In this document: piece by piece, positions 1-64,000 of the stretch | How the letters are laid out: each line of letters opens with the position of its first letter | How positions within the stretch are numbered: the first letter of the stretch is position 1 | Sequence record: OM632664.1 | Source: Escherichia phage BEU5 | DNA length: 64,000 nt | Direction: 5' to 3' (one strand) | Notes under the pieces: generated by a model | The model's database searches: none | What the model saw: only the letters and a program-made list of their open reading frames with translations | What the model was told of the DNA's origin: nothing | Program-made: the position numbers and the translations under genes

Positions 1-2526
1 ATGCAAGTAGCTGACTCTACTGAACTGACCACATCAGCAACGTTGGGTGCTCAAGATGCTATGGCCTTCGGTATTTCTGAAGACCCAGCATTCTTCCAAA
101 TACTCAGTGCTAACCTCTATTCTAATCAGAAACTGGCAATGGTACGTGAGACATTGTGCAATAGCTGGGATGCTCATATTGAGGGGGATAAAACAGATAT
201 TCCTATCCATGTAACCATTGATAAAGATGGTTTCCTTATCTTCCGTGACTATGGTTCTGGTATTCCTAAAGATAAGATTCAAGAGGTCTATGGGGTATAT
301 GGTGCATCTACCAAGAAAGCTAATACTGCTTCCACTGGTGGCTTTGGCTTAGGATGTAAATCTCCTATGGCCTATACAGACAGTTTTACAGTCACATCTA
401 TGTGTGACGGAACCAAGACTGTCTATCACATTGCTAAATCTTCTGTTGAGACTAACGGTAAACCAGGGATTATTCCTATCGTTAGCGTACCTACTGAAGA
501 ATCAGGGCTTGAAGTTAAAATTCAGCTTCAGTCAGAAGATATTTTAGAAATTGATTCATATATTCGAGCCATTGTATTACATGGTGAGATTAAATGTATT
601 TACTGCAATCAGTATACAGGACCAAATACAGTAGAGTTATTGCCTGTACTGGGTATGTCTTTTGAACCAGGTAGCTATAACCTAGACCATAACACATGGC
701 ATAAATATTACATGGGCAGTCATTCAATATTTATCCGTTATGGTAATGTTATGTACCCTGCTTTGGATACTCCTGCTACACATGAAGCATTAAAACTGGT
801 TAAACAGTTTATGCAGGTTATTAACTGTAGTCGTATCGTTGTTCAGGCTGCCCCATCATCACTAGCTGTAGCACCTAGCCGTGAAACACTGTCATCTCAA
901 AAAATGACCGAAGACGGTATCGTAAATTTGGCTGTAGCTTTAGTAGATAATATGGAAGCAGATATTAAAGCTCGTCTTCCAAATGCTATTGAATATATTG
1001 GGAAGGCTATTAAAGAATATAGTCCTCACCGTTTTGAAGTAAATAGTTATTTGCCTTACACCAATTTAGTGCCTGATGTTATTGTCAGTCGTTATATGTC
1101 CTCTACTTTATTCAGTAAGCAATATGCCCATCTGTGTAAGAAATGGGGAAATATGGAAATTGACCGTCAACTTGAACATCCTGCACTGGCTCATTTCTCT
1201 GGTTCTCAAAAAGCCCATCTCCGTAAGCATTTAAAGAGGGCTAAGAATTTACGTAATTACAGGGAATTAACTAAAGTATTTACTGATATGGCTATTAAGC
1301 CAATGTTCAAAACCTTTGCTAAATTGGGGATTACTAAAGGTATTTCCCTATTTCATTATCAATACGGTGTTGAACTGTGGCGTAATAATATTGTTAATAG
1401 TGTCCGTAGAATACACTCATTAAACTTCATGACTTATAGTTCTAAGAAGTGCCGTGTATTTGTTACCCCACGTATTACCAATATTGAAGATAGTCTGGCT
1501 GGGTATCCAGAGTTTGATAATCTTTCTACTGAGACACTGGTAAAATATAACTCAATCATTGTCAAAGTTGGAACCAAGAAAGGTGAAGCAGAAGCTATGA
1601 CTAATCTGCTCACTAAAGCAGGATACGAAGTCATTAATATGGCTGAATATCATGAGTGGGATTGTATAGCTCGTAGACGTAAAGAGGAACAAGAGGCTAA
1701 ATTAGCCATTTCCAAATTACAAGCTAAGAAGACTACTAATAAGAAAAAGGTTAGTCCTAATCGTCTTATTAGTATGAATATCCTTGAAATACCAAAAGAG
1801 CATCGTAGCTATTCGAGTGAAGTATGTGGTTCTCACTACGCTTCTCGTTCTCATGACCGAATGGTTGATGTAGATACTCCCCAGTATTACATCATGCAGG
1901 AAGATATTAATAACTACACAGGAAGACTTGGTGTTCTTTCTATGTGGCAATTAACCCCTGCTACCATTAAAGCTGTGACTGTTGTTTGTCGTAATAAAAT
2001 TGAACGTAATAAAGCTATTAAGCGAGGTGCTGTTCATTTGGATGAATGGACTGCTCCGTATATTGCTTCAGTTCTTACATCCAAACAATTCATTAAGTAT
2101 GTCACTAAAGAACGTCAGAAAACGTTAAGTGATATTGGTATTTACTCCAAACACCTCAGATTACTGAGAGAACTGGATATTACATATGCCCCATTGAAAG
2201 GTCTGCGTTATGACCCAGAACTGGAGAATGCTTATCTCTTCTTACAAAGTAGTAGCTACCCTAAGCTACGTGCATTGTTAGGGAAGGGTCTGATTACTGA
2301 AGAAGAGTATTACTTCCTCAGTGATGTTGATGTGCATTGCAAGACTTTCAGTAAGTACTCGGAACTTCGTAGGATACCGAAGATGTTCCTTGATATTGAT
2401 GCTGGGGGTTATATGTTGGCTGCATGTACTGTAGACACATTGCTTCGTGAAATCGAACAATTCCCTGAATCAATCCCTGCAATCAAACTGCTTGTAAAAG
2501 CTGCTCTTAAACGGAATACAGACTGA
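1..2526 (+). CDS. rIIA: rIIA-like protein with N-terminal GHKL-type ATPase motifs
   Basis: 841-aa ORF starting at window position 1; N-box-like ETLCNSWDAH and G1-box-like FRDYGSGIP near the N-terminus; followed by a second large ORF as in rIIA/rIIB pairs. Confidence 0.5.
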   Translation: MQVADSTELTTSATLGAQDAMAFGISEDPAFFQILSANLYSNQKLAMVRETLCNSWDAHIEGDKTDIPIHVTIDKDGFLIFRDYGSGIPKDKIQEVYGVYGASTKKANTASTGGFGLGCKSPMAYTDSFTVTSMCDGTKTVYHIAKSSVETNGKPGIIPIVSVPTEESGLEVKIQLQSEDILEIDSYIRAIVLHGEIKCIYCNQYTGPNTVELLPVLGMSFEPGSYNLDHNTWHKYYMGSHSIFIRYGNVMYPALDTPATHEALKLVKQFMQVINCSRIVVQAAPSSLAVAPSRETLSSQKMTEDGIVNLAVALVDNMEADIKARLPNAIEYIGKAIKEYSPHRFEVNSYLPYTNLVPDVIVSRYMSSTLFSKQYAHLCKKWGNMEIDRQLEHPALAHFSGSQKAHLRKHLKRAKNLRNYRELTKVFTDMAIKPMFKTFAKLGITKGISLFHYQYGVELWRNNIVNSVRRIHSLNFMTYSSKKCRVFVTPRITNIEDSLAGYPEFDNLSTETLVKYNSIIVKVGTKKGEAEAMTNLLTKAGYEVINMAEYHEWDCIARRRKEEQEAKLAISKLQAKKTTNKKKVSPNRLISMNILEIPKEHRSYSSEVCGSHYASRSHDRMVDVDTPQYYIMQEDINNYTGRLGVLSMWQLTPATIKAVTVVCRNKIERNKAIKRGAVHLDEWTAPYIASVLTSKQFIKYVTKERQKTLSDIGIYSKHLRLLRELDITYAPLKGLRYDPELENAYLFLQSSSYPKLRALLGKGLITEEEYYFLSDVDVHCKTFSKYSELRRIPKMFLDIDAGGYMLAACTVDTLLREIEQFPESIPAIKLLVKAALKRNTD

Positions 2527-4616
2527 TGAAACGAAATTATCTCGCCATTATTGCCCTGTCAGTAGACAGTCGTAACCTCACCTTATGGCAACCAGATGGT
2601 TCTACTATGGTCATCCCCCAAGGGGATGCCCGTGTACCACGTATTGTTGCTGAAGCAAAAGAAAAGAATCTTACCCCAGGTAAGATTATCGAAGTGGATG
2701 TCACTATCGAAGCTCAGATTCGTCAGGAGTTTCTGGACGCTGAACGTGATACAGGTGGCTTTGTTAAATTCTTCCGTATTACTAAGAAGAGGCTACAAGA
2801 GTTCTTCTTAGGGGAAGAGGAAGAACAAGTCCCTTATGTATCACCTGTAGAGTTAGGTGCTAAACCCACTGCTTTCAATGCTTTTATTGCTAATGCTGTA
2901 GGCAAAACTCTTGCTGTACAACATGCATCATTAAAAGCACCTGAACCAGAAATGACAGTTACTCATGAGCGTTTTTACGGTAACTATGCTGTATGGATTA
3001 CAGATGTAGACCCACGGAATCATCGTATTGAGGTTATTCATGTTATCCGTGAAATCTCAGGAAGAACCAGTGAATATGTCAATAACCTGCTGGCTCAACC
3101 AACCCCATTCAAAGTATTTGATTGGCTCACAGAGACGCAGGCTAAAGAGTTTGTAAGACGTCTGAATAACACTCAGGGTGTTATCTCTGTCTATAACAAA
3201 CTGGAAGACGGTATTCCTGCTAAGGTTGCTGTAAAGGCCACAAAGCCAACCAATAAGGAAAAGCTGGAAGCTGCATCAACTAAGCTGAAAGCTATGGGTG
3301 CTGTCGCTACTGATGCTTATGAGTTTCATACTGACTTGAATGAGAATGAAGAGACTATTGTAGCTGTAGTGAATGATAAGGTGGTTCCTGATGTTCAGAA
3401 CCTACACCGCCACATCCGTCAATCTGCAAACCTGAAAGACTATAAAGGCTTTACTAAGTTCCTTGAACGTCTGTCTACTGTAATTGATAAACGTCGTCAC
3501 TCTGTTGAAGACCTGATGAAGTTTATGGAAAAAGGTGACCTGCCAATTGCAGATGATGGCTCCATTGTTATCTTCAAACGTCTGGAAAGCAAAGACAATC
3601 CTGAACATCTCAAAGACGTAATGGATGATGTATTTGTTGATTGCCATTCTAGGAAGATTGAGCAATGCGTTGGTATGCGTGTAATGGTTAAAGAAAACCT
3701 TGTAGACCAGAACCGTCGTAAAGACTGTTCTCATGGTTTGCACGTAGCTTCTCTGCAATACATTCGTAATTTCTCAGGCAACGTAACCATTATTGGTAAA
3801 GTTGCTCCAGAGGATGTATTTGCAGTACCAGAATACGATGTTACTAAGATGCGTGTATCTGCTTATCACATCATTACCAAGCTACCTGATGCTATTCGTG
3901 ACCATGTTAATAATGGCAATCCAATCTCCACCATTGAGGGTGGTACGGAAATCCTGAACATGGTTCTCAGTGGTAATCACCCTGAACCTTCCCGTCAGGT
4001 ACTGGTTGGTGGTCATTATGGAACCAATCTGACTTATTCAGAACTCACCCGTAATTATCTGGATGATGAGGAAGACATCGTTATTCCAGATGAACCAGTA
4101 ATTAAGAAAACTGCCTTGAATATGGAAGAGAGCTTTACGGCAACTAATCCTAAAGCTGAACCAGTGAAGGCAACGGATGTTAAACCTATTAAGAAGACTA
4201 AGATGGAAATTCTTAAAGACCTTTGGAACCAGTTCCTGAAAGCAGAGACTTCTAATGAAGCTATTACACTGGCTGATGAAATCATTGCTGCTAAGGGCAA
4301 ATGTAAGAAGTCATGGGCTTCTTTAGGCTTCAGTGGTGACATGGTTCAGAAACTGATTGATGCTCGTGCTAATAAACCTAAGCCAGAAAAAGTAGTCAAA
4401 CAGGATAAAACTGTTGCACCTAAGAAAACTACAATCACTCGTAGTCGGAATGCTGATGTTATTCGTAGCTATCTGAATGACAAAGGTATGTCTGATTACT
4501 GTAAAGCTCATGCCATTCACGATGTGAAACGTGCTGCTAAGAAATCTTATGCTGCACTGGGTCTGACTCCTGAAGAATGCAGCCAAATTGATAAACTGAA
4601 GCATCATTTGAAGTAA
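2526..4616 (+). CDS. rIIB-like protein (putative, by position)
   Basis: 696-aa ORF whose ATG overlaps the rIIA-like stop (ATGA); assignment rests on size and adjacency only. Confidence 0.3.
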   Translation: MKRNYLAIIALSVDSRNLTLWQPDGSTMVIPQGDARVPRIVAEAKEKNLTPGKIIEVDVTIEAQIRQEFLDAERDTGGFVKFFRITKKRLQEFFLGEEEEQVPYVSPVELGAKPTAFNAFIANAVGKTLAVQHASLKAPEPEMTVTHERFYGNYAVWITDVDPRNHRIEVIHVIREISGRTSEYVNNLLAQPTPFKVFDWLTETQAKEFVRRLNNTQGVISVYNKLEDGIPAKVAVKATKPTNKEKLEAASTKLKAMGAVATDAYEFHTDLNENEETIVAVVNDKVVPDVQNLHRHIRQSANLKDYKGFTKFLERLSTVIDKRRHSVEDLMKFMEKGDLPIADDGSIVIFKRLESKDNPEHLKDVMDDVFVDCHSRKIEQCVGMRVMVKENLVDQNRRKDCSHGLHVASLQYIRNFSGNVTIIGKVAPEDVFAVPEYDVTKMRVSAYHIITKLPDAIRDHVNNGNPISTIEGGTEILNMVLSGNHPEPSRQVLVGGHYGTNLTYSELTRNYLDDEEDIVIPDEPVIKKTALNMEESFTATNPKAEPVKATDVKPIKKTKMEILKDLWNQFLKAETSNEAITLADEIIAAKGKCKKSWASLGFSGDMVQKLIDARANKPKPEKVVKQDKTVAPKKTTITRSRNADVIRSYLNDKGMSDYCKAHAIHDVKRAAKKSYAALGLTPEECSQIDKLKHHLK

Positions 4617-4634
4617 GTAGGTTAACTATTCAAG

Positions 4635-4667
4635 TAGCTCCGGTTGAAATATACTGGAGCTATCTTT
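4635..4667 (+). other. imperfect stem-loop after the rIIB-like gene (weak terminator candidate)
   Basis: 9-bp stem with one wobble (tagctccgg/ctggagcta), 10-nt loop, short T-run. Confidence 0.25.
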
Positions 4668-5079
4668 GAAGAGGATACATACTATGGCCAAAGTTTATCG
4701 TGCTAACCGTAAAGCCCATGATGACGATATTATTCGTATGAATGCAGTCGGTTTATCATTGGGAACCATTGCTAAAACACTGGGTGTTCACCCCACTACA
4801 GTTACCTTACGATTACGCTCTCTTGGTATTGAACCAGCCGACACACGTCGAACATTTATGGAGAACGTACTAGCACCATTACCTACTCACGTAGCTGATT
4901 GGTTATCAGAACAAGTAGGACCAAAGTATGAGATTCGACAATACGTCCGAGACTTATTACTAGAAGCCTACAATAATCGTCATAATCATAAGGAAACTGC
5001 TCATGAACGATTCCTCAAAAGATACGTTGGTACAAACTCAGAACTGGTTTCTGAAGGCAGTACCCAGTCCAACGAGTAA
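4666..5079 (+). CDS. hypothetical protein with helix-turn-helix-like segment
   Basis: 137-aa ORF; segment GLSLGTIAKTLGVHPTTVTLRLRSLGI resembles an HTH DNA-binding motif. Confidence 0.35.
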   Translation: MKRIHTMAKVYRANRKAHDDDIIRMNAVGLSLGTIAKTLGVHPTTVTLRLRSLGIEPADTRRTFMENVLAPLPTHVADWLSEQVGPKYEIRQYVRDLLLEAYNNRHNHKETAHERFLKRYVGTNSELVSEGSTQSNE

Positions 5080-5464
5080 AAACATTAGTACTCAGATTGG
5101 TTGTCATCTGGAAGAAGTAGTTGAGATGCTGGAAGAATTGGCTCCAAATTCTGAAGAAGCATACGATACACTTCATAATGCCATTGTAGCTTTAACTGAA
5201 TTGTCAGAATTAATGAAATCCTCTGATAAAGAAGTTTATGCACCTAACAGCAATCGCTTAGCTATTCTGGATGCACTGGCAGACCAGATTGTTACAGCAA
5301 CTGGCATCGGTACTTTCTTGGGTATGAACGTACCTGGAGCACTCACTGAAGTGAACCGTTCTAATTATTCAAAATTTGAAGATGGTGAGCCTGTTTTCAA
5401 TGAGAATAAGAAAGTAATGAAAGGTAAGGATTACACTCCGCCTGATTTAACCCCATTCATTTAA
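5003..5464 (+). CDS. MazG-like nucleotide pyrophosphohydrolase (putative)
   Basis: 153-aa ORF, ATG with AAGGA RBS; EExxE-type motif HLEEVVEMLEEL and downstream acidic helix LDALADQIV; overlaps upstream ORF by 77 nt in another frame. Confidence 0.35.
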   Translation: MNDSSKDTLVQTQNWFLKAVPSPTSKNISTQIGCHLEEVVEMLEELAPNSEEAYDTLHNAIVALTELSELMKSSDKEVYAPNSNRLAILDALADQIVTATGIGTFLGMNVPGALTEVNRSNYSKFEDGEPVFNENKKVMKGKDYTPPDLTPFI

Positions 5465-5469
5465 AAGAG

Positions 5470-5491
5470 CCGCCCATATAGGGCGGTTTTT
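5470..5491 (+). terminator. intrinsic terminator
   Basis: stem ccgccc/gggcgg with loop atata followed by TTTTT, between MazG-like and helicase genes. Confidence 0.65.
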
Positions 5492-5506
5492 GTATCTGGA
5501 GAACTC

Positions 5507-6826
5507 ATGTATAAAAGTACTACTAAGCTGCCACTAAATCCTGGTCAAGAGGCAGCGGCAGAAGGTTTCTTCGACTTTCTGCTCGACCCCAATGCTTCTG
5601 AACTTCGTATTAGTGGACCTGGTGGTACAGGCAAGACATTTACAATGGCTCATATGATTGACGAGATTATGCCTCGTTATCATGAGACATGTAGTCTGAT
5701 GGGAATCCCTGCTCTCTATAACGAAGTTATTATGACTGCTACTACTAATAAGGCAGCAGAAGTATTAGCCCGTGCAACAGGACGTCCTACGTCTACCTAT
5801 CATTCCTTTCAAGGTCTGACAGTACGGAATAACCTGAAGACTGGGGAAGCAGACCTGATTCCATCTAAGTCCTTCAGTATCAAAAAGAATAAGGTCATTT
5901 TTATTGATGAAGCATCAATGATTGACCGTAAACTGAAGAAGTTCATTAACGAAGGTACTCACCAAAGTAAGATTGTTTACTTAGGTGATAAATGCCAATT
6001 GTTACCTGTAAAGGAAACTTCTTCTCCTGTCTACAATGACAGTAGCATTAAAGAGTTTATGCTGACCCAGCAGATGCGTACTGATGTCCCTGAACTCCAT
6101 GCACTGCATGAACAGCTTCGTGGAACCATTGAAGGTAAGCATGGATTCCTGCCTATTAAAGCAGTTCCAGGTATTATCGACTGGATTGAAGATGGTGATG
6201 AAATGAGAAAAGAAGTCGAAGGTCATTTCATGACTAAGACTGACACTCGTATTGTTGCCTATACCAACCAACAGGTTGTTAACTATAACACCTTCATTCG
6301 AGCTATGAATGGATTCCACGGGGAGTTCTGTATTGGTGAAGAGTTAGTAAGTAACTCTGCTATTCAGATTGGTGCTGGTGATCGCCTTAGTATTGAACAG
6401 GAATGCCAGATTGTTGACCAGGATTCTGCTACTCGTAAGATTCTGATTGATTCCTCTGGCATCGAATTAGAAGTACGTGATTGCACCCTGGATACTGGTT
6501 ATGGTGGTGTCTTTGAAGGTATCCCTATTCCGGTAGATATGGATTATTTCATTCGTTTGCAAAAGTACTATGCACACCAAAAGAACTGGGAACGTCACTT
6601 CTATTTGAAAGAAACATTCCCTGAACTTCGAGCATTACATGCTTCTACTGTGCATAAGTCTCAAGGTTCTACCTACGACACCATCTTTATTGATGCTACT
6701 GATTTATCTACTTGCCGTCAGCCTGATGTAGTAGCACGTCTGCTTTATGTAGCAGTATCTCGTGCTCGTCATCGTGTTGTGTTCTATGGCTCTTTGGCAG
6801 AGAAATTTGGTGGTCTGGTTCGCTAA
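5507..6826 (+). CDS. SF1 DNA helicase, Dda/RecD-like
   Basis: Walker A GPGGTGKTF, Walker B IFIDEASMID, motifs TVHKSQGSTYD and YVAVSRAR; preceded by terminator and GGAGA RBS. Confidence 0.8.
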   Translation: MYKSTTKLPLNPGQEAAAEGFFDFLLDPNASELRISGPGGTGKTFTMAHMIDEIMPRYHETCSLMGIPALYNEVIMTATTNKAAEVLARATGRPTSTYHSFQGLTVRNNLKTGEADLIPSKSFSIKKNKVIFIDEASMIDRKLKKFINEGTHQSKIVYLGDKCQLLPVKETSSPVYNDSSIKEFMLTQQMRTDVPELHALHEQLRGTIEGKHGFLPIKAVPGIIDWIEDGDEMRKEVEGHFMTKTDTRIVAYTNQQVVNYNTFIRAMNGFHGEFCIGEELVSNSAIQIGAGDRLSIEQECQIVDQDSATRKILIDSSGIELEVRDCTLDTGYGGVFEGIPIPVDMDYFIRLQKYYAHQKNWERHFYLKETFPELRALHASTVHKSQGSTYDTIFIDATDLSTCRQPDVVARLLYVAVSRARHRVVFYGSLAEKFGGLVR

Positions 6827-6835
6827 GGAGAACTT

Positions 6836-7363
6836 ATGCAACTGGGTGAAAAACAAATCCGTGAAATGACTAATAGTAGTGAACTAGTTCAGGAATTATT
6901 CTTAGCCGAGTTACGTCGGCTAGATAAAGTGCTGGATAGTATCATTACACGTAATGGGGAAACATTCGCTGTATACAACTCAACAGGGTTTCTGTATTTA
7001 GGGGAGTTCTATTCGAGTTCCCGTTCATCACAACAACCCCCTTCTGGTCATCGTCTGGCTCTGGCTAATCACCTACTGGATGATATGCGGGAGTATCTGG
7101 AACAAGCAGGTAAACTTCTGCTAGAAGTCCATATGGTGAATCAGATGGTCTTTCGTCTGGTTCAGGGCTGTAAGACTTATCAAGACGTTCGTGATGCATT
7201 GCCAGAATGCCTCATTGCTATGGATAAACAGGGTCATCTGAAATCCTTACAGAGAACCAGAAAGGCAGCATTTACTCTGGATAATGATGCTATGGCTCTC
7301 CGTCAGTATGAGAAAATCTTGCCGATTATCGAATACTATGCGGGAACCCATCTTATCTTTTGA
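6836..7363 (+). CDS. hypothetical protein
   Basis: 175-aa ORF tightly packed between helicase and DNA polymerase genes. Confidence 0.4.
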   Translation: MQLGEKQIREMTNSSELVQELFLAELRRLDKVLDSIITRNGETFAVYNSTGFLYLGEFYSSSRSSQQPPSGHRLALANHLLDDMREYLEQAGKLLLEVHMVNQMVFRLVQGCKTYQDVRDALPECLIAMDKQGHLKSLQRTRKAAFTLDNDAMALRQYEKILPIIEYYAGTHLIF

Positions 7364-7370
7364 GGTCTGT

Positions 7371-9335
7371 ATGCGTCACATTACATTCAACAATGAGGGT
7401 ATCTACCCTATTGCTATCCTTACTACAACGTTACGTAAGGATGATATTGTCAAAGCATACATGGAACCCTGGGATGTAGATAAAGATTCAGTAATGATTC
7501 TTGAACTTCATACAGCCCCAGGGAAAAAGAAAACTCCTGCTAAAGAGATGCAGGAGTTTATTACCCAAGAATTAGTGCCAGCATTCGAAGCAGCACAAAC
7601 TCAGTATATCATCTGTGGTGATTCTGAATATTACAAACAGCTAACCAAACAAGGTAAAGCTGATGCCAATATTGGCTATGTAATGGATTGTGCTTATGGG
7701 AACCAGAAAGTTATTTACGTTCCCAATTACAGACAAATCTTTTATGACCCGGATAAGGTAAAGACTAAGATTGCTTTATCCATGCAGGCTCTGATTGATT
7801 ATGTCTCTGGTTCTTATGTTGAGCCAGGAACTAAGATTATCCACTATGCTGATTATCCATTAACTCCAGAAGCTATATCTAAGTGGTTAGATAAGTTACT
7901 GGAGATGAATGTTCCATTAGCAGTAGATATAGAAACCTTCAGTCTGAAGCATTATGACTGTGGTATAGGCACTATTACATTCTGCTGGAACAAGCATGAA
8001 GGGATAGCATTCCCTGTGGATTATGAACCAATTGAGGGGGCTACTGAAGCTCCTTATGGTAGACAAGTTCACAACATGCTTGTTCGTTCTATGCTCAGAG
8101 ACTTTTTTATTAAGTATCTGAACAGGCAGATGTATCACAATATTGCCTTTGACGTATATGCACTCATTTACCAGTTATTTATGACAGACCTTCTGGATAC
8201 GGAAGGGTTGTTGCATGGCATGAGTATCATGCTAAGAAACTGGGATTGCACTAAGTTAATTACCTATCTGGCTACTAACTCTTGTGCGGGTAATAAGCTA
8301 AGTCTTAAAGACCAGGCTCAGGAATATGCTGGTAACTATGCTCAAGAAGAAATCAATGACATTACCAGAATCCCATTAGCAGAGTTGTTGGAATACAACT
8401 TAGTGGATGGATTATGTACCTGGTATGTCTATGAAAAGCATTGGGATACTCTGGTTAATGACCAACAGTTAGATGTTTATACAAACATCTTCAAACCTGC
8501 ATGTGAAGATATTATTCAAATGCAGTTAACTGGTATGCCTATCAATATGAAGACAGTATTGGAGGTAGAAGAGGCATTAACCCAAGACTATAACAATGCG
8601 TTAAAAACAATTGCTGACAGTAAAGTAATCAAAGATTTCACCCGTCTTCTTAATGAAGAATGGGTAGAAAAACAGAACCAGATTCTGAAGAAGAAACGAG
8701 TGACTTTAGCTGATGCTAAAGAACAGTTTAACCCAAACTCAGGTATTCAATTACAGAAGCTACTTTTTGAGTTTCTGGAGTTACCTGTACTTGGTTTGAC
8801 TGCAAGTAAACTACCTGCTACTGGCAGTGGCATACTCAAGTCTTTGAAGAACCATACCCAAGATACCAGTATTCTGGAAATTCTTGATGCTCTGATTGAT
8901 TACAAAGCTGTAGATAAAATTCTGACAGCATTTATTCCAGCATTAAAAAATGCCAGACAAGGACCAGATGGTTGGCATTATCTCTTTGGTAATCTGAACT
9001 TAGGTGGGACTGTATCAGGCCGCCTATCCAGTAGTGAACCAAACCTACAGAACCTACCTTCTGGTTCCAGATATGCCAAGATGATTAAAAAATGCTTTGA
9101 GGCTCCTCCTGGATGGATATTCTGTGGGCTAGACTTTGCTTCTCTCGAAGACCGTATATCTGCTTTAACAACCAAAGACCCTAACAAGCTGAAGGTGTAC
9201 ATGGGTGTGACTGTTTATACAGTTACTATAGAAGGAGTTGACCATCATATCCGAGATGATGATACAATCGTTTATGATGGTAAAACTTATACCGGTGAGG
9301 AGTTCTATGACGCTTTTACCCGTGGCCTTCTATGA
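7371..9335 (+). CDS. DNA polymerase (family A), N-terminal fragment: 3'-5' exonuclease domain and polymerase motif A
   Basis: Exo I VDIETFS, Exo II YHNIAFDVYAL, Exo III YNLVDGLC, motif A LDFASLEDRI (DYSQIELR-like); start moved to ATG 7371 (GAGG RBS) within track ORF 7284..9335; frame ends at TGA 9333-9335 shortly after motif A. Confidence 0.8.
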   Translation: MRHITFNNEGIYPIAILTTTLRKDDIVKAYMEPWDVDKDSVMILELHTAPGKKKTPAKEMQEFITQELVPAFEAAQTQYIICGDSEYYKQLTKQGKADANIGYVMDCAYGNQKVIYVPNYRQIFYDPDKVKTKIALSMQALIDYVSGSYVEPGTKIIHYADYPLTPEAISKWLDKLLEMNVPLAVDIETFSLKHYDCGIGTITFCWNKHEGIAFPVDYEPIEGATEAPYGRQVHNMLVRSMLRDFFIKYLNRQMYHNIAFDVYALIYQLFMTDLLDTEGLLHGMSIMLRNWDCTKLITYLATNSCAGNKLSLKDQAQEYAGNYAQEEINDITRIPLAELLEYNLVDGLCTWYVYEKHWDTLVNDQQLDVYTNIFKPACEDIIQMQLTGMPINMKTVLEVEEALTQDYNNALKTIADSKVIKDFTRLLNEEWVEKQNQILKKKRVTLADAKEQFNPNSGIQLQKLLFEFLELPVLGLTASKLPATGSGILKSLKNHTQDTSILEILDALIDYKAVDKILTAFIPALKNARQGPDGWHYLFGNLNLGGTVSGRLSSSEPNLQNLPSGSRYAKMIKKCFEAPPGWIFCGLDFASLEDRISALTTKDPNKLKVYMGVTVYTVTIEGVDHHIRDDDTIVYDGKTYTGEEFYDAFTRGLL

Positions 9336-9890
9336 ACAACGGTATAAGATTTCCGATGAAGGTTTCATCTTAAATCTTGCAAACAATCAACCCCTAAAAC
9401 CGACTCTCAATCCTAATGGATACCTTAAGGTTGGATTAGCTAATGGCGATGGTACACATCACCAAGAGCTACTTCATATTCTGGTAGCTAAACACTTCAT
9501 CCCTAATCCTTATGGCTATGAACAGGTAAACCATAAAGACGGTAATAAACTGCATTGTCATAAGGATAATCTGGAATGGTGCTCTGCTACTCAGAATGTT
9601 GAACATGCACTTAAAACAAAGCTACGTCCTGGTTACATGTCTGCTGACGATAAAGAGAAGTATCTCTTTGAGGTGCTGGCAGGTAAGCAAGTTAAAGACA
9701 TTGCTTTTGAAATAGGTAGGCGTCCTGAAACTTTGCATAAGATGCTCAGAACTACTGCTGACCGACTTGGTGTTCGAAATGAGTGGGATGATGTTATGAG
9801 GAGAAATAGAAAAGATGTTGCTTTACGACAGCTTGCCAAAATCAACTCATGACTTCACTGGCAAGAAAATTGACAACGTAGTCAAAGCTG
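9200..9890 (+). mobile_element. homing-endonuclease insertion splitting the DNA polymerase gene between motifs A and B
   Basis: polymerase reading frame is interrupted between motif A (about 9120-9200) and the DIHT-like segment YDGHSLRAYAYFGE (about 9900); interval is occupied by an HNH endonuclease ORF in a different frame. Confidence 0.6.
9307..9852 (+). CDS. HNH homing endonuclease
   Basis: HNH signature NGYLKVGL...HQELLHILVAKHFIPNP...VNHKDGNKLHCHKDNLEW...TQNVEH; ATG 9307 preceded by GAGGAG RBS and overlapping the polymerase-N stop; track ORF 9238 starts at TTG. Confidence 0.75.
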   Translation: MTLLPVAFYEQRYKISDEGFILNLANNQPLKPTLNPNGYLKVGLANGDGTHHQELLHILVAKHFIPNPYGYEQVNHKDGNKLHCHKDNLEWCSATQNVEHALKTKLRPGYMSADDKEKYLFEVLAGKQVKDIAFEIGRRPETLHKMLRTTADRLGVRNEWDDVMRRNRKDVALRQLAKINS

Positions 9891-18377: not shown

Positions 18378-18461
18378 TTAGTGCTCTGGTATATTACTTT
18401 TAACCCCTAGGTTATGCCACAGTAATACAACAGATTGGGTCATCTGAAACCAGAGCACTAA
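18378..18461 (+). ncRNA. long-stem element C immediately 3' of tRNA-Pro
   Basis: 13-bp perfect inverted repeat ttagtgctctggt / accagagcactaa enclosing 58 nt with two internal hairpins (attact/agtaat and cagat/atctg). Confidence 0.4.
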
Positions 18462-18824
18462 CCTAATGTGTGGGATGTAACAGTTAAATCCAGTTGCCGG
18501 AAGTGCAATTCTAGATACGCTGCCAATGCGTGAACGGTAAGGCTGTACAGGACTCGGACTCCCATCCCACCTCCTTATTTGAACCAGGTATGAACGGCTT
18601 ACTTAGTATTAACTGCATAGGGGTATGTTAGGGATACTTAGGTGGTAAGCAGTTGGTAAGAATCCAACATGGTTCATTCCCTATTAGCAGTAACATAGTC
18701 CTGAGTACGTGTGCTCTAAAGACAATATTGGCGAGACAGTCCAATAGCTGCTAAATTAAATTCGTCCATTCCTCTTGGATGTGTAGCGAGTGAAGGTAAC
18801 ACTTAAAAATCCATGACCCACAGA
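18462..18824 (+). other. ORF-free, structured non-coding segment downstream of the tRNA cluster
   Basis: about 360 nt without a plausible ORF on either strand; inverted repeat gtgggatg ... catcccac spanning about 100 nt; ends at an intrinsic terminator. Confidence 0.35.
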
Positions 18825-18852
18825 AGCCTCCGGTTAATCCTGGAGGCTTTTT
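18825..18852 (+). terminator. intrinsic terminator closing the tRNA/ncRNA block
   Basis: GC-rich stem gcctccgg/ccggaggc-type hairpin followed by TTTTTT. Confidence 0.65.
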
Positions 18853-18876
18853 TATTTAATTAAATAAGGAAGTAAG

Positions 18877-19248
18877 ATGAACCGTATTACTGAAGAACAT
18901 ATTAATAGCATCATTGAAGGTGCTTACTACTTCAATATGGCTAAAGCTGTAGAGAATGAAGCAGTTCTGATTCCTGAAGACCATTTAAAAGCATTGAGTA
19001 CAACTACTGTTTGTGCACTGGTTCTTTCTAATGGATTCACTATTACTGGTAAATCTGCCTGTGTTGACCCCAACACCTTCAATGAAGAGTTAGGTAAGAA
19101 ATATGCTTACGAACAGGCCATTGATAAGGTATGGGAATTGGAAGGCTATTTGCTTAAGCAAAACTTGTATGAGAAAGCTCAGAGCCAGGAAATGCTAAAA
19201 GGATTCCTGCAAGATGACAACTGTGAAGGTGGGGGCTGTAAAATCTAA
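18877..19248 (+). CDS. hypothetical protein
   Basis: 123-aa ORF with AAGGAAG RBS; C-terminal CEGGGCK; no confident family assignment. Confidence 0.45.
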   Translation: MNRITEEHINSIIEGAYYFNMAKAVENEAVLIPEDHLKALSTTTVCALVLSNGFTITGKSACVDPNTFNEELGKKYAYEQAIDKVWELEGYLLKQNLYEKAQSQEMLKGFLQDDNCEGGGCKI

Positions 19249-19733
19249 TGGAAATTAAAGTTCACTTTACTAATTACATCGGAACCAAATGTGTAAATGG
19301 TTTCCCGATGAACAAGGCTGACTACTGCAAACTTCGTGGTTGGGATGTACCTGCTAATGAAGACCCGTTAGAGGAGGGTTACTTAGTAGAGTACCCCGAT
19401 TCTAACCCTAACCATGAGCAATTCCGTGGTTATATTAGTTGGTCACCTAAAGCTGCATTTGAAGAGGCATACTGTGATGTAGACAAAGGCTGCACGTTTG
19501 GTCACGCAGTAGAGCTTATGAAATCAGGTTTTAGAATGTCCCGTAAAGGCTGGAATGGAAAAGGAATGTATATCACATTGGTATCCGGTGAAAACTGGGC
19601 TATGGATAAACATGAAAATACCATATGCATGAAACAGGATTGGCTGGGTATTAAAACCGCTGACAATGAATTTATGCCATGGGTTCCATCTCAATCAGAC
19701 GTATTAGCAGAAGATTGGGTACTAGCTCAATAA
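19248..19733 (+). CDS. DUF2829-like protein (Tad2-like anti-Thoeris candidate) with N-terminal extension
   Basis: C-terminal half GHAVELMKSGFRMSRKGWNGKGMYITL...MPWVPSQSDVLAEDWVLAQ matches the pattern I recall for DUF2829 (GkxvrRxgWnGkgmyi ... W.PsqxDllAeDW). Confidence 0.45.
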   Translation: MEIKVHFTNYIGTKCVNGFPMNKADYCKLRGWDVPANEDPLEEGYLVEYPDSNPNHEQFRGYISWSPKAAFEEAYCDVDKGCTFGHAVELMKSGFRMSRKGWNGKGMYITLVSGENWAMDKHENTICMKQDWLGIKTADNEFMPWVPSQSDVLAEDWVLAQ

Positions 19734-19741
19734 GAATTAAA

Positions 19742-19766
19742 GCCCCTCTAGTGAGGGGCATTTTTT
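19742..19766. terminator. bidirectional intrinsic terminator at the convergence of plus-strand genes and the minus-strand vRNAP gene
   Basis: stem gcccctc/gaggggc with 4-nt loop, T-run on plus strand and A-run (T-run on minus) on the other side. Confidence 0.7.
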
Positions 19767-19767
19767 A

Positions 19768-22700
19768 TTAGTGGGTAAGGTTGAACCAAGGATTGAGGGT
19801 AGGTGCTCTTAGTCCTTGTCCGAAGCCTAATGAATAATCCAGTCTTCCTTCAGCCAGCATGGTTAACATGTTGTCCTGAATTGGTAGACCTACATTACCA
19901 AACATGGCAGGAGCGGGTACTACTGTAGCAATCAGAGAATGTACTGGGTTGTTTCTAATCATGCTCATAGCAACTTTAATGGAACGAATCTTAAAGTTGT
20001 AGAACCACATCAGACCCATGCTTTCCATATAACCACGGAAACGACCAGGCAATCTGTCATAGTTAACAAACTCTTCAGTTACTTGACCTAATGCTTCAGA
20101 AGAAGATTTTTTCTTACGTTTCACTAAATCATCATAGATGATGGCTTTAGCAATGAAGTCTGAATACTCTACTGTTTTCTGGATACCCTGGAACAGAGCA
20201 GTGTCCTTAGCAATAAGAGCATAACGGCCAGCATTACGTACTTTTTCTGGAAGTTTATTAGCAAGTTTTTCCATGTACTCATGAATCTTACCTTCAGCTA
20301 CTAACAGGTCATCACGACTAATACCAGCATCAGCAATAGAAGAGAACTCACCTGCTTCAATCAAAGGCCAGATGCTCATACGACGATGGCTATCAGTAAT
20401 AGATTGAATCTCGGTTTTAAGTTTACGAACCAGATTAGGATTGCCTTCAGCAGCACGTAATTCTGCTTCTGCATCAATCTGACGTAAACGAGATTTAATG
20501 TACTGATTAATCTCTGACGTCTTACGAGGAATGTTCACAGCAATATCCTTAACAGGAACACCACGTCCAATCATCTGGTAGATGTTAGCAAGGAAGTTAA
20601 CTGCCGGTACTACAACAGATTTAACAACAATTACTGTCTTAGCATCCTTCACCAAATTCTGAATGGTATTTTCAGCATTCATTACTACATGATATGCCTT
20701 ATTACCAAATGCACCGAGGAACATCTTCTTAACAGTATCAAGGGTGCTAGATGACCAACGAGAGTTACCAGTCCATACATCACCAATAGATGCAGCACGA
20801 TAGCCAAGTGCATCATTCAGCATATCCCTACGAACCCATAACTCATCTTTACCAAAGAGTTCTTCAGCCTTACGACGAGTCTCAATGTTCATCAGGTTAA
20901 TTGCATCAGCCAGTACTGGGTCATCAATTTTACCTAACAGGTTTACATATTGAGATTTATTAGCATTAGAGTCTTTAATGTCTTTCTCATACATAGCATG
21001 TAATTGCTCGATGAGAATGTCATTAAAACGTTGTGCTTTAGCCTCTTCCACCTGACGACCACGCCATACACCAACCATCTTAGCAAAATGATTGTCTTGG
21101 TTTAGATGCTTCAACATATTAGGGTCAACGGATTGCTCATAAGCAACTACCTGACCTTTGCTGTTATAAATTGGCATCAGTGGTTCACGTCCACGTTCAC
21201 CTTTAGCCAGAGCTTTGGTAATACGCTCTACGGTTGGTTTGTCAGTAATACGACCAGCAACCATAGTACCTAACGTAAAGCCAGTACCAATATCCACGCC
21301 ACCAGCAGTATTACGAACGTTCTGAAGAATACCTTGAGAGTATGGGGCACGGGCAGCTACTGGGCTGAAGTAATAACCTTTAGAACCAGTACGGAAACCA
21401 GTGCTTCCCTGATAAGTACCAATACGAGTAAAAGATTGGCTATTTAACTTAGCAAACTCTTTATCGTCAGCAATAATCAAATTCACACCTTGCTGGTTCT
21501 CTACAGGGATATAGCCCTTAAAGTGATTCAGCAAAGTACGGTTATCACCTTTAGCTTTACGCATCTCTTCAGTACGTTGACCCACCATATAAGCAATGGA
21601 GAACTCCATACCTTCCACTTCTGATTGAGCCAATTCTGACAAAAGGTCGCGGTCAGACTTATTCATCAATTCCAGAGAGTACAAAGTAATGAGCTTATCA
21701 ATAGCAGCTACATCTGCCACAGGACCATTAGTAATACGTTCACCTAACAAACGACTAATAGCATGGGCATTACGAAGGAGGTTATTACCTACTTCCCCTG
21801 TAATCATGTATTGAGCCAATTGCTTAGATTTCTTCTGAACCAGATTCCAGTTTCTACCTGCTTGGTTCTGAATCTCTTTTTCCAGAGTAGAGATTTCATC
21901 TTTCACTTTCTTAAATGAAGAGAGTAAATCTCTAATTTCAGCCATGCTCATAGTTTCACGTAGAACAGCTAAATCTGTTTTACCTAAACCAGTATGCATT
22001 GCAGACCACTCGGTATCAGTCAGTTTACGAGAGAACTTACCAGCAATGACTGTAGGTAAATGCTCACGGAATTGTTGACGGTCTTGAGAAATCTGGCTCT
22101 TAACCAATTTGATTAAGTCATAGACATTGGCATTAGTCTTAGTACGGCCAACAATGTCATTAACTAAGTCATGGAAAGGTTGCCATACTTTACCCTGGTT
22201 CATAGCAGTCATAATACCCTGAGCCACTATTTCACCTTGTTTTTCAGATGCAATAGCAGCAGTCAGTTTAGCCAGATGAGCAACACCTTTAGCAGCTACA
22301 TTAGAAGGGTTAGCAATTACCTTATCTGCCTTTTCAATAACAGTTTCAGATAACCGTTCAATGCTATCCGTTACGTACTGATTAGCACGGTCAATGAAAT
22401 TACCGGTAGGGGTTGCTACAGCATCATAGAAAGACTCTCGTTTCAGAGCAGCAGCCATGATTGTTTCTGACAGAGCATCAATACTGTCCTGAACATTAGT
22501 AGCTTTCTGGTCACCAGCCATACGACGGTTCAGAGATTCCATTACCTGAGTGCCTGCATTGGTAAGCAGAGTATCTACATCATTACCTAATTTCTTATCT
22601 GCTTTAGGTACAGGCATTTCTTTAATGATTGAACGTAGTTCTTCATTAACCATAGCCAGACCCAGGAATGTAGGTAACAGACTGGTTCTGCCTTTGGCAT

Positions 22701-25700
22701 CTACTTCAACCAGATTAGCACCAGAGATAGTGTCATATTTCTGTTGAGCGTAGTAACGGTCAGCAGGGTTAGTACTATCAGGGTCAGCCATGAAATGTTC
22801 TACCGTAAGGTGTTTCATTACATGGGTATAAAGTTCCTGAGCACGAGCCATAGCGTGTGGGTCAATTGCAGCTTCAGTTGCTAATGCAGCAGTAACCATC
22901 TGGAATACAGATTGTTCCTGAGCAGTCATATTGAAGCCACGAGACTGAACATCACGAACCAGTCGAGTAGCACTCATTAATGCATTAGCCACATTGCCAC
23001 GACGTTCTACTTCTGTAACTGGGTCAGTACGAAGGTAATCAGTTACCAGTTTATCGAAGGTCTGATTCAACTGAGACAGACGTTCATTGTTGCCATATGC
23101 TTTGCTATGGAACAGTGTGCCATCTTTAGCTACTGCCTGAGTTGTAGGTTGGCTACGCATCAGAATTGCAGAGTTAAACAGCAGATTAGAGAACATATCT
23201 TCTCCCAATGCAGGAGCTTGTTTACGTCCCCAAATCAATTTCTTAATGGCCTGATAAACATCTTTCACCATTTGAACCAGTGAAGATGTTCTCTTCTGTT
23301 TAGCAGCAAGAGCACGGTTAGCTAACCCCCAAGCCATAAACTCATTAAGAGCAGCAGCTTTAGAGATAGCTGGGTCAACAAAGCCATTACTCAAATGACC
23401 TTCAATAGTTGCAATAGCATCAGCATATGCTTCTCTCATTTCTGGAGAATCTTTGGAAATATCCAGAGAACGGAACTGTTCCATCAGACCTTCAAGGTTC
23501 TCAATAGCCTGCTTAGAAGTAGGGCTTACTTCATTACCCTGATAGAAGGAATAAACTTCCTCAAAGGTAGAAGCATGAACCAGTTCATGAATGAGGGTTT
23601 CCATAGATGGGCTAACCAGATAAATGGTCTTATCATCGAAGTTAGTCCAGCCATAAATATTGCCTGCCTGAGCTTCTTCCATTTCCTGAGAAGTCAATTC
23701 AGTAACATTCTTCTGACGAGCATACTCTGCAACCTGAGTAGGTGTACCGTAGATAATCTTATAGTCTTTAGCTGCCAGTGATTTCTGAATCTCAGCAAGA
23801 GTAGCTGCCTGAGTAGATGGCAGATTACTAATCTTAGCCAGATTACGAATAGCAGTAGCAGACAGGATACGAACACCGGATGCCTTATGCTCACGGCCTA
23901 CCATACCAAAGTCTGGATTCACTGGTTCTTTTTCAGAAACAGTTTCTTCTTTGACTTCAGCCTTAGCCTTAGCGACTTTTTGTTTACGGGCTTCTAACTC
24001 TTCACGGAAAAGTTTATTCAGTTCATCAGCCTGTTGTTCAGGAGTCATATTGCTGAGGTCAATCTTACCGTTGTTCTGATAAGGAGCACCTACAGCAGCC
24101 ATCTGGTCAATGGACAGATTTACCTTATCCAGTACCTTATGGCGAATATCTACACCCAGTGCAATATTACGTAAGTTACGTTCAATCAGAGATGCAGCAT
24201 TAGCAATATCATCTACAGTAGCATTCTCACGTTGGTCATATTCCAGAGCAGATTTACCAATTGCTTCCAATGCTTCAGGGGACAACTTGCTGAAATCTAC
24301 ATTTTTCATGAACTTAGCATATGATTCGTAAACATTCTTAATAGGGTTACCCTGCCAAGAAGTGTAAACAGCTTCATTAGCCTTACGACTAGCATCAGTG
24401 ATGTCATTCAAACCAATGTTCATACCATCAAAGATTTTGAGGGTATTCTTTGGTGCACCTTTCATAGTGGAAAGAGTTTGCATCATCATGCCGTCACCAG
24501 TACCAATAGTCATAAATGGAATACCTGCTACACCAGCCTGTGCTGGGGCATAGATACTCATTGGTACACGCATACGGTCATCAAGGTTAGTAGCTAATAC
24601 CTGATTTGCTACTTCTGCATTTTCTGAGCCAGCAATGTAGAAAGTCTGAGAACCAGTCTCAATCATAGGAGCTAAGTTATTCAGAGAAGCCTGAATATCA
24701 TTCAGTTCTTTCTGAGTAAGGAAATCGCCTTTCTTCCATGTCGGGTCTTTAGCCTTCTCTGTCAGTTTCTCCTGTACTCGCTGTTTGAACATATCTTCCA
24801 GCACTACAGATTGAATCTGAGTAGCTTTCTGTAATTGTTCAGTGGAGTACACCAGACTTTCACCCACAGTCTGAGTAATACCATTACGTAGTGGTTCTAC
24901 AAAGAAGTGCAGCATATTTTCCTGAAGTGCCTTCAGTTGCTCACCCTTAATGGTATAGGTCTTAGGATTGATTTTCCCTTTGGCTCCTGCACCTGTGGAT
25001 TGTAGTTCCAGTACACCTTTACGTTTAACAGGAACGGTAGAAGTCAGTGTTTCCATATCTTTCAGGAAACGAGCAAGAAGTTCTTCAGCATGTGCTTCTG
25101 AAGCAGCTTGCTTACCAAACATTGCCATAGCAGCAGAAATATTTGGGTCTTTAGCACGAGCTTTCAGCACATCGGACATACGCTCATAGATGGCATCAGT
25201 AACAGAACTAACCAGCTTACCTGCAATACCACGAGCACCAGAACCATAGATGGTAATAGTCAGTGGGTTCTTAGCAATACCACGTTTAAGTTCTAAAGCA
25301 CCATTCTCACCGAGATTAATATCCGGTAAGAACAAATCCATCAGAGAAAGAAGACTGTCTATCTGGGACTGAATAGGCATATTAGAAGCGTAGTTACTAC
25401 GTAACTTACCCAACGATTCCATCAAAGCATTAGTGGATGCTTGATATAAATCATTATTGTCAGCAGTAGAACGATGCTCATTCATGGTCTTATTTGGAGA
25501 ACCAATGAACAAGCCACCTTTGGCAATGTTACGAATCCAGTCAGGGGTAAACAGGCCACCTGTCATTAGCATCATGGCATTGATTGGACCATTAGTAACA
25601 CCATCTGCTTCTACATACAGTGGGGTTACAAATGCAGATTTATCCTCTGCTACTAAGTAACGGGAATACTCCATAAGAGCCATCAATGCTACGAATGACT

Positions 25701-28700
25701 TCCTATCCCCTAATGCTGTATTCAGAACACCAACTGCATTTTCTGGTAAGGAACCAGTGGTATTAAACTCAACCATCATATCAATGGCTGGTTTCAGATT
25801 ACCTTCCAGTAATTTAGTCAACTCGTCAGACATAACCTCACGAGTCATAGTATGGACTTTAATGTCCAATGCCTGAGCCAGACCTAACTGGAATGCAGAG
25901 AAGTCTTCATTGTTCTGGTTCGATAAATCCAAAGTAGCTTTAGTAGGTAGGATAGCCTCACGAACCAGTTTGGCTGATTGAGGATTGTATTTACCTAACA
26001 TCTGCATACGACCAACACGGGTCATATTATATGCATAGTGAATAGGCACAGTAGAGATGTCTTCACTCTGTGCTCTTACCTGCTCAATGACGGAAAACAG
26101 TTGGTTGTAAGAGTCCTCTACTGAACGGTTCTTACCTTCCAGAGATTTAGCATGATTATCATTAAGTAACTCTTTATTCAGAGTACCAGCACCCATCAGT
26201 TCGAGAATACGGTCTTTACCTAACGTCTCGTAGAATTGAACCATTGGAGTGTGTACATAGAACTCTGTAGCCTGCTCTGCTTTCAATGCAGCCTTCTGTT
26301 CTGGAGTATTACGAACAGCAGGATTACGAAGCTGAGTATTAGCTACAGGAGGAATATCATCACCAAAGAACATCTTCTCTGTAGGATTCACTAAAACAGC
26401 TTCTTCAATAGCAGTAGGGAAGCTATTAATTGGGTCGAAGGAATCCAGTTCAGTAATGGTGTACAGACCAATAGTCTTCTTATTATCTGGGTCAATTTCT
26501 GACATATCCACGATGTTCTCTACAACATCAGTAGACTCTACAAATGCAGCCAGAATTTCCGCAGCCATTGCTGTAGGGATACCTTTGGTATAGCCCAATG
26601 GAGCATTTGGATTACGAGATAATCCCCAGTAAGACTCAATTTTCTGAGCCAGGGAACTAACTGCTTCAGTGAGTGTCATACCAGTATCAAATTGCTCTAC
26701 TAAACCTTCTGGCAGCAGAGCTTGGTCAATACCAGTAATAGCAGCAACATCTTTTGCATCTTTGATAGCAGTATTGCTGGTAGCAGTAAGTCTCCACTGA
26801 AGACCTGCTAATACAGCAGTCTGTAGCAATTGCTCATTGTACTTAAAGGTATCCCCATCCTGTTCAACGATGTTAAGTAACTTACCGCCTACCCAACGGT
26901 TGGCTTCTGTACCCTGAGCAAAACGTTTACCAACATCCTTAGTGTTAAGGAACTTAGCCAGACGGGAACGAAGAATATCAGCAATACCTTCCCCATGTTC
27001 CATGAGTTCTTTGTATCGCTTAATAACTTCCCCATTAAAAGCAGGATTAGCAACTTCTTTCTCAGTAAAGAGTTCATAACGAGCACGGGAAGACAGAGCT
27101 TGAGCTACATCTTTTAGAGGTGCTTCTGAACCAACAGTACGGGATTTCTGTTCTTCCGGTAAGGTAAAGGACAATTTGAAATAGTTCTTAATACCCTCTG
27201 CTTTAGAATCAGCAGTACCTACCAATGAGGGGTAAACAGCATCGATACCTTCTCTTAATTCTTCTGTAACTGTGCTTTCTTTTGCAGAAGTTTCAGTTTC
27301 TTTAACAGATTCAGTAGGTTGCTTGATGGTGTCCTCATTAGTAAGGTTAACATCCTGTTTTTCAGACTGGTTCACAGGTTCTTTTATAGCCTGTGGGCTA
27401 GACTCTTTAGTAGTAGGTTCTGTTTTAACAGATTCACTAACAGGAGTCTTAGTCTGTACAGTAGATGTAACTGGTTCCTGTTTTGTAACAGGAGTTTCTT
27501 TAACCTGATTCACGGAGTCAGCTTTCGGTTGAGAAGAAGCAACGTCTCGATTGCCTTGACGGAATGCCTTGACCACCTCAGCAGCAGGAGCGTTAAGACG
27601 TGAATCCAATGGAGTAACTTTTATATGACTGACCTTCAGTTCCGGGTAAGCCGAAGCGAGGGCATTAGCAATATCCGCTACCGTTTTCGCTTCAAGAGCA
27701 ACTTGCTGGGCAAATTTAACCGACTTAGTGTCATAGGGATTGACCCCCAATCCGGTACGGCTACGAACCCATTCTCTGTCAGCAGTAAGAGCTTGGTAGT
27801 GGACAGACTTATTCTTATCCGCATCCCCCGTAACAAGATGCTCATTCAACGCTCCAACCTTATTCTGCATGTGCTGGGCGAACTGCATAAAGTCGTTCAG
27901 GTAAGCGGAGGCCAACTCGAAATTACCAGAGTTATACGCAGACCGAATCCTATTCGCATGTTGCAACGCAGAGTATTGTCCTTCCTGAGTTCTGCTCTCA
28001 TCCGTTTTAATCTGTTTACTCACAATGTCTTGAGGACGTAATCCAAGACGGGCAGCTTCTGCATCATATTCCCGTGCCCCCTTCAGGATTGCAGCAGCAT
28101 TCTGAAGGGCAGCAATTTGGCGATTATTCAGTTTAATACGACCATCAGCAGCATGTTTAAGAACAACATTTACAGATTCTGGATTGAGCTTTTCAGGAGC
28201 TACTTCAGCAGCTAATGCTACGTTCTGCATTTCCTGTGGACTGGATTCTTCAGTCACATCCAAAGAACCATTCTGGGCAGATTCATTAATCATTCGATTA
28301 ATAACATTCAGTGCACCAATTACTTTTGGTGTGTTCTGAATATTAGCTGTCAGATTTGTATAACGATTGAGTAACTCAATAGCCGGAGAATCTTTAGGAA
28401 TGCTATCCAGTGCAGCAGGGTCACGGTTAATGAATTGCTCAAACTCTGAAACAGCATCATACATATAAGATGCAGCTTCCATCAGTGCTTGAGGATTAGA
28501 TTCATCTAATGTGTTAACTAGGTCTGCTAACTTTTGAATAACCTGTACTTGGTCAGTAGAACCAGCTACAGCATTACGAATATGCTCTGGTGCTTCCTGA
28601 TAATTTTCAGGATTAAAACGAGTAGCATTCATTAAGTCAGAAACATACTGGTGTGCTGCAACTTTCTGTTCCGGAGTAGCATCAGTTGCTTCAACAGCAT

Positions 28701-30270
28701 CACGAATAGTAACTTCTGCTTCTGGTGCTTGAGCCATAGCTTCTTGTGCTGCCTGTGCAACATAGTCATCAGCAACAGGAGATGCTTCTTCATTCTGCTT
28801 CATAACCCGCTCACCACGAGCTACCAAAGTGTTCTTAATAGGGGAAACAACCTTACCTGCTACACTACCAGCAGCTTTAACACCAGCCATTGTGGTACGC
28901 AATACAGGAGCAGTTGCAGCACCTGCTAAACGAGCAGCACCAGCCGGAGCCTGTACAACACCAGCAGAACCAAAGCCATAAAGAGCACCTAAACCAGCTT
29001 GTGTACCGACACCTTTAAGCAAGTCTTGGTTCTTATCAATGTTTTGTTGCTGTGCAATATTCTGAGCCAGTTGGCCTGTAGCACCCTGAACACCTTCTTC
29101 CACTGTTTCACGGGCAAGGTTCATACCTACAGCACCTAAAGAACCAGCACGGAAAGGAGCCATCTCAAAACGAGATACCAGAGGACCAGTTGCAGCAGCA
29201 ATAGGTAATTGAATAGCAGCAGCAGTAAGACCAGTTTCAGATGCAGTCTGACGACGAGCCTGTTCTGGAGACATACCATCTTTAATATGTTGCTGATAAA
29301 CAGGAGACTTCTCTAAGTCTTTAAGACTCATCTTCATAATTTCATCAGCAGTTTGTTGGTATGCACCACCAGCTTCCATTACACCAACACCAACCATACC
29401 TGGTGCAGCTCTGCCTACAGTAGAAGCAATACGAGCCAGGGACTGAGTACCAGTACCTGCATCAATAGCACCAGCCAATGCAGCACTACGAAGAGTATTT
29501 GCTGGAACAACTGCTTTACCCAGTAAAGATGCACCCTTTAATACAGGACCAGCACCTAATAGAGAACCTACCCCTTCTGCTAACCCATCAGAAATAATAG
29601 AGTCAGTTTGAGCAGCATTCTCAATTGAACCTACAAAATCACGTCCAAATTTAGATAAGGAAGCTACTATGTCATTAGTGCCTTCTTTCTTATCTGTTTG
29701 ATACTGACGTTCACTCTCTACCTCACTCATTAAGTTACGAGCAGCGAAGAGCTTACGTTTATCTTGTAATGCTTGGCTTTGGGTAGCATGGACAGCATCA
29801 TTAAACTTACTCAATTGTTGAGCAACAACAGCACCTGCGTCATCGTTGAGTAAGCCTGCCCCAAGAGCACCAATGCCCCCAAGGGTATTAACAAAACCAA
29901 GACCAACACCAGTAGCAATATCCCCCAGTTCTTCCCCAGGAGTTCTTGTAGTAACTGAATCATTGAATACCTGGTTCCCTGCATCAGCACGAGCGTTGAT
30001 AAGTTGTAAGCCTTGCTCAACCCCATACTTATTCATGATTTGCATTGGAGTCAGATTCATGAAATCTGATTGCACTGTCCCTGGTTCAAATGCATTAGCC
30101 CCAACATTACCAGTACGGGCAGCTTGCATTTGATAAGCAGCATCAGGAGAAACAAGAGGAGTAGTGACACCTTGTTCAGCTTTCTTCTGGGCGGTTGCAG
30201 TAGAGACGTCAACTTGCTTTGCATTGGTTACGCTGTCTGCGAACCCAGCCAGTCTATCAAATACTGACAT
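19768..30270 (-). CDS. virion-encapsidated RNA polymerase (N4 vRNAP/gp50-like giant protein)
   Basis: single ORF of 3500 aa from ATG 30270 (AGGAAA RBS; track ORF starts 18 nt upstream at TTG); size and position at the head of the late structural block match N4 vRNAP; hairpin promoters of the type it recognises are present in the early region. Confidence 0.85.
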   Translation of the reverse strand: MSVFDRLAGFADSVTNAKQVDVSTATAQKKAEQGVTTPLVSPDAAYQMQAARTGNVGANAFEPGTVQSDFMNLTPMQIMNKYGVEQGLQLINARADAGNQVFNDSVTTRTPGEELGDIATGVGLGFVNTLGGIGALGAGLLNDDAGAVVAQQLSKFNDAVHATQSQALQDKRKLFAARNLMSEVESERQYQTDKKEGTNDIVASLSKFGRDFVGSIENAAQTDSIISDGLAEGVGSLLGAGPVLKGASLLGKAVVPANTLRSAALAGAIDAGTGTQSLARIASTVGRAAPGMVGVGVMEAGGAYQQTADEIMKMSLKDLEKSPVYQQHIKDGMSPEQARRQTASETGLTAAAIQLPIAAATGPLVSRFEMAPFRAGSLGAVGMNLARETVEEGVQGATGQLAQNIAQQQNIDKNQDLLKGVGTQAGLGALYGFGSAGVVQAPAGAARLAGAATAPVLRTTMAGVKAAGSVAGKVVSPIKNTLVARGERVMKQNEEASPVADDYVAQAAQEAMAQAPEAEVTIRDAVEATDATPEQKVAAHQYVSDLMNATRFNPENYQEAPEHIRNAVAGSTDQVQVIQKLADLVNTLDESNPQALMEAASYMYDAVSEFEQFINRDPAALDSIPKDSPAIELLNRYTNLTANIQNTPKVIGALNVINRMINESAQNGSLDVTEESSPQEMQNVALAAEVAPEKLNPESVNVVLKHAADGRIKLNNRQIAALQNAAAILKGAREYDAEAARLGLRPQDIVSKQIKTDESRTQEGQYSALQHANRIRSAYNSGNFELASAYLNDFMQFAQHMQNKVGALNEHLVTGDADKNKSVHYQALTADREWVRSRTGLGVNPYDTKSVKFAQQVALEAKTVADIANALASAYPELKVSHIKVTPLDSRLNAPAAEVVKAFRQGNRDVASSQPKADSVNQVKETPVTKQEPVTSTVQTKTPVSESVKTEPTTKESSPQAIKEPVNQSEKQDVNLTNEDTIKQPTESVKETETSAKESTVTEELREGIDAVYPSLVGTADSKAEGIKNYFKLSFTLPEEQKSRTVGSEAPLKDVAQALSSRARYELFTEKEVANPAFNGEVIKRYKELMEHGEGIADILRSRLAKFLNTKDVGKRFAQGTEANRWVGGKLLNIVEQDGDTFKYNEQLLQTAVLAGLQWRLTATSNTAIKDAKDVAAITGIDQALLPEGLVEQFDTGMTLTEAVSSLAQKIESYWGLSRNPNAPLGYTKGIPTAMAAEILAAFVESTDVVENIVDMSEIDPDNKKTIGLYTITELDSFDPINSFPTAIEEAVLVNPTEKMFFGDDIPPVANTQLRNPAVRNTPEQKAALKAEQATEFYVHTPMVQFYETLGKDRILELMGAGTLNKELLNDNHAKSLEGKNRSVEDSYNQLFSVIEQVRAQSEDISTVPIHYAYNMTRVGRMQMLGKYNPQSAKLVREAILPTKATLDLSNQNNEDFSAFQLGLAQALDIKVHTMTREVMSDELTKLLEGNLKPAIDMMVEFNTTGSLPENAVGVLNTALGDRKSFVALMALMEYSRYLVAEDKSAFVTPLYVEADGVTNGPINAMMLMTGGLFTPDWIRNIAKGGLFIGSPNKTMNEHRSTADNNDLYQASTNALMESLGKLRSNYASNMPIQSQIDSLLSLMDLFLPDINLGENGALELKRGIAKNPLTITIYGSGARGIAGKLVSSVTDAIYERMSDVLKARAKDPNISAAMAMFGKQAASEAHAEELLARFLKDMETLTSTVPVKRKGVLELQSTGAGAKGKINPKTYTIKGEQLKALQENMLHFFVEPLRNGITQTVGESLVYSTEQLQKATQIQSVVLEDMFKQRVQEKLTEKAKDPTWKKGDFLTQKELNDIQASLNNLAPMIETGSQTFYIAGSENAEVANQVLATNLDDRMRVPMSIYAPAQAGVAGIPFMTIGTGDGMMMQTLSTMKGAPKNTLKIFDGMNIGLNDITDASRKANEAVYTSWQGNPIKNVYESYAKFMKNVDFSKLSPEALEAIGKSALEYDQRENATVDDIANAASLIERNLRNIALGVDIRHKVLDKVNLSIDQMAAVGAPYQNNGKIDLSNMTPEQQADELNKLFREELEARKQKVAKAKAEVKEETVSEKEPVNPDFGMVGREHKASGVRILSATAIRNLAKISNLPSTQAATLAEIQKSLAAKDYKIIYGTPTQVAEYARQKNVTELTSQEMEEAQAGNIYGWTNFDDKTIYLVSPSMETLIHELVHASTFEEVYSFYQGNEVSPTSKQAIENLEGLMEQFRSLDISKDSPEMREAYADAIATIEGHLSNGFVDPAISKAAALNEFMAWGLANRALAAKQKRTSSLVQMVKDVYQAIKKLIWGRKQAPALGEDMFSNLLFNSAILMRSQPTTQAVAKDGTLFHSKAYGNNERLSQLNQTFDKLVTDYLRTDPVTEVERRGNVANALMSATRLVRDVQSRGFNMTAQEQSVFQMVTAALATEAAIDPHAMARAQELYTHVMKHLTVEHFMADPDSTNPADRYYAQQKYDTISGANLVEVDAKGRTSLLPTFLGLAMVNEELRSIIKEMPVPKADKKLGNDVDTLLTNAGTQVMESLNRRMAGDQKATNVQDSIDALSETIMAAALKRESFYDAVATPTGNFIDRANQYVTDSIERLSETVIEKADKVIANPSNVAAKGVAHLAKLTAAIASEKQGEIVAQGIMTAMNQGKVWQPFHDLVNDIVGRTKTNANVYDLIKLVKSQISQDRQQFREHLPTVIAGKFSRKLTDTEWSAMHTGLGKTDLAVLRETMSMAEIRDLLSSFKKVKDEISTLEKEIQNQAGRNWNLVQKKSKQLAQYMITGEVGNNLLRNAHAISRLLGERITNGPVADVAAIDKLITLYSLELMNKSDRDLLSELAQSEVEGMEFSIAYMVGQRTEEMRKAKGDNRTLLNHFKGYIPVENQQGVNLIIADDKEFAKLNSQSFTRIGTYQGSTGFRTGSKGYYFSPVAARAPYSQGILQNVRNTAGGVDIGTGFTLGTMVAGRITDKPTVERITKALAKGERGREPLMPIYNSKGQVVAYEQSVDPNMLKHLNQDNHFAKMVGVWRGRQVEEAKAQRFNDILIEQLHAMYEKDIKDSNANKSQYVNLLGKIDDPVLADAINLMNIETRRKAEELFGKDELWVRRDMLNDALGYRAASIGDVWTGNSRWSSSTLDTVKKMFLGAFGNKAYHVVMNAENTIQNLVKDAKTVIVVKSVVVPAVNFLANIYQMIGRGVPVKDIAVNIPRKTSEINQYIKSRLRQIDAEAELRAAEGNPNLVRKLKTEIQSITDSHRRMSIWPLIEAGEFSSIADAGISRDDLLVAEGKIHEYMEKLANKLPEKVRNAGRYALIAKDTALFQGIQKTVEYSDFIAKAIIYDDLVKRKKKSSSEALGQVTEEFVNYDRLPGRFRGYMESMGLMWFYNFKIRSIKVAMSMIRNNPVHSLIATVVPAPAMFGNVGLPIQDNMLTMLAEGRLDYSLGFGQGLRAPTLNPWFNLTH

Positions 30271-30333
30271 AGTAGGTTTCCTATACAAACTTATATCTAT
30301 TAGAAATCACACTATACCTAGTGTAAGGACGAG

Positions 30334-30356
30334 AAAAAAGCCCCGAAGGGCTTTTG
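30334..30356. terminator. intrinsic terminator between upstream virion gene and vRNAP gene
   Basis: stem agccc/gggct with loop cgaa, flanked by A-run and T-run. Confidence 0.55.
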
Positions 30357-30370
30357 TATTATGGTAGAAA

Positions 30371-32305
30371 TTAACGAGGAAATATATCAGGGATACCCAA
30401 TCGACGTCCGGCATCTCTGCCTAAACTTCTCCGGTTTGCCTCGCTCTCTTCCTGTTTAATATTTTGTAGGCTCTTAATATCCAAATTCTGAGGGTCAGCA
30501 GCTACAGCACTACGAGCACCATCAAGAAGACGTTTAGCAGTATTAACTCGCTCCTGATAGCGAGGTAGTACACTTCTAAGGTTTTCCTGACCGGTCTGAA
30601 TACGACGCTGTACTTCACGTAAATCAGCAAGTGCAGTATCTAACGTATTCTGTGCTGCATAGATGTTTGATTGAATTTGTGCAGTAAGCTGATTACGAGC
30701 ATTCTGTTCAATAGCAGTACCAGTAGTTGCAAGTTTTGCATTTGCTTCTACGGCTGCTTTATCCAGTTGGTAATCACCACCCAAATCAATAACATCAGTA
30801 TCAAAGGCATTTCGAATACCACTAAACCATCCCTCTGGTTTACCAGTGATACTGCGTTGAATGATTGCTCCTGCCATAGCGGGAGAAATAGCATTCTGTT
30901 TTGCTACCTCATTGATTTGTCGAACCAGTGCACCTTGGTTAATGCCTTTCAGTTCATTGTTATCAATAATACGTTTAGCCACCTGACCAGTCGTAGAAGG
31001 GTCAACAGTAGCAGCTTGGTATTCAGGCAGCAGAGTATTACCAATATTCTGCATATTACGAGTACCAACAGTATTACCAGCAACAGAAGTGAATGCTTGT
31101 TCCTGTAATGGATTAATAGAATTACCTGTTTCTGCTTGAGCAATGTAATCCTTCATTTCATCCCATGACAGGTTCTTATAAGCACCCGGAGTATCATCTG
31201 GTAAAGCAGCCCATGTACTCTTCAGATTGCCATTCTTACGAGCATTAAAAATAGCTTCACCCAGTTTGTCTTGGTTCTCCGGAGACATAGGGATGTTCTG
31301 CCAATCTTCACCAAATACCTTTGGAGCAAAGTCTTTAAGGGTATCTTGGTTAATCTGGTATGCACCAACAGGAGAAGCACCTAGTGTCTTCTTCATAGTG
31401 TCTTGATGCTGAACCACCTGACCTAAGTTCATCTGAGTAATAGGTACATCAGTTGGTGTGAACTTATAGGTAGTGTCATATGCAGAACCATTCCGAGTAC
31501 CCTGAGTACCAGGAGGAGATAGAGATGCAGAACCAGTTCCCGGAGTATATGCACCTGGGTATGCTCTATCTAACTGAGATAGTGCACGACTTACTGCTCC
31601 TGGTGACATTTGGTCGAACGTACCCTCTGCAAGCATACGAGCATCGTCAGCACTGTATGCACCACGACGAATATTATTCAGTAACTGCATAGCAGCCTGA
31701 GTATCCGCATCGTTACGCATATCAACACCTAAGTTGAATAAGCTGCGACGTTGACCAATACCAGCAGTACCCTGTCCTTGAAGGTTGTTCATGTAGTCCA
31801 TAACAACACCAGCAGGAAGGGTTTTTAATACGTCTCCATACTGAGCCTGTGCTGCCTGAACCTTTCTTGGGTCACCAGATTGATAAGCCAGAGCCAATTC
31901 CTGCAATGCAGGAGCAGCAGCATCAGTAGCTGCATTTACCTTCATGGTTCTGTCATTACTGTATCGAGTGAAATCCAGATTTTGTTGTTTAGATGCTTGG
32001 TCTAACAGATTGCCAGCACGATTATCTAAGTTCTCCATAGTACGAGAAGAAATTAGAGAAGGGTCATAGCCAGCAAATAATGCTCCAGAAGCTAAGGCAT
32101 TACGATACTCATTAGGGTCTTGGTAACGCATGGCTTCAGCCATAATTGCATCACCAGCTTGCTGTCTTGCAGAGTCTCGAAAATCACCTAATGCATTACT
32201 CAATCCGGCAGTGGCATTACCCAGCATATTGGAGAAAGTACGAATACTATCCCCAACACCAGAGAAAGAAGGAGCATCAACATTACGCCATGTAATTTGA
32301 GCCAT
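30371..32305 (-). CDS. virion protein (N4 gp51-like position), function unknown
   Basis: 644-aa ORF directly upstream of vRNAP in the late operon. Confidence 0.4.
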   Translation of the reverse strand: MAQITWRNVDAPSFSGVGDSIRTFSNMLGNATAGLSNALGDFRDSARQQAGDAIMAEAMRYQDPNEYRNALASGALFAGYDPSLISSRTMENLDNRAGNLLDQASKQQNLDFTRYSNDRTMKVNAATDAAAPALQELALAYQSGDPRKVQAAQAQYGDVLKTLPAGVVMDYMNNLQGQGTAGIGQRRSLFNLGVDMRNDADTQAAMQLLNNIRRGAYSADDARMLAEGTFDQMSPGAVSRALSQLDRAYPGAYTPGTGSASLSPPGTQGTRNGSAYDTTYKFTPTDVPITQMNLGQVVQHQDTMKKTLGASPVGAYQINQDTLKDFAPKVFGEDWQNIPMSPENQDKLGEAIFNARKNGNLKSTWAALPDDTPGAYKNLSWDEMKDYIAQAETGNSINPLQEQAFTSVAGNTVGTRNMQNIGNTLLPEYQAATVDPSTTGQVAKRIIDNNELKGINQGALVRQINEVAKQNAISPAMAGAIIQRSITGKPEGWFSGIRNAFDTDVIDLGGDYQLDKAAVEANAKLATTGTAIEQNARNQLTAQIQSNIYAAQNTLDTALADLREVQRRIQTGQENLRSVLPRYQERVNTAKRLLDGARSAVAADPQNLDIKSLQNIKQEESEANRRSLGRDAGRRLGIPDIFPR

Positions 32306-32315
32306 GTGATACCTC

Positions 32316-32768
32316 TTAACGAGTTAAGCGATTAGCTGCAATGTAAGCATCAGCCGTAGATTGGTCACGATTTTCTGCAACAGCACGACTACGAGCACGG
32401 TCTTCCAGAGCAGTGTTATAGGACTTAATCTGGTTATTCAGATTAGTGTTAGTAACATCTTTAGCAAAAGAGAACTGACTCTTAGCTAACTTGTTAGCCT
32501 GTAATGCACCATAGATATTACCCAGTGCGTTAAGACCACCTAACCCCAACTGGAAGGTAGGAATGTTCAGACCCAGTTGGTCAGTAAGCCCTTGAGTCTG
32601 CCCACCGGTATTCCCTGTAGCACCACCAGTAATATTCTGAAGCCAATCATTACTAAGGATGCCGGATTGCATAGGGTTATAGTTCATGGTTGGGGTATTA
32701 AAGGAACCATACCCATAGCCAAAATTGCTTTGTGCAGATGGGGTTCCAAAAAGGAAATTAGTATCCAT
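32316..32768 (-). CDS. Gly/Asn/Thr-rich small virion protein (putative)
   Basis: 150-aa ORF, low-complexity composition, late operon. Confidence 0.4.
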   Translation of the reverse strand: MDTNFLFGTPSAQSNFGYGYGSFNTPTMNYNPMQSGILSNDWLQNITGGATGNTGGQTQGLTDQLGLNIPTFQLGLGGLNALGNIYGALQANKLAKSQFSFAKDVTNTNLNNQIKSYNTALEDRARSRAVAENRDQSTADAYIAANRLTR

Positions 32769-32781
32769 AAGGATTCTCCTG

Positions 32782-35439
32782 TTACGTATCTAAATCAAGC
32801 TGCAACGTTATATCTGCAAAGTTGGTAATCATGTTGTTAGACATGTCAGCTATATCATGACCAGTCATAAGAGTACGGTTAAGGAATGAATCCAATGGCT
32901 CAAATTGTTGGCCTACATTAGTTAGGTTCATTGGGTCAATGTAACCCATGCCCTCAGTGCCAAACATTTCCTCGTACTTTTCCTGAATGGTTTTCATCTG
33001 GTCACGGTACTCTGCCATAAGTTTCTCTGTCTTTTTGACAGTTTCCATAGCAGAAGCATTGATGTAATCACTTATGCCATTTCCTACAGATGAAGTGAGT
33101 TTAATGATGTTATCTGCTTTCATCATTTCACCCAGCATCGTAGACATGGATGAACCAGTGGATAAAGCTGTACCAACATTCATGGCTACCATAGAGGCAA
33201 TGGTAGCAACAATGATTCCAATCTTATCCCCAAGCAGACTAACAGAGACTGTTTGAATAATGGACATCAGAATCATAGCTGCAATGGCATTAGCCACAGC
33301 CCCAACGATAATAGCAGCTAACCCTGCAAAACCTAATGCAGCACCAATAGAAGCAGCAGTACCCATTACCCCAGCACCAGCAGCAGGAGTAAAGAACACA
33401 GACACTACTACTGCAACAACAACCACTACTACTTTAAAGATGCCAGACTGATACCATTTCTTCTTAACTTTCTTATATGAGTTAAGAACCAGATAACAAC
33501 ATGCAGTAGATAACTGAGTACCATTTACCAAAGACATACTACGATAAATGTTGTTATGAAGAGGGATGATAAATCCGGACTCTTCATCATCATTTAGTGC
33601 ATCTACACCAGAAATGCTTACAGATTTATTCTTGTAAACATTATTGTTATGGTTCAGGCCATAGACAGAAATCTTCCTCCATGAATTATCCCCATCCTGC
33701 CAATACATTGTTATCTTATCTAGCCTGTAGATATTAAACCCAACTTTGTCATTACCCTTTTCAGAGTACATAACGGCTTTCTGCATAAGGACTACAGTAC
33801 CTTCATAAGCAAACTTGAGCTGCCCTTTCTTGGCTCCAGAGAATGCTTTTCCCGAACCAACTGACTCTTCAATGAAGTTCCAACTAATAGTCATGTTGTA
33901 ACGGTATCCACCGTTAGAACGAATATTAATGGATTTAGAAGGTATTGTTGGATATACGGGTCTTTTAGGGGGTTTCCCTATGGGAATATCCCTATTACCA
34001 CTACGAGATTTCCACCATTCCTGGTAGGCATCAAAGTCCCTGTTAGCCTGAGCAAAGCCTTCTACCAAAGCATCCATAGTTGGGTAGTTTGGGTCAGCAG
34101 GCATTGACTGATTCACTAACTGGAAGAACCTGTATATGTACTCTTTAGCTGTATTTTCAGGACTGTTAAGAGAACAACCAAATACAGCATAGATATACTG
34201 AATATCACCAATATCTTTATTCTTCTTCAGGTCATCCATAATGTCAGAAATCTTACCCCCTGTAGCCTTCTTAAAGGCTTTCTTACAAAGAGTATATGTA
34301 GAACCAGAAATCCAGTTCTTATCACTACGGATAGGGATGAATGAATAGAATCTGTTATTGGTTGTTTTATTAATAAACAAAGCATCAAGAACAGCATTAC
34401 CACTATTCTGTTTATAAATAAACAGTTGAGGCATACCACCAGCAGACAGAGTAGTAACTACATCTGTATTCTGATAAGACCATGTATAACCTAAAGTATC
34501 TGTAGTTACTGTAGTAGTTCTGGTTTCAGTAACCCCACCACCTAAATCAATAACTTCAGTGTTTGTAGTGGAACCAGTAGATACAGTACCAGTCTGTACC
34601 TGGGTCATTGTAGTCTTACGAATAATGATTAAGCCTACTTCACTTGGTTCACGAAATTCTTTCTCGTAAACATCTGAGAAGTTAGTCCAACTAACCTGTT
34701 CTTCTTCAGTATTGGTACTTTCCTCATCAGGTCTACCATCAGAGAATACACTCTTAATATGAGTAACTGTCTTCAGAGTAGCTGACTTAGGGGTATGGTT
34801 CTGAGATACCTGAGTCCATTCAGAAGTAGAAGGTAAGTCATCAGCAGATGATACAGATACAACAGGATGAACCACTGGGTCTGCAACACTAGTAGGCTGT
34901 ATGTAGTAATAATTCACATACAGATACATTGCATCCTGACTGTAATTCTTTGGATAAAAGGATAACTCACTACCATCAGTAGCAGTGAGTACAATCCTGT
35001 CATCATCCATGATGTCTATTTCAAACTCTTCAGTAATACGGTCTGGATAATTCTCATAGAGGAATTTATCAGCCCATTCCTCAAAATCACCAAATCCAAT
35101 CCTACTGCTCTGAACCTGTACCTCATAACCTGCTTTTTGAGGAACTTGCCATTTAACTACTTCAGGGTCTATCTGAGACAGTACTGACAAGTTCCCATAA
35201 GCAATACCAATTGAAGGGTCATAGTTAGTTGCAGCCCAACCAGGGAATCTACGTAAACGAATACCAGGTCCATTTAAATAAGAGTCAGTGATGGTATCAC
35301 CCATACTAAAGTCAGATTTACTGACGATGTTACCAATCACCGTAGTCTTTAAATAATTTGGACGTTTATGTATATCCCCTGCCAAATTGTAGACAGAGGA
35401 TGCTACGTAGATTTTAGTCTTACTGCTAAACAGTCCCAT
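32782..35439 (-). CDS. large virion protein with a cluster of hydrophobic Gly/Ala-rich membrane-like segments (ejection/channel candidate)
   Basis: 885-aa ORF; about 120-aa region VVVVVAVVVSVFFTPAAGAGVMGTAASIGAALGFAGLAAIIVGAVANAIAAMILMSIIQ... predicted to form several TM helices. Confidence 0.4.
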   Translation of the reverse strand: MGLFSSKTKIYVASSVYNLAGDIHKRPNYLKTTVIGNIVSKSDFSMGDTITDSYLNGPGIRLRRFPGWAATNYDPSIGIAYGNLSVLSQIDPEVVKWQVPQKAGYEVQVQSSRIGFGDFEEWADKFLYENYPDRITEEFEIDIMDDDRIVLTATDGSELSFYPKNYSQDAMYLYVNYYYIQPTSVADPVVHPVVSVSSADDLPSTSEWTQVSQNHTPKSATLKTVTHIKSVFSDGRPDEESTNTEEEQVSWTNFSDVYEKEFREPSEVGLIIIRKTTMTQVQTGTVSTGSTTNTEVIDLGGGVTETRTTTVTTDTLGYTWSYQNTDVVTTLSAGGMPQLFIYKQNSGNAVLDALFINKTTNNRFYSFIPIRSDKNWISGSTYTLCKKAFKKATGGKISDIMDDLKKNKDIGDIQYIYAVFGCSLNSPENTAKEYIYRFFQLVNQSMPADPNYPTMDALVEGFAQANRDFDAYQEWWKSRSGNRDIPIGKPPKRPVYPTIPSKSINIRSNGGYRYNMTISWNFIEESVGSGKAFSGAKKGQLKFAYEGTVVLMQKAVMYSEKGNDKVGFNIYRLDKITMYWQDGDNSWRKISVYGLNHNNNVYKNKSVSISGVDALNDDEESGFIIPLHNNIYRSMSLVNGTQLSTACCYLVLNSYKKVKKKWYQSGIFKVVVVVVAVVVSVFFTPAAGAGVMGTAASIGAALGFAGLAAIIVGAVANAIAAMILMSIIQTVSVSLLGDKIGIIVATIASMVAMNVGTALSTGSSMSTMLGEMMKADNIIKLTSSVGNGISDYINASAMETVKKTEKLMAEYRDQMKTIQEKYEEMFGTEGMGYIDPMNLTNVGQQFEPLDSFLNRTLMTGHDIADMSNNMITNFADITLQLDLDT

Positions 35440-35442
35440 GTA

Positions 35443-36351
<909 letters not shown>

Positions 36352-36360
36352 TCATTGGTT

Positions 36361-36400
36361 CATTAAAAGAAAACGGCTCACGGTTTTACCCAGTGAGCCG
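36361..36400 (-). terminator. stem-loop with T-run on the minus strand
   Basis: stem cggctcac/gtgagccg, 11-nt loop; minus-strand tail TTTTCTTTT. Confidence 0.45.
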
Positions 36401-36421
36401 TGCTGACTTACAGATTAACTC

Positions 36422-37048
36422 TTATTGAGAGTCTACGCTACCAGCAGCAATCTGAGCAGCAGCCAGAGTTTGTAATTCTTCCTTAGTCAGTGGAGGCAGA
36501 ACTTCAATGGCAAACTCACGTACCCATGCAGACGTAATATTAGGCTGACCATTCTTACCTTTGGTAACTCGAATGTTCAGGAACTTACGTTCTTTGAGGA
36601 AATTATAAATACAGTAAGGGATGTGATAGCCCTCATCAGTAGCTTCACCAAATGGAACGAATTTACGAACAGTACCAATATATTCGTTAGCTACTGTAAT
36701 AATCTCACCAGGCAGGTCTTTCTTCTTAGGGTCAAGGTTCTGAATACGTACTCGAACCAGCTTTAATTGTTCTAAGCGTTGCTGGTGACGTAAAGAAGTT
36801 GCCGTAGTTACTGTACCTGTAGACAGAGCCAGAGGATTAGGCTGAGGTTCTACTGGTTCCTGAGCTTTATTTTCCTGTGCTGCTTCAATCTTCTTACGAA
36901 GAGTTTCAGCACTAATATTATTTGAGTATGAAATACCCATCATATTAGCTCGTTGTTTCAGCAGAGAAAGTTCATCAACCTTAACTTCATCAACGGTGTC
37001 ATCGTTGCCCTGAGTTAAATCAGCGGTCGGTTTATCGTTAATGCTCAT
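36422..37048 (-). CDS. hypothetical virion-associated protein
   Basis: 208-aa ORF between major capsid gene and downstream late genes. Confidence 0.4.
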   Translation of the reverse strand: MSINDKPTADLTQGNDDTVDEVKVDELSLLKQRANMMGISYSNNISAETLRKKIEAAQENKAQEPVEPQPNPLALSTGTVTTATSLRHQQRLEQLKLVRVRIQNLDPKKKDLPGEIITVANEYIGTVRKFVPFGEATDEGYHIPYCIYNFLKERKFLNIRVTKGKNGQPNITSAWVREFAIEVLPPLTKEELQTLAAAQIAAGSVDSQ

Positions 37049-37060
37049 GTGTATATATCC

Positions 37061-37092
37061 TATTCATAAAGTAAGGGGAGGTTTCCCTCCCC
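37061..37092 (-). terminator. intrinsic terminator just downstream of the major capsid gene
   Basis: stem ggggagg/cctcccc with 4-nt loop; T-rich tail on minus strand. Confidence 0.5.
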
Positions 37093-37110
37093 CTGATGTT
37101 AGCCCAACTA

Positions 37111-38316
37111 TTACAGCGGAGCTACAGTTTTAATAAGAGCCAGACGTTCTGGACGTTTAACCAGAATACCGTAGTACCATTTGATGCTGGAGAAACCAGT
37201 TTCACCATATGGGTCATTACGGTCAGCAGTTTCTTTACCAGGCATCTTAGTCATAACGGTAAATTTAAGTGACTTACCATCAGTCTGGAAGCCAATAGAG
37301 GTAAAGGAATCATCACCTACTACCAGCATTGGGTAAACGTCATAGTGCTCCTGACCAGATACCATAGAGGTACGGTAACCAGGGTTAGCTCCAGTAGCCT
37401 GTGCACCAGCACCTGCCCAGTGCAGCATCTCCGGAACCTGAATGATACGGAACTTATCAATAGAACCGACTTCACCATTCATGATAGTACCTGCATCAGC
37501 ATAGTGCTGAGTTTCGATAAAGGCTTTATTACCGAACAAGTCTCTCATTGCTTTCAGTTCTGGAACCAGTTCAGAACCTACATACATAACACGAGTAGCA
37601 CCGATGACTTTAGTATCAATCATACGGGAACCAGTGATGATGGTAGTCTGAGTAGGAGTACGGTTCTCTGTCAGAATCTGGTCAAGACGCATCAGGTTCT
37701 TATAAGAAACGATAGACGGAGTAGAACCTTCACCAGTGATGGTGGCATCAGAAGTAGCAGCACCAGCATACAGAACAGTACCAGCAGCAGCCAGCAAGTC
37801 TTTTTGCAGTACAGCTTCAGTAATCTGAGTAGCACCATTCATCAGTTCACGGGACAGGTGTTCCATCAGGCCATCGTCAGAATCGAAATCAATAGATTCC
37901 TGAGTGAACTCATAGAAGAAGCCAAACTTGTGAATAGAACCTTCACGAGCAATACGAGTAAAACCAACACGGTTAACTCGACCGCCGTTTTCAGTCAGTA
38001 GAGGCAATTTGGAAGTAATGTTACCGATGTCTTTGCTGGAACCATACAGGTTACCGTTAACGATGGTAGCACCACTTGCATCAATACCCTGGTCATTGAT
38101 GTTACGGTCATCCAGCAGAGGAACATATTCATATACCTTGATGGTCTTACCGTAATGCTTCGGCATGTTAGTTACAGAGGCCAGTGGCATGAAGTACTGC
38201 TCTTTACGGGCAGTGATGATTGCTTTCTTCAGCCAGAAGAAGGTTTGCATCTGGTCAGAGTTAGCACCATCAATACTAGATTTCTGACCGTCAGTAGGAG
38301 CGTTATAGTTCAACAT
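37111..38316 (-). CDS. major capsid protein (N4 gp56-like)
   Basis: 401-aa ORF (length matches recalled N4 major capsid), strong AAGGA RBS, followed by terminator, placed between scaffold-like and portal genes. Confidence 0.6.
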
Positions 38317-38327
38317 GTCTCAATTCC

Positions 38328-39545
38328 TTATAGGCCGTTCAGCCGAGGTAGTTTCATAAAGTCCTCGTCACTCATTGCAAGAGGATTAACAAGGACTTCT
38401 GTCTTACGCGGTGTAACCCGTGATGGGGATGCCGCTGCTGCCTGTTGAGTATTAGTGATTTCAGACTTAGGAGTTGCAACACGAGTTGCTACTGGCTGAA
38501 CCACTGGTTTAGGTTGTTCAACAGGTTTCTGCTTAATCAAATCATTAAAACCACCATTAGCAGCAAGGTAGTTACCGACTTGATTATAAGCATCCAGGAA
38601 TGCTGTACCGATTGGGATTTGGCCTAAGATTTTGAGTCGTTCAATTTCAGAAACAATACGGTCGTAAATACCGTTAGCTTTCTGTTCAACGATGGTATTA
38701 ACCAGACCACGATTTTCCAGCAATGCCTGTTTGCTGTGGTCATCCCACGTAGTCGAAATTAACTGAAGAGTAGCTTGTCCTTCTGGAGTGGATTTAGCAT
38801 CTTCCAGTTCGGTTGCAAATGCTGCTTCAGCATCTGACACACGGTGATTACCAGCTTGGTATTTAACTTCCTCTTCCGGATTAATATCCAGAACATCAAT
38901 ACCAGATTCTTTAACCAACTTCTTAATAGCATCAGGATTCCCTTTAACTAAATCGATAGCATAAGAGAGTTGCCCTTCATCTAATAATCCGTTGTTTTCT
39001 AACATCAGGAGATACTTACGATACGGCTGAATCTCCTGCATTTTACGGGTATAGTTAGCTCCCATTTGCATCAGGCTAATGACCTCTTCAGGACTTTGAG
39101 GAGTAATCATTTTGCCGTTAGCTTTAAACGGAGCCATTATCCGTTCATAACCAGCCTTATAGTCGAAGTCAGTTTTCTGGTCTGATACCTGCTTGTCTTC
39201 TTCTACTTTTGCTTGGCCTTGCTCAGTAGTAGAAGGTGCATTATCAGTAGCAGGCTTACTGTTGCTGTCAACCTTATTTGGGTCAACTGTAGCACTATCA
39301 TTACCAGTTGTGAATGCATCTGAATTGCTTTCTGATTCAGAAGTATTTTCTACTTCAGTTGGTTCAGTAGTTACTTCTGGTTCATCAGTTTGTTCAACTT
39401 CAACAATTGGGTCTGGTTGTGCAGGAGTATTATTTTCTACCGGTTCCGGGTTGTTCTGAATGCTTGATGGACCAGGCATGTTCAGAATCTCTTCATCCGA
39501 CATTTTAAAAATGTCGGAAGCTGTTTTTGCAGCTTCCGTAGTCAT
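38328..39545 (-). CDS. scaffolding protein (putative)
   Basis: 405-aa ORF immediately upstream of capsid gene; acidic low-complexity N-terminal third (EPVENNTPAQPDPIVEVEQTDEPEV...). Confidence 0.45.
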   Translation of the reverse strand: MTTEAAKTASDIFKMSDEEILNMPGPSSIQNNPEPVENNTPAQPDPIVEVEQTDEPEVTTEPTEVENTSESESNSDAFTTGNDSATVDPNKVDSNSKPATDNAPSTTEQGQAKVEEDKQVSDQKTDFDYKAGYERIMAPFKANGKMITPQSPEEVISLMQMGANYTRKMQEIQPYRKYLLMLENNGLLDEGQLSYAIDLVKGNPDAIKKLVKESGIDVLDINPEEEVKYQAGNHRVSDAEAAFATELEDAKSTPEGQATLQLISTTWDDHSKQALLENRGLVNTIVEQKANGIYDRIVSEIERLKILGQIPIGTAFLDAYNQVGNYLAANGGFNDLIKQKPVEQPKPVVQPVATRVATPKSEITNTQQAAAASPSRVTPRKTEVLVNPLAMSDEDFMKLPRLNGL

Positions 39546-39570
39546 GGGAGTATCTCCGAGTTAGGATTAA

Positions 39571-39918
39571 TTAAACTTCTTCAGGTTCACCACGAGCAAC
39601 ATCCAATGCATTCTCAATATCTGATTGGACACCTACCAGTGTTTCTGCTTTCTGAAGAGTAATTTCCAGATAACGTTTTAAACAACCAGCAGCTTGAGCC
39701 ATAGCAAGAGCATCAGCACGTTGACGGTCTTCAAGTAATGGGTCACAGGATTCTTGTACATAACGAGCACAGTCTACAGTACAGAATTGCTCAAGAATTA
39801 CTTTACGGAAAAGGGAATTACCCATCAGCTTACGAACATCTTCTGCATAAGCACGAGCAGCTTTAATACCCTTCAGTTGGTGTTCCAGTCCTTCAATTTC
39901 TTTTTCTTTGCTGTACAT
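39571..39918 (-). CDS. hypothetical protein
   Basis: 115-aa ORF between portal and scaffold genes. Confidence 0.35.
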   Translation of the reverse strand: MYSKEKEIEGLEHQLKGIKAARAYAEDVRKLMGNSLFRKVILEQFCTVDCARYVQESCDPLLEDRQRADALAMAQAAGCLKRYLEITLQKAETLVGVQSDIENALDVARGEPEEV

Positions 39919-39920
39919 AA

Positions 39921-42704
<2,784 letters not shown>

Positions 42705-42724
<20 letters not shown>

Positions 42725-43331
42725 TACACCTCTCCAGAGGGACATTACCAATACGGTTAGCAATCCATCCTGTAGTGTACTCAGGCATATTAAGAGATAA
42801 ATAGTAGTTTAACTGTTTACCATCCAGAGACTTCAAAATGAGCTTACAGGCTTCTACTTTGCCTCGTTTATTCTGAAGGCTCTTATATGCACTTAGAGTT
42901 CCAGAACCGACTTTACCATCAACTTGTATTTTAGGGTAGTCTTTGCCATTTCTGGAGAAAGCATTAAGAGATTCTTGTAACCAACGAGATGGTCTTGCAG
43001 GTCCAGTATTAACACCAGCATCTACTAGTTTTTCTGTTACCGCCGGTGATACATCTGCAAACTTAACAAAGCCAGGCTTCAAGATGTAATCGTTGTAATA
43101 AATACTTGATGCCATTTCCTGAGTTAAGTTCTTCATTGAACCATCCCAGTTATACATCGACTCTAGTTCTTGCTTATGCTTTTGAGCAACCTGAATAGTT
43201 ACACCATGATTAGTTTCACCTCCTGGGTCTTTGGGGTCATTAACGTATCCACCCTCAACAGCAAATACAGCAGCAATGATTGCTGCAATAACTCCTCCAA
43301 CACCACCAACTTTCTTCTTACTTATTGCCAC
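42705..43331 (-). CDS. endolysin, GH108-type N-acetylmuramidase with N-terminal signal-anchor-release-like segment
   Basis: 208 aa; Gly/Ala-rich weakly hydrophobic N-terminus VGGVGGVIAAIIAAVFAV directly followed by EGGYVNDPKDPGGETNHGVT (GH108 EGGY motif). Confidence 0.7.
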
Positions 43332-43581
43332 ACCAATCCTCCTTTGGTTTCAAACGAACCAGTCGGCAAATAATATTCAGCACAAAGAGTGCTATAGCAA
43401 TGTTATTGCCATGTGGAATATCTTTGAGGATATGTTGGGGTAATGCAGAGAAAGAACTGGATAAGGCATCCACACAAGAGAAGAACAATATTGCTAATGT
43501 GCTAATCTGAATAGATGCCCATTTCCAACAACGTTTCCAATTAGGAACCATTTCCACATGTTTGGTTAACTTGCGAACCAT
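43318..43581 (-). CDS. holin candidate (two TM segments)
   Basis: start moved to ATG 43581 (GGGAG RBS); two hydrophobic helices ISTLAILFFSCVDAL and IAIALFVLNIICRLV and charged C-terminus; immediately upstream of endolysin. Confidence 0.45.
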   Translation of the reverse strand: MVRKLTKHVEMVPNWKRCWKWASIQISTLAILFFSCVDALSSSFSALPQHILKDIPHGNNIAIALFVLNIICRLVRLKPKEDWCGNK

Positions 43582-43898
43582 GCAAAAATCTCCCGTCTGG
43601 CAGCAGCCAGTATACCAATAATGATACCTGCTCCAGCCCATACCCATTTACCAAACAATCCAGCACCAACAACTTTATGTTTGATGGTAATGAACTCTTC
43701 AATAGTAGGGGCAGACTCAGCCAGAGACTTTTCTACATTCTCCAGTCGAGTGTCCATCTTATTAATAGACAGTTGAAGGTTACGTACAGCATCATCTAAA
43801 TCTTGCCGAGATTTAGCATCACGGGCATTATTTTCGAAGAGTGTCTTCATACGTTCCTCCATTCGAGCTAGGAGCACCTCTACGGATTCATGACTCAT
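43566..43898 (-). CDS. membrane protein with C-terminal TM (holin/antiholin candidate)
   Basis: 110-aa ORF; coiled-coil-like N-terminus and C-terminal hydrophobic VVGAGLFGKWVWAGAGIIIGILAA. Confidence 0.35.
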   Translation of the reverse strand: MSHESVEVLLARMEERMKTLFENNARDAKSRQDLDDAVRNLQLSINKMDTRLENVEKSLAESAPTIEEFITIKHKVVGAGLFGKWVWAGAGIIIGILAAARREIFAWFAS

Positions 43899-43912
43899 GC
43901 TAAATCCTTATT

Positions 43913-43934
43913 GAAAAAGCCGGGTATCCCCGGC
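43913..43934 (-). terminator. intrinsic terminator after the 417-aa gene
   Basis: stem gccggg/cccggc with loop tatc; TTTTT on minus strand. Confidence 0.55.
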
Positions 43935-44001
43935 TCTGTTAGTCCTAATGAACAGAGAGTGTGTTTATACACCCGTCAAATAGTACCGATATTTACTAGT
44001 A

Positions 44002-45258
<1,257 letters not shown>

Positions 45259-45287
45259 TTAATACCCCCATTGCTGGGGGTTCCTTG

Positions 45288-51861
<6,574 letters not shown>

Positions 51862-53454
51862 TCACACAATATATGAAGAGAGTGGGTTAACACTTCCAGT
51901 ATCATCACCATCATCCCACAATGGGTCACCTGATGTATTAACTGGAACCATACCTGCTTGTGGTTTCCACGGGTTCAGGTAGCCAAGCATTGAAATGGTA
52001 TCAATACAGTCATCCTTACCTTTAAGACCATTGATAGTGGCTAAACGAATTTGCCCCATAAAGAGTGTCATGATTGGGCTATCTTTCATCTCAGCAGGAA
52101 AATACATCTTACCAGCTTTGAACCAGGGAACCACGAGGTTAAACCTTGATAGCTTACTGGTTACAGGATGAATACCCGGTTGGCCTCCACGACTGGATGC
52201 AAAGTTAAAGAACACATTACGGTTAAGCATTTCCTTCTGAAGAAGAGAAATAAAACCACCTTGCTGTCCGGTAGTTTCTACACCAACTTGTTGTGGTTGG
52301 TATTCCTGAACCAGACGGAATAAGTCATCAAAGTTCTTATCCATAGTTTGACGGCAAGCAATACCATCTACCCAGAACCAGTCACCGTTAGAACCATATG
52401 CCCATACTGATATTACAGAGTAGTCAGATACCTGCTTCTCACTAGTAGCAAAGTCAGTAGTGATATAAAAGTTATAACAAGAACGTAGACGTAATAGCTG
52501 CGTACGGGAATACCATTTAATCTCTGAATCTTGAATCAGACGTTCATCTTCAGAGCTGATACGTAACATCAATTCCTGATAAAAGGATGCCAGCTTACCT
52601 GTCTTCAATGCCATCTGGTATTGGTCATTGATGTAGTCATAGGAGAAACGGTCTTCCCAAGCACCTTGAAATTCTTCTCGCGTACATGGGAATTTCTCAC
52701 ATACAGGCCATACGTTGACATCCCAAGCACCGGATTCAACTGCTTCAATAAGAATATCTTCCTTATTAAAGGGAGTACCATTAAAGATTACCTTACGTCT
52801 TGTTGGGTCGAGAGCATGGTTCACACCCTTATATACCGTGTCTTTAATGGCTTCCATTGATGTACGTGAGCGAGCATCATCATCACTAACTAAGTCATCC
52901 AGTACACACAGAACAGGACGTTTACCAAAAATCTTAGTACCGCGAAGACCCGTCTTAGCACCAAACATCTTCACACCAAGACGGTGACCTTCAGCATTTA
53001 CAAACTCAAGGTAGTTATCTGTGAAGGTAGCTTTAGGAATCCATTGTTGCAGGAATGGTGAATTGTTGTATCGAAACTCAATGTTCTTACGGGCAGACTT
53101 AACACCGTTATCCATAGAGTCAGACACATAAATCATTCCTTCTACTTTACCCAAGCTAGGTAGATGCCCAAACACTGCTAAGAACAAAGTAAAGTATTCC
53201 ATGAACAGAGTTGTCTTTGCTGCACCACGGAAACATAAGTTAGCAATGTACTGATTCTTACTGGTTATCTTATCCAGCATTTTTAAGTGAACAGGAGGGG
53301 TTTTGTTTGATTCCCCCTCCTTACCATTAACCAGCTTAATAAAGTTAGCAAAGGTCAGTGCAAACTCGGTTGGTATATACGTAGGGGTATTCAGAACGGA
53401 ATAGTCCACTTGGTCTAGCCATTCATCCAACTCCTGTTTAATTAGTTCAGACAT
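51862..53454 (-). CDS. terminase large subunit
   Basis: deviant Walker A FRGAAKTT, Walker B-like VLCVLDDLVSDDDA, C-terminal nuclease-like ITTDFATSEK...DYSVISVWA; start moved to ATG 53454 (GAGGA RBS); track start 53496 is TTG. Confidence 0.75.
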   Translation of the reverse strand: MSELIKQELDEWLDQVDYSVLNTPTYIPTEFALTFANFIKLVNGKEGESNKTPPVHLKMLDKITSKNQYIANLCFRGAAKTTLFMEYFTLFLAVFGHLPSLGKVEGMIYVSDSMDNGVKSARKNIEFRYNNSPFLQQWIPKATFTDNYLEFVNAEGHRLGVKMFGAKTGLRGTKIFGKRPVLCVLDDLVSDDDARSRTSMEAIKDTVYKGVNHALDPTRRKVIFNGTPFNKEDILIEAVESGAWDVNVWPVCEKFPCTREEFQGAWEDRFSYDYINDQYQMALKTGKLASFYQELMLRISSEDERLIQDSEIKWYSRTQLLRLRSCYNFYITTDFATSEKQVSDYSVISVWAYGSNGDWFWVDGIACRQTMDKNFDDLFRLVQEYQPQQVGVETTGQQGGFISLLQKEMLNRNVFFNFASSRGGQPGIHPVTSKLSRFNLVVPWFKAGKMYFPAEMKDSPIMTLFMGQIRLATINGLKGKDDCIDTISMLGYLNPWKPQAGMVPVNTSGDPLWDDGDDTGSVNPLSSYIV

Positions 53455-54139
53455 CAATAATATCCTCGTCTTCTCGAACCAGTGTGGAACCTGCAATTAC
53501 TTTAGTAGGTGTACCAGCTTCAATAGCTGCTTTCTGAGCTTCAGCCAACTGGGTTAGTGTATTCTTGAGTTCAGTCAATCCAGAGTTTTCTCTCAAATCC
53601 AGATTGATATTAGTAACAGCATCCTTCGGTTTCTGGAGGTGAGTAAGGATAGAGTTGGCAGCATCACACTGTACCTTCTCACTGGTAGCATTCTTCATGA
53701 GCCATGCCTGATGGTTCAATGCTTCCTGAAACAAATCCTGATTAACAATCCATACTGGAATCAGTGATTGTTCCATAATGAGGTTTACTAACTTACCTCT
53801 ATGGTAAGCAGATACATAAGCAGAGATGTCCTTCTCACTGGTTCCTCTTGCTACTAATTCAGCTTGTCTGTTGGGGAATGTTTTGAAATAAGCATCTTTG
53901 TTACTATACCCCATGTGTTTGTAAGTAACATATTGAACAGCATTAAGATAATCCTGGGTCTTAAACTTCCCATCCTTCATCACCCCAGCATAAGTCACAA
54001 AGTTATTTCTAATTTGCTCTGCTGCTGTCTGGTCTTGGGTCACATTGTTAATCATGTTTACCAGTTGGTCAGTAACACTGCTTTTAAACTGGGGAGGCAA
54101 TGCAGAAACAATGTCTTTCTTAGTCAGTAGTGTGCTCAT
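53447..54139 (-). CDS. terminase small subunit (putative, by position)
   Basis: 230-aa ORF immediately upstream of the large terminase gene at the head of the minus-strand block. Confidence 0.35.
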   Translation of the reverse strand: MSTLLTKKDIVSALPPQFKSSVTDQLVNMINNVTQDQTAAEQIRNNFVTYAGVMKDGKFKTQDYLNAVQYVTYKHMGYSNKDAYFKTFPNRQAELVARGTSEKDISAYVSAYHRGKLVNLIMEQSLIPVWIVNQDLFQEALNHQAWLMKNATSEKVQCDAANSILTHLQKPKDAVTNINLDLRENSGLTELKNTLTQLAEAQKAAIEAGTPTKVIAGSTLVREDEDIIDV

Positions 54140-54299
54140 AGTCTTCCTACAAATTATCTAGAGTGAAGAGGATTCTTTTCTTGGGGTTAGCACCCCTTGC
54201 AGAAACCTATACATAGATTTAGACTTTAGACTTTCTTTAGTCTCCTTACAATAGTAAGACAGAGACATGGGGAGCCTATTGCCCAAAGGAACCAGTAAC

Positions 54300-54608
54300 A
54301 TGAGGCTATTCTATAGTTTTGACGGTAATGACCAATGGAATGAGATAGACTTCAGTAAAATAGGTGGAGCTATCCCAGTTGGAGGGGCTATACCAGGTGA
54401 CCATATCTTATGTCACGATGAGGAGTCTTTCCATTACATCTCAGGTATGATGTTAATCAATAACGTCACTGGGTTTACTGTCCATAAACCTGCACCAGTA
54501 CGTGTCATTACCAAGCCTATCGAGGGTCTTGCATTCTTTACAAGAATACCTCAAAGTATCTCTATCAAACGACAGCGTGACGCCATCGAGATGACCGTGG
54601 TTGCTTGA
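54300..54608 (+). CDS. hypothetical protein
   Basis: ATG 54300 with AAAGGA RBS (track ORF 54267 has weaker context); 102 aa. Confidence 0.35.
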   Translation: MRLFYSFDGNDQWNEIDFSKIGGAIPVGGAIPGDHILCHDEESFHYISGMMLINNVTGFTVHKPAPVRVITKPIEGLAFFTRIPQSISIKRQRDAIEMTVVA

Positions 54609-54618
54609 TAAGCCATTG

Positions 54619-54657
54619 CCCGCCCAGGAGTTGGTGGCGGGAAACAGGGAACTGTTT
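54619..54657 (+). other. two adjacent hairpins downstream of the 54300 gene
   Basis: cccgcc...ggcggg (11-nt loop) followed by aaacag-ggaa-ctgttt. Confidence 0.3.
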
Positions 54658-54771
54658 GAATAACCACTTCAGCTACATTCACCTATCTCCAAGACACCTT
54701 TGTTATCTGCCATTGGGTGATGAGTAGTATCAGAGAGAACTGATTTAACAAACACACTCGGTATAGGAATT

Positions 54772-54799
54772 GGGAGCCATTTGGCTCCCTTTTTCTTTT
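54772..54799 (+). terminator. intrinsic terminator
   Basis: stem gggagcc/ggctccc with loop attt followed by TTTTTCTTTT; sits 20 nt upstream of the next ATG. Confidence 0.6.
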
Positions 54800-54818
54800 A
54801 TGAACCAAGGAGTTCTAT

Positions 54819-55184
54819 ATGAACATTCGTCCTAATGAAGTCTATGGTATCAACCTAGAGTACACTACAAACAAACCTGCTCTATTTCACTGTGGTTCCA
54901 CCAATCTATTCCATGCTATGTGTGGTAATACCAAACCTCTTTACTTACCTGAATCGGATGATACCCATGCTCTACTAGGTAACTGGTTCTTAGAAGGTAA
55001 AGACATTAGTACCATTCTTCTTGAACCAAGGAAGAAAGTGGCAATACCTACTAATGCATGGAATAACGAAGTCATTTACTTCCTGGCACCAAAAGGCTTT
55101 GAACCAGTGGTAGAACAGAATCACTTTAATCATGCAGTTACTTTCTACTTCAGAGAGACTTCAAAGTTATCTGCTTATAAATAA
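54819..55184 (+). CDS. hypothetical early-region protein
   Basis: 121-aa ORF with AAGGAG RBS. Confidence 0.45.
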   Translation: MNIRPNEVYGINLEYTTNKPALFHCGSTNLFHAMCGNTKPLYLPESDDTHALLGNWFLEGKDISTILLEPRKKVAIPTNAWNNEVIYFLAPKGFEPVVEQNHFNHAVTFYFRETSKLSAYK

Positions 55185-55192
55185 GGAAAGCT

Positions 55193-55321
55193 ATGTGGTA
55201 TATAACAGTTAAAGGTTTATCCGAACCAGTGATGATAGATAGCCTGGCCTTCATAGAAGTAGGTCATCCTATTCTTATAGAAGGTAAGTTGTATGAAGTT
55301 GTTAGTATTTATAAGAGATAA
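55193..55321 (+). CDS. small hypothetical protein (42 aa)
   Basis: ATG 9 nt after upstream stop with AAGGAAAG RBS; below the ORF-track length cutoff. Confidence 0.25.
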   Translation: MWYITVKGLSEPVMIDSLAFIEVGHPILIEGKLYEVVSIYKR

Positions 55322-55487
55322 ATAGGAAGTCTATTAGATAGATACCCTATAATTTTTTTCTTAGTGAAAATAGTCATAGTTACTTGTGAGTTTAGTATTT
55401 GGTGGGGCTACACCCCTTACACCATAAGCACCCCCCCCGGTCTTTACTAGTGTAGCCTTAGCCTACCCCACCTTGTACACGTTACAC

Positions 55488-55500
55488 GTTGCTTCGCAAC
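55488..55500 (+). promoter_or_regulatory. N4-type virion-RNAP hairpin promoter (P1-like): 5-bp stem, 3-nt loop
   Basis: GTTGC-TTC-GCAAC on top strand (template-strand loop GAA) followed by TTATGG; predicted +1 G 11 nt downstream of the loop centre, about 47 nt upstream of ATG 55552. Confidence 0.6.
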
Positions 55501-55551
55501 TTATGGACATGTTGTCCGTATCTTATCAATCAACTATTGGAGGCTAATACT

Positions 55552-55878
55552 ATGACTACTCAGGCTAACGTTCGTATGACTGTAGGAACTCTGTTGGGTA
55601 CTGTTAATGAAGCAGCAACTACTGTAGCTGATACATTCGGTACTGCTACTAAAGCAGTAGGTATGCTTAATCGTTATGTAACTAAACAAGCAGATAAACA
55701 AATCATTCGTGACAAATTAGAAATGCATGAGTTTACCAATAAACTTATTGAAGAAACTGCAATGCAAGAAGCTATTCGTCAGAAACAAATCTTAGACTTC
55801 TGCAAAGATGAACAAAACAAAGAATTGTTCTCTAATGCCTATGACCGTCTTAGCAAAATCTTAGCAGACTCTAAATAA
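55552..55878 (+). CDS. early protein, function unknown
   Basis: ATG 55552 with GGAGG RBS (track ORF 55489 starts at TTG inside the promoter hairpin); 108 aa, followed by terminator. Confidence 0.5.
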   Translation: MTTQANVRMTVGTLLGTVNEAATTVADTFGTATKAVGMLNRYVTKQADKQIIRDKLEMHEFTNKLIEETAMQEAIRQKQILDFCKDEQNKELFSNAYDRLSKILADSK

Positions 55879-55890
55879 TAACAAACAAAT

Positions 55891-55914
55891 GGAGGCTCCT
55901 CGGAGTCTCCTTTT
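55891..55914 (+). terminator. intrinsic terminator
   Basis: stem ggaggctcc/ggagtctcc (one wobble) with 4-nt loop, then TTTT. Confidence 0.6.
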
Positions 55915-55956
55915 ACATAGAACCGATAGTTCAATAACTATCTACTTTAAAGATAA

Positions 55957-55969
55957 GAAGCTCCGCTTC
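55957..55969 (+). promoter_or_regulatory. N4-type virion-RNAP hairpin promoter (P2-like)
   Basis: GAAGC-TCC-GCTTC followed by TTTTGG; template strand reads CATCCAAAAGAAGCGGAGCTTCTT with GGA loop, matching the N4 early-promoter hairpin as I recall it. Confidence 0.75.
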
Positions 55970-56082
55970 TTTTGGATGAAGTAATGCATCCAATCCTGTA
56001 TGAAATCTTAACCTTTTGTCTGGGATTACTTACCGACAAAGTAGTCTCAACTAATCAAAATCAACTATCTGGAGAGTACAAA

Positions 56083-56469
56083 ATGGCTATCACTACTTTT
56101 GCTAAAACCTTTGGTCAGGCTTCTACTAAAACTGAATCCAACAATGGTTCTCGCCCGAAAGCTCAGTTCTGGATTAACGTTGGCTATGTAGCTAATGAAG
56201 GCACTGAAGATGAACGTTTCATCTCTCTGCCTACTGGTATTCCACTGGATACTCAGGAGCATCTGCCAACCAATTCCTCTAACGAAGACTTCCGTGCAAT
56301 GCGTTGTGCACAGAACGATTTGTTAGACCAACTGATGGAATTTGCTAAGACTCTGGAACCAGGTCAGGAAGGAGTTATCTCACTGCAAGTTCAACTTCGT
56401 CGAGTTAAAGAAGAAGCTCCTGCTATCTCAGCAAGTGAGAATAAATATGCTCGTAAACTGACTTTCTAA
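56083..56469 (+). CDS. early protein, function unknown (N4 gp2-like activator is one possibility)
   Basis: ATG 56083 with GGAGAG RBS; track start 55972 coincides with the predicted transcription start and is rejected; 128 aa. Confidence 0.45.
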
Positions 56470-56476
56470 TCTCTAT

Positions 56477-56508
56477 AGGACTACCTTCGGGTAGTCCTTT
56501 TTAATTTT
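56477..56508 (+). terminator. intrinsic terminator
   Basis: perfect 9-bp stem aggactacc/ggtagtcct, loop ttcg, T-rich tail. Confidence 0.7.
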
Positions 56509-56611
56509 AACTATCTAAATACTAAAGTAGAGATTTTGACCCTTTTCGACGAAGGGATACTAAAAAGTAATGGATAGTTTGAGCAGATGTTTTAGAAGAA
56601 GGAGTATACAG

Positions 56612-56926
56612 ATGCATCCTCTTATAAAACGATTCCTGATGGACTATCAGGAGTGGTTAGATAATGGAGCCAGTGAACCTCATTACCTGTTTGATAGGGG
56701 TAGTGGACTGTGTGTTCAACTAGGCAAGTATCTTAGAAGACAGCCAATCAGTGAAGAAACAGTAGATGCTCTGTGTAAGAGCTTTACTCATTTACTTCCT
56801 GATAATGATACAAATCTACCATTCAATGTAGATGTTCTCGACTACATGATGGAGTGTTCTGATGGAAGATGTCATCTGAACCAAAGTCGAATTAATTGGA
56901 TTAAGAGTCAGTTGGAGAGTAAGTAA
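56612..56926 (+). CDS. hypothetical early protein
   Basis: ATG 56612 with AGGAG RBS; 104 aa. Confidence 0.4.
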   Translation: MHPLIKRFLMDYQEWLDNGASEPHYLFDRGSGLCVQLGKYLRRQPISEETVDALCKSFTHLLPDNDTNLPFNVDVLDYMMECSDGRCHLNQSRINWIKSQLESK

Positions 56927-56929
56927 ATT

Positions 56930-57367
56930 ATGTCATATGAAATCGTAAAACATTGGACTTCTAAGGCTGGGCTGAAGGCATGGGTATTGCTGGTAAATGG
57001 TGGTAGTCATCATTGTGGTTACGTAGAAATACCAGAAGCATTACTGGATAAAAACTTCTATGACTATATCTGTGATGATGAAGAAACACTTCATATTGCA
57101 GTACATGGTGGAGTTACCTATCAAGGTGTCCCTCAGTGGGCTGATGGGATTAAAGTCATAGGTTATGACTGTGCTCATGCAGGGGATAAACTGAAATGTC
57201 CTAAACAATTCATCGGCTCTCTTAGGGAGAAACTCTATGAGGATTCTTATGGAGTATGGCGAGATGAAGAATACTGCATCAATGAATGTGAAAGCATGGC
57301 AGACCAGTTAATTAACCTGATACCAAAATTAGGGTTTAACAATGAAATTCAGAACAGTAATGGTTAA
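56930..57367 (+). CDS. hypothetical early protein, Cys/His-rich
   Basis: 145-aa ORF with HHCGYVE, HGGVTY, GYDCAHAGD, CINECE (possible metal-binding). Confidence 0.45.
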   Translation: MSYEIVKHWTSKAGLKAWVLLVNGGSHHCGYVEIPEALLDKNFYDYICDDEETLHIAVHGGVTYQGVPQWADGIKVIGYDCAHAGDKLKCPKQFIGSLREKLYEDSYGVWRDEEYCINECESMADQLINLIPKLGFNNEIQNSNG

Positions 57368-57539
57368 TGCTCTTGATACCAGGGGTAATGAAATCATTAG
57401 CTATAAAGTGCAAGGCTTTAAATGGTTCAAATGGAAAACATTAACTAGCTTTAAAGAATTTGAGAAAGATAAAGCTATTAAGTTAACCAAGAAATTGAAC
57501 CAACGTAAGAAGATTAAATTAGTTACTGTAATTAAATAA
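57342..57539 (+). CDS. small basic hypothetical protein
   Basis: 65-aa Lys-rich ORF overlapping upstream gene end by 26 nt; weak RBS. Confidence 0.3.
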   Translation: MKFRTVMVNALDTRGNEIISYKVQGFKWFKWKTLTSFKEFEKDKAIKLTKKLNQRKKIKLVTVIK

Positions 57540-57549
57540 GGATAAGGTA

Positions 57550-57708
57550 ATGCGTAAATCACTAATCATGGGAACCAAAGAAGACGTTGCTAAGATGAAA
57601 GCTAAACGTCAGATGAATAAAGCAGTAACGTTTGCAGAACGTTATAGTACGTCTGAACCAGTACGTCGTATTGTTACTTTCAACCATCCAGCTATTAAGG
57701 GTATGTAA
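57550..57708 (+). CDS. small hypothetical protein (52 aa)
   Basis: AAGGATAAGG RBS; stop overlaps the next ATG (ATGTAATG). Confidence 0.3.
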   Translation: MRKSLIMGTKEDVAKMKAKRQMNKAVTFAERYSTSEPVRRIVTFNHPAIKGM

Positions 57709-57917
57709 TGCAAACTAAGGATAAGAAAGACTTAGAACGTCTTCTCCGTGTATATGGTGATTATGCATTGTTAGCAGAGATAACTAATATTATTGAAGAA
57801 GACTGCCGTAATGGTTATGCCAATAACCCACAAGCAATAATTCATCGTGATGCAGTAGTGCTTAGAGAAGCAGTCAGTAAGATGCAAGCATTACACCCAT
57901 TAAGACAACGAGCATAA
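57708..57917 (+). CDS. hypothetical early protein
   Basis: 69-aa ORF, translationally coupled to upstream small ORF. Confidence 0.4.
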   Translation: MQTKDKKDLERLLRVYGDYALLAEITNIIEEDCRNGYANNPQAIIHRDAVVLREAVSKMQALHPLRQRA

Positions 57918-57923
57918 ATAGGA

Positions 57924-57953
57924 GGGGGCTACTAAGCCCTCTTCTTATTTTTA
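57924..57953 (+). terminator. intrinsic terminator
   Basis: 7-bp stem (one G-U) gggggct/agccctc, loop acta, then ttcttattttt. Confidence 0.5.
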
Positions 57954-57990
57954 TCGTGGTTATTAAGCAACTATCTTAGAGGAAGGAATA

Positions 57991-58206
57991 ATGGAACAGT
58001 TAAACTACGGTTATAAGATTAAACGCAATCAAGTAAGAGGTTCTTGGTTATTTCTCGTTTATGGCAAGCCAATCTATGAATTACATCGTGGAGAGAAATC
58101 CAAGACCTATTACGTAACTCATATTGCTACAGGAAAGACTCCTGCATGTGCAGGATTGCTTCGTGATGCAATTATGAAAGCATGTATGTTAGAAGGACTT
58201 CTATGA
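57991..58206 (+). CDS. hypothetical early protein
   Basis: 71-aa ORF with GAGGAAGGA RBS. Confidence 0.4.
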   Translation: MEQLNYGYKIKRNQVRGSWLFLVYGKPIYELHRGEKSKTYYVTHIATGKTPACAGLLRDAIMKACMLEGLL

Positions 58207-58517
58207 ACCAAATCATTGCTATCCCACAGCATAAAGCTCGTATTGCTGACAGGAATATTCGTATTCATTATCCAATGCCTTTGAGCAATCCATTCCAGAA
58301 AAATGAGAGAACCACGGATGAAGATATAGCAGCAGCTTATGAGGCATATCTTCGTAACCGTTTGGTAAGCGGTGACAAGCTCATTACGGCTGAAATGGAA
58401 CGAATTGCTAAATTCATTATGGATGCTACTGACAAACCAGTTGGCCTCATTGGTAATGAACTGGAAGTGAATGTAATCCGTAAGATTATTATGGAGGCTC
58501 TTAATGGGAATCAGTGA
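58203..58517 (+). CDS. hypothetical early protein
   Basis: ATG 58203 overlapping upstream stop (ATGA) with GAAGGA RBS; 104 aa. Confidence 0.4.
   Translation: MNQIIAIPQHKARIADRNIRIHYPMPLSNPFQKNERTTDEDIAAAYEAYLRNRLVSGDKLITAEMERIAKFIMDATDKPVGLIGNELEVNVIRKIIMEALNGNQ

Positions 58518-64000: not shown

Follow-up and report, generated by a model that had tools for sequence, protein, structure and literature searches.

The window analysed here—64,000 nt of the Escherichia phage BEU5 genome (OM632664.1)—is of Enquatrovirus type (i.e., the phage N4 type) and contains a non-coding locus of 1.33 kb (17546–18876), of which four tRNA genes take up only 318 nt (Table 1). The locus lies in the gap between N4 gp47 and gp48, which carries no annotation in the original N4 record; the region is 100% identical in Escherichia phage BEU13 and 99% identical in phage N4 (EF056009, 32296–33655). 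The N4-type virion RNA polymerase (vRNAP) is a 3,506-aa ORF on the minus strand (19768–30288). A preliminary description had placed an ORF-free structured stretch between the tRNA block and the next gene, at 18462–18876. That stretch is real, but it starts right after tRNA-Pro, at 18376. The absence of any credible ORF also holds, as the longest ORF in 18462–18876 is 38 aa on either strand and none is conserved. The AlfredRasser record does list two gene-caller CDS here, one of 35 aa (− strand) and one of 33 aa (+ strand), but it is extremely improbable that these very small proteins are what the stretch encodes. The ORFs are interrupted in homologues (the 33-aa frame, 18653–18754, meets TAG in G7C-type homologues), 1-nt indels occur inside the RNA modules described below, where substitutions track base-pairing rather than codons, and in the other annotated Enquatrovirus records that we inspected nothing is marked here.

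Table 1. Features of the tRNA and small-RNA locus, in coordinates of the window.
Feature	Position	Strand	Basis and remarks
Candidate sigma-70-like promoter of the tRNA/small-RNA operon	17654–17683	+	TTGTAA, 18-nt spacer, TATAAC; tentative
tRNA-Asn(gtt)	17697–17771	+	ARAGORN; Rfam tRNA model
tRNA-Ser(tga)	17777–17866	+	ARAGORN; Rfam tRNA model
tRNA-Thr(tgt)	17871–17946	+	ARAGORN; Rfam tRNA model
M1, long near-perfect hairpin	17947–18045	+	−41 kcal/mol, z = −5.5; Enquatrovirus genomes only
M2, 5′ domain plus tRNA-like element (18114–18182) without D arm	18046–18182	+	Homology
M3, 19-bp terminal stem around canonical T arm UAGGUUCGAAUCCUA	18183–18292	+	z = −5.8
tRNA-Pro(tgg)	18299–18375	+	ARAGORN; Rfam tRNA model
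M5, 13-bp closing stem around two hairpins	18378–18461	+	z = −4.7; homology
M6	18468–18572	+	29-copy alignment; homologues in tRNA arrays of four phage families
M6 P1	18470–18477 / 18563–18570	+	Formed by both ends; 7–9 bp across copies
M6 P2	18480–18483 / 18543–18546	+	2-nt linker 3′ of the P1 5′ strand
M6 P3	Between P2 and apical domain	+	Sequence variable
M6 invariant apical domain, 30 nt	18498–18527	+	CGGAAGUGC, 3-bp hairpin, GCUGCCAAU
M6 T-arm-like hairpin	18550–18562	+	GGA-CUCGGAC-UCC; 3-bp stem, abuts the P1 3′ strand
M7	18580–18676	+	30 predicted pairs, 2 compensatory
M7 terminal stem, 7 bp	18580–18586 / 18670–18676	+	Predicted fold, plus long irregular arm
M7 T-arm-like hairpin GUUGG-UAAGAAU-CCAAC	18652–18668	+	5-bp stem, 7-nt loop
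M8, 71-nt pseudoknotted RNA	18684–18754	+	Covariation
M8 terminal stem	18687–18691 / 18747–18751	+	RNAalifold
M8 tertiary helix, 3 bp	G18698–C18700 with G18735–C18737	+	Covariation
M9, 3′ trailer: two hairpins plus conserved single strand CUUAAAAAUCCA	18758–18821	+	Relatives' alignment
Intrinsic terminator, array end	18822–18858	+	12-bp stem, then T run

The tRNA-Asn, tRNA-Ser and tRNA-Thr genes score 50–75 bits against the Rfam tRNA model. The candidate promoter lies 14 nt upstream of tRNA-Asn and fails the strict rule of our promoter scan; a TAGTATAA box and a TTGACG −35 hexamer are common to this promoter-like element and to the equivalent place in Klebsiella phage BaqKoxi, and the array of phage G7C starts with a TG-extended promoter-like site. 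The strong terminator previously proposed for the end of the stretch was located at 18822–18851, where a stem-loop of 12 pairs, 6 of them G-C, is followed by a U tract (TTTTTTAT) at the end of the unit, i.e., the features that define an intrinsic terminator. In each of the 20 relatives aligned, the array ends at the corresponding position with a terminator whose stem covaries, and a scan of the + strand from 17600 to 18822 found no terminator-like site. Because the modules share a strand with the tRNAs, with a promoter-like box ahead, no internal terminator and a conserved terminator at the end, they appear to be co-transcribed with the tRNAs as one unit.

Direct reading of the sequence recovers the inverted repeat of the preliminary description, gtgggatg and catcccac, whose arms are the two strands of P1 in Table 1 and which spans 101 nt. 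Taken alone, a perfect 8-mer inverted repeat within 18462–18876 is not beyond chance (2 observed vs 0.70 expected; 53 of 300 shuffles equal or better). Inverted repeats of 7 nt are enriched in the same interval (8 vs 2.8 expected; 9 of 300 shuffles), and over the non-tRNA stretch 17947–18876 inverted repeats number 18 against 1.8 expected, a count reached in 0 of 300 shuffles. What makes the gtgggatg/catcccac repeat real is its role as stem P1 of a conserved RNA, in which 6 of the 7 aligned pairs are compensatory in relatives.

The stretch shows no block-wise conservation, either by blastn against 50,697 phage records or by local blastn against fetched loci. The conserved units are instead 70 to 140 nt long and are combined differently in different phages, such that the stretch consists of RNA modules conserved independently of one another and arranged head to tail (M5–M9, then the terminator), separated by AU-rich spacers of 2 to 10 nt, and extends the tRNA array. 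Phage Pollock, for example, carries tRNA-Leu, M5 and M7 without M6, and in Certrevirus M6 sits between a tRNA-like element (3′ of tRNA-Glu) and tRNA-Asp. The gap between tRNA-Thr and tRNA-Pro is built likewise, from M1, M2 and M3. The tRNA-like element of M2 encodes its CCA and combines a 7-bp acceptor stem with a canonical T arm (CUGGUUCGAGUCCAG); the motif AGUCCAGAC occurs twice within the module. M2 is 87–98% identical in Gamaleyavirus and Klebsiella N4-like phages, is called neither by ARAGORN nor by the Rfam tRNA model, and is labelled “tRNA-Undet” in one record. M3 is 82–84% identical in G7C. In the structural models, the design of each module is that of a tRNA-gene slot, i.e., a terminal stem formed by the module's own ends (7–13 bp) with a T-arm-like hairpin set against its 3′ strand.

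The module that holds the inverted repeat, M6, belongs to a family whose members lie within tRNA arrays of Schitoviridae, Vequintavirinae, Straboviridae and Ackermannviridae; the hosts of these phages belong to Escherichia, Salmonella, Klebsiella, Enterobacter and relatives. Identity is 90–99% in Gamaleyavirus and Klebsiella N4-like phages and 79–82% in the 150-kb Certrevirus myoviruses, and with the Certrevirus copy as query, T4-like phages also proved to carry M6 homologues in their tRNA arrays. Karamvirus PG7 and Gelderlandvirus Melville have the module between tRNA-Gln and tRNA-His; among Ackermannviridae, which share a 32-nt block of M6 at 100% identity, Menlow has it between tRNA-Asn and tRNA-Gln. 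In KaOmega it is likewise flanked by tRNA genes. A 203-nt Certrevirus query matched 182 phage records, of which the number carrying M6 is somewhat lower, some of the matches being to the pseudo-tRNA 5′ of M6 only. A scan of metagenomes found M6 in N4-like contigs only, and the M6 core did not occur in any of 185,579 bacterial and archaeal genomes, each from a different species.

Comparison of these copies defines the M6 structure. With the N4-like and Certrevirus copies alone, the terminal stem and one inner helix show compensatory changes and the remainder is invariant. Fetched loci together with an IMG/VR scan for the apical motif gave 29 distinct trimmed copies (31 with flanks), and in the resulting four-family alignment (A8) 15 of the 22 consensus pairs are compensatory and 97.5% of cells are paired. 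None of 500 shuffles reaches the observed pairing, covariation score or compensatory count, and slid controls yield 2–6 pairs. The thermodynamic signal of M6 is weak (z = −0.4). The MFE folds of single homologues are mutually inconsistent, and only the comparative model is reliable. The T-like loop is 7 nt long across copies (CUNNGAC), with 3 nt between the P2 3′ strand and the hairpin. Of the 31 distinct copies, at least 21 begin no more than 7 nt after a CCA that belongs to a tRNA or tRNA-like element, and (N0–2)CCA follows the 3′ end of M6 in 18 of 31, being absent from the N4, T4-like and Ackermannviridae copies.

The 30-nt apical block of M6 does not differ at any position between Certrevirus, T4-like phages and Ackermannviridae (100% identity) and is better conserved than the tRNA genes themselves (74–81%); over the module as a whole, roughly 60% of positions are invariant or nearly so across the four families. 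Catalytic cores and tight binding sites typically show invariance of this extent, and one could ask whether a module, most plausibly M6, is a new ribozyme, self-cleaving or catalytic in some other way, with the array as its substrate. We regard this as very unlikely, given that M6 matches no Rfam ribozyme family and has no evident cleavage-site signature, and that host RNase P and RNase E suffice for tRNA arrays. An alignment with the S domain of E. coli rnpB, which M6 might have been thought to mimic, scores 17–19 against shuffled means of 15.7–16.5, and 33–103 of 300 shuffles equal it. The apical domain also differs in helix topology from domain IV of SRP RNA, and no Rfam SRP match was obtained; both candidates were rejected.

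M8, together with M9, recurs at about 80% identity in nearly all Enquatrovirinae. Besides its terminal stem it has two hairpins, a central one and one that is T-arm-like with a 9-nt loop, and all three elements were returned by RNAalifold on 16 sequences (10 of 16 pairs compensatory). Where the 5′ joining strand changes between U and C, the T-like loop changes in step between A and G, and when the corresponding pseudoknot is added to the 16-sequence alignment, 99.3% of cells are paired and 11 pairs are compensatory (0 of 500 shuffles). A covariance model built without this pseudoknot found two remote members, at locus L040 (7581–7659) and at locus L053 (8672–8762); the latter follows tRNA-Tyr directly, and its phage has a vRNAP of just 57% identity. 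Both partners have changed in two of the three pseudoknot pairs of L040, and pairing is kept. Lying outside the search model, the predicted pseudoknot gains independent support from these sequences. With L040 and L053 included (18 rows, 17 distinct), pairing holds in 98.4% of cells and compensatory changes support 15 of the 19 pairs; 0 of 500 shuffles do as well, and slid controls give 2–7 pairs. At the covarying pseudoknot pair, nine sequences have U-A, six have C-G and one has G-C. The M8 pattern was found in N4-like contigs only in IMG/VR; the lone bacterial or archaeal match, in an archaeal MAG, lacks the stems and was set aside as a chance match.

For M5, M7 and M9 the evidence comes from few homologues. 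M5 is 91.6% identical in Pollock, a phage of a different subfamily, where it starts directly after tRNA-Leu; its changes are one-sided only (G-C to G-U), with no compensatory pairs seen. M7, which was found only in Pollock (82% identical) and Enquatrovirus, has a weak thermodynamic signal (z = −0.9); relative to Pollock, one of its compensatory pairs falls in the long arm and the other in the T-like stem, and one inner helix is replaced by a different sequence. In M9, whose sequence conservation is below that of M6 and M8, AGUG/CACU in the second hairpin gives way to GGAG/CUCC across relatives, and the first hairpin is kept with unrelated sequence.

The 3′ end of the array invites a different interpretation, that the modules are base-pairing regulatory sRNAs, with M9 and the terminator possibly forming an Hfq-binding RNA or a sponge. 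There is a model for this in E. coli, where 3′ETS-leuZ, the 3′ external transcribed spacer of the glyW-cysT-leuZ operon, is an sRNA sponge; M9 plus terminator is similarly the 3′ trailer of a tRNA operon, though the two share no sequence similarity, and it combines a terminator hairpin and U tail with the conserved single-stranded segment CUUAAAAAUCC / CCUUAAAUCC. In G7C-type phages, however, this motif lies ~100 nt from the terminator, no target came to light, and M6 and M8 have compact folds with few long single strands. The sole candidate pairing, between CAGGACU of M6 and AGUCCUG of M8, is of a kind expected by chance about 0.4 times among such 7-mers. It was rejected because in Klebsiella-type phages a U-to-C change in M8 breaks it and covaries instead inside the M8 pseudoknot. 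While not fanciful, a base-pairing role for the modules thus seems unlikely to us.

Module identity between genera is 80–99%, compared with 54–60% at third codon positions of the adjacent vRNAP gene (N4 vs G7C-type or KP8-type phages), a contrast that points to selection rather than drift, although part of the high inter-genus identity could come from recent horizontal transfer and not from constraint. The paired cells of M6 and M8 contain 63 G-U against 4 A-C combinations, and the constraint therefore acts on the RNA of the + strand, which is the tRNA strand. The same asymmetry is not expected of a cruciform and bears on the possibility that the locus is a DNA-level element, such as a replication origin, a recombination or homing site, or a set of hairpin promoters for the N4 polymerases. 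N4 biology does employ DNA hairpin promoters, the region is rich in inverted repeats, and an HNH endonuclease gene adjoins the G7C array. Yet the covariation of the M8 pseudoknot is an RNA-type feature, and M6 occurs in T4-like, rV5-like (Vequintavirinae) and Ackermannviridae phages, which lack N4-type polymerases, always in the orientation of the tRNAs. We consider a DNA-level element highly improbable.

A further explanation is that the modules are decaying tRNA pseudogenes, or passive cis spacers that aid the folding or processing of neighbouring tRNAs. They do occupy tRNA slots, annotation pipelines sometimes call them pseudo or undetermined tRNAs, and some contain what could be tRNA remnants (the canonical T arms of M2 and M3, the near-canonical T loop of M7, and the repeated motif of M2). 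Compensatory stems and loops that are invariant across phage families are, on the other hand, not what neutral decay would leave behind, and the apical block of M6 has been conserved better than the tRNA genes. Moreover, G7C and the phages of loci L035 and L041 have no canonical tRNA, yet each keeps M8 plus M2 or M3. G7C keeps M9 too, with the modules in an ORF-free array of ~1.2 kb closed by the same kind of terminator. The modules do not depend on the presence of tRNAs, and in G7C-type phages there is none for them to help process. Decay or a passive role is accordingly, in our estimation, quite unlikely. The comparisons establish the modules, at the level of sequence, as structured RNA genes that are selected as + strand structures, exchanged like tRNA genes and uncatalogued, and the additional non-coding RNAs that the preliminary description had suggested beside the tRNAs are supported by strong conservation and covariation in related phages.

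Searches for known families, including the Rfam/Infernal scan proposed earlier, recover only the four tRNAs in the window, even at E ≤ 10, apart from chance matches, none of them of note in 18376–18820. Within 18376–18860 the tRNA model gives no match at E ≤ 10, and ARAGORN calls only the four canonical genes and no tmRNA in the window. A tRNA would be expected to show a D arm, a 7-nt anticodon loop and a score of at least 29 bits, a combination found neither in M5–M9 nor in the M6 copies elsewhere; M6 and M8 as tRNAs with odd arms or introns were rejected for want of an anticodon-like 7-nt loop. The acceptor-like and T-like stems measure 8–9 bp plus 3 bp in M6 and 7 plus 5 bp in M7, against a tRNA norm of ~12 bp in total. 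No family in Rfam 15 (which includes self-cleaving ribozymes, riboswitches, GOLLD and ROOL) accommodates M6 or M8, whether the window was scanned at the gathering threshold and at E ≤ 10 or five related loci at E ≤ 0.1; the M6 or M8 copies of PG7, Melville, Menlow, KaOmega and G7C likewise match no Rfam family. The Y-RNA-like YrlA model (RF02553) scores 19.5 bits at 17838–17895 and 17.3 bits at 18248–18324 against a gathering threshold of 69, on T arms outside M5–M9. A host origin or host mimicry was rejected as well, as only tRNA-Pro finds matches among 5,426 E. coli genomes. Literature searches on non-coding RNAs of N4 and its relatives, on tRNA-like decoys and on stable RNAs in tRNA clusters gave no published description of the modules, M6 and M8 included, a comparison that stands apart from the 10,006-candidate catalogue of viral structured RNAs (2023; PMC10690425).

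The likeness of the modules to canonical tRNA (RF00005) lies in their plan: a terminal stem formed by the ends, an adjacent T-arm-like hairpin, array spacing, and a CCA encoded after M2 and many M6 copies. The loop-to-strand tertiary helix of M8 also recalls the D-loop/T-loop elbow of tRNA. They differ in having no D arm and in their non-canonical T loops (CUCGGAC in M6, 9 nt in M8). The closest precedent is provided by the species 1 (rnaC, 139 nt) and species 2 (rnaD, 119 nt) RNAs of phage T4, recognised since the 1970s. Like the modules, these are small non-tRNA RNAs in the tRNA cluster of a virulent coliphage, on the tRNA strand and abutting a tRNA gene, and rnaC has a canonical T arm beside its 3′ end, as in M2, M3 and M7. 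The modules share with T4-type stable RNAs their placement in a tRNA cluster, their strand, their size (~70–140 nt) and their non-tRNA character. Homology is not detectable, however: in a blastn comparison (word size 7) of the T4 tRNA region with 17540–18900 only tRNA genes align, and the best non-tRNA alignment is 27 nt (E = 0.67) and confined to a T arm. The T4 RNAs also have no counterpart of the M6 apical domain or the M8 pseudoknot, and M6, in contrast to them, is spread over four phage families. Being non-homologous and having architectures of their own, M6 and M8 are best regarded as RNAs of the same kind as rnaC and rnaD rather than as members of their families. Northern blots have detected both T4 RNAs, which still lack an assigned function (PMC9697503).

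We consider it probable, if well short of assured, that 18376–18858 comprises four or five small RNAs (M5–M9) that extend the tRNA array, are processed in a tRNA-like manner and act in trans. An acceptor/T-like minihelix is the minimal RNase P substrate. A single precursor would start from the candidate promoter upstream of tRNA-Asn; given that minimal substrate, RNase P would be expected to release the units at their acceptor/T-like stacks, and the architecture of the array further suggests that RNase E and 3′ exonucleases would cut at the AU-rich spacers and that the CCA-adding enzyme would act where CCA is unencoded. More speculatively, the products would work in trans, with the tRNA-like minihelix as a handle for processing and stability, and with an effector surface (the 30-nt apical domain in M6, the loops and pseudoknot in M8) that may bind a conserved factor of Enterobacterales. 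The most plausible target, on this speculative scheme, might be a tRNA-directed enzyme or a defence nuclease, for which the RNA would serve as mimic or decoy. We infer such a surface because the M6 family is confined to virulent phages of Enterobacterales and spans four phage families, because M6 is better conserved than the adjacent tRNAs, and because phage tRNA arrays are known to counter defences that target tRNAs (PMC11464382).

The joining of a tRNA-like module to a non-tRNA functional domain would resemble tmRNA and YrlA in the proposed design only; in YrlA the stem formed by the RNA's ends is the Ro-binding stem and not an acceptor-like one (PMC4201824). Phage tRNA arrays as counter-defence loci are exemplified by T5, whose tRNA-Lys acts against PARIS and whose tRNA-Tyr acts against retron Eco7 PtuAB (PMC11464382). 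The T5 anti-defence tRNAs are, like the modules, sited in the tRNA array of a virulent phage; they differ in being working tRNAs that replace cleaved host tRNAs, whereas M5 to M9 cannot decode. As modelled, none of the modules has a 7-nt anticodon-like loop, which rules them out as decoys of nucleases that recognise the anticodon loop; any mimicry must consequently address enzymes that read the acceptor/T region. A bolder extension, which we offer tentatively and judge possible rather than likely, is that M6 (and, by analogy, M8) represents a new class of phage effector RNAs in which a minimal tRNA-like handle, through which the tRNA machinery of the host processes and stabilises the RNA, carries an invariant domain that binds and neutralises, or hijacks, a conserved Enterobacterales factor. 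That factor could be a defence enzyme directed at tRNA or translation that recognises the acceptor/T region and not the anticodon. If such a class exists, tRNA arrays would be the route by which its RNAs pass horizontally between unrelated virulent phages, and the species 1 and 2 RNAs of T4 would fall in the same functional class.

Whatever their function, the modules bear on how phage tRNA arrays are read. Only the canonical tRNAs of such arrays are annotated and studied, and the unannotated gaps appear to hold RNA genes selected as strongly as the tRNAs; M6 and M8, which can be aligned and deleted, give concrete material for the old question of what non-tRNA stable RNAs do in phage tRNA clusters. 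For annotation, the consequence is already visible, in that gene callers put spurious small ORFs or “tRNA-Undet” features on the modules, and some N4-like phages retain these RNAs without any tRNA beside them.

Structured modules persist in N4-like arrays that carry no tRNA genes. Specifically, G7C (L009 845-2071) and the phages at loci L035 and L041 each have an ORF-free array of ~1.2 kb that contains no canonical tRNA gene. M8, one of the structured RNA modules (M1-M9) in and after the tRNA array of the window, is retained in all three, alongside M2 or M3, and the G7C array also has M9. These tRNA-less arrays hold additional structured units that are not assigned to any module; in one of them, the hairpin GGA-CUAUCAA-UCC, the stem covaries.

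Between tRNA-Thr and tRNA-Pro in the window lie M1, M2 and M3 (see table for M1 and M3). M3 folds with z = -5.8 and its G7C counterpart shares 82–84% identity; given the length of its terminal stem, we suggest that this stem would be an RNase III-type substrate. M1 folds at -41 kcal/mol (z = -5.5), and its matches were confined to Enquatrovirus genomes. The 3' part of M2 (window 18114-18182) is a tRNA-like element that lacks a D arm, labelled "tRNA-Undet" in one record. It combines a 7-bp acceptor stem, discriminator A, an encoded CCA and a canonical T arm (UCUGG-UUCGAGU-CCAGA) with one central hairpin, the loop of which, GUGCAC(A), is conserved while its stem covaries. In Klebsiella-type M2 copies, this central loop is 7 nt long and resembles a GCA (Cys) anticodon.

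Modules M1 and M3 of the window and two short CDS annotated over other modules
Feature	Window coordinates	Strand	Description
M1	17947-18045		Long near-perfect hairpin, immediately 3' of tRNA-Thr
M3	18183-18292		Perfect 19-bp terminal stem around a canonical T arm
AlfredRasser (Bas69) hypothetical protein, 35 aa	18458-18565	-	On M6
AlfredRasser (Bas69) hypothetical protein, 33 aa	18653-18754	+	On M7/M8

Neither AlfredRasser CDS is conserved as an ORF, and both look like gene-caller artefacts. In Pollock (L008 1171-1500; KM236242), the four tRNA genes are given in the feature table on the strand opposite to that called by ARAGORN, and the strand obtained from the N4 alignment agrees with ARAGORN and contradicts the table. 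In PBM-3 (L004 3434-3522; PV053165), a ~10.4 kb CDS labelled "DNA polymerase" (record 26430-36785) occupies the position of the virion RNA polymerase gene of N4 and G7C.

M6 has tRNA-like or structured-looking neighbours in other phages. In KaOmega (Certrevirus), a tRNA-like element that has a T arm and encodes its own CCA (L005 2404-2494) is flanked by tRNA-Glu on one side and M6 on the other, and is common to other Certrevirus and Cronobacter phages; ARAGORN made no call on it, and a tRNA-Sec model matched it weakly (30 bits vs. a gathering score of 47). In the Klebsiella phage Menlow (Ackermannviridae), an unannotated gap of ~590 nt between tRNA-Asn and tRNA-Gln (L074 1282-1868) contains an M6 homologue together with several hundred bases of G+C-rich sequence that looks structured.

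Upstream of the array, an ORF for a hydrophobic 54-aa product (17381-17545) is followed by a G+C-rich hairpin of 8–9 bp (17556-17581), immediately before the tRNA operon. This hairpin may be the terminator of the preceding unit, in which case the tRNA/small-RNA array would form a separate transcription unit. Downstream, the G+C-rich palindrome GCCCCTCTAGTGAGGGGC (19742-19759) lies between the convergent gp49 and virion RNA polymerase genes and has a terminator score on both strands.

Follow-up and report, generated by a model that had tools for sequence, protein, structure and literature searches.

The Tad2 family of phage sponge proteins is functionally diverse, its members inhibiting type I, II or IV Thoeris, CBASS or Pycsar. 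The pocket that accommodates gcADPR is reported to be conserved in ~99% of Tad2 proteins, and published work on the family indicates that a pocket for cyclic dinucleotides (CDN) needs an insertion of 35-41 residues between strands β2 and β5. ModTad2 is a His-ADPR binder that leaves type I Thoeris uninhibited. Eighteen Tad2 homologues were tested by Hadary et al. (An 'EcTad2' is also named in the methods of Li et al., which do not describe it further.)

Tad2 and the CBASS sponge Acb4 (anti-CBASS 4) are often fused or adjacent. In N4-like phages, the interval between the primase gene and the gene of the virion RNA polymerase (vRNAP) is a published anti-signalling hotspot with Tad2, Acb4 and Sequestin. 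The functions of Bes1 and Bes2 have likewise been published, and the evasion of signalling by these two proteins may be indirect. In phage N4, gp48 has been named Acb4 and is the necessary and sufficient trigger of Panoptes: its expression suffices to trigger this system, and its knockdown restores plating of N4 on Panoptes.

The window analysed here is a 64,000-nucleotide stretch of the Escherichia phage BEU5 sequence (OM632664.1), from the genome of an N4-like Enquatrovirus; the features of the region of interest are collected in Table 1. The gp46-gp49 locus in this window corresponds to the published hotspot of anti-signalling genes in N4-like phages. Its gp46 orthologue is 47% identical to Ab09 ORF60 (E 2e-53), and the corresponding gene in the AlfredRasser record is annotated as RuvC-like; the gp47 orthologue and Ab09 ORF61 are 31% identical (E 1e-9). 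Rfam finds nothing above threshold between positions 17300 and 19900 besides the four tRNAs. PADLOC yields no matches for gp46-gp49, as is to be expected of a library of defence systems.

The first-pass annotation of this DNA had placed a pair of plus-strand genes between the tRNA block and the vRNAP gene, with terminators on both sides, in an accessory cargo position outside the three main modules of the genome. The placement and the flanking hairpins are as described, and the assignment to an accessory cargo position holds, the primase-to-vRNAP interval being the published hotspot. The separateness of the pair from the main modules stands only in part: the tRNA cluster and the upstream hairpin set it off, and it converges on the minus-strand late block, yet it forms the distal end of the plus-strand replication block (1-19733). 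Terminator-like sites number 8 in the 3 kb that were scanned (2.3 expected). A scan for σ70 promoters finds none on the plus strand for gp48-gp49, and none between the upstream hairpin and the start codon of the Acb4 gene; on the minus strand it yields one site, against 6.5 expected by chance.

Table 1. Features of the anti-signalling locus, with positions in the 64,000-nucleotide window
Feature	Position	Strand	Remarks
N4 gp46 orthologue, RuvC-like	16363..16920	+	orthologue of Ab09 gp60 (Bes1, broad evasion of signalling 1)
N4 gp47 orthologue	16923..17366	+	homologue of Ab09 gp61 (Bes2)
tRNA block (Asn, Ser, Thr, Pro)	17697..18375	+	ARAGORN; Rfam tRNA matches; splits the island
Terminator-like hairpin, 12-bp stem and T-run	18822..18851	+	stops 25 nt short of the Acb4 start codon
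Acb4 (anti-CBASS 4) sponge gene, N4 gp48 orthologue	18877..19248	+	123 aa; PF13876
gp49-orthologue gene	19248..19733	+	161 aa, two domains (N-domain and Tad2 domain)
N-terminal module of gp49	19248..19487	+	residues 1-80, core ~8-78; not in Pfam; homologue of the RyR Tad (CB1 gp68) N-domain
Tad2-like domain of gp49 (DUF2829, PF11195)	19494..19724	+	residues 83-159; predicted to bind ADPR-derived signals
Bidirectional terminator-like hairpin	19742..19759	.	between the convergent gp49 and vRNAP genes; called on both strands
Virion RNA polymerase (vRNAP) gene, N4 gp50	19768..30288	-	3506-aa ORF; annotated in N4; right-hand boundary of the hotspot

The upstream gene of the pair, whose reading frame is present as first described, encodes a protein of PF13876, which is the Acb4 family (117.9 bits; cutoff 27). 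The protein is matched to the solved Acb4 structure 9e4w (phmmer E 6.8e-4), and homology links N4 gp48 to the Acb4 portion of Ab09 gp59 (E 8e-21). Its TAA stop codon overlaps the ATG of the downstream gene (TAATG). The downstream frame runs from this ATG, at 19248, to a TAA at 19731-19733, and its translation contains both of the peptides, GHAVELMKSGFRMSRKGWNGKGMYITL and MPWVPSQSDVLAEDWVLAQ, that had been quoted for it. The protein is the orthologue of phage N4 gp49 (158 of 160 residues identical; 99% amino acid identity) and is referred to by that name below. Phrog_872 covers its entire length (E 2e-66). It has more than 1600 homologues, and comparison with a G7C-like orthologue yields a dN/dS of ~0.1 in both halves (0.09 for the Tad2 half and 0.11 for the N-terminal module), which together imply that this is not a chance reading frame. 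The Tad2 member of the N4 island is intact and under purifying selection.

In the N4 RefSeq entry the gp49 gene is labelled as encoding a DUF2829 domain-containing protein. The Tad2 identity of gp49 is already known from annotation and literature, and the value of the finding as it was first stated is confirmatory. A search of the literature turned up no experimental work on N4 gp49, nor on other proteins that join this N-terminal module to Tad2. (The first-pass annotation was silent on the module of residues 1-80, on the Acb4 identity of the neighbouring protein and on the existing RefSeq label.)

Residues 83-159 of gp49 are firmly identified as a Tad2/DUF2829 domain. They align with positions 2-72 of the 73 in the PF11195 profile (84.2 bits, with a gathering score of 25; E 9.1e-24) and, among solved structures compared by phmmer, with ModTad2 (9eib; E 8.6e-16) and SPO1 Tad2 (8sme; E 4.3e-15). 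The AF2 monomer model of gp49 (pLDDT 87.8) places helices at residues 84-92 and 149-153 of the C-terminal half, and strands at 97-99, 108-112, 132-136, 142-144 and 157-159; this is the Tad2 arrangement, in which a helix at the N-terminal end leads into an antiparallel sheet whose loops contain short helices. When the model is compared with the PDB by Foldseek, the best 24 matches are all Tad2 or AcrIIA7, with probability 1.00, and the target TM for Tad2 structures is 0.69-0.86. The C-terminal half had been assigned to DUF2829/Tad2 from the letters alone, with a Pfam search and a predicted structure suggested as checks; Pfam, phmmer, fold and pocket conservation bear the assignment out.

Conservation of the pocket can be judged against the list of ligand-contacting residues of SPO1 Tad2 given by Yirmiya et al. 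(W25, N26, I63, T65, D67, H71, W73, S76, T78 and D79). Eight of these 10 positions are identical in gp49 (W102, N103, I135, T137, D139, W145, S148 and D151). Of the two that differ, S150 is a conservative replacement of SPO1 T78, and M143 takes the place of H71, which coordinates water. Across 59 two-domain homologues, W102, N103, T137, W145 and S148 are invariant, D151 is retained in all but one, and the H71 position is occupied by M or V. Position 150 is T in 35 and S in 24 members of this clade, an alternation that deprives it of value as a fixed marker of specificity. The distance from N103 to S148, which spans the β2-β5 insertion, is 44 residues in gp49, compared with 49 in SPO1 Tad2 and 67 in HgmTad2. 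So short an insertion argues against a second, cyclic dinucleotide pocket, and one of the HgmTad2 type was rejected on this ground. As judged from sequence, gp49 probably has a gcADPR-type pocket only.

It is likely that gp49 is a Tad2-family sponge that soaks up ADPR-derived TIR (Thoeris-type) signals, so that the effector stays off. Family membership, fold, pocket conservation and genomic context are shown by the comparisons above; the oligomeric state, the ligand and the effect in vivo are what we infer in the following scheme. By homology with SPO1 Tad2, residues ~83-159 would form a homotetramer with pockets at the protomer interfaces, in which the ligand would be enclosed by W102/N103 from one chain and by W145/S148/S150/D151 from a second. 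This ligand would most likely be 3'cADPR (1''-3' gcADPR), or possibly His-ADPR. With its alarm molecule sequestered, the Thoeris effector would never be activated. Sequestration of cyclic dinucleotides would be left to Acb4 (gp48), whose gene lies upstream and is translationally coupled. The gp48 and gp49 genes and those of the Bes1 and Bes2 orthologues (gp46 and gp47) make up the anti-signalling island that is located, in N4-like phages, between the primase/SSB genes and the vRNAP gene. For the N-terminal 80 residues, a conservative proposal is that they might provide an extra dimer interface or serve some other accessory function for the sponge. Their direct connection to helix α1, which is the core of the tetramer in SPO1 Tad2, counts against the sponge reading, as do the loss of SPO1 H71 in this clade and the negative promoter scan upstream of the Acb4 gene.

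The diversity of the Tad2 family and the equal similarity of gp49 to ModTad2 mean that the ligand cannot be fixed from sequence. A sponge of the same fold, gp49 could mainly sequester something other than the type I Thoeris signal, namely His-ADPR (type II), N7-cADPR (type IV) or a Pycsar cyclic mononucleotide. Tad2 homologues inhibit all these systems, gp49 is as near to ModTad2 as to SPO1 Tad2 by the phmmer comparison above, and gp49 and ModTad2 have in common a Ser at the position of SPO1 T78 (PSQSD and PSVSD, respectively). On the other hand, most of the Tad2 homologues tested inhibit type I Thoeris, the gcADPR pocket is almost universally conserved in the family, and the Ser is one of two residues that alternate at position 150 in the clade. 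Moreover, Pycsar signals and cyclic dinucleotides have their sites at the other interface, and HgmTad2 forms that interface from the long insertion that gp49 lacks. A main target of this kind is possible, with the odds leaning against it.

The module that precedes the Tad2 domain of gp49 (the N-domain) is matched by no solved structure in sequence and fold searches of the PDB. A word-index homologue search with an 81-residue query recovered 9 proteins only, and an exhaustive HMMER search was needed to define the family, which comprises at least 1350 cluster representatives and is present in 122 INPHARED records. Some N-domains stand by themselves; others are joined to Tad2, Sequestin, Acb4 or Acb2/Tad1-like domains, or to unrecognised C-terminal regions (a C-terminal domain of the last sort being found in 28 proteins). 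Four of its five Pfam partner families are sponge families; the fifth, WDGH, is a tentative partner known from a single match. Stand-alone N-domain genes occur directly upstream of an Acb4-Sequestin gene and also without a sponge neighbour; they adjoin SSB genes as well. By these sequence comparisons, the N-domain is a separate mobile module common to several sponge proteins. Conservation reaches 90% or more at about 24 of its positions, where aromatic and charged residues are frequent (K14, R30, W32, E38, Y45, E48, Y49, Y62 and W65), and predicted models assign it a mixed β/α fold.

This module is homologous to the N-domain of the RyR Tad protein, gp68 of phage CB1. BLASTP relates the two with an E of 2e-6, and a profile HMM constructed from 157 N-domain segments matches gp68 residues 2-69 (E 1e-12; 33.9 bits); the N-domain also has a structural match in BFVD to the RyR-domain protein of TG1 (probability 1.0). 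The gp68 N-domain is reported to be a domain-swapped dimer whose protomers give up β1 to each other (Fedorova et al. 2026 preprint). In the monomer model of the isolated gp49 N-domain, confidence is lowest for residues 1-16, to which no strand is assigned; this is compatible with such a swap and is no proof of it.

The N-domain may be more than an accessory. It might be the main or an independent active part of gp49, which could then be thought of as a two-in-one inhibitor comparable with the Acb4-Sequestin and Acb4-Tad2 fusions. The N-domain has a large family of its own, its Pfam partners are sponges in four cases of five, stand-alone genes occur, and conservation of its ~24 positions is accompanied by a low dN/dS; Sequestin was found by the same logic of fusion. 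The gp68 N-domain lacks the equivalents of six near-invariant family residues (G12, R30, W32, E48, N55 and Y75), so that the inactivity of this one N-domain may not hold for the family as a whole. An independently active N-domain in gp49 is a tentative proposal that we do not favour. The more general version, that the N-domain is an autonomous anti-defence unit with its own target, acting either as a sponge of a new family or by binding a defence protein, is likewise speculative. If it is true, the 28 proteins in which the N-domain is followed by an unrecognised C-terminal domain would point to further new sponge domains. The N-domain family can also serve as bait in the search for such domains.

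Several known proteins were considered as identities of the N-domain. Sequestin was rejected: it is all-helical and 60-80 residues long, in contrast to the mixed β/α N-domain, which has no match to PF21825 at E ≤ 1, and where the two are fused, PF21825 covers a region of its own beside the N-domain. Lockin is improbable. This protein, which was compared by description, has a curved, mostly β protomer that assembles into cog-like hexamers, and is reported absent from complete phage genomes in INPHARED; the presence of the N-domain in 122 records there argues against identity. PDB 6E3C, which figures as a filter in Hadary et al., is the Dec decoration protein of phage L and is irrelevant. The direct binders Tad3-Tad8 are excluded only indirectly, by the absence of a sequence or fold match in the PDB.

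A function of gp49 outside defence, such as buffering an NAD- or ADPR-related metabolite or aiding replication or recombination, is improbable. The gene does lie at the end of the replication block, among SSB, RuvC-like and Sak4 genes, stand-alone N-domain genes are found beside SSB genes, and the evasion of signalling by Bes1 and Bes2 may, as already mentioned, be indirect. Against this, every characterised member of the Tad2 fold is an immune-signal sponge, the ligand pocket of gp49 is intact, and its partner gene, Acb4, encodes a proven sponge. An AcrIIA7-like anti-CRISPR role for gp49, in keeping with the labels of some homologues in GenBank (those of phages Mimir124 and Huey are called 'anti-CRISPR protein'), is very improbable: the DUF2829 domain, parts of which gp49 matches in AcrIIA7 (E 1e-9 to 3e-10), is the sole link between the two, but binding of AcrIIA7 to Cas9 has never been shown, AcrIIA7 itself binds gcADPR and cGG as HgmTad2, the CRISPR systems of E. 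coli are type I-E and I-F rather than II-A, and the presence of the same label on an Acb4 homologue in phage 24-32N shows how loosely it has been propagated.

With gp49 read as a Tad2-family sponge, the long-studied model phage N4 has a compact anti-signalling island in which Bes1, Bes2, Acb4 and an N-domain-Tad2 protein are grouped beside the vRNAP gene. This bears on how host-range data for N4 and the BASEL phages on Thoeris, CBASS or Panoptes strains are to be read, and makes the island relevant to phage engineering.

Among characterised proteins, gp49 is readily compared with SPO1 Tad2 (Gp34.65; PDB 8SME/8SMF/8SMG), the founding Thoeris anti-defence 2 sponge, with which it has the PF11195 family and fold in common. 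The two are ~40-45% identical over the domain, SPO1 residues W25, N26, I63, T65, D67, W73, S76 and D79 being kept, and both have a short β2-β5 insertion; SPO1 Tad2 does not bind CDN. SPO1 Tad2 is a single 89-residue domain from a Bacillus myovirus, whereas gp49 adds the 80-residue N-terminal module. Equally close to gp49 is ModTad2 of a Myroides odoratus prophage (PDB 8V3E/9EIB), a sponge of His-ADPR and cUMP/cCMP. In ModTad2, extra flanking strands open a second pocket per V-shaped dimer; the insertion of gp49 is, in contrast, the shortest of the compared set. The dual gcADPR and CDN sponges HgmTad2/AcrIIA7 and SptTad2 (PDB 8KBI-8KBM, 8WJC and 8WJD) have the DUF2829 core in common with gp49, as well as the conserved W/N and S/T/D gcADPR site. 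They differ in the 35-41-residue insertion, absent from gp49, that builds their CDN pocket, and are matched to gp49 by phmmer over parts of the domain only, with a Foldseek target TM of 0.57-0.62.

For the layout of gp49 as a whole, the counterpart is RyR Tad, gp68 of Pectobacterium phage vB_PatP_CB1 (Fedorova et al. 2026 preprint), which also consists of an N-domain and a C-terminal sponge and is encoded in the same N4-like hotspot. The motif EGYLVxY...SWSPxxxF is found in both of these homologous N-domains; the C-terminal sponge of RyR Tad is a helical domain like RyR Repeat12, and that of gp49 is Tad2. With regard to the locus, the comparable cases are Ab09 gp59 (Acb4-Sequestin), the Acb4-Tad2 protein of Pasteurella phage Pm86, and Tad2 with N-domain-Acb4 in Clostridium phage CP51. 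Like N4, these fusions and pairs bring a sponge against CBASS together with one against Thoeris, within a single locus or polypeptide. N4, which has no Sequestin domain here, differs in keeping its two sponges as separate, translationally coupled genes and in carrying the N-domain on Tad2 rather than on Acb4. CP51 has the same three modules as N4 gp48-gp49 in rearranged form.

The proposal in the first-pass annotation that gp49 belongs to the DUF2829/Tad2 family is borne out by profile, PDB sequence matches, fold and pocket residues, which all agree. Pfam family PF11195 (Tad2-like) covers residues 83-159 with a score of 84 bits (threshold 25). When gp49 is compared with all PDB sequences by phmmer, the best matches are ModTad2 (8.6e-16) and SPO1 Tad2 (4.3e-15), with HgmTad2/AcrIIA7 and SptTad2 matching more weakly. 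The top 24 Foldseek PDB matches of its AlphaFold2 model (pLDDT 87.8) are all Tad2/AcrIIA7 structures (probability 1.00, target-normalised TM up to 0.86). The published structure of SPO1 Tad2 with gcADPR assigns the main ligand contacts to W25, N26, W73 and D79, and secondary or water-mediated contacts to I63, T65, D67, H71, S76 and T78. The gp49 equivalents are W102, N103, W145 and D151, and I135, T137, D139, M143, S148 and S150, respectively: eight of the ten are identical and one is conservatively replaced, leaving a change only at the water-coordinating His. W102, N103, T137, W145 and S148 are invariant in all 59 full-length homologues, and D151 in 58. The family, fold and pocket of gp49 can be taken as established.

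The Tad2 family is versatile, its members variously blocking type I, II and IV Thoeris, CBASS and Pycsar. The best-supported reading is that gp49 would sequester an ADPR-derived TIR signal as a Tad2-type sponge, be translated together with the cyclic-nucleotide sponge Acb4 (gp48) and, like it, belong to a multi-gene anti-signalling island; a tetrameric form, this ligand and the corresponding phenotype are predicted. That the primary ligand is another one (His-ADPR, N7-cADPR or a Pycsar signal), sequestered by the same mechanism, is a real possibility; gp49 is equally similar to SPO1 Tad2 (which binds 3'cADPR) and ModTad2 (His-ADPR), two proteins whose canonical pocket residues are nearly alike. 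On the other hand, a second, cyclic dinucleotide (CDN) pocket is unlikely, judging by sequence. (In HgmTad2 and SptTad2 the CDN site is made by a 35-41-residue beta2-beta5 insertion that SPO1 Tad2 does not have; spacing across this region is 67 residues in HgmTad2 and 49 in SPO1 Tad2, and the 44 residues of gp49 fall below even the latter.) The sole basis for an anti-CRISPR role is the historical AcrIIA7 label, and a non-defence role has only gene position in its favour.

The gp49 reading frame lies where it was originally placed and contains both peptides quoted at that time, and its neighbour gp48 is likewise confirmed (see table). It is a real gene and no chance ORF, since it has more than 1600 homologues and a dN/dS of ~0.1 in each half (relative to a G7C-like orthologue). 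The gp48 stop codon overlaps the gp49 start (TAATG), an arrangement typically seen with translational coupling. Terminators had been claimed on both sides of the pair, and hairpins are indeed found there; terminator-like sites are enriched in the surrounding 3-kb stretch (8 against 2.3 expected). No sigma-70 promoter for gp48-gp49 was identified, and the segment between tRNA-Pro and the upstream hairpin contains no plus-strand ORF of at least 40 aa, Rfam match or sigma-70-like promoter; the sole annotation of the matching segment in the AlfredRasser record is two tiny ORFs. The strongly hydrophobic 54-aa ORF farther upstream gave no Pfam match; the AlfredRasser record lists it as hypothetical.

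Features of the window from gp46 to the virion RNA polymerase (vRNAP) gene
Feature	Position	Strand	Remarks
gp46 orthologue	16363-16920		47% identity to Ab09 gp60 (Bes1, RuvC-like), E 2e-53
gp47 orthologue	16923-17366		31% identity to Ab09 gp61 (Bes2), E 1e-9
54-aa ORF	17381-17545		MATKLLLGVVVFIVLILLIVRII...; between gp47 and tRNA block
Four tRNA genes	17697-18375		upstream of gp48-gp49
tRNA-Pro to hairpin	18376-18821		~450 nt
12-bp hairpin and T-run	18822-18851		ends 25 nt ahead of gp48 start
gp48	18877-19248	+	123 aa
gp49	19248-19733	+	161 aa; ATG 19248, TAA 19731-19733
Bidirectional hairpin	19742-19759		between convergent gp49 and vRNAP genes
vRNAP gene	19768-30288	-	3506 aa; downstream of gp49

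The context of gp49 is equally well established. Gp48 matches PF13876, the Acb4 anti-CBASS sponge family (118 bits), as well as the solved Acb4 chain 9e4w. Doherty et al. named N4 gp48 Acb4: its knockdown restores plating of N4 on Panoptes, and its expression alone suffices to trigger Panoptes. Fedorova et al. described an anti-signalling hotspot of N4-like phages, lying between primase and vRNAP and containing Tad2, Tad3, Acb4, Sequestin, Bes1 and Bes2. Comparison of the window with their reference phage, Pseudomonas phage Ab09, matches gp48 to the Acb4 part of Ab09 gp59 (E 8e-21) and gp46 and gp47 to Ab09 gp60 and gp61, each of which relieves Thoeris and CBASS defence by a non-sponge mechanism. 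On these homologies, the island occupies ~16.36-19.73 kb and is interrupted by the tRNA block.

Escherichia phage BEU13 and its relatives match the region at 100% identity and phage N4 at 97.6%. N4 gp48 and gp49 are the same gene pair, and 158 of 160 residues of gp49 are identical to the N4 protein, which RefSeq already labels 'DUF2829 domain-containing protein'. The Tad2 call is right, yet both this annotation and the published hotspot preceded it. The description of the pair as outside the main modules is only partly apt, since gp48-gp49 form the distal tip of the long plus-strand replication block, head-on to the minus-strand late block.

The N-terminal module of gp49 (residues 1-80; N-domain) is shown by an exhaustive HMMER search to form a large family of its own (1350 cluster representatives at E<=1e-3, of which 629 reach E<=1e-10), in which it is N-terminal, internal or the sole domain of 88-108-aa proteins. 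Signal sponges make up four of its five Pfam partner families among the best 150 of the 1350 matches (Sequestin/PF21825, 54; Tad2, 39; Acb4, 20; Acb2/Tad1 hairpin, 4; the fifth is WDGH, 1, position unchecked), in fusions such as Acb4-N-Sequestin, N-Tad2-Sequestin and N-Acb2/Tad1-Sequestin. Classified by local HMMs, 157 proteins include 38 N-Tad2, 32 N-Sequestin, 22 N-domain alone and 11 Acb4-N-Sequestin. In 28 others (P0124, P0125, P0126 and 25 more) the module is followed by at least 55 aa with no recognised domain, and these are candidates for undescribed sponge domains; a few have a sub-threshold Acb2/Tad1-hairpin match. Most conservatively, the N-domain would provide an added dimer interface, but its stand-alone genes, strong conservation and sponge-rich partners suggest that it may be an inhibitor itself.

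Locus composition differs among relatives. Escherichia phage 24-32N (L004 2725-4242, Gp52-Gp55) has a G7C-like version, with two extra small ORFs (82 and 77 aa, neither with a Pfam match) that flank the N-domain-Tad2 gene. Its Acb4 homologue is mislabelled 'anti-CRISPR protein', and the N-domain-Tad2 homologues of Mimir124 and Huey bear the same doubtful label. In an N4-like Logan contig (ERR9538823_10191; L011 2838-3242) the gp49 homologue P0121, downstream of an Acb4 gene, retains the N-domain but ends in an unrelated 60-residue tail, as though its Tad2 domain had been frameshifted or truncated. Of the stand-alone N-domain genes, one overlaps an Acb4-Sequestin gene at its start; another, encoding the 88-aa P0143 (L010 3001-3267), is flanked by a DnaB-helicase module and an SSB gene, and no sponge gene could be recognised nearby on that contig. 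SSB genes repeatedly adjoin N-domain genes (in N4-likes, Vibrio phage 41E34.2 and the P0143 contig).

The N-domain structurally matches a RyR-domain protein of Yersinia phage TG1, and is homologous to the N-terminal domain of RyR Tad, gp68 of Pectobacterium phage CB1 (BLASTP E 2e-6, profile HMM E 1e-12). Several nearly invariant residues of the N-domain family are, however, missing from gp68, so its inactivity may not be general. The Gram-positive siphovirus Clostridium phage vB_CpeS-CP51 has, among its head genes, a stand-alone 68-aa Tad2 followed directly by N-domain-Acb4 (genes 006 and 007; L007 1295-1965): the three modules are common to CP51 and N4, but in CP51 the N-domain is attached to Acb4.

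Follow-up and report, generated by a model that had tools for sequence, protein, structure and literature searches.

An N4-type tail plug as the probable identity of an 885-aa protein with a long Gly/Ala-rich hydrophobic segment in Escherichia phage BEU5

Beside the genes for the vRNAP and two further ejection proteins, the Enquatrovirus Escherichia phage BEU5 encodes an 885-aa protein that carries an exceptionally long, Gly/Ala-rich hydrophobic segment. The question raised by this locus is what such a segment is doing in a virion protein. An initial annotation, made from the 64,000 nucleotides of sequence record OM632664.1 that are called the window here, proposed that the protein is ejected, inserts into membranes and forms the conduit through which vRNAP enters the host. 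The genes that bear on this question are all encoded on the minus strand:

32782..35439 (-): gp53, probable tail-plug CDS, 885 aa plus stop codon (ORF with ATG start; phmmer match to PDB 9yft_FA)
35443..36342 (-): gp54, tail tube, 12 copies, sealed by the plug (synteny with the N4 record; phrog_2050 virion structural protein; PMC13434306)
32316..32768 (-): gp52, ejection protein, 150 aa, copies in the tail lumen above the plug (synteny; PMC13434306)
30371..32305 (-): gp51, ejection protein, 644 aa (synteny; PMC13434306)
19768..30270 (-): gp50, vRNAP, 3500 aa from ATG (ORF list and synteny with the N4 record)
45288..49436 (-): gp65, sheath and receptor-binding protein, 1382 aa, the last ~200 residues of which hold the plug in N4 (ORF; PMC13434306)

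A plus-strand reading of 32782-35439 was ruled out, that frame being full of stops. The listed ORF of the vRNAP begins six codons before the ATG, at a TTG. On the minus strand, the order of the genes (portal gp59, gp58, gp57, major capsid gp56, gp55, gp54, gp53, gp52, gp51 and vRNAP gp50) is collinear with the N4 record, and the ATG of gp53 is located 3 nt past the stop codon of gp54. The gene had been placed two genes upstream of the vRNAP, which is correct because the minus-strand order is gp54, gp53, gp52, gp51, gp50. The ejection cassette with the vRNAP comprises gp50-gp51-gp52, and gp53 is its neighbour rather than one of its members; in N4, gp53 has been grouped with gp54 as 'ejection-related' (PMC13434306).

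Sequence comparison links the protein to the best-studied phage of this type. At the nucleotide level, the gene is 100% identical to those of Escherichia phages BEU13 and BEU44 and 98.2% identical to N4 gp53. The two proteins are both 885 aa long and share 99% aa identity, an identical hydrophobic segment and an identical gene neighbourhood. They differ at 9 of 885 positions (V86, I90, V193, T277, Y318, K477, N569, N854 and A875 in the window protein), none of which falls in residues 660-800, and the phage of the window is BEU13-like, not N4 itself. A phmmer search against the PDB matched 9YFT chain FA, 'Gp53', over residues 1-885 (E=0), and a PDB sequence search also matches 9ZE4 chain M, 'N4 gp53-like protein'. 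The family phrog_2220 was matched over residues 1-884 (E=0); PHROG 2220 carries no function, and no Pfam or NCBIfam family scored above threshold for gp53. With the Schitoviridae tail plugs the protein has in common a homology over its full length, a globular core with the plug fold and the combination of an N-terminal element with a C-proximal hydrophobic segment. This analysis demonstrates orthology to N4 gp53, and with a probability of roughly 85% we regard the 885-aa protein as an N4-type tail plug that corks the tail tube, a gate rather than a channel.

The structure of N4 gp53 has recently been solved (PDB 9YFT chain FA; Bellis et al., Nat Commun 2026, PMC13434306; preprint October 2025). 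LC-MS places the protein in the virion, and a model of it was built into cryo-EM density at the tail tip (PMC13434306); for the LIT1 homolog gp74, MS likewise showed presence in virions (PMC3715699). These findings agree with the earlier assignment to the virion and its genome-delivery apparatus. N4 gp53 is the tail plug, present in one copy per virion with a 12:6:1 symmetry mismatch. It closes the tail tube, a 12-mer of gp54, and one subunit of the gp65 sheath holds the plug with its last ~200 residues (PMC13434306). The base of the tube is corked by a 'hydrophobic knot', six short helices made up of residues 29-56 and 670-716; the model spans residues 9-724, and residues 725-885 are situated in the tail lumen without a model (PMC13434306). 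Plug density was seen in full and emptied particles alike, with the knot re-seated in the emptied ones, which had been emptied of DNA in vitro rather than into cells (PMC13434306). In the authors' model, the trans-envelope conduit of ~35 A is attributed to gp52, gp51 and the N-terminal domain of gp50, and channel formation in lipid bilayers was reported for gp51 and gp52 only (PMC13434306). Identity, copy number, position, knot and retention on emptied particles are established by published cryo-EM and MS data for N4 gp53. Since the protein of the window is 99% identical to it, a single copy presumably seals the tube in this phage as well. Publications of 2025-2026 had already described the protein, where it is located and what becomes of half of its hydrophobic segment, which makes the present account of them a re-discovery; what this analysis adds is that the hydrophobic module is conserved throughout the family and that other fold relatives are lacking. 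The N4 tail plug is reportedly also treated by Zheng et al., Structure 2025 (33:1250).

Mapped onto the window, the parts of the protein are arranged as follows:

35272..35355 (-): residues 29-56, N-terminal element of the 'hydrophobic knot' (PMC13434306; AF2 helices 29-40 and 46-55)
34435..34827 (-): residues ~205-335, beta-feather, four antiparallel strands of 24-31 aa (AF2 models)
33433..33474 (-): residues 656-669, basic/aromatic collar KKVKKKWYQSGIFK, directly before the hydrophobic run (sequence)
33292..33432 (-): residues 670-716, first half of the hydrophobic segment, cork in the tail-tube base (PMC13434306)
33130..33291 (-): residues 717-770, second half of the hydrophobic segment, mostly beyond the 9YFT model (hydropathy; AF2 pLDDT < 50)
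32785..33129 (-): residues 771-885, predicted amphipathic helical C-terminal tail in the tail lumen (AF2, low confidence)

The Gly/Ala-rich peptide quoted in the initial annotation is present in the 885-aa ORF, and a long segment does exist, although its strictly hydrophobic part comprises ~101 aa (residues 670-770) and the ~120 residues given there are reached only with the flanks (663-790). Its sole charged residues, D738-K739, separate an uncharged run of 68 aa (670-737) from one of 31 aa (740-770). The composition is dominated by A (19.8%), V (17.8%), G (11.9%), I (10.9%) and S (9.9%); A+G amount to 31.7%, L+F+W+Y to just 9.9%, and Trp and Tyr are absent. Kyte-Doolittle hydropathy in 19-aa windows reaches a maximum of 2.68 at residue 675 and exceeds 1.6 in 55 windows. 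The segment is real and non-random, because its longest uncharged run of 68 aa surpasses that of each of 2000 shuffles of the protein (mean 25.8, maximum 54) and no comparable stretch was found in the other proteins of the structural block (gp50, 51, 52, 54-57, 59, 65 and 66). A high A+G content with few Leu and Phe residues is typical of fusion peptides and of glycine-zipper channel formers.

Several features would also suit a membrane environment. Small-xxx-small motifs are numerous in residues 689-713 and 737-770. A simple Hessa-2005 sum gives ~+0.6 kcal/mol for residues 665-683, -0.8 for 710-728 and +2.3 for 740-758. By this measure the first two windows appear transmembrane-competent and the third marginal, so that the segment could partition into a bilayer. 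The hydrophobic run is preceded by a KKVKKK collar, in which W662 and F668 are invariant among 22 homologs and K659, K661 and Y663 are conserved in at least 90%; such a conserved Lys-rich/Trp-Tyr collar is typical of membrane interfaces. Independent authors describe gp53 as 'predicted to contain TMDs' (bioRxiv 10.1101/2025.11.12.688109), and the homolog of Klebsiella phage KP8 is labelled '4 transmembrane helical domains containing protein' in its GenBank record. Transmembrane domains, as in the initial annotation, are predicted by others too, but in the N4 virion residues 670-716 are short helices inside the tube and do not span a bilayer. About half of the segment is buried in this way, which for that half is the kind of evidence the initial annotation had named as speaking against its proposal; residues 717-770 lie mostly beyond the model.

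The hydrophobic module characterises the plug family. A word-indexed search returned 332 homologs of gp53, and a profile built from 22 diverse members matched 2,376 cluster representatives at E <= 1e-3, 1,053 of them at E <= 1e-30. Homolog lengths peak near 880-930 aa, with other groups at 730-850 aa and ~990 aa. Among the homologs listed, those of ~730-850 aa are matched best in a stretch that does not include the beta-feather region, and the feather is missing from the sequences inspected. Across 252 homologs, the longest uncharged run measures 62 aa in the median, reaches 40 aa or more in 94% and ends a median of 154 aa before the C-terminus. In the 22-sequence alignment, columns 670-716 are free of charged residues in all sequences and have a mean Kyte-Doolittle value of 2.01. 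Together with residues 1-70, they are the most conserved part of the protein (majority frequency 0.67-0.68 vs ~0.5 in the core), and positions G699, G703, A709, G713, N717 and G756 are invariant. The invariant small residues fit a tight packing of small-residue helices. The module runs ~50 aa past the modelled knot, which takes in only residues 670-716 of it, and the 115-aa tail falls outside the knot as well. When the C-terminal 245 aa served as a tblastn query, 212 of 50,697 phage records were matched, and among the matches listed, all from 67-78 kb N4-like phages, the C-terminal hydrophobic module was not found outside the Schitoviridae.

Structure prediction with the family alignment gave an AF2 model that is confident for residues 1-660 and has a pLDDT below 50 for 682-808 and 821-885; owing to these low values over the segment, the model neither confirms nor contradicts the knot. 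In the C-terminal tail, helices are predicted with low confidence at 776-783, 788-826, 849-856 and 860-879. The region of the beta-feather corresponds to a 'feather-shaped beta-sheet protrusion' of the N4 structure (PMC13434306). A Foldseek search with the whole model yielded weak matches to aerolysin-type toxins (TM <= 0.15), for which reason the beta-feather was folded separately (pLDDT 89.8). Read as an aerolysin or ETX-MTX2 beta-pore-forming toxin, it scored E-values of 4.5e-4 to 5e-3 at a TM of just 0.16-0.28, and no aerolysin relationship is supported because TM stays below 0.3 even for the feather alone. A fold search with the plug core found no relative except DEV gp74.

In the virion, the Gly/Ala/Val-rich segment is probably no membrane anchor. 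Residues 670-716 and 29-56 would make up a compact bundle of short helices, a cork in the tube opening, from which residues 717-770 and the C-terminal tail 771-885 may extend up the tail lumen alongside the copies of gp52. As to the trigger of unplugging and the role of residues 717-885, we infer that binding of gp65 to the receptor NfrA changes its grip on the plug and displaces the cork, and that gp52, gp51 and gp50 could then exit via the tube and build the trans-envelope conduit. A tape-measure analogy for the lumenal tail was considered and dropped, as it is an analogy only, with no sequence or family support.

How do other explanations of the segment compare with a cork? Ejection of gp53 itself, with several transmembrane helices forming the envelope channel for vRNAP and DNA, is suggested by the length of the hydrophobic segment, by the position of the gene next to the gp52-gp51-gp50 cassette and by the third-party transmembrane predictions. 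This conduit model is in conflict with the published data, because gp53 is present in a single copy and retained on emptied particles and pore activity has been assigned to gp51 and gp52; the 9YFT structure largely refutes it, and we consider it very improbable. The plug sits outside the tube, ~47 residues of its segment are folded within it, the conduit of ~35 A has been modelled from gp51, gp52 and the gp50 N-terminal domain, and a monomer with two to four helices would be unable to line a channel of that width. Equally improbable is a function in the producer cell, where the segment would direct newly synthesised gp53 to the inner membrane so that tails can be assembled there, or influence the timing of lysis, and the position in the tube would be secondary. 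This idea goes back to a rapid-lysis N4 line with the gp53 substitution Q98R, the authors of which mention the predicted TMDs; when Q98R was rebuilt in a clean background, however, rapid lysis was not reproduced, and N4 has a defined pinholin and SAR-endolysin system (bioRxiv 10.1101/2025.11.12.688109). Residue 98 is also distant from the hydrophobic segment. A lysis or holin role of gp53 was rejected, Q98R having been its sole lead.

It is conceivable, if unlikely, that the cork is put to use twice: a plug in the virion, it might, once displaced beside the outer membrane, send its Gly/Ala-rich helices, in particular 717-770, into the bilayer much like a viral fusion peptide, to anchor the tail tip and/or seed the insertion of the gp52 pore. 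The two transmembrane-competent windows and the marginal third, the small-xxx-small motifs, the conserved collar ahead of the run and the A+G content of 32% with few Leu and Phe, as in fusion peptides and glycine-zipper channel formers, would all agree with such a function, and the hydrophobicity of gp52, published as the pore former of the outer membrane, is only mild. A precedent is offered by the tail-knob L-loops of phi29 gp9, hydrophobic helices that, like those of gp53, fill the lumen of the tube in the mature virion and exit from their bundle in the knob to form a hydrophobic barrel (Xu et al., Nature 2016; PMC6542822). However, gp9 shows no homology to gp53 and acts on a Gram-positive host; its six copies exit on genome release and form the helix barrel, whereas N4 gp53 is present in one copy, and plug and knot are seated again in emptied particles. 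Packing in the knot explains the conservation of small residues equally well, and a membrane assay of gp53 was not found in the literature searched.

The reading as a cork and gate is in line with other podophage tails. Gp74 of Pseudomonas phage DEV (PDB 9ZE4 chain M; PMC12892993) is a tail plug like gp53, and the C-terminal tail is conserved between both. The DEV protein is shorter (740 aa), lacks the beta-feather and has a shorter hydrophobic stretch; for its attachment, the gp56-gp55-gp54 receptor-binding fibre takes the place of the gp65 sheath that holds N4 gp53 (PMC12892993). The tail needle of P22 (gp26) and Sf6 likewise shuts a podophage tail channel until receptor contact (PMC12892993). 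The needle, however, consists of a coiled-coil trimer and is released, whereas gp53 is a globular monomer that carries its hydrophobic cork internally. The podophage ejection proteins (T7 gp14/15/16, DEV gp73/72/71 and N4 gp52/51/50) are encoded beside the plug, which gates their release. They are multi-copy, expelled and channel-forming, whereas gp53 stands outside the three-gene cassette and stays with the tail.

In databases, members of the plug family go under the labels 'hypothetical', 'membrane protein', 'Hoc-like' and 'baseplate wedge'. Because the family is large (more than 2,300 cluster representatives) and still mislabelled or 'hypothetical', its annotation could be corrected. Beyond this, the residual value is modest and lies in the ~50 conserved hydrophobic residues and the 115-residue lumenal tail that Schitovirus plugs possess beyond the published knot. 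There is a small chance that residues 717-770, with the invariant N717 and G756, and the 115-aa tail are membrane-active and, after unplugging, insert in the outer membrane, tether the tail tip and nucleate the gp52 pore. If so, the plug would double as the gate of the Schitovirus ejectosome and as its first element to penetrate a membrane, and a contact of the cork with the host membrane would bear on how the 383-kDa polymerase begins its passage through the envelope.

Within the structural block, gp53, the 885-aa N4-type tail plug protein, is the only strongly hydrophobic protein. No classical hydrophobic stretch was found in gp52 (KD19 maximum 0.90), the N-terminal half of which is Gly-rich, and a mildly hydrophobic helix of the small-xxx-small type is located at residues ~75-95.

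32316-32768, minus strand: gp52, published pore-forming ejection protein

In the abstract of the N4 structure paper (Bellis et al., 2026; PMC13434306), the outer-membrane complex is assigned to gp51 and the periplasmic tunnel to gp52; the Discussion and the legend of Fig. 8 instead have gp52 as the implanted outer-membrane complex and gp51 as the tunnel. The roles of gp51 and gp52 appear to be swapped somewhere within this paper. Its text also matches gp51/gp52 to gp73/gp72 of the Pseudomonas phage DEV in an order at odds with the protein sizes.

34435-34827, minus strand: beta-feather of gp53 (residues ~205-335), four-stranded and Thr/Ser-rich

In Foldseek searches, weak matches of this element to aerolysin/ETX-MTX2 pore-forming toxins recurred, namely to Mpp75Aa1, epsilon toxin and the Bombina aerolysin-like protein. 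The proposed likeness was rejected as unsupported because TM scores were below 0.3 throughout, including those of the feather in isolation, for which a good model was obtained (pLDDT 89.8). In gp53 homologs of ~730-850 aa, the beta-feather is reduced or absent. In the family representative P0196 (779 aa), the hydrophobic module is much shortened, to ~35 aa past the WYQ motif, which reflects either a natural cork deletion variant or an assembly artefact.

Public names of gp53 homologs are inconsistent across records and include 'Hoc-like head decoration' (Klebsiella phage vB_Kpl_K57alpha1.2), 'baseplate wedge protein' (Burkholderia phage vB_BpP_HN03), 'membrane protein' (Pseudomonas phages Arace01 and Meara) and 'putative 4 transmembrane helical domains containing protein' (Klebsiella phage KP8). 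The homolog P0120 is carried on a phage-sized contig of 73 kb, yet filed under a Bacteroides thetaiotaomicron MAG.

Three further ORFs were also considered.

38328-39545, minus strand: gp57 equivalent, 405 aa (1895-3112 in L001)
35368-35742, plus strand: 124-aa ORF antisense to gp53 and gp54, across their junction
30271-30288, minus strand: extra 5' stretch before the ATG of the vRNAP (gp50) ORF in the mechanical ORF call

The RefSeq N4 record names gp57 'tail length tape measure protein', which is odd in a short-tailed phage for a gene located between those of the capsid and the portal; this label is probably a mis-annotation. The 124-aa plus-strand ORF shows no sign of being a gene. The mechanical vRNAP ORF begins with TTG and encodes 3506 aa; its seventh codon is an ATG, from which 3500 aa are encoded, as in N4 gp50, and this ATG is likely the true start.

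Follow-up and report, generated by a model that had tools for sequence, protein, structure and literature searches.

Coliphage N4 is the closest described system, and the ends of its linear genome have been mapped (Ohmori, Haynes and Rothman-Denes 1988; EF056009/NC_008720). Later accounts of Ohmori 1988 (PMC3715699, PMC3670811, PMC3896407) give N4 terminal repeats of 390–440 bp and describe its left end as unique and its right end as heterogeneous. The phage has three early promoters, and the promoters of its virion RNA polymerase consist of a 5–7 bp stem with a 3-nt loop and a GC-rich heptamer centred at −11, with conservation from −17 to +1 (PMC4496689). Among other Enquatrovirinae, terminal repeats measure 1160 bp in G7C (run-off sequencing), 401 bp in IME11 (read pile-ups) and 404 bp in KP8, and PhageTerm gives 401 bp for UE-S5a/b/M3/M6 and Mimir124. 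Against the N4-type repeat of ~400 bp, that of G7C has almost three times the length.

N4 resembles phages of the T7 type (the PhageTerm class ‘DTR short’) in having a linear, non-permuted genome whose short repeats are exact, in forming its ends from concatemers by sequence-specific cuts and duplication of the repeat, and in sending in first the left end, which carries the first promoters. It differs from them in its right end, reported to be heterogeneous (six families, ~50 bp), in the 3′ overhangs reported for it, and in that an injected polymerase reads its first promoters, which are DNA hairpins.

Genome ends and layout of the interval

The window analysed here, a stretch of 64,000 nucleotides from the record of Escherichia phage BEU5 (OM632664.1), is 98.3 % identical to the N4 reference and 100 % identical to BEU13/BEU44, and by this measure it is a strain of coliphage N4. 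Alignment places base 70153 of the N4 record at window position 55399 and N4 base 1 at 55400; set against the reference, the BEU5 assembly is a circle joined across the ends of the linear genome. The terminal 16-mer occurs once in the window, which points to one collapsed copy of the repeat, with both ends placed by homology to the mapped ends of N4. The end motif is also in single copy in the N4 record.

A sequence-only reading had expected a physical genome end in the interval 54140–55551. Because the two ends of the N4 record meet between 55399 and 55400, that interval does contain the left physical end, at T55400 by alignment. Position 55400 corresponds to the point where the annotated repeat of G7C begins, to the opening bases of the KP8 record (which has identical 404-bp copies at both ends), to the read-start pile-up of IME11, at (G)TGGCTGGGGCTACACCC, and to a PhageTerm repeat boundary in UE-S5b, whose 401-bp repeat matches at both boundaries.

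We consider it very probable (about 0.88) that the interval is the junction of both ends of an N4-type linear genome assembled as a circle, with the layout of Table 1 and the terminase cutting and genome entry proposed below. This reading is carried by identity with the mapped N4 ends, by the conserved position of the end and of the elements beside it, and by three hairpin promoters. Rightward, the start of gp69 is followed by a divergent region with a stem-loop, the gp70–72 genes with their terminator, 78 nt of non-coding sequence and the end; within the ~410 bp from 55400 there follow GGGGCTACACCC, the poly-C tract, an element containing CTACCCCACC, hairpin P1 and gp1. N4 shares the order gp69, gp70–72, end, P1 and gp1. 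In other Enquatrovirinae the upstream flank has diverged, and other small genes take the place of gp70–72 or enlarge that block.

Table 1. Features at and around the joined genome ends (window positions)
Feature	Position	Strand	Basis
gp69, first gene of the leftward late packaging operon	53447–54139	−	N4 annotation; phrog_2109, E 5e-102
Imperfect palindrome/stem-loop including motif copy 1, TTCTT-GGGGT-loop-ACCCC-TTG-AGAA	54172–54208		Conservation
TAGACTT ×3.1 tandem repeat	54214–54234	+	TRF score 35
gp70, conserved gene	54300–54608	+	N4 annotation; phrog_7213, E 5e-38
Intrinsic terminator between gp70 and gp71, GGGAGCCATTTGGCTCCC and T-run	54772–54799	+	Scan and fold
gp71	54819–55184	+	N4 annotation; phrog_9160, E 4e-48
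gp72	55193–55321	+	N4 annotation; phrog_19797, E ~1e-30
Non-coding right-hand flank of the left-end cut site, 78 nt	55322–55399	+	Conserved in relatives (alignment)
Direct terminal repeat, single collapsed copy	55400–55809	+	N4 record ends, literature, repeat boundaries of relatives
12-mer GGGGCTACACCC (motif copy 2)	55404–55415	+	Alignments of relatives
Poly-C tract, C8 then GGT	55431–55438	+	Conserved position in relatives
CCTACCCCACC, then TACACGT ×2	55463–55490	+	Repeat scan and alignments
Early promoter P1 (virion RNA polymerase), hairpin GTTGC-TTC-GCAAC at 55488–55500	55488–55505	+	Pattern and conservation
gp1, first early gene	55552–55878	+	N4 annotation; phrog_5020, E 1e-46
Early terminator and T-run, beyond the interval	55891–55910	+	Terminator scan; z −5.3
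Promoter P2 hairpin GAAGC-TCC-GCTTC, beyond the interval	55957–55969	+	Pattern match; z −3.1

Extent of the direct terminal repeat

The repeat had been expected to lie within the interval. It runs instead from 55400 to a right boundary that we place at about 55809/55810, past the right edge of the interval; the N4 range of 390–440 bp projects onto 55789–55839, and the repeat overshoots 55551 by roughly 260–290 bp. It holds early promoter P1 and most of gp1, and as the right-end cut falls inside gp1, the right-hand copy of the repeat would carry a truncated gp1.

In KP8 and IME11 the repeat ends after TTCTGCAAAGAT, in the latter case with ...AAAGATT, and in UE-S5b it ends after ...AAGGATA. Across genera, comparison of the right boundaries gave no common sequence beyond the Enquatrovirinae. 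The right-end cut does not fall at one conserved sequence, since the G7C repeat extends to 1160 bp and the boundary in Axy10 lies 14 nt beyond that of KP8.

Early promoters and the first early gene

Perfect matches to the pattern GCTYCGCNNNNTNTGG number exactly three on the plus strand of the window, at 55491, 55960 and 59949. They belong to the hairpins of P1, P2 (both in Table 1) and P3 (AAGCTGC-TCC-GCAGCTT), each of which is an inverted repeat of the kind that defines these promoters, with a heptamer GC-TYC-GC centred at −11 and G at +1 and +2. These are the promoters P1–P3 of N4, with nothing material different; all lie on the plus strand near the left end. By the −11 rule, transcription would start at G55505 (P1), G55974 (P2) and G59963 (P3).

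The heptamer of P1 is centred at 55494, and the promoter is ~95 nt from the left end. Its stem shows compensatory change, being GTTGC/GCAAC in N4, G7C and KP8 and CATGC/GCATG in IME11, pSb-1 and PD205, and the KP8 record has an ‘early promoter’ annotated at the homologous place. In all relatives examined P1 lies within the terminal repeat. The plus-strand early region, which had been said to begin with the interval, starts at the left end, 55400, with this promoter. The P1 hairpin is the best-characterized functional element in the interval, and was missed by the sequence-only reading.

A poly-C tract at a fixed distance from the left end

The C8 homopolymer that had been pointed out at 55431–55438 is present and is the sole C8 or G8 run in the window, starting at nucleotide 32 from the left end (31 nt past 55400). 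In BEU5 it is C8 followed by GG, whereas N4 has C9 followed by TG. Such a tract is not improbable alone (0.44 expected in the window; at least one in 29 of 100 shuffles); what makes it significant is its conservation. A run of C6–C9 starts 29–35 nt from the left end in eight phages, each of a different genus, whose ends are mapped or annotated. Among 80 diverse gp69 loci, 53 have exactly one C run of at least 7 and no G run of at least 7, against 2.2 expected, and in these 53 the run is always on the same strand. Its length varies from C8 to C12 among isolates more than 97 % identical. The records of PhAPEC5 and of the L065-68 group have no C-run, so the tract may not be indispensable.

Further elements accompany the tract. 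A YAG[T/G]D motif has a positional peak at −40 to −36 relative to the C-run in 36 diverged contexts; its instance in the window, TAGTA at 55393–55397, is the local form of a motif found family-wide ~38 nt ahead of the run. A YACCC(C) element recurs 23–38 nt past the C-run in many relatives, and Pseudomonas phage LIT1 has the 15-mer CCTACCCCACCTTGT without change. Within the Enquatrovirinae the left end is homologous and lies 4–7 nt ahead of the invariant GGGGCTACACCC (in Enquatrovirus, Gamaleyavirus, Kaypoctavirus and Moovirus), and a C7–C9 run and P1 follow at equal spacing. Exact matches to GGGGCTACACCC number 15 in 2.9 million IMG/VR contigs, 14 of them on N4-like contigs of 70–74 kb and one on a 41-kb contig.

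Conserved sequence thus stands at a fixed distance from the cut, as for a terminase signal: the C-run 29–35 nt from it, and YAG[T/G]D 36–40 nt before the run. We tentatively suggest that TA-C6..13-GGTA, together with YAGTR ~38 nt upstream, could be a family-wide signal fixing the left end of Schitoviridae genomes, with the terminase or a partner cutting ~30 bp to the left. If so, GGGGCTACACCC would be a subfamily-specific addition only, and the C8–C12 length polymorphism of the tract could tune packaging or early events. The searchable literature yielded no description of a poly-C element at the left end.

Proposed packaging and entry

In the model we propose, the terminase (gp68 with gp69) would cut concatemeric replicating DNA ~30 bp to the left of poly-C/GGT, just after the YAGTR motif, giving the unique left end. 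From the conserved spacing we infer an enzyme that would recognize the poly-C tract and measure 30 bp. A second cut ~400 bp rightward, inside gp1, would give the right end, and DNA synthesis would double the repeat, in the manner of T7-type phages. Entry into the cell would then begin with the left end, and the injected virion RNA polymerase would use P1, ~95 nt from the end.

Parts of this model draw on annotation. In tblastn, gp69 was found in 471 phage records, in some of which it is annotated as small terminase, with terminase annotated alongside, and the terminase roles of gp68 and gp69 rest on such depositors’ annotations. The large terminase gene, gp68, follows gp69 in the operon, and this leftward late operon adjoins the terminus as expected of an N4-type genome. 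None of gp68, gp69, gp70, gp71 and gp1 had a match in Pfam.

The 12-mer, the poly-C tract and the CTACCCCACC element might instead serve genome entry or early transcription rather than packaging, which we regard as unlikely. A virion or ejection protein, or the virion RNA polymerase, would grip the leading 30–40 bp by way of the G/C homopolymer, and with the end anchored, supercoiling by gyrase could drive extrusion of the P1 hairpin ~95 nt away. The left end is injected first and the early promoters need gyrase-driven extrusion of their hairpins (PMC4496689), hence a constrained end, and P1 is inside the terminal repeat wherever it was examined. The spacings from end to C-run (~30 nt) and from C-run to first hairpin promoter (~44–59 nt) are both kept in many genera, but in some groups the first hairpin lies 18–24 nt past the C-run, so the promoter spacing is less constant than the end spacing. 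P2 and P3, moreover, work without an adjacent C-run. We know of no protein that binds the poly-C tract, which also counts against an entry role.

A role of the terminal elements in replication of the ends is improbable. On this reading the bottom strand would fold back at its 3′ end (..GGGGTGTAGCCCCACCA-3′) and prime synthesis, or the G-rich 3′ strand would form a protective telomere-like structure. Within the first 25 nt of the genome there is indeed an imperfect inverted repeat, TGGTGGGG/CCCC..ACCA, that allows the terminal 3′-ACCA to pair, but the left end folded as DNA is no more stable than its shuffles (z ~0), G7C and IME11 do not keep the terminal 4-nt pairing, and one homopolymer run alone cannot form a quadruplex. 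Fold-back priming was rejected on the first two of these grounds.

Two GGGG motif copies and the gp69/gp70 divergent region

A repeated GGGG motif had been reported, and its two copies are where they were said to be, GGGGTTAGCACCCCTT at 54183–54198 and GGGGCTACACCCCTT at 55404–55418; the spacer ahead of CACCCCTT is 4 nt in copy 1 and 3 nt in copy 2, not 5 or 6. The pattern GGGGN{3,6}CACCCC, drawn up after both copies had been seen, has only these two sites in 64 kb with both strands scanned, against 0.05 expected.

The two copies differ in what is conserved. Copy 2 starts 4 nt inside the left end and contains the invariant 12-mer. Copy 1, 44–57 nt upstream of the gp69 ATG, is part of a stem-loop whose GGGGT/ACCCC stem and flanks GATTCTTTTCTT...CTTGAAGAA are kept in PD38, pSb-1, Moo19 and PhAPEC5 while the loop differs; in JZBo1 the stem-loop is degenerate, and its fold alone is weak (z −1.4 to −1.6). 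It is probably a 5′-UTR or operator element of the late packaging operon. As an intrinsic terminator it was rejected, there being no T-run after the stem-loop on either strand.

That both copies are one functional motif, for example small-terminase sites at the cut and for autoregulation of its own gene, is doubtful enough that we rejected it. The pattern occurs twice, on the plus strand both times and 1.2 kb apart, far more often than expected; one copy stands just upstream of gp69, and the positions of both are kept in the subfamily. Against this, the pattern was designed post hoc from the two copies, the spacing between G-block and C-block varies between copies and between genera, and conservation is of sequence in copy 2, where the stem is down to 3 bp in Gamaleyavirus, and of the stem with a changing loop in copy 1. 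A third near-copy of the terminal 16-mer in gp70 (54379–54394, 14/16 identical) sits in an N4-specific GGAIPVGGAIPG insertion that is absent from relatives and variable in AL25, and was treated as chance.

The late operon had been said to start at 54139 on the minus strand, and gp69 does begin there. The tandem repeat noticed near 54215–54245 is real but small (54214–54234). It includes the subfamily-invariant ACTTTAG (54223–54229) and overlaps candidate divergent promoters, of which the plus-strand one is sigma-70-like in the promoter scan, TTTAGA(54225)-16-TACAAT(54252). On the minus strand the scan found no site in 54140–54300; an alignment read by eye offers a conserved candidate −10 of TAAGT type, TAAAGT (the reverse complement of 54223–54228). 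Late promoters of N4, used by the host sigma-70 polymerase activated by N4SSB, resemble the consensus weakly. Promoter-like sites numbered 4, against 7.1 expected. With up to two mismatches, TAGACTT has 20 matches in the window against 29 expected, and for want of enrichment the idea of a scattered regulatory motif, such as a middle promoter, was discarded.

The gp70–gp72 block

The open reading frames of the interval, which had been described as short with weak starts, are the N4 genes gp70, gp71 and gp72, each with a PHROG match and with a good ribosome-binding site, AAGGA or AAGGAG 5–9 nt before the ATG. Homologues of gp70 occur in G7C, JZBo1 and PD38, and gp71 and gp72 are the last genes ahead of the right end of the unique sequence.

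The predicted terminator upstream of the ATG at 54819 was borne out by the terminator scan. It has a 7-bp stem with 6 GC, followed by TTTTTCTTTT, and ends 19 nt ahead of that ATG; with −19 kcal/mol, a z of −4.4 and none of 200 shuffles as stable, it has the make-up of an intrinsic terminator, and the AL25 record has a terminator annotated at the same place. The two adjacent hairpins at 54619–54657, after gp70, are present too, but are not beyond chance (−18.2 kcal/mol, z −1.46, matched by 18 of 200 shuffles). Rfam gave no family in the interval, its lone match being a sub-threshold L20_leader at 56402–56512 (E 0.04).

Of the features that had been flagged as marking the terminus, motif copy 2 and the C8 tract are thus conserved beside the end, whereas the others, namely copy 1, the TAGACTT repeat, the paired hairpins and the terminator, are parts of the divergent gp69/gp70 intergenic region and the gp70–72 block and not of the terminus. 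That the interval holds no terminus at all and is simply a divergent intergenic region with chance features is barely credible: the C8 run, the two hairpins and the promoter-like sites are singly not beyond chance, but the N4 reference record, with experimentally mapped ends, starts and ends exactly here, and four independent end determinations in relatives (IME11, G7C, UE-S5b and KP8) agree.

Implications

The location of the N4 genome ends is already known biology, mapped experimentally decades ago. The terminus finding as stated matters little, being the rediscovery from raw sequence of the mapped ends of a model phage. Its use lies in correct annotation and in the choice of where such a record should start: the assembly is a linear genome collapsed into a circle, and its terminal repeat is ~410 bp long.

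That N4-like phages across many genera carry the poly-C tract ~30 bases inside the left end may be a new detail, and this by-product of the comparison could matter more than the terminus finding. A strand-specific homopolymer 29–35 nt from the left end offers a way to place that end in N4-like genomes and metagenomic contigs from sequence alone, and the C-run is a concrete candidate packaging or end-handling signal for the family.

Physical ends of the genome

Megablast of positions 53400-56400 against phage records found BEU44 and BEU13 to be 100% identical to the window, and the coliphage N4 reference (EF056009/NC_008720, genus Enquatrovirus) to be 98.3% identical. The N4 match was split, with query positions 1-2000 aligning to the last part of the N4 record (68155-70153) and the remainder to its start. 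Direct reading of both record ends showed that N4 closes with ...TTACTTGTGAGTTCAGTATT, equivalent to window 55380-55399, and opens with TGGTGGGGCTACACCCCTTACACCATAAGCACCCCCCCCCTG, equivalent to the window from 55400. Because the N4 record end and start meet at 55399/55400, the window is, judged by this identity, a circularly closed assembly that joins both ends of an N4-type linear genome. Only one copy of the terminal sequence is present, since the window has a single terminal 16-mer; the end motif is likewise single in the N4 record. Two incomplete sister assemblies lose colinearity with the window near the terminus, BEU42 (OM632669, 66952 bp) at 55135 and BEU51 (OM632672, 48949 bp) at 55374, consistent with assembler breaks or mis-joins at a terminal repeat.

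The direct terminal repeats of N4 are reported to measure 390-440 bp; its left end is unique, its right end falls into several discrete families, and there are 3′ extensions (Ohmori et al. 1988, cited through PMC3715699, PMC3670811 and PMC3896407). Four independent end determinations in relatives lead to the base homologous to window 55400: the repeat start of G7C, obtained by run-off sequencing; the record start of KP8, which has identical 404-bp copies at both record ends; a read-start pile-up at (G)TGGCTGGGGCTACACCC in IME11; and a 401-bp PhageTerm repeat in UE-S5b with the first bases TGGCTGGGGCTAC. The repeat ends directly after the gp1 codons TTCTGCAAAGAT in KP8 (locus L018, nt 404) and in IME11 (...AAAGATT), and after ...AAGGATA in UE-S5b. 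These boundaries map within gp1, and the terminal repeat of the window therefore probably spans about 55400-55809, inside the N4 range of 55789-55839 for the right boundary. In Axy10 (locus L120, nt 404), by contrast, the repeat ends 14 nt beyond the homologous codons, and in G7C (locus L027) it is 1160 bp long. The right boundary thus does not lie at one conserved sequence, in keeping with the heterogeneity reported for the right end of N4. A sequence-only reading had expected the terminal repeats in the interval 54140-55551; the left end does lie there, but only the first 150 bp of the repeat do.

Features around the genome ends (window coordinates; genes from the N4 annotation mapped onto the window; promoter start sites inferred by the -11 rule)
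Feature	Position	Strand	Remark
gp69	53447-54139	-	
Motif copy 1	54183-54198		gp69/gp70 divergent intergenic region
TAGACTT repeat	54214-54234		3.1 units (TRF)
gp70	54300-54608	+	
Near-copy of terminal 16-mer	54379-54394		inside gp70
Terminator	54772-54799		z -4.4
gp71	54819-55184	+	
gp72	55193-55321	+	
TAGTA	55393-55397		just outside the cut
Motif copy 2	55404-55418		
C8 run	55431-55438		
15-mer	55463-55477		
P1	55491	+	start G55505
P1 transcript 5′ hairpin	55505-55517		
gp1	55552-55878	+	
Right repeat boundaries of relatives	55798-55809		KP8, IME11, UE-S5b
P2	55960	+	start G55974
L20_leader match	56402-56512		sub-threshold
Terminator	56477-56498		after gp2
P3	59949	+	whole element 59944-59963, start G59963
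ORF, 269 aa	60001-60810		

Layout of the left end and early promoters

When eleven phages belonging to four genera were aligned, conserved blocks followed the left end in this order: GGGGCTACACCC, a C7-C9 run with GGT, CCTACCCCACC with TACACGT repeats, a hairpin of 5 bp and 3 nt, TATGGACATGTYGTCC, and the ribosome-binding site of gp1. The invariant 12-mer GGGGCTACACCC is motif copy 2, and its first base lies 4-7 nt in from the left end. IMG/VR contains just 15 exact matches to it, 14 on N4-like contigs of 70-74 kb and one on a 41-kb contig.

The hairpin within the repeat is the N4 early promoter P1, one of the promoters used by the virion RNA polymerase. Exactly three sites in the window match the pattern GCTYCGCNNNNTNTGG perfectly, and they correspond to P1, P2 and P3; the stem of P1 shows a compensatory change among relatives (GTTGC/GCAAC vs CATGC/GCATG), and the KP8 record has an early promoter annotated at the homologous place. 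P3 (AAGCTGC-TCC-GCAGCTT) stands upstream of an ORF of the same size as gp15, the N4 RNA polymerase II subunit. The inferred P1 transcript begins with a small hairpin, GGACA-TGT-TGTCC, which shows T/C variation and is kept in all aligned relatives; a similar GGGCA-TGT-TGCCC follows the first promoter of the distant metagenomic relative L063. N4-type phages share the 15-mer CCTACCCCACCTTGT unchanged with Pseudomonas phage LIT1 of another subfamily (locus L123, nt 68-82), and Axy10, Pokken and Frozen have the related CTACCCACCCCATG / ACTACCCCATG in the corresponding position.

The poly-C run in relatives

The window contains no second run like C8, although one such run would not by itself be improbable (0.44 expected). 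Its length varies in N4-type isolates with more than 97% identity in this region, from C8 in the window to C9 (N4, BEU13, PMBT57), C10 (AlfredRasser, AL25) and C12 (SPSP), and a C13 was seen in one metagenomic KP8-like contig. Either real slippage or sequencing error at the homopolymer could explain this variation. In Pseudomonas phage LUZ7, a member of another subfamily, C7-GGT starts at nt 29 from the left end, as mapped by run-off sequencing. Counted from mapped or annotated left ends, the run starts at nt 29 in LUZ7, 30 in LIT1, 31 in Axy10, CB1 (C6) and Pokken, 32 in N4 and G7C, and 35 in KP8; that is, at nt 29-35 in eight genera with otherwise unrelated flanks.

We extended the comparison to 80 IMG/VR loci encoding gp69 relatives of 100% to 42% identity. 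Beyond the gp69 start, in window orientation, exactly one run of at least seven C was present in 53/80 loci, and none had a run of at least seven G. About 2.2 such C runs would be expected from the background on the opposite side of gp69, where 689 kb contained 7 runs counting both bases. Six further loci have C6 in the same context. Collapsing near-identical sequences left 36 diverged contexts with the consensus TA-Cn-GGT(A). The motif YAG[T/G]D starts 36-40 nt before the run in 22 cases, compared with 0-5 for any other 5-nt bin up to 45 nt from the run, and its instance in the window is TAGTA. After the run, a YACCC(C) element peaks at 23-38 nt and the first hairpin promoter usually follows at 44-59 nt.

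Despite enough flanking sequence, no run of at least six C was found in PhAPEC5 (L047/L020) or in loci L065-L068, L090-L091 and L117, which may reflect real loss, assembly error at a homopolymer or a different end structure. PhAPEC5 retains GGGGCTACACCC without the run.

Genes and other elements beside the ends

The two motif copies lie where the sequence-only reading had placed them, and GGGGN{3,6}CACCCC is not found elsewhere in the window (0.05 expected). Comparison with relatives indicates that they are different kinds of element. GATTCTTTTCTT-GGGGT-loop-ACCCC-TTGAAGAA recurs, with differing loops, at the place homologous to copy 1 in PD38, pSb-1, Moo19 and PhAPEC5, and in degenerate form in JZBo1. 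Because this structure-conserved palindrome is followed by no T-run on either strand, a terminator was ruled out, and copy 1 is most likely a 5′-UTR or operator element of the late packaging operon. A promoter scan returned 0 minus-strand matches for a late promoter of the gp69 operon; late promoters resemble the sigma-70 consensus weakly.

The tandem repeat was recovered by TRF and the very stable terminator by a terminator scan, the latter also annotated at the matching place in the AL25 record. In the rest of the window the TAGACTT unit shows no enrichment; within the repeat lies ACTTTAG, which is invariant in the subfamily. The two adjacent hairpins that follow gp70 are present, but no more stable than shuffled sequence (z -1.46). 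An Rfam L20_leader match overlapping the terminator after gp2 (25.5 bits vs a gathering score of 58.7; E 0.04) is most likely chance.

The ORFs described as short with weak starts correspond to gp70, gp71 and gp72. All five genes (gp69, gp70, gp71, gp72 and gp1) match PHROG families of unknown function (E 1e-31 to 1e-102), with 0 Pfam matches; these matches and the N4 annotation show that gp70-72 are real, conserved genes, with AAGGA or AAGGAG 5-9 nt before each ATG. Relatives of gp69 occur in 471 phage records, adjoining the large terminase, and several depositors label them small terminase. Within gp70, TTGGAGGGGCTATACC is identical to the terminal 16-mer TTGGTGGGGCTACACC at 14/16 positions, the only match in the window with three or fewer mismatches. 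It sits in a GGAIPVGGAIPG duplication that is absent from gp70 of G7C, PD38 and JZBo1 and variable in AL25, and is probably a chance likeness.

A model for end formation

The analysis shows where the ends lie, by identity and homology, as well as a modular, conserved layout of the left end and three hairpin promoters. In the most likely model, the terminase would cut concatemers at the unique left end, at a fixed distance of about 30 bp from the poly-C/GGT element and just after the YAGTR motif, and would make a second cut some 400 bp further along to form the right end. The repeat would be duplicated by synthesis, as in T7-type phages, and the left end would enter first, offering P1 to the injected polymerase. 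The distance from end to run stays fixed although run length varies, an argument for the run and the end being read together. Less probable alternatives are that the terminal 30-40 bp hold the leading end in place, allowing gyrase to extrude the P1 hairpin, or that the terminal elements act in end replication. A fold-back of the terminal 25 nt does exist, but it is weak and not conserved.

The central idea of a genome terminus was correct, although just part of the evidence listed for it bears on the terminus. As a finding, the terminus is ordinary, being already known N4 biology. In literature searched for these sequences and for a poly-C tract in N4-like phages, the IME11 read table was the sole relevant item, which is no proof that the element is undescribed. 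The strand-specific, family-wide poly-C run 29-35 nt from the left end is, at the level of sequence comparison, a solid observation, and is the only element here that might be new.
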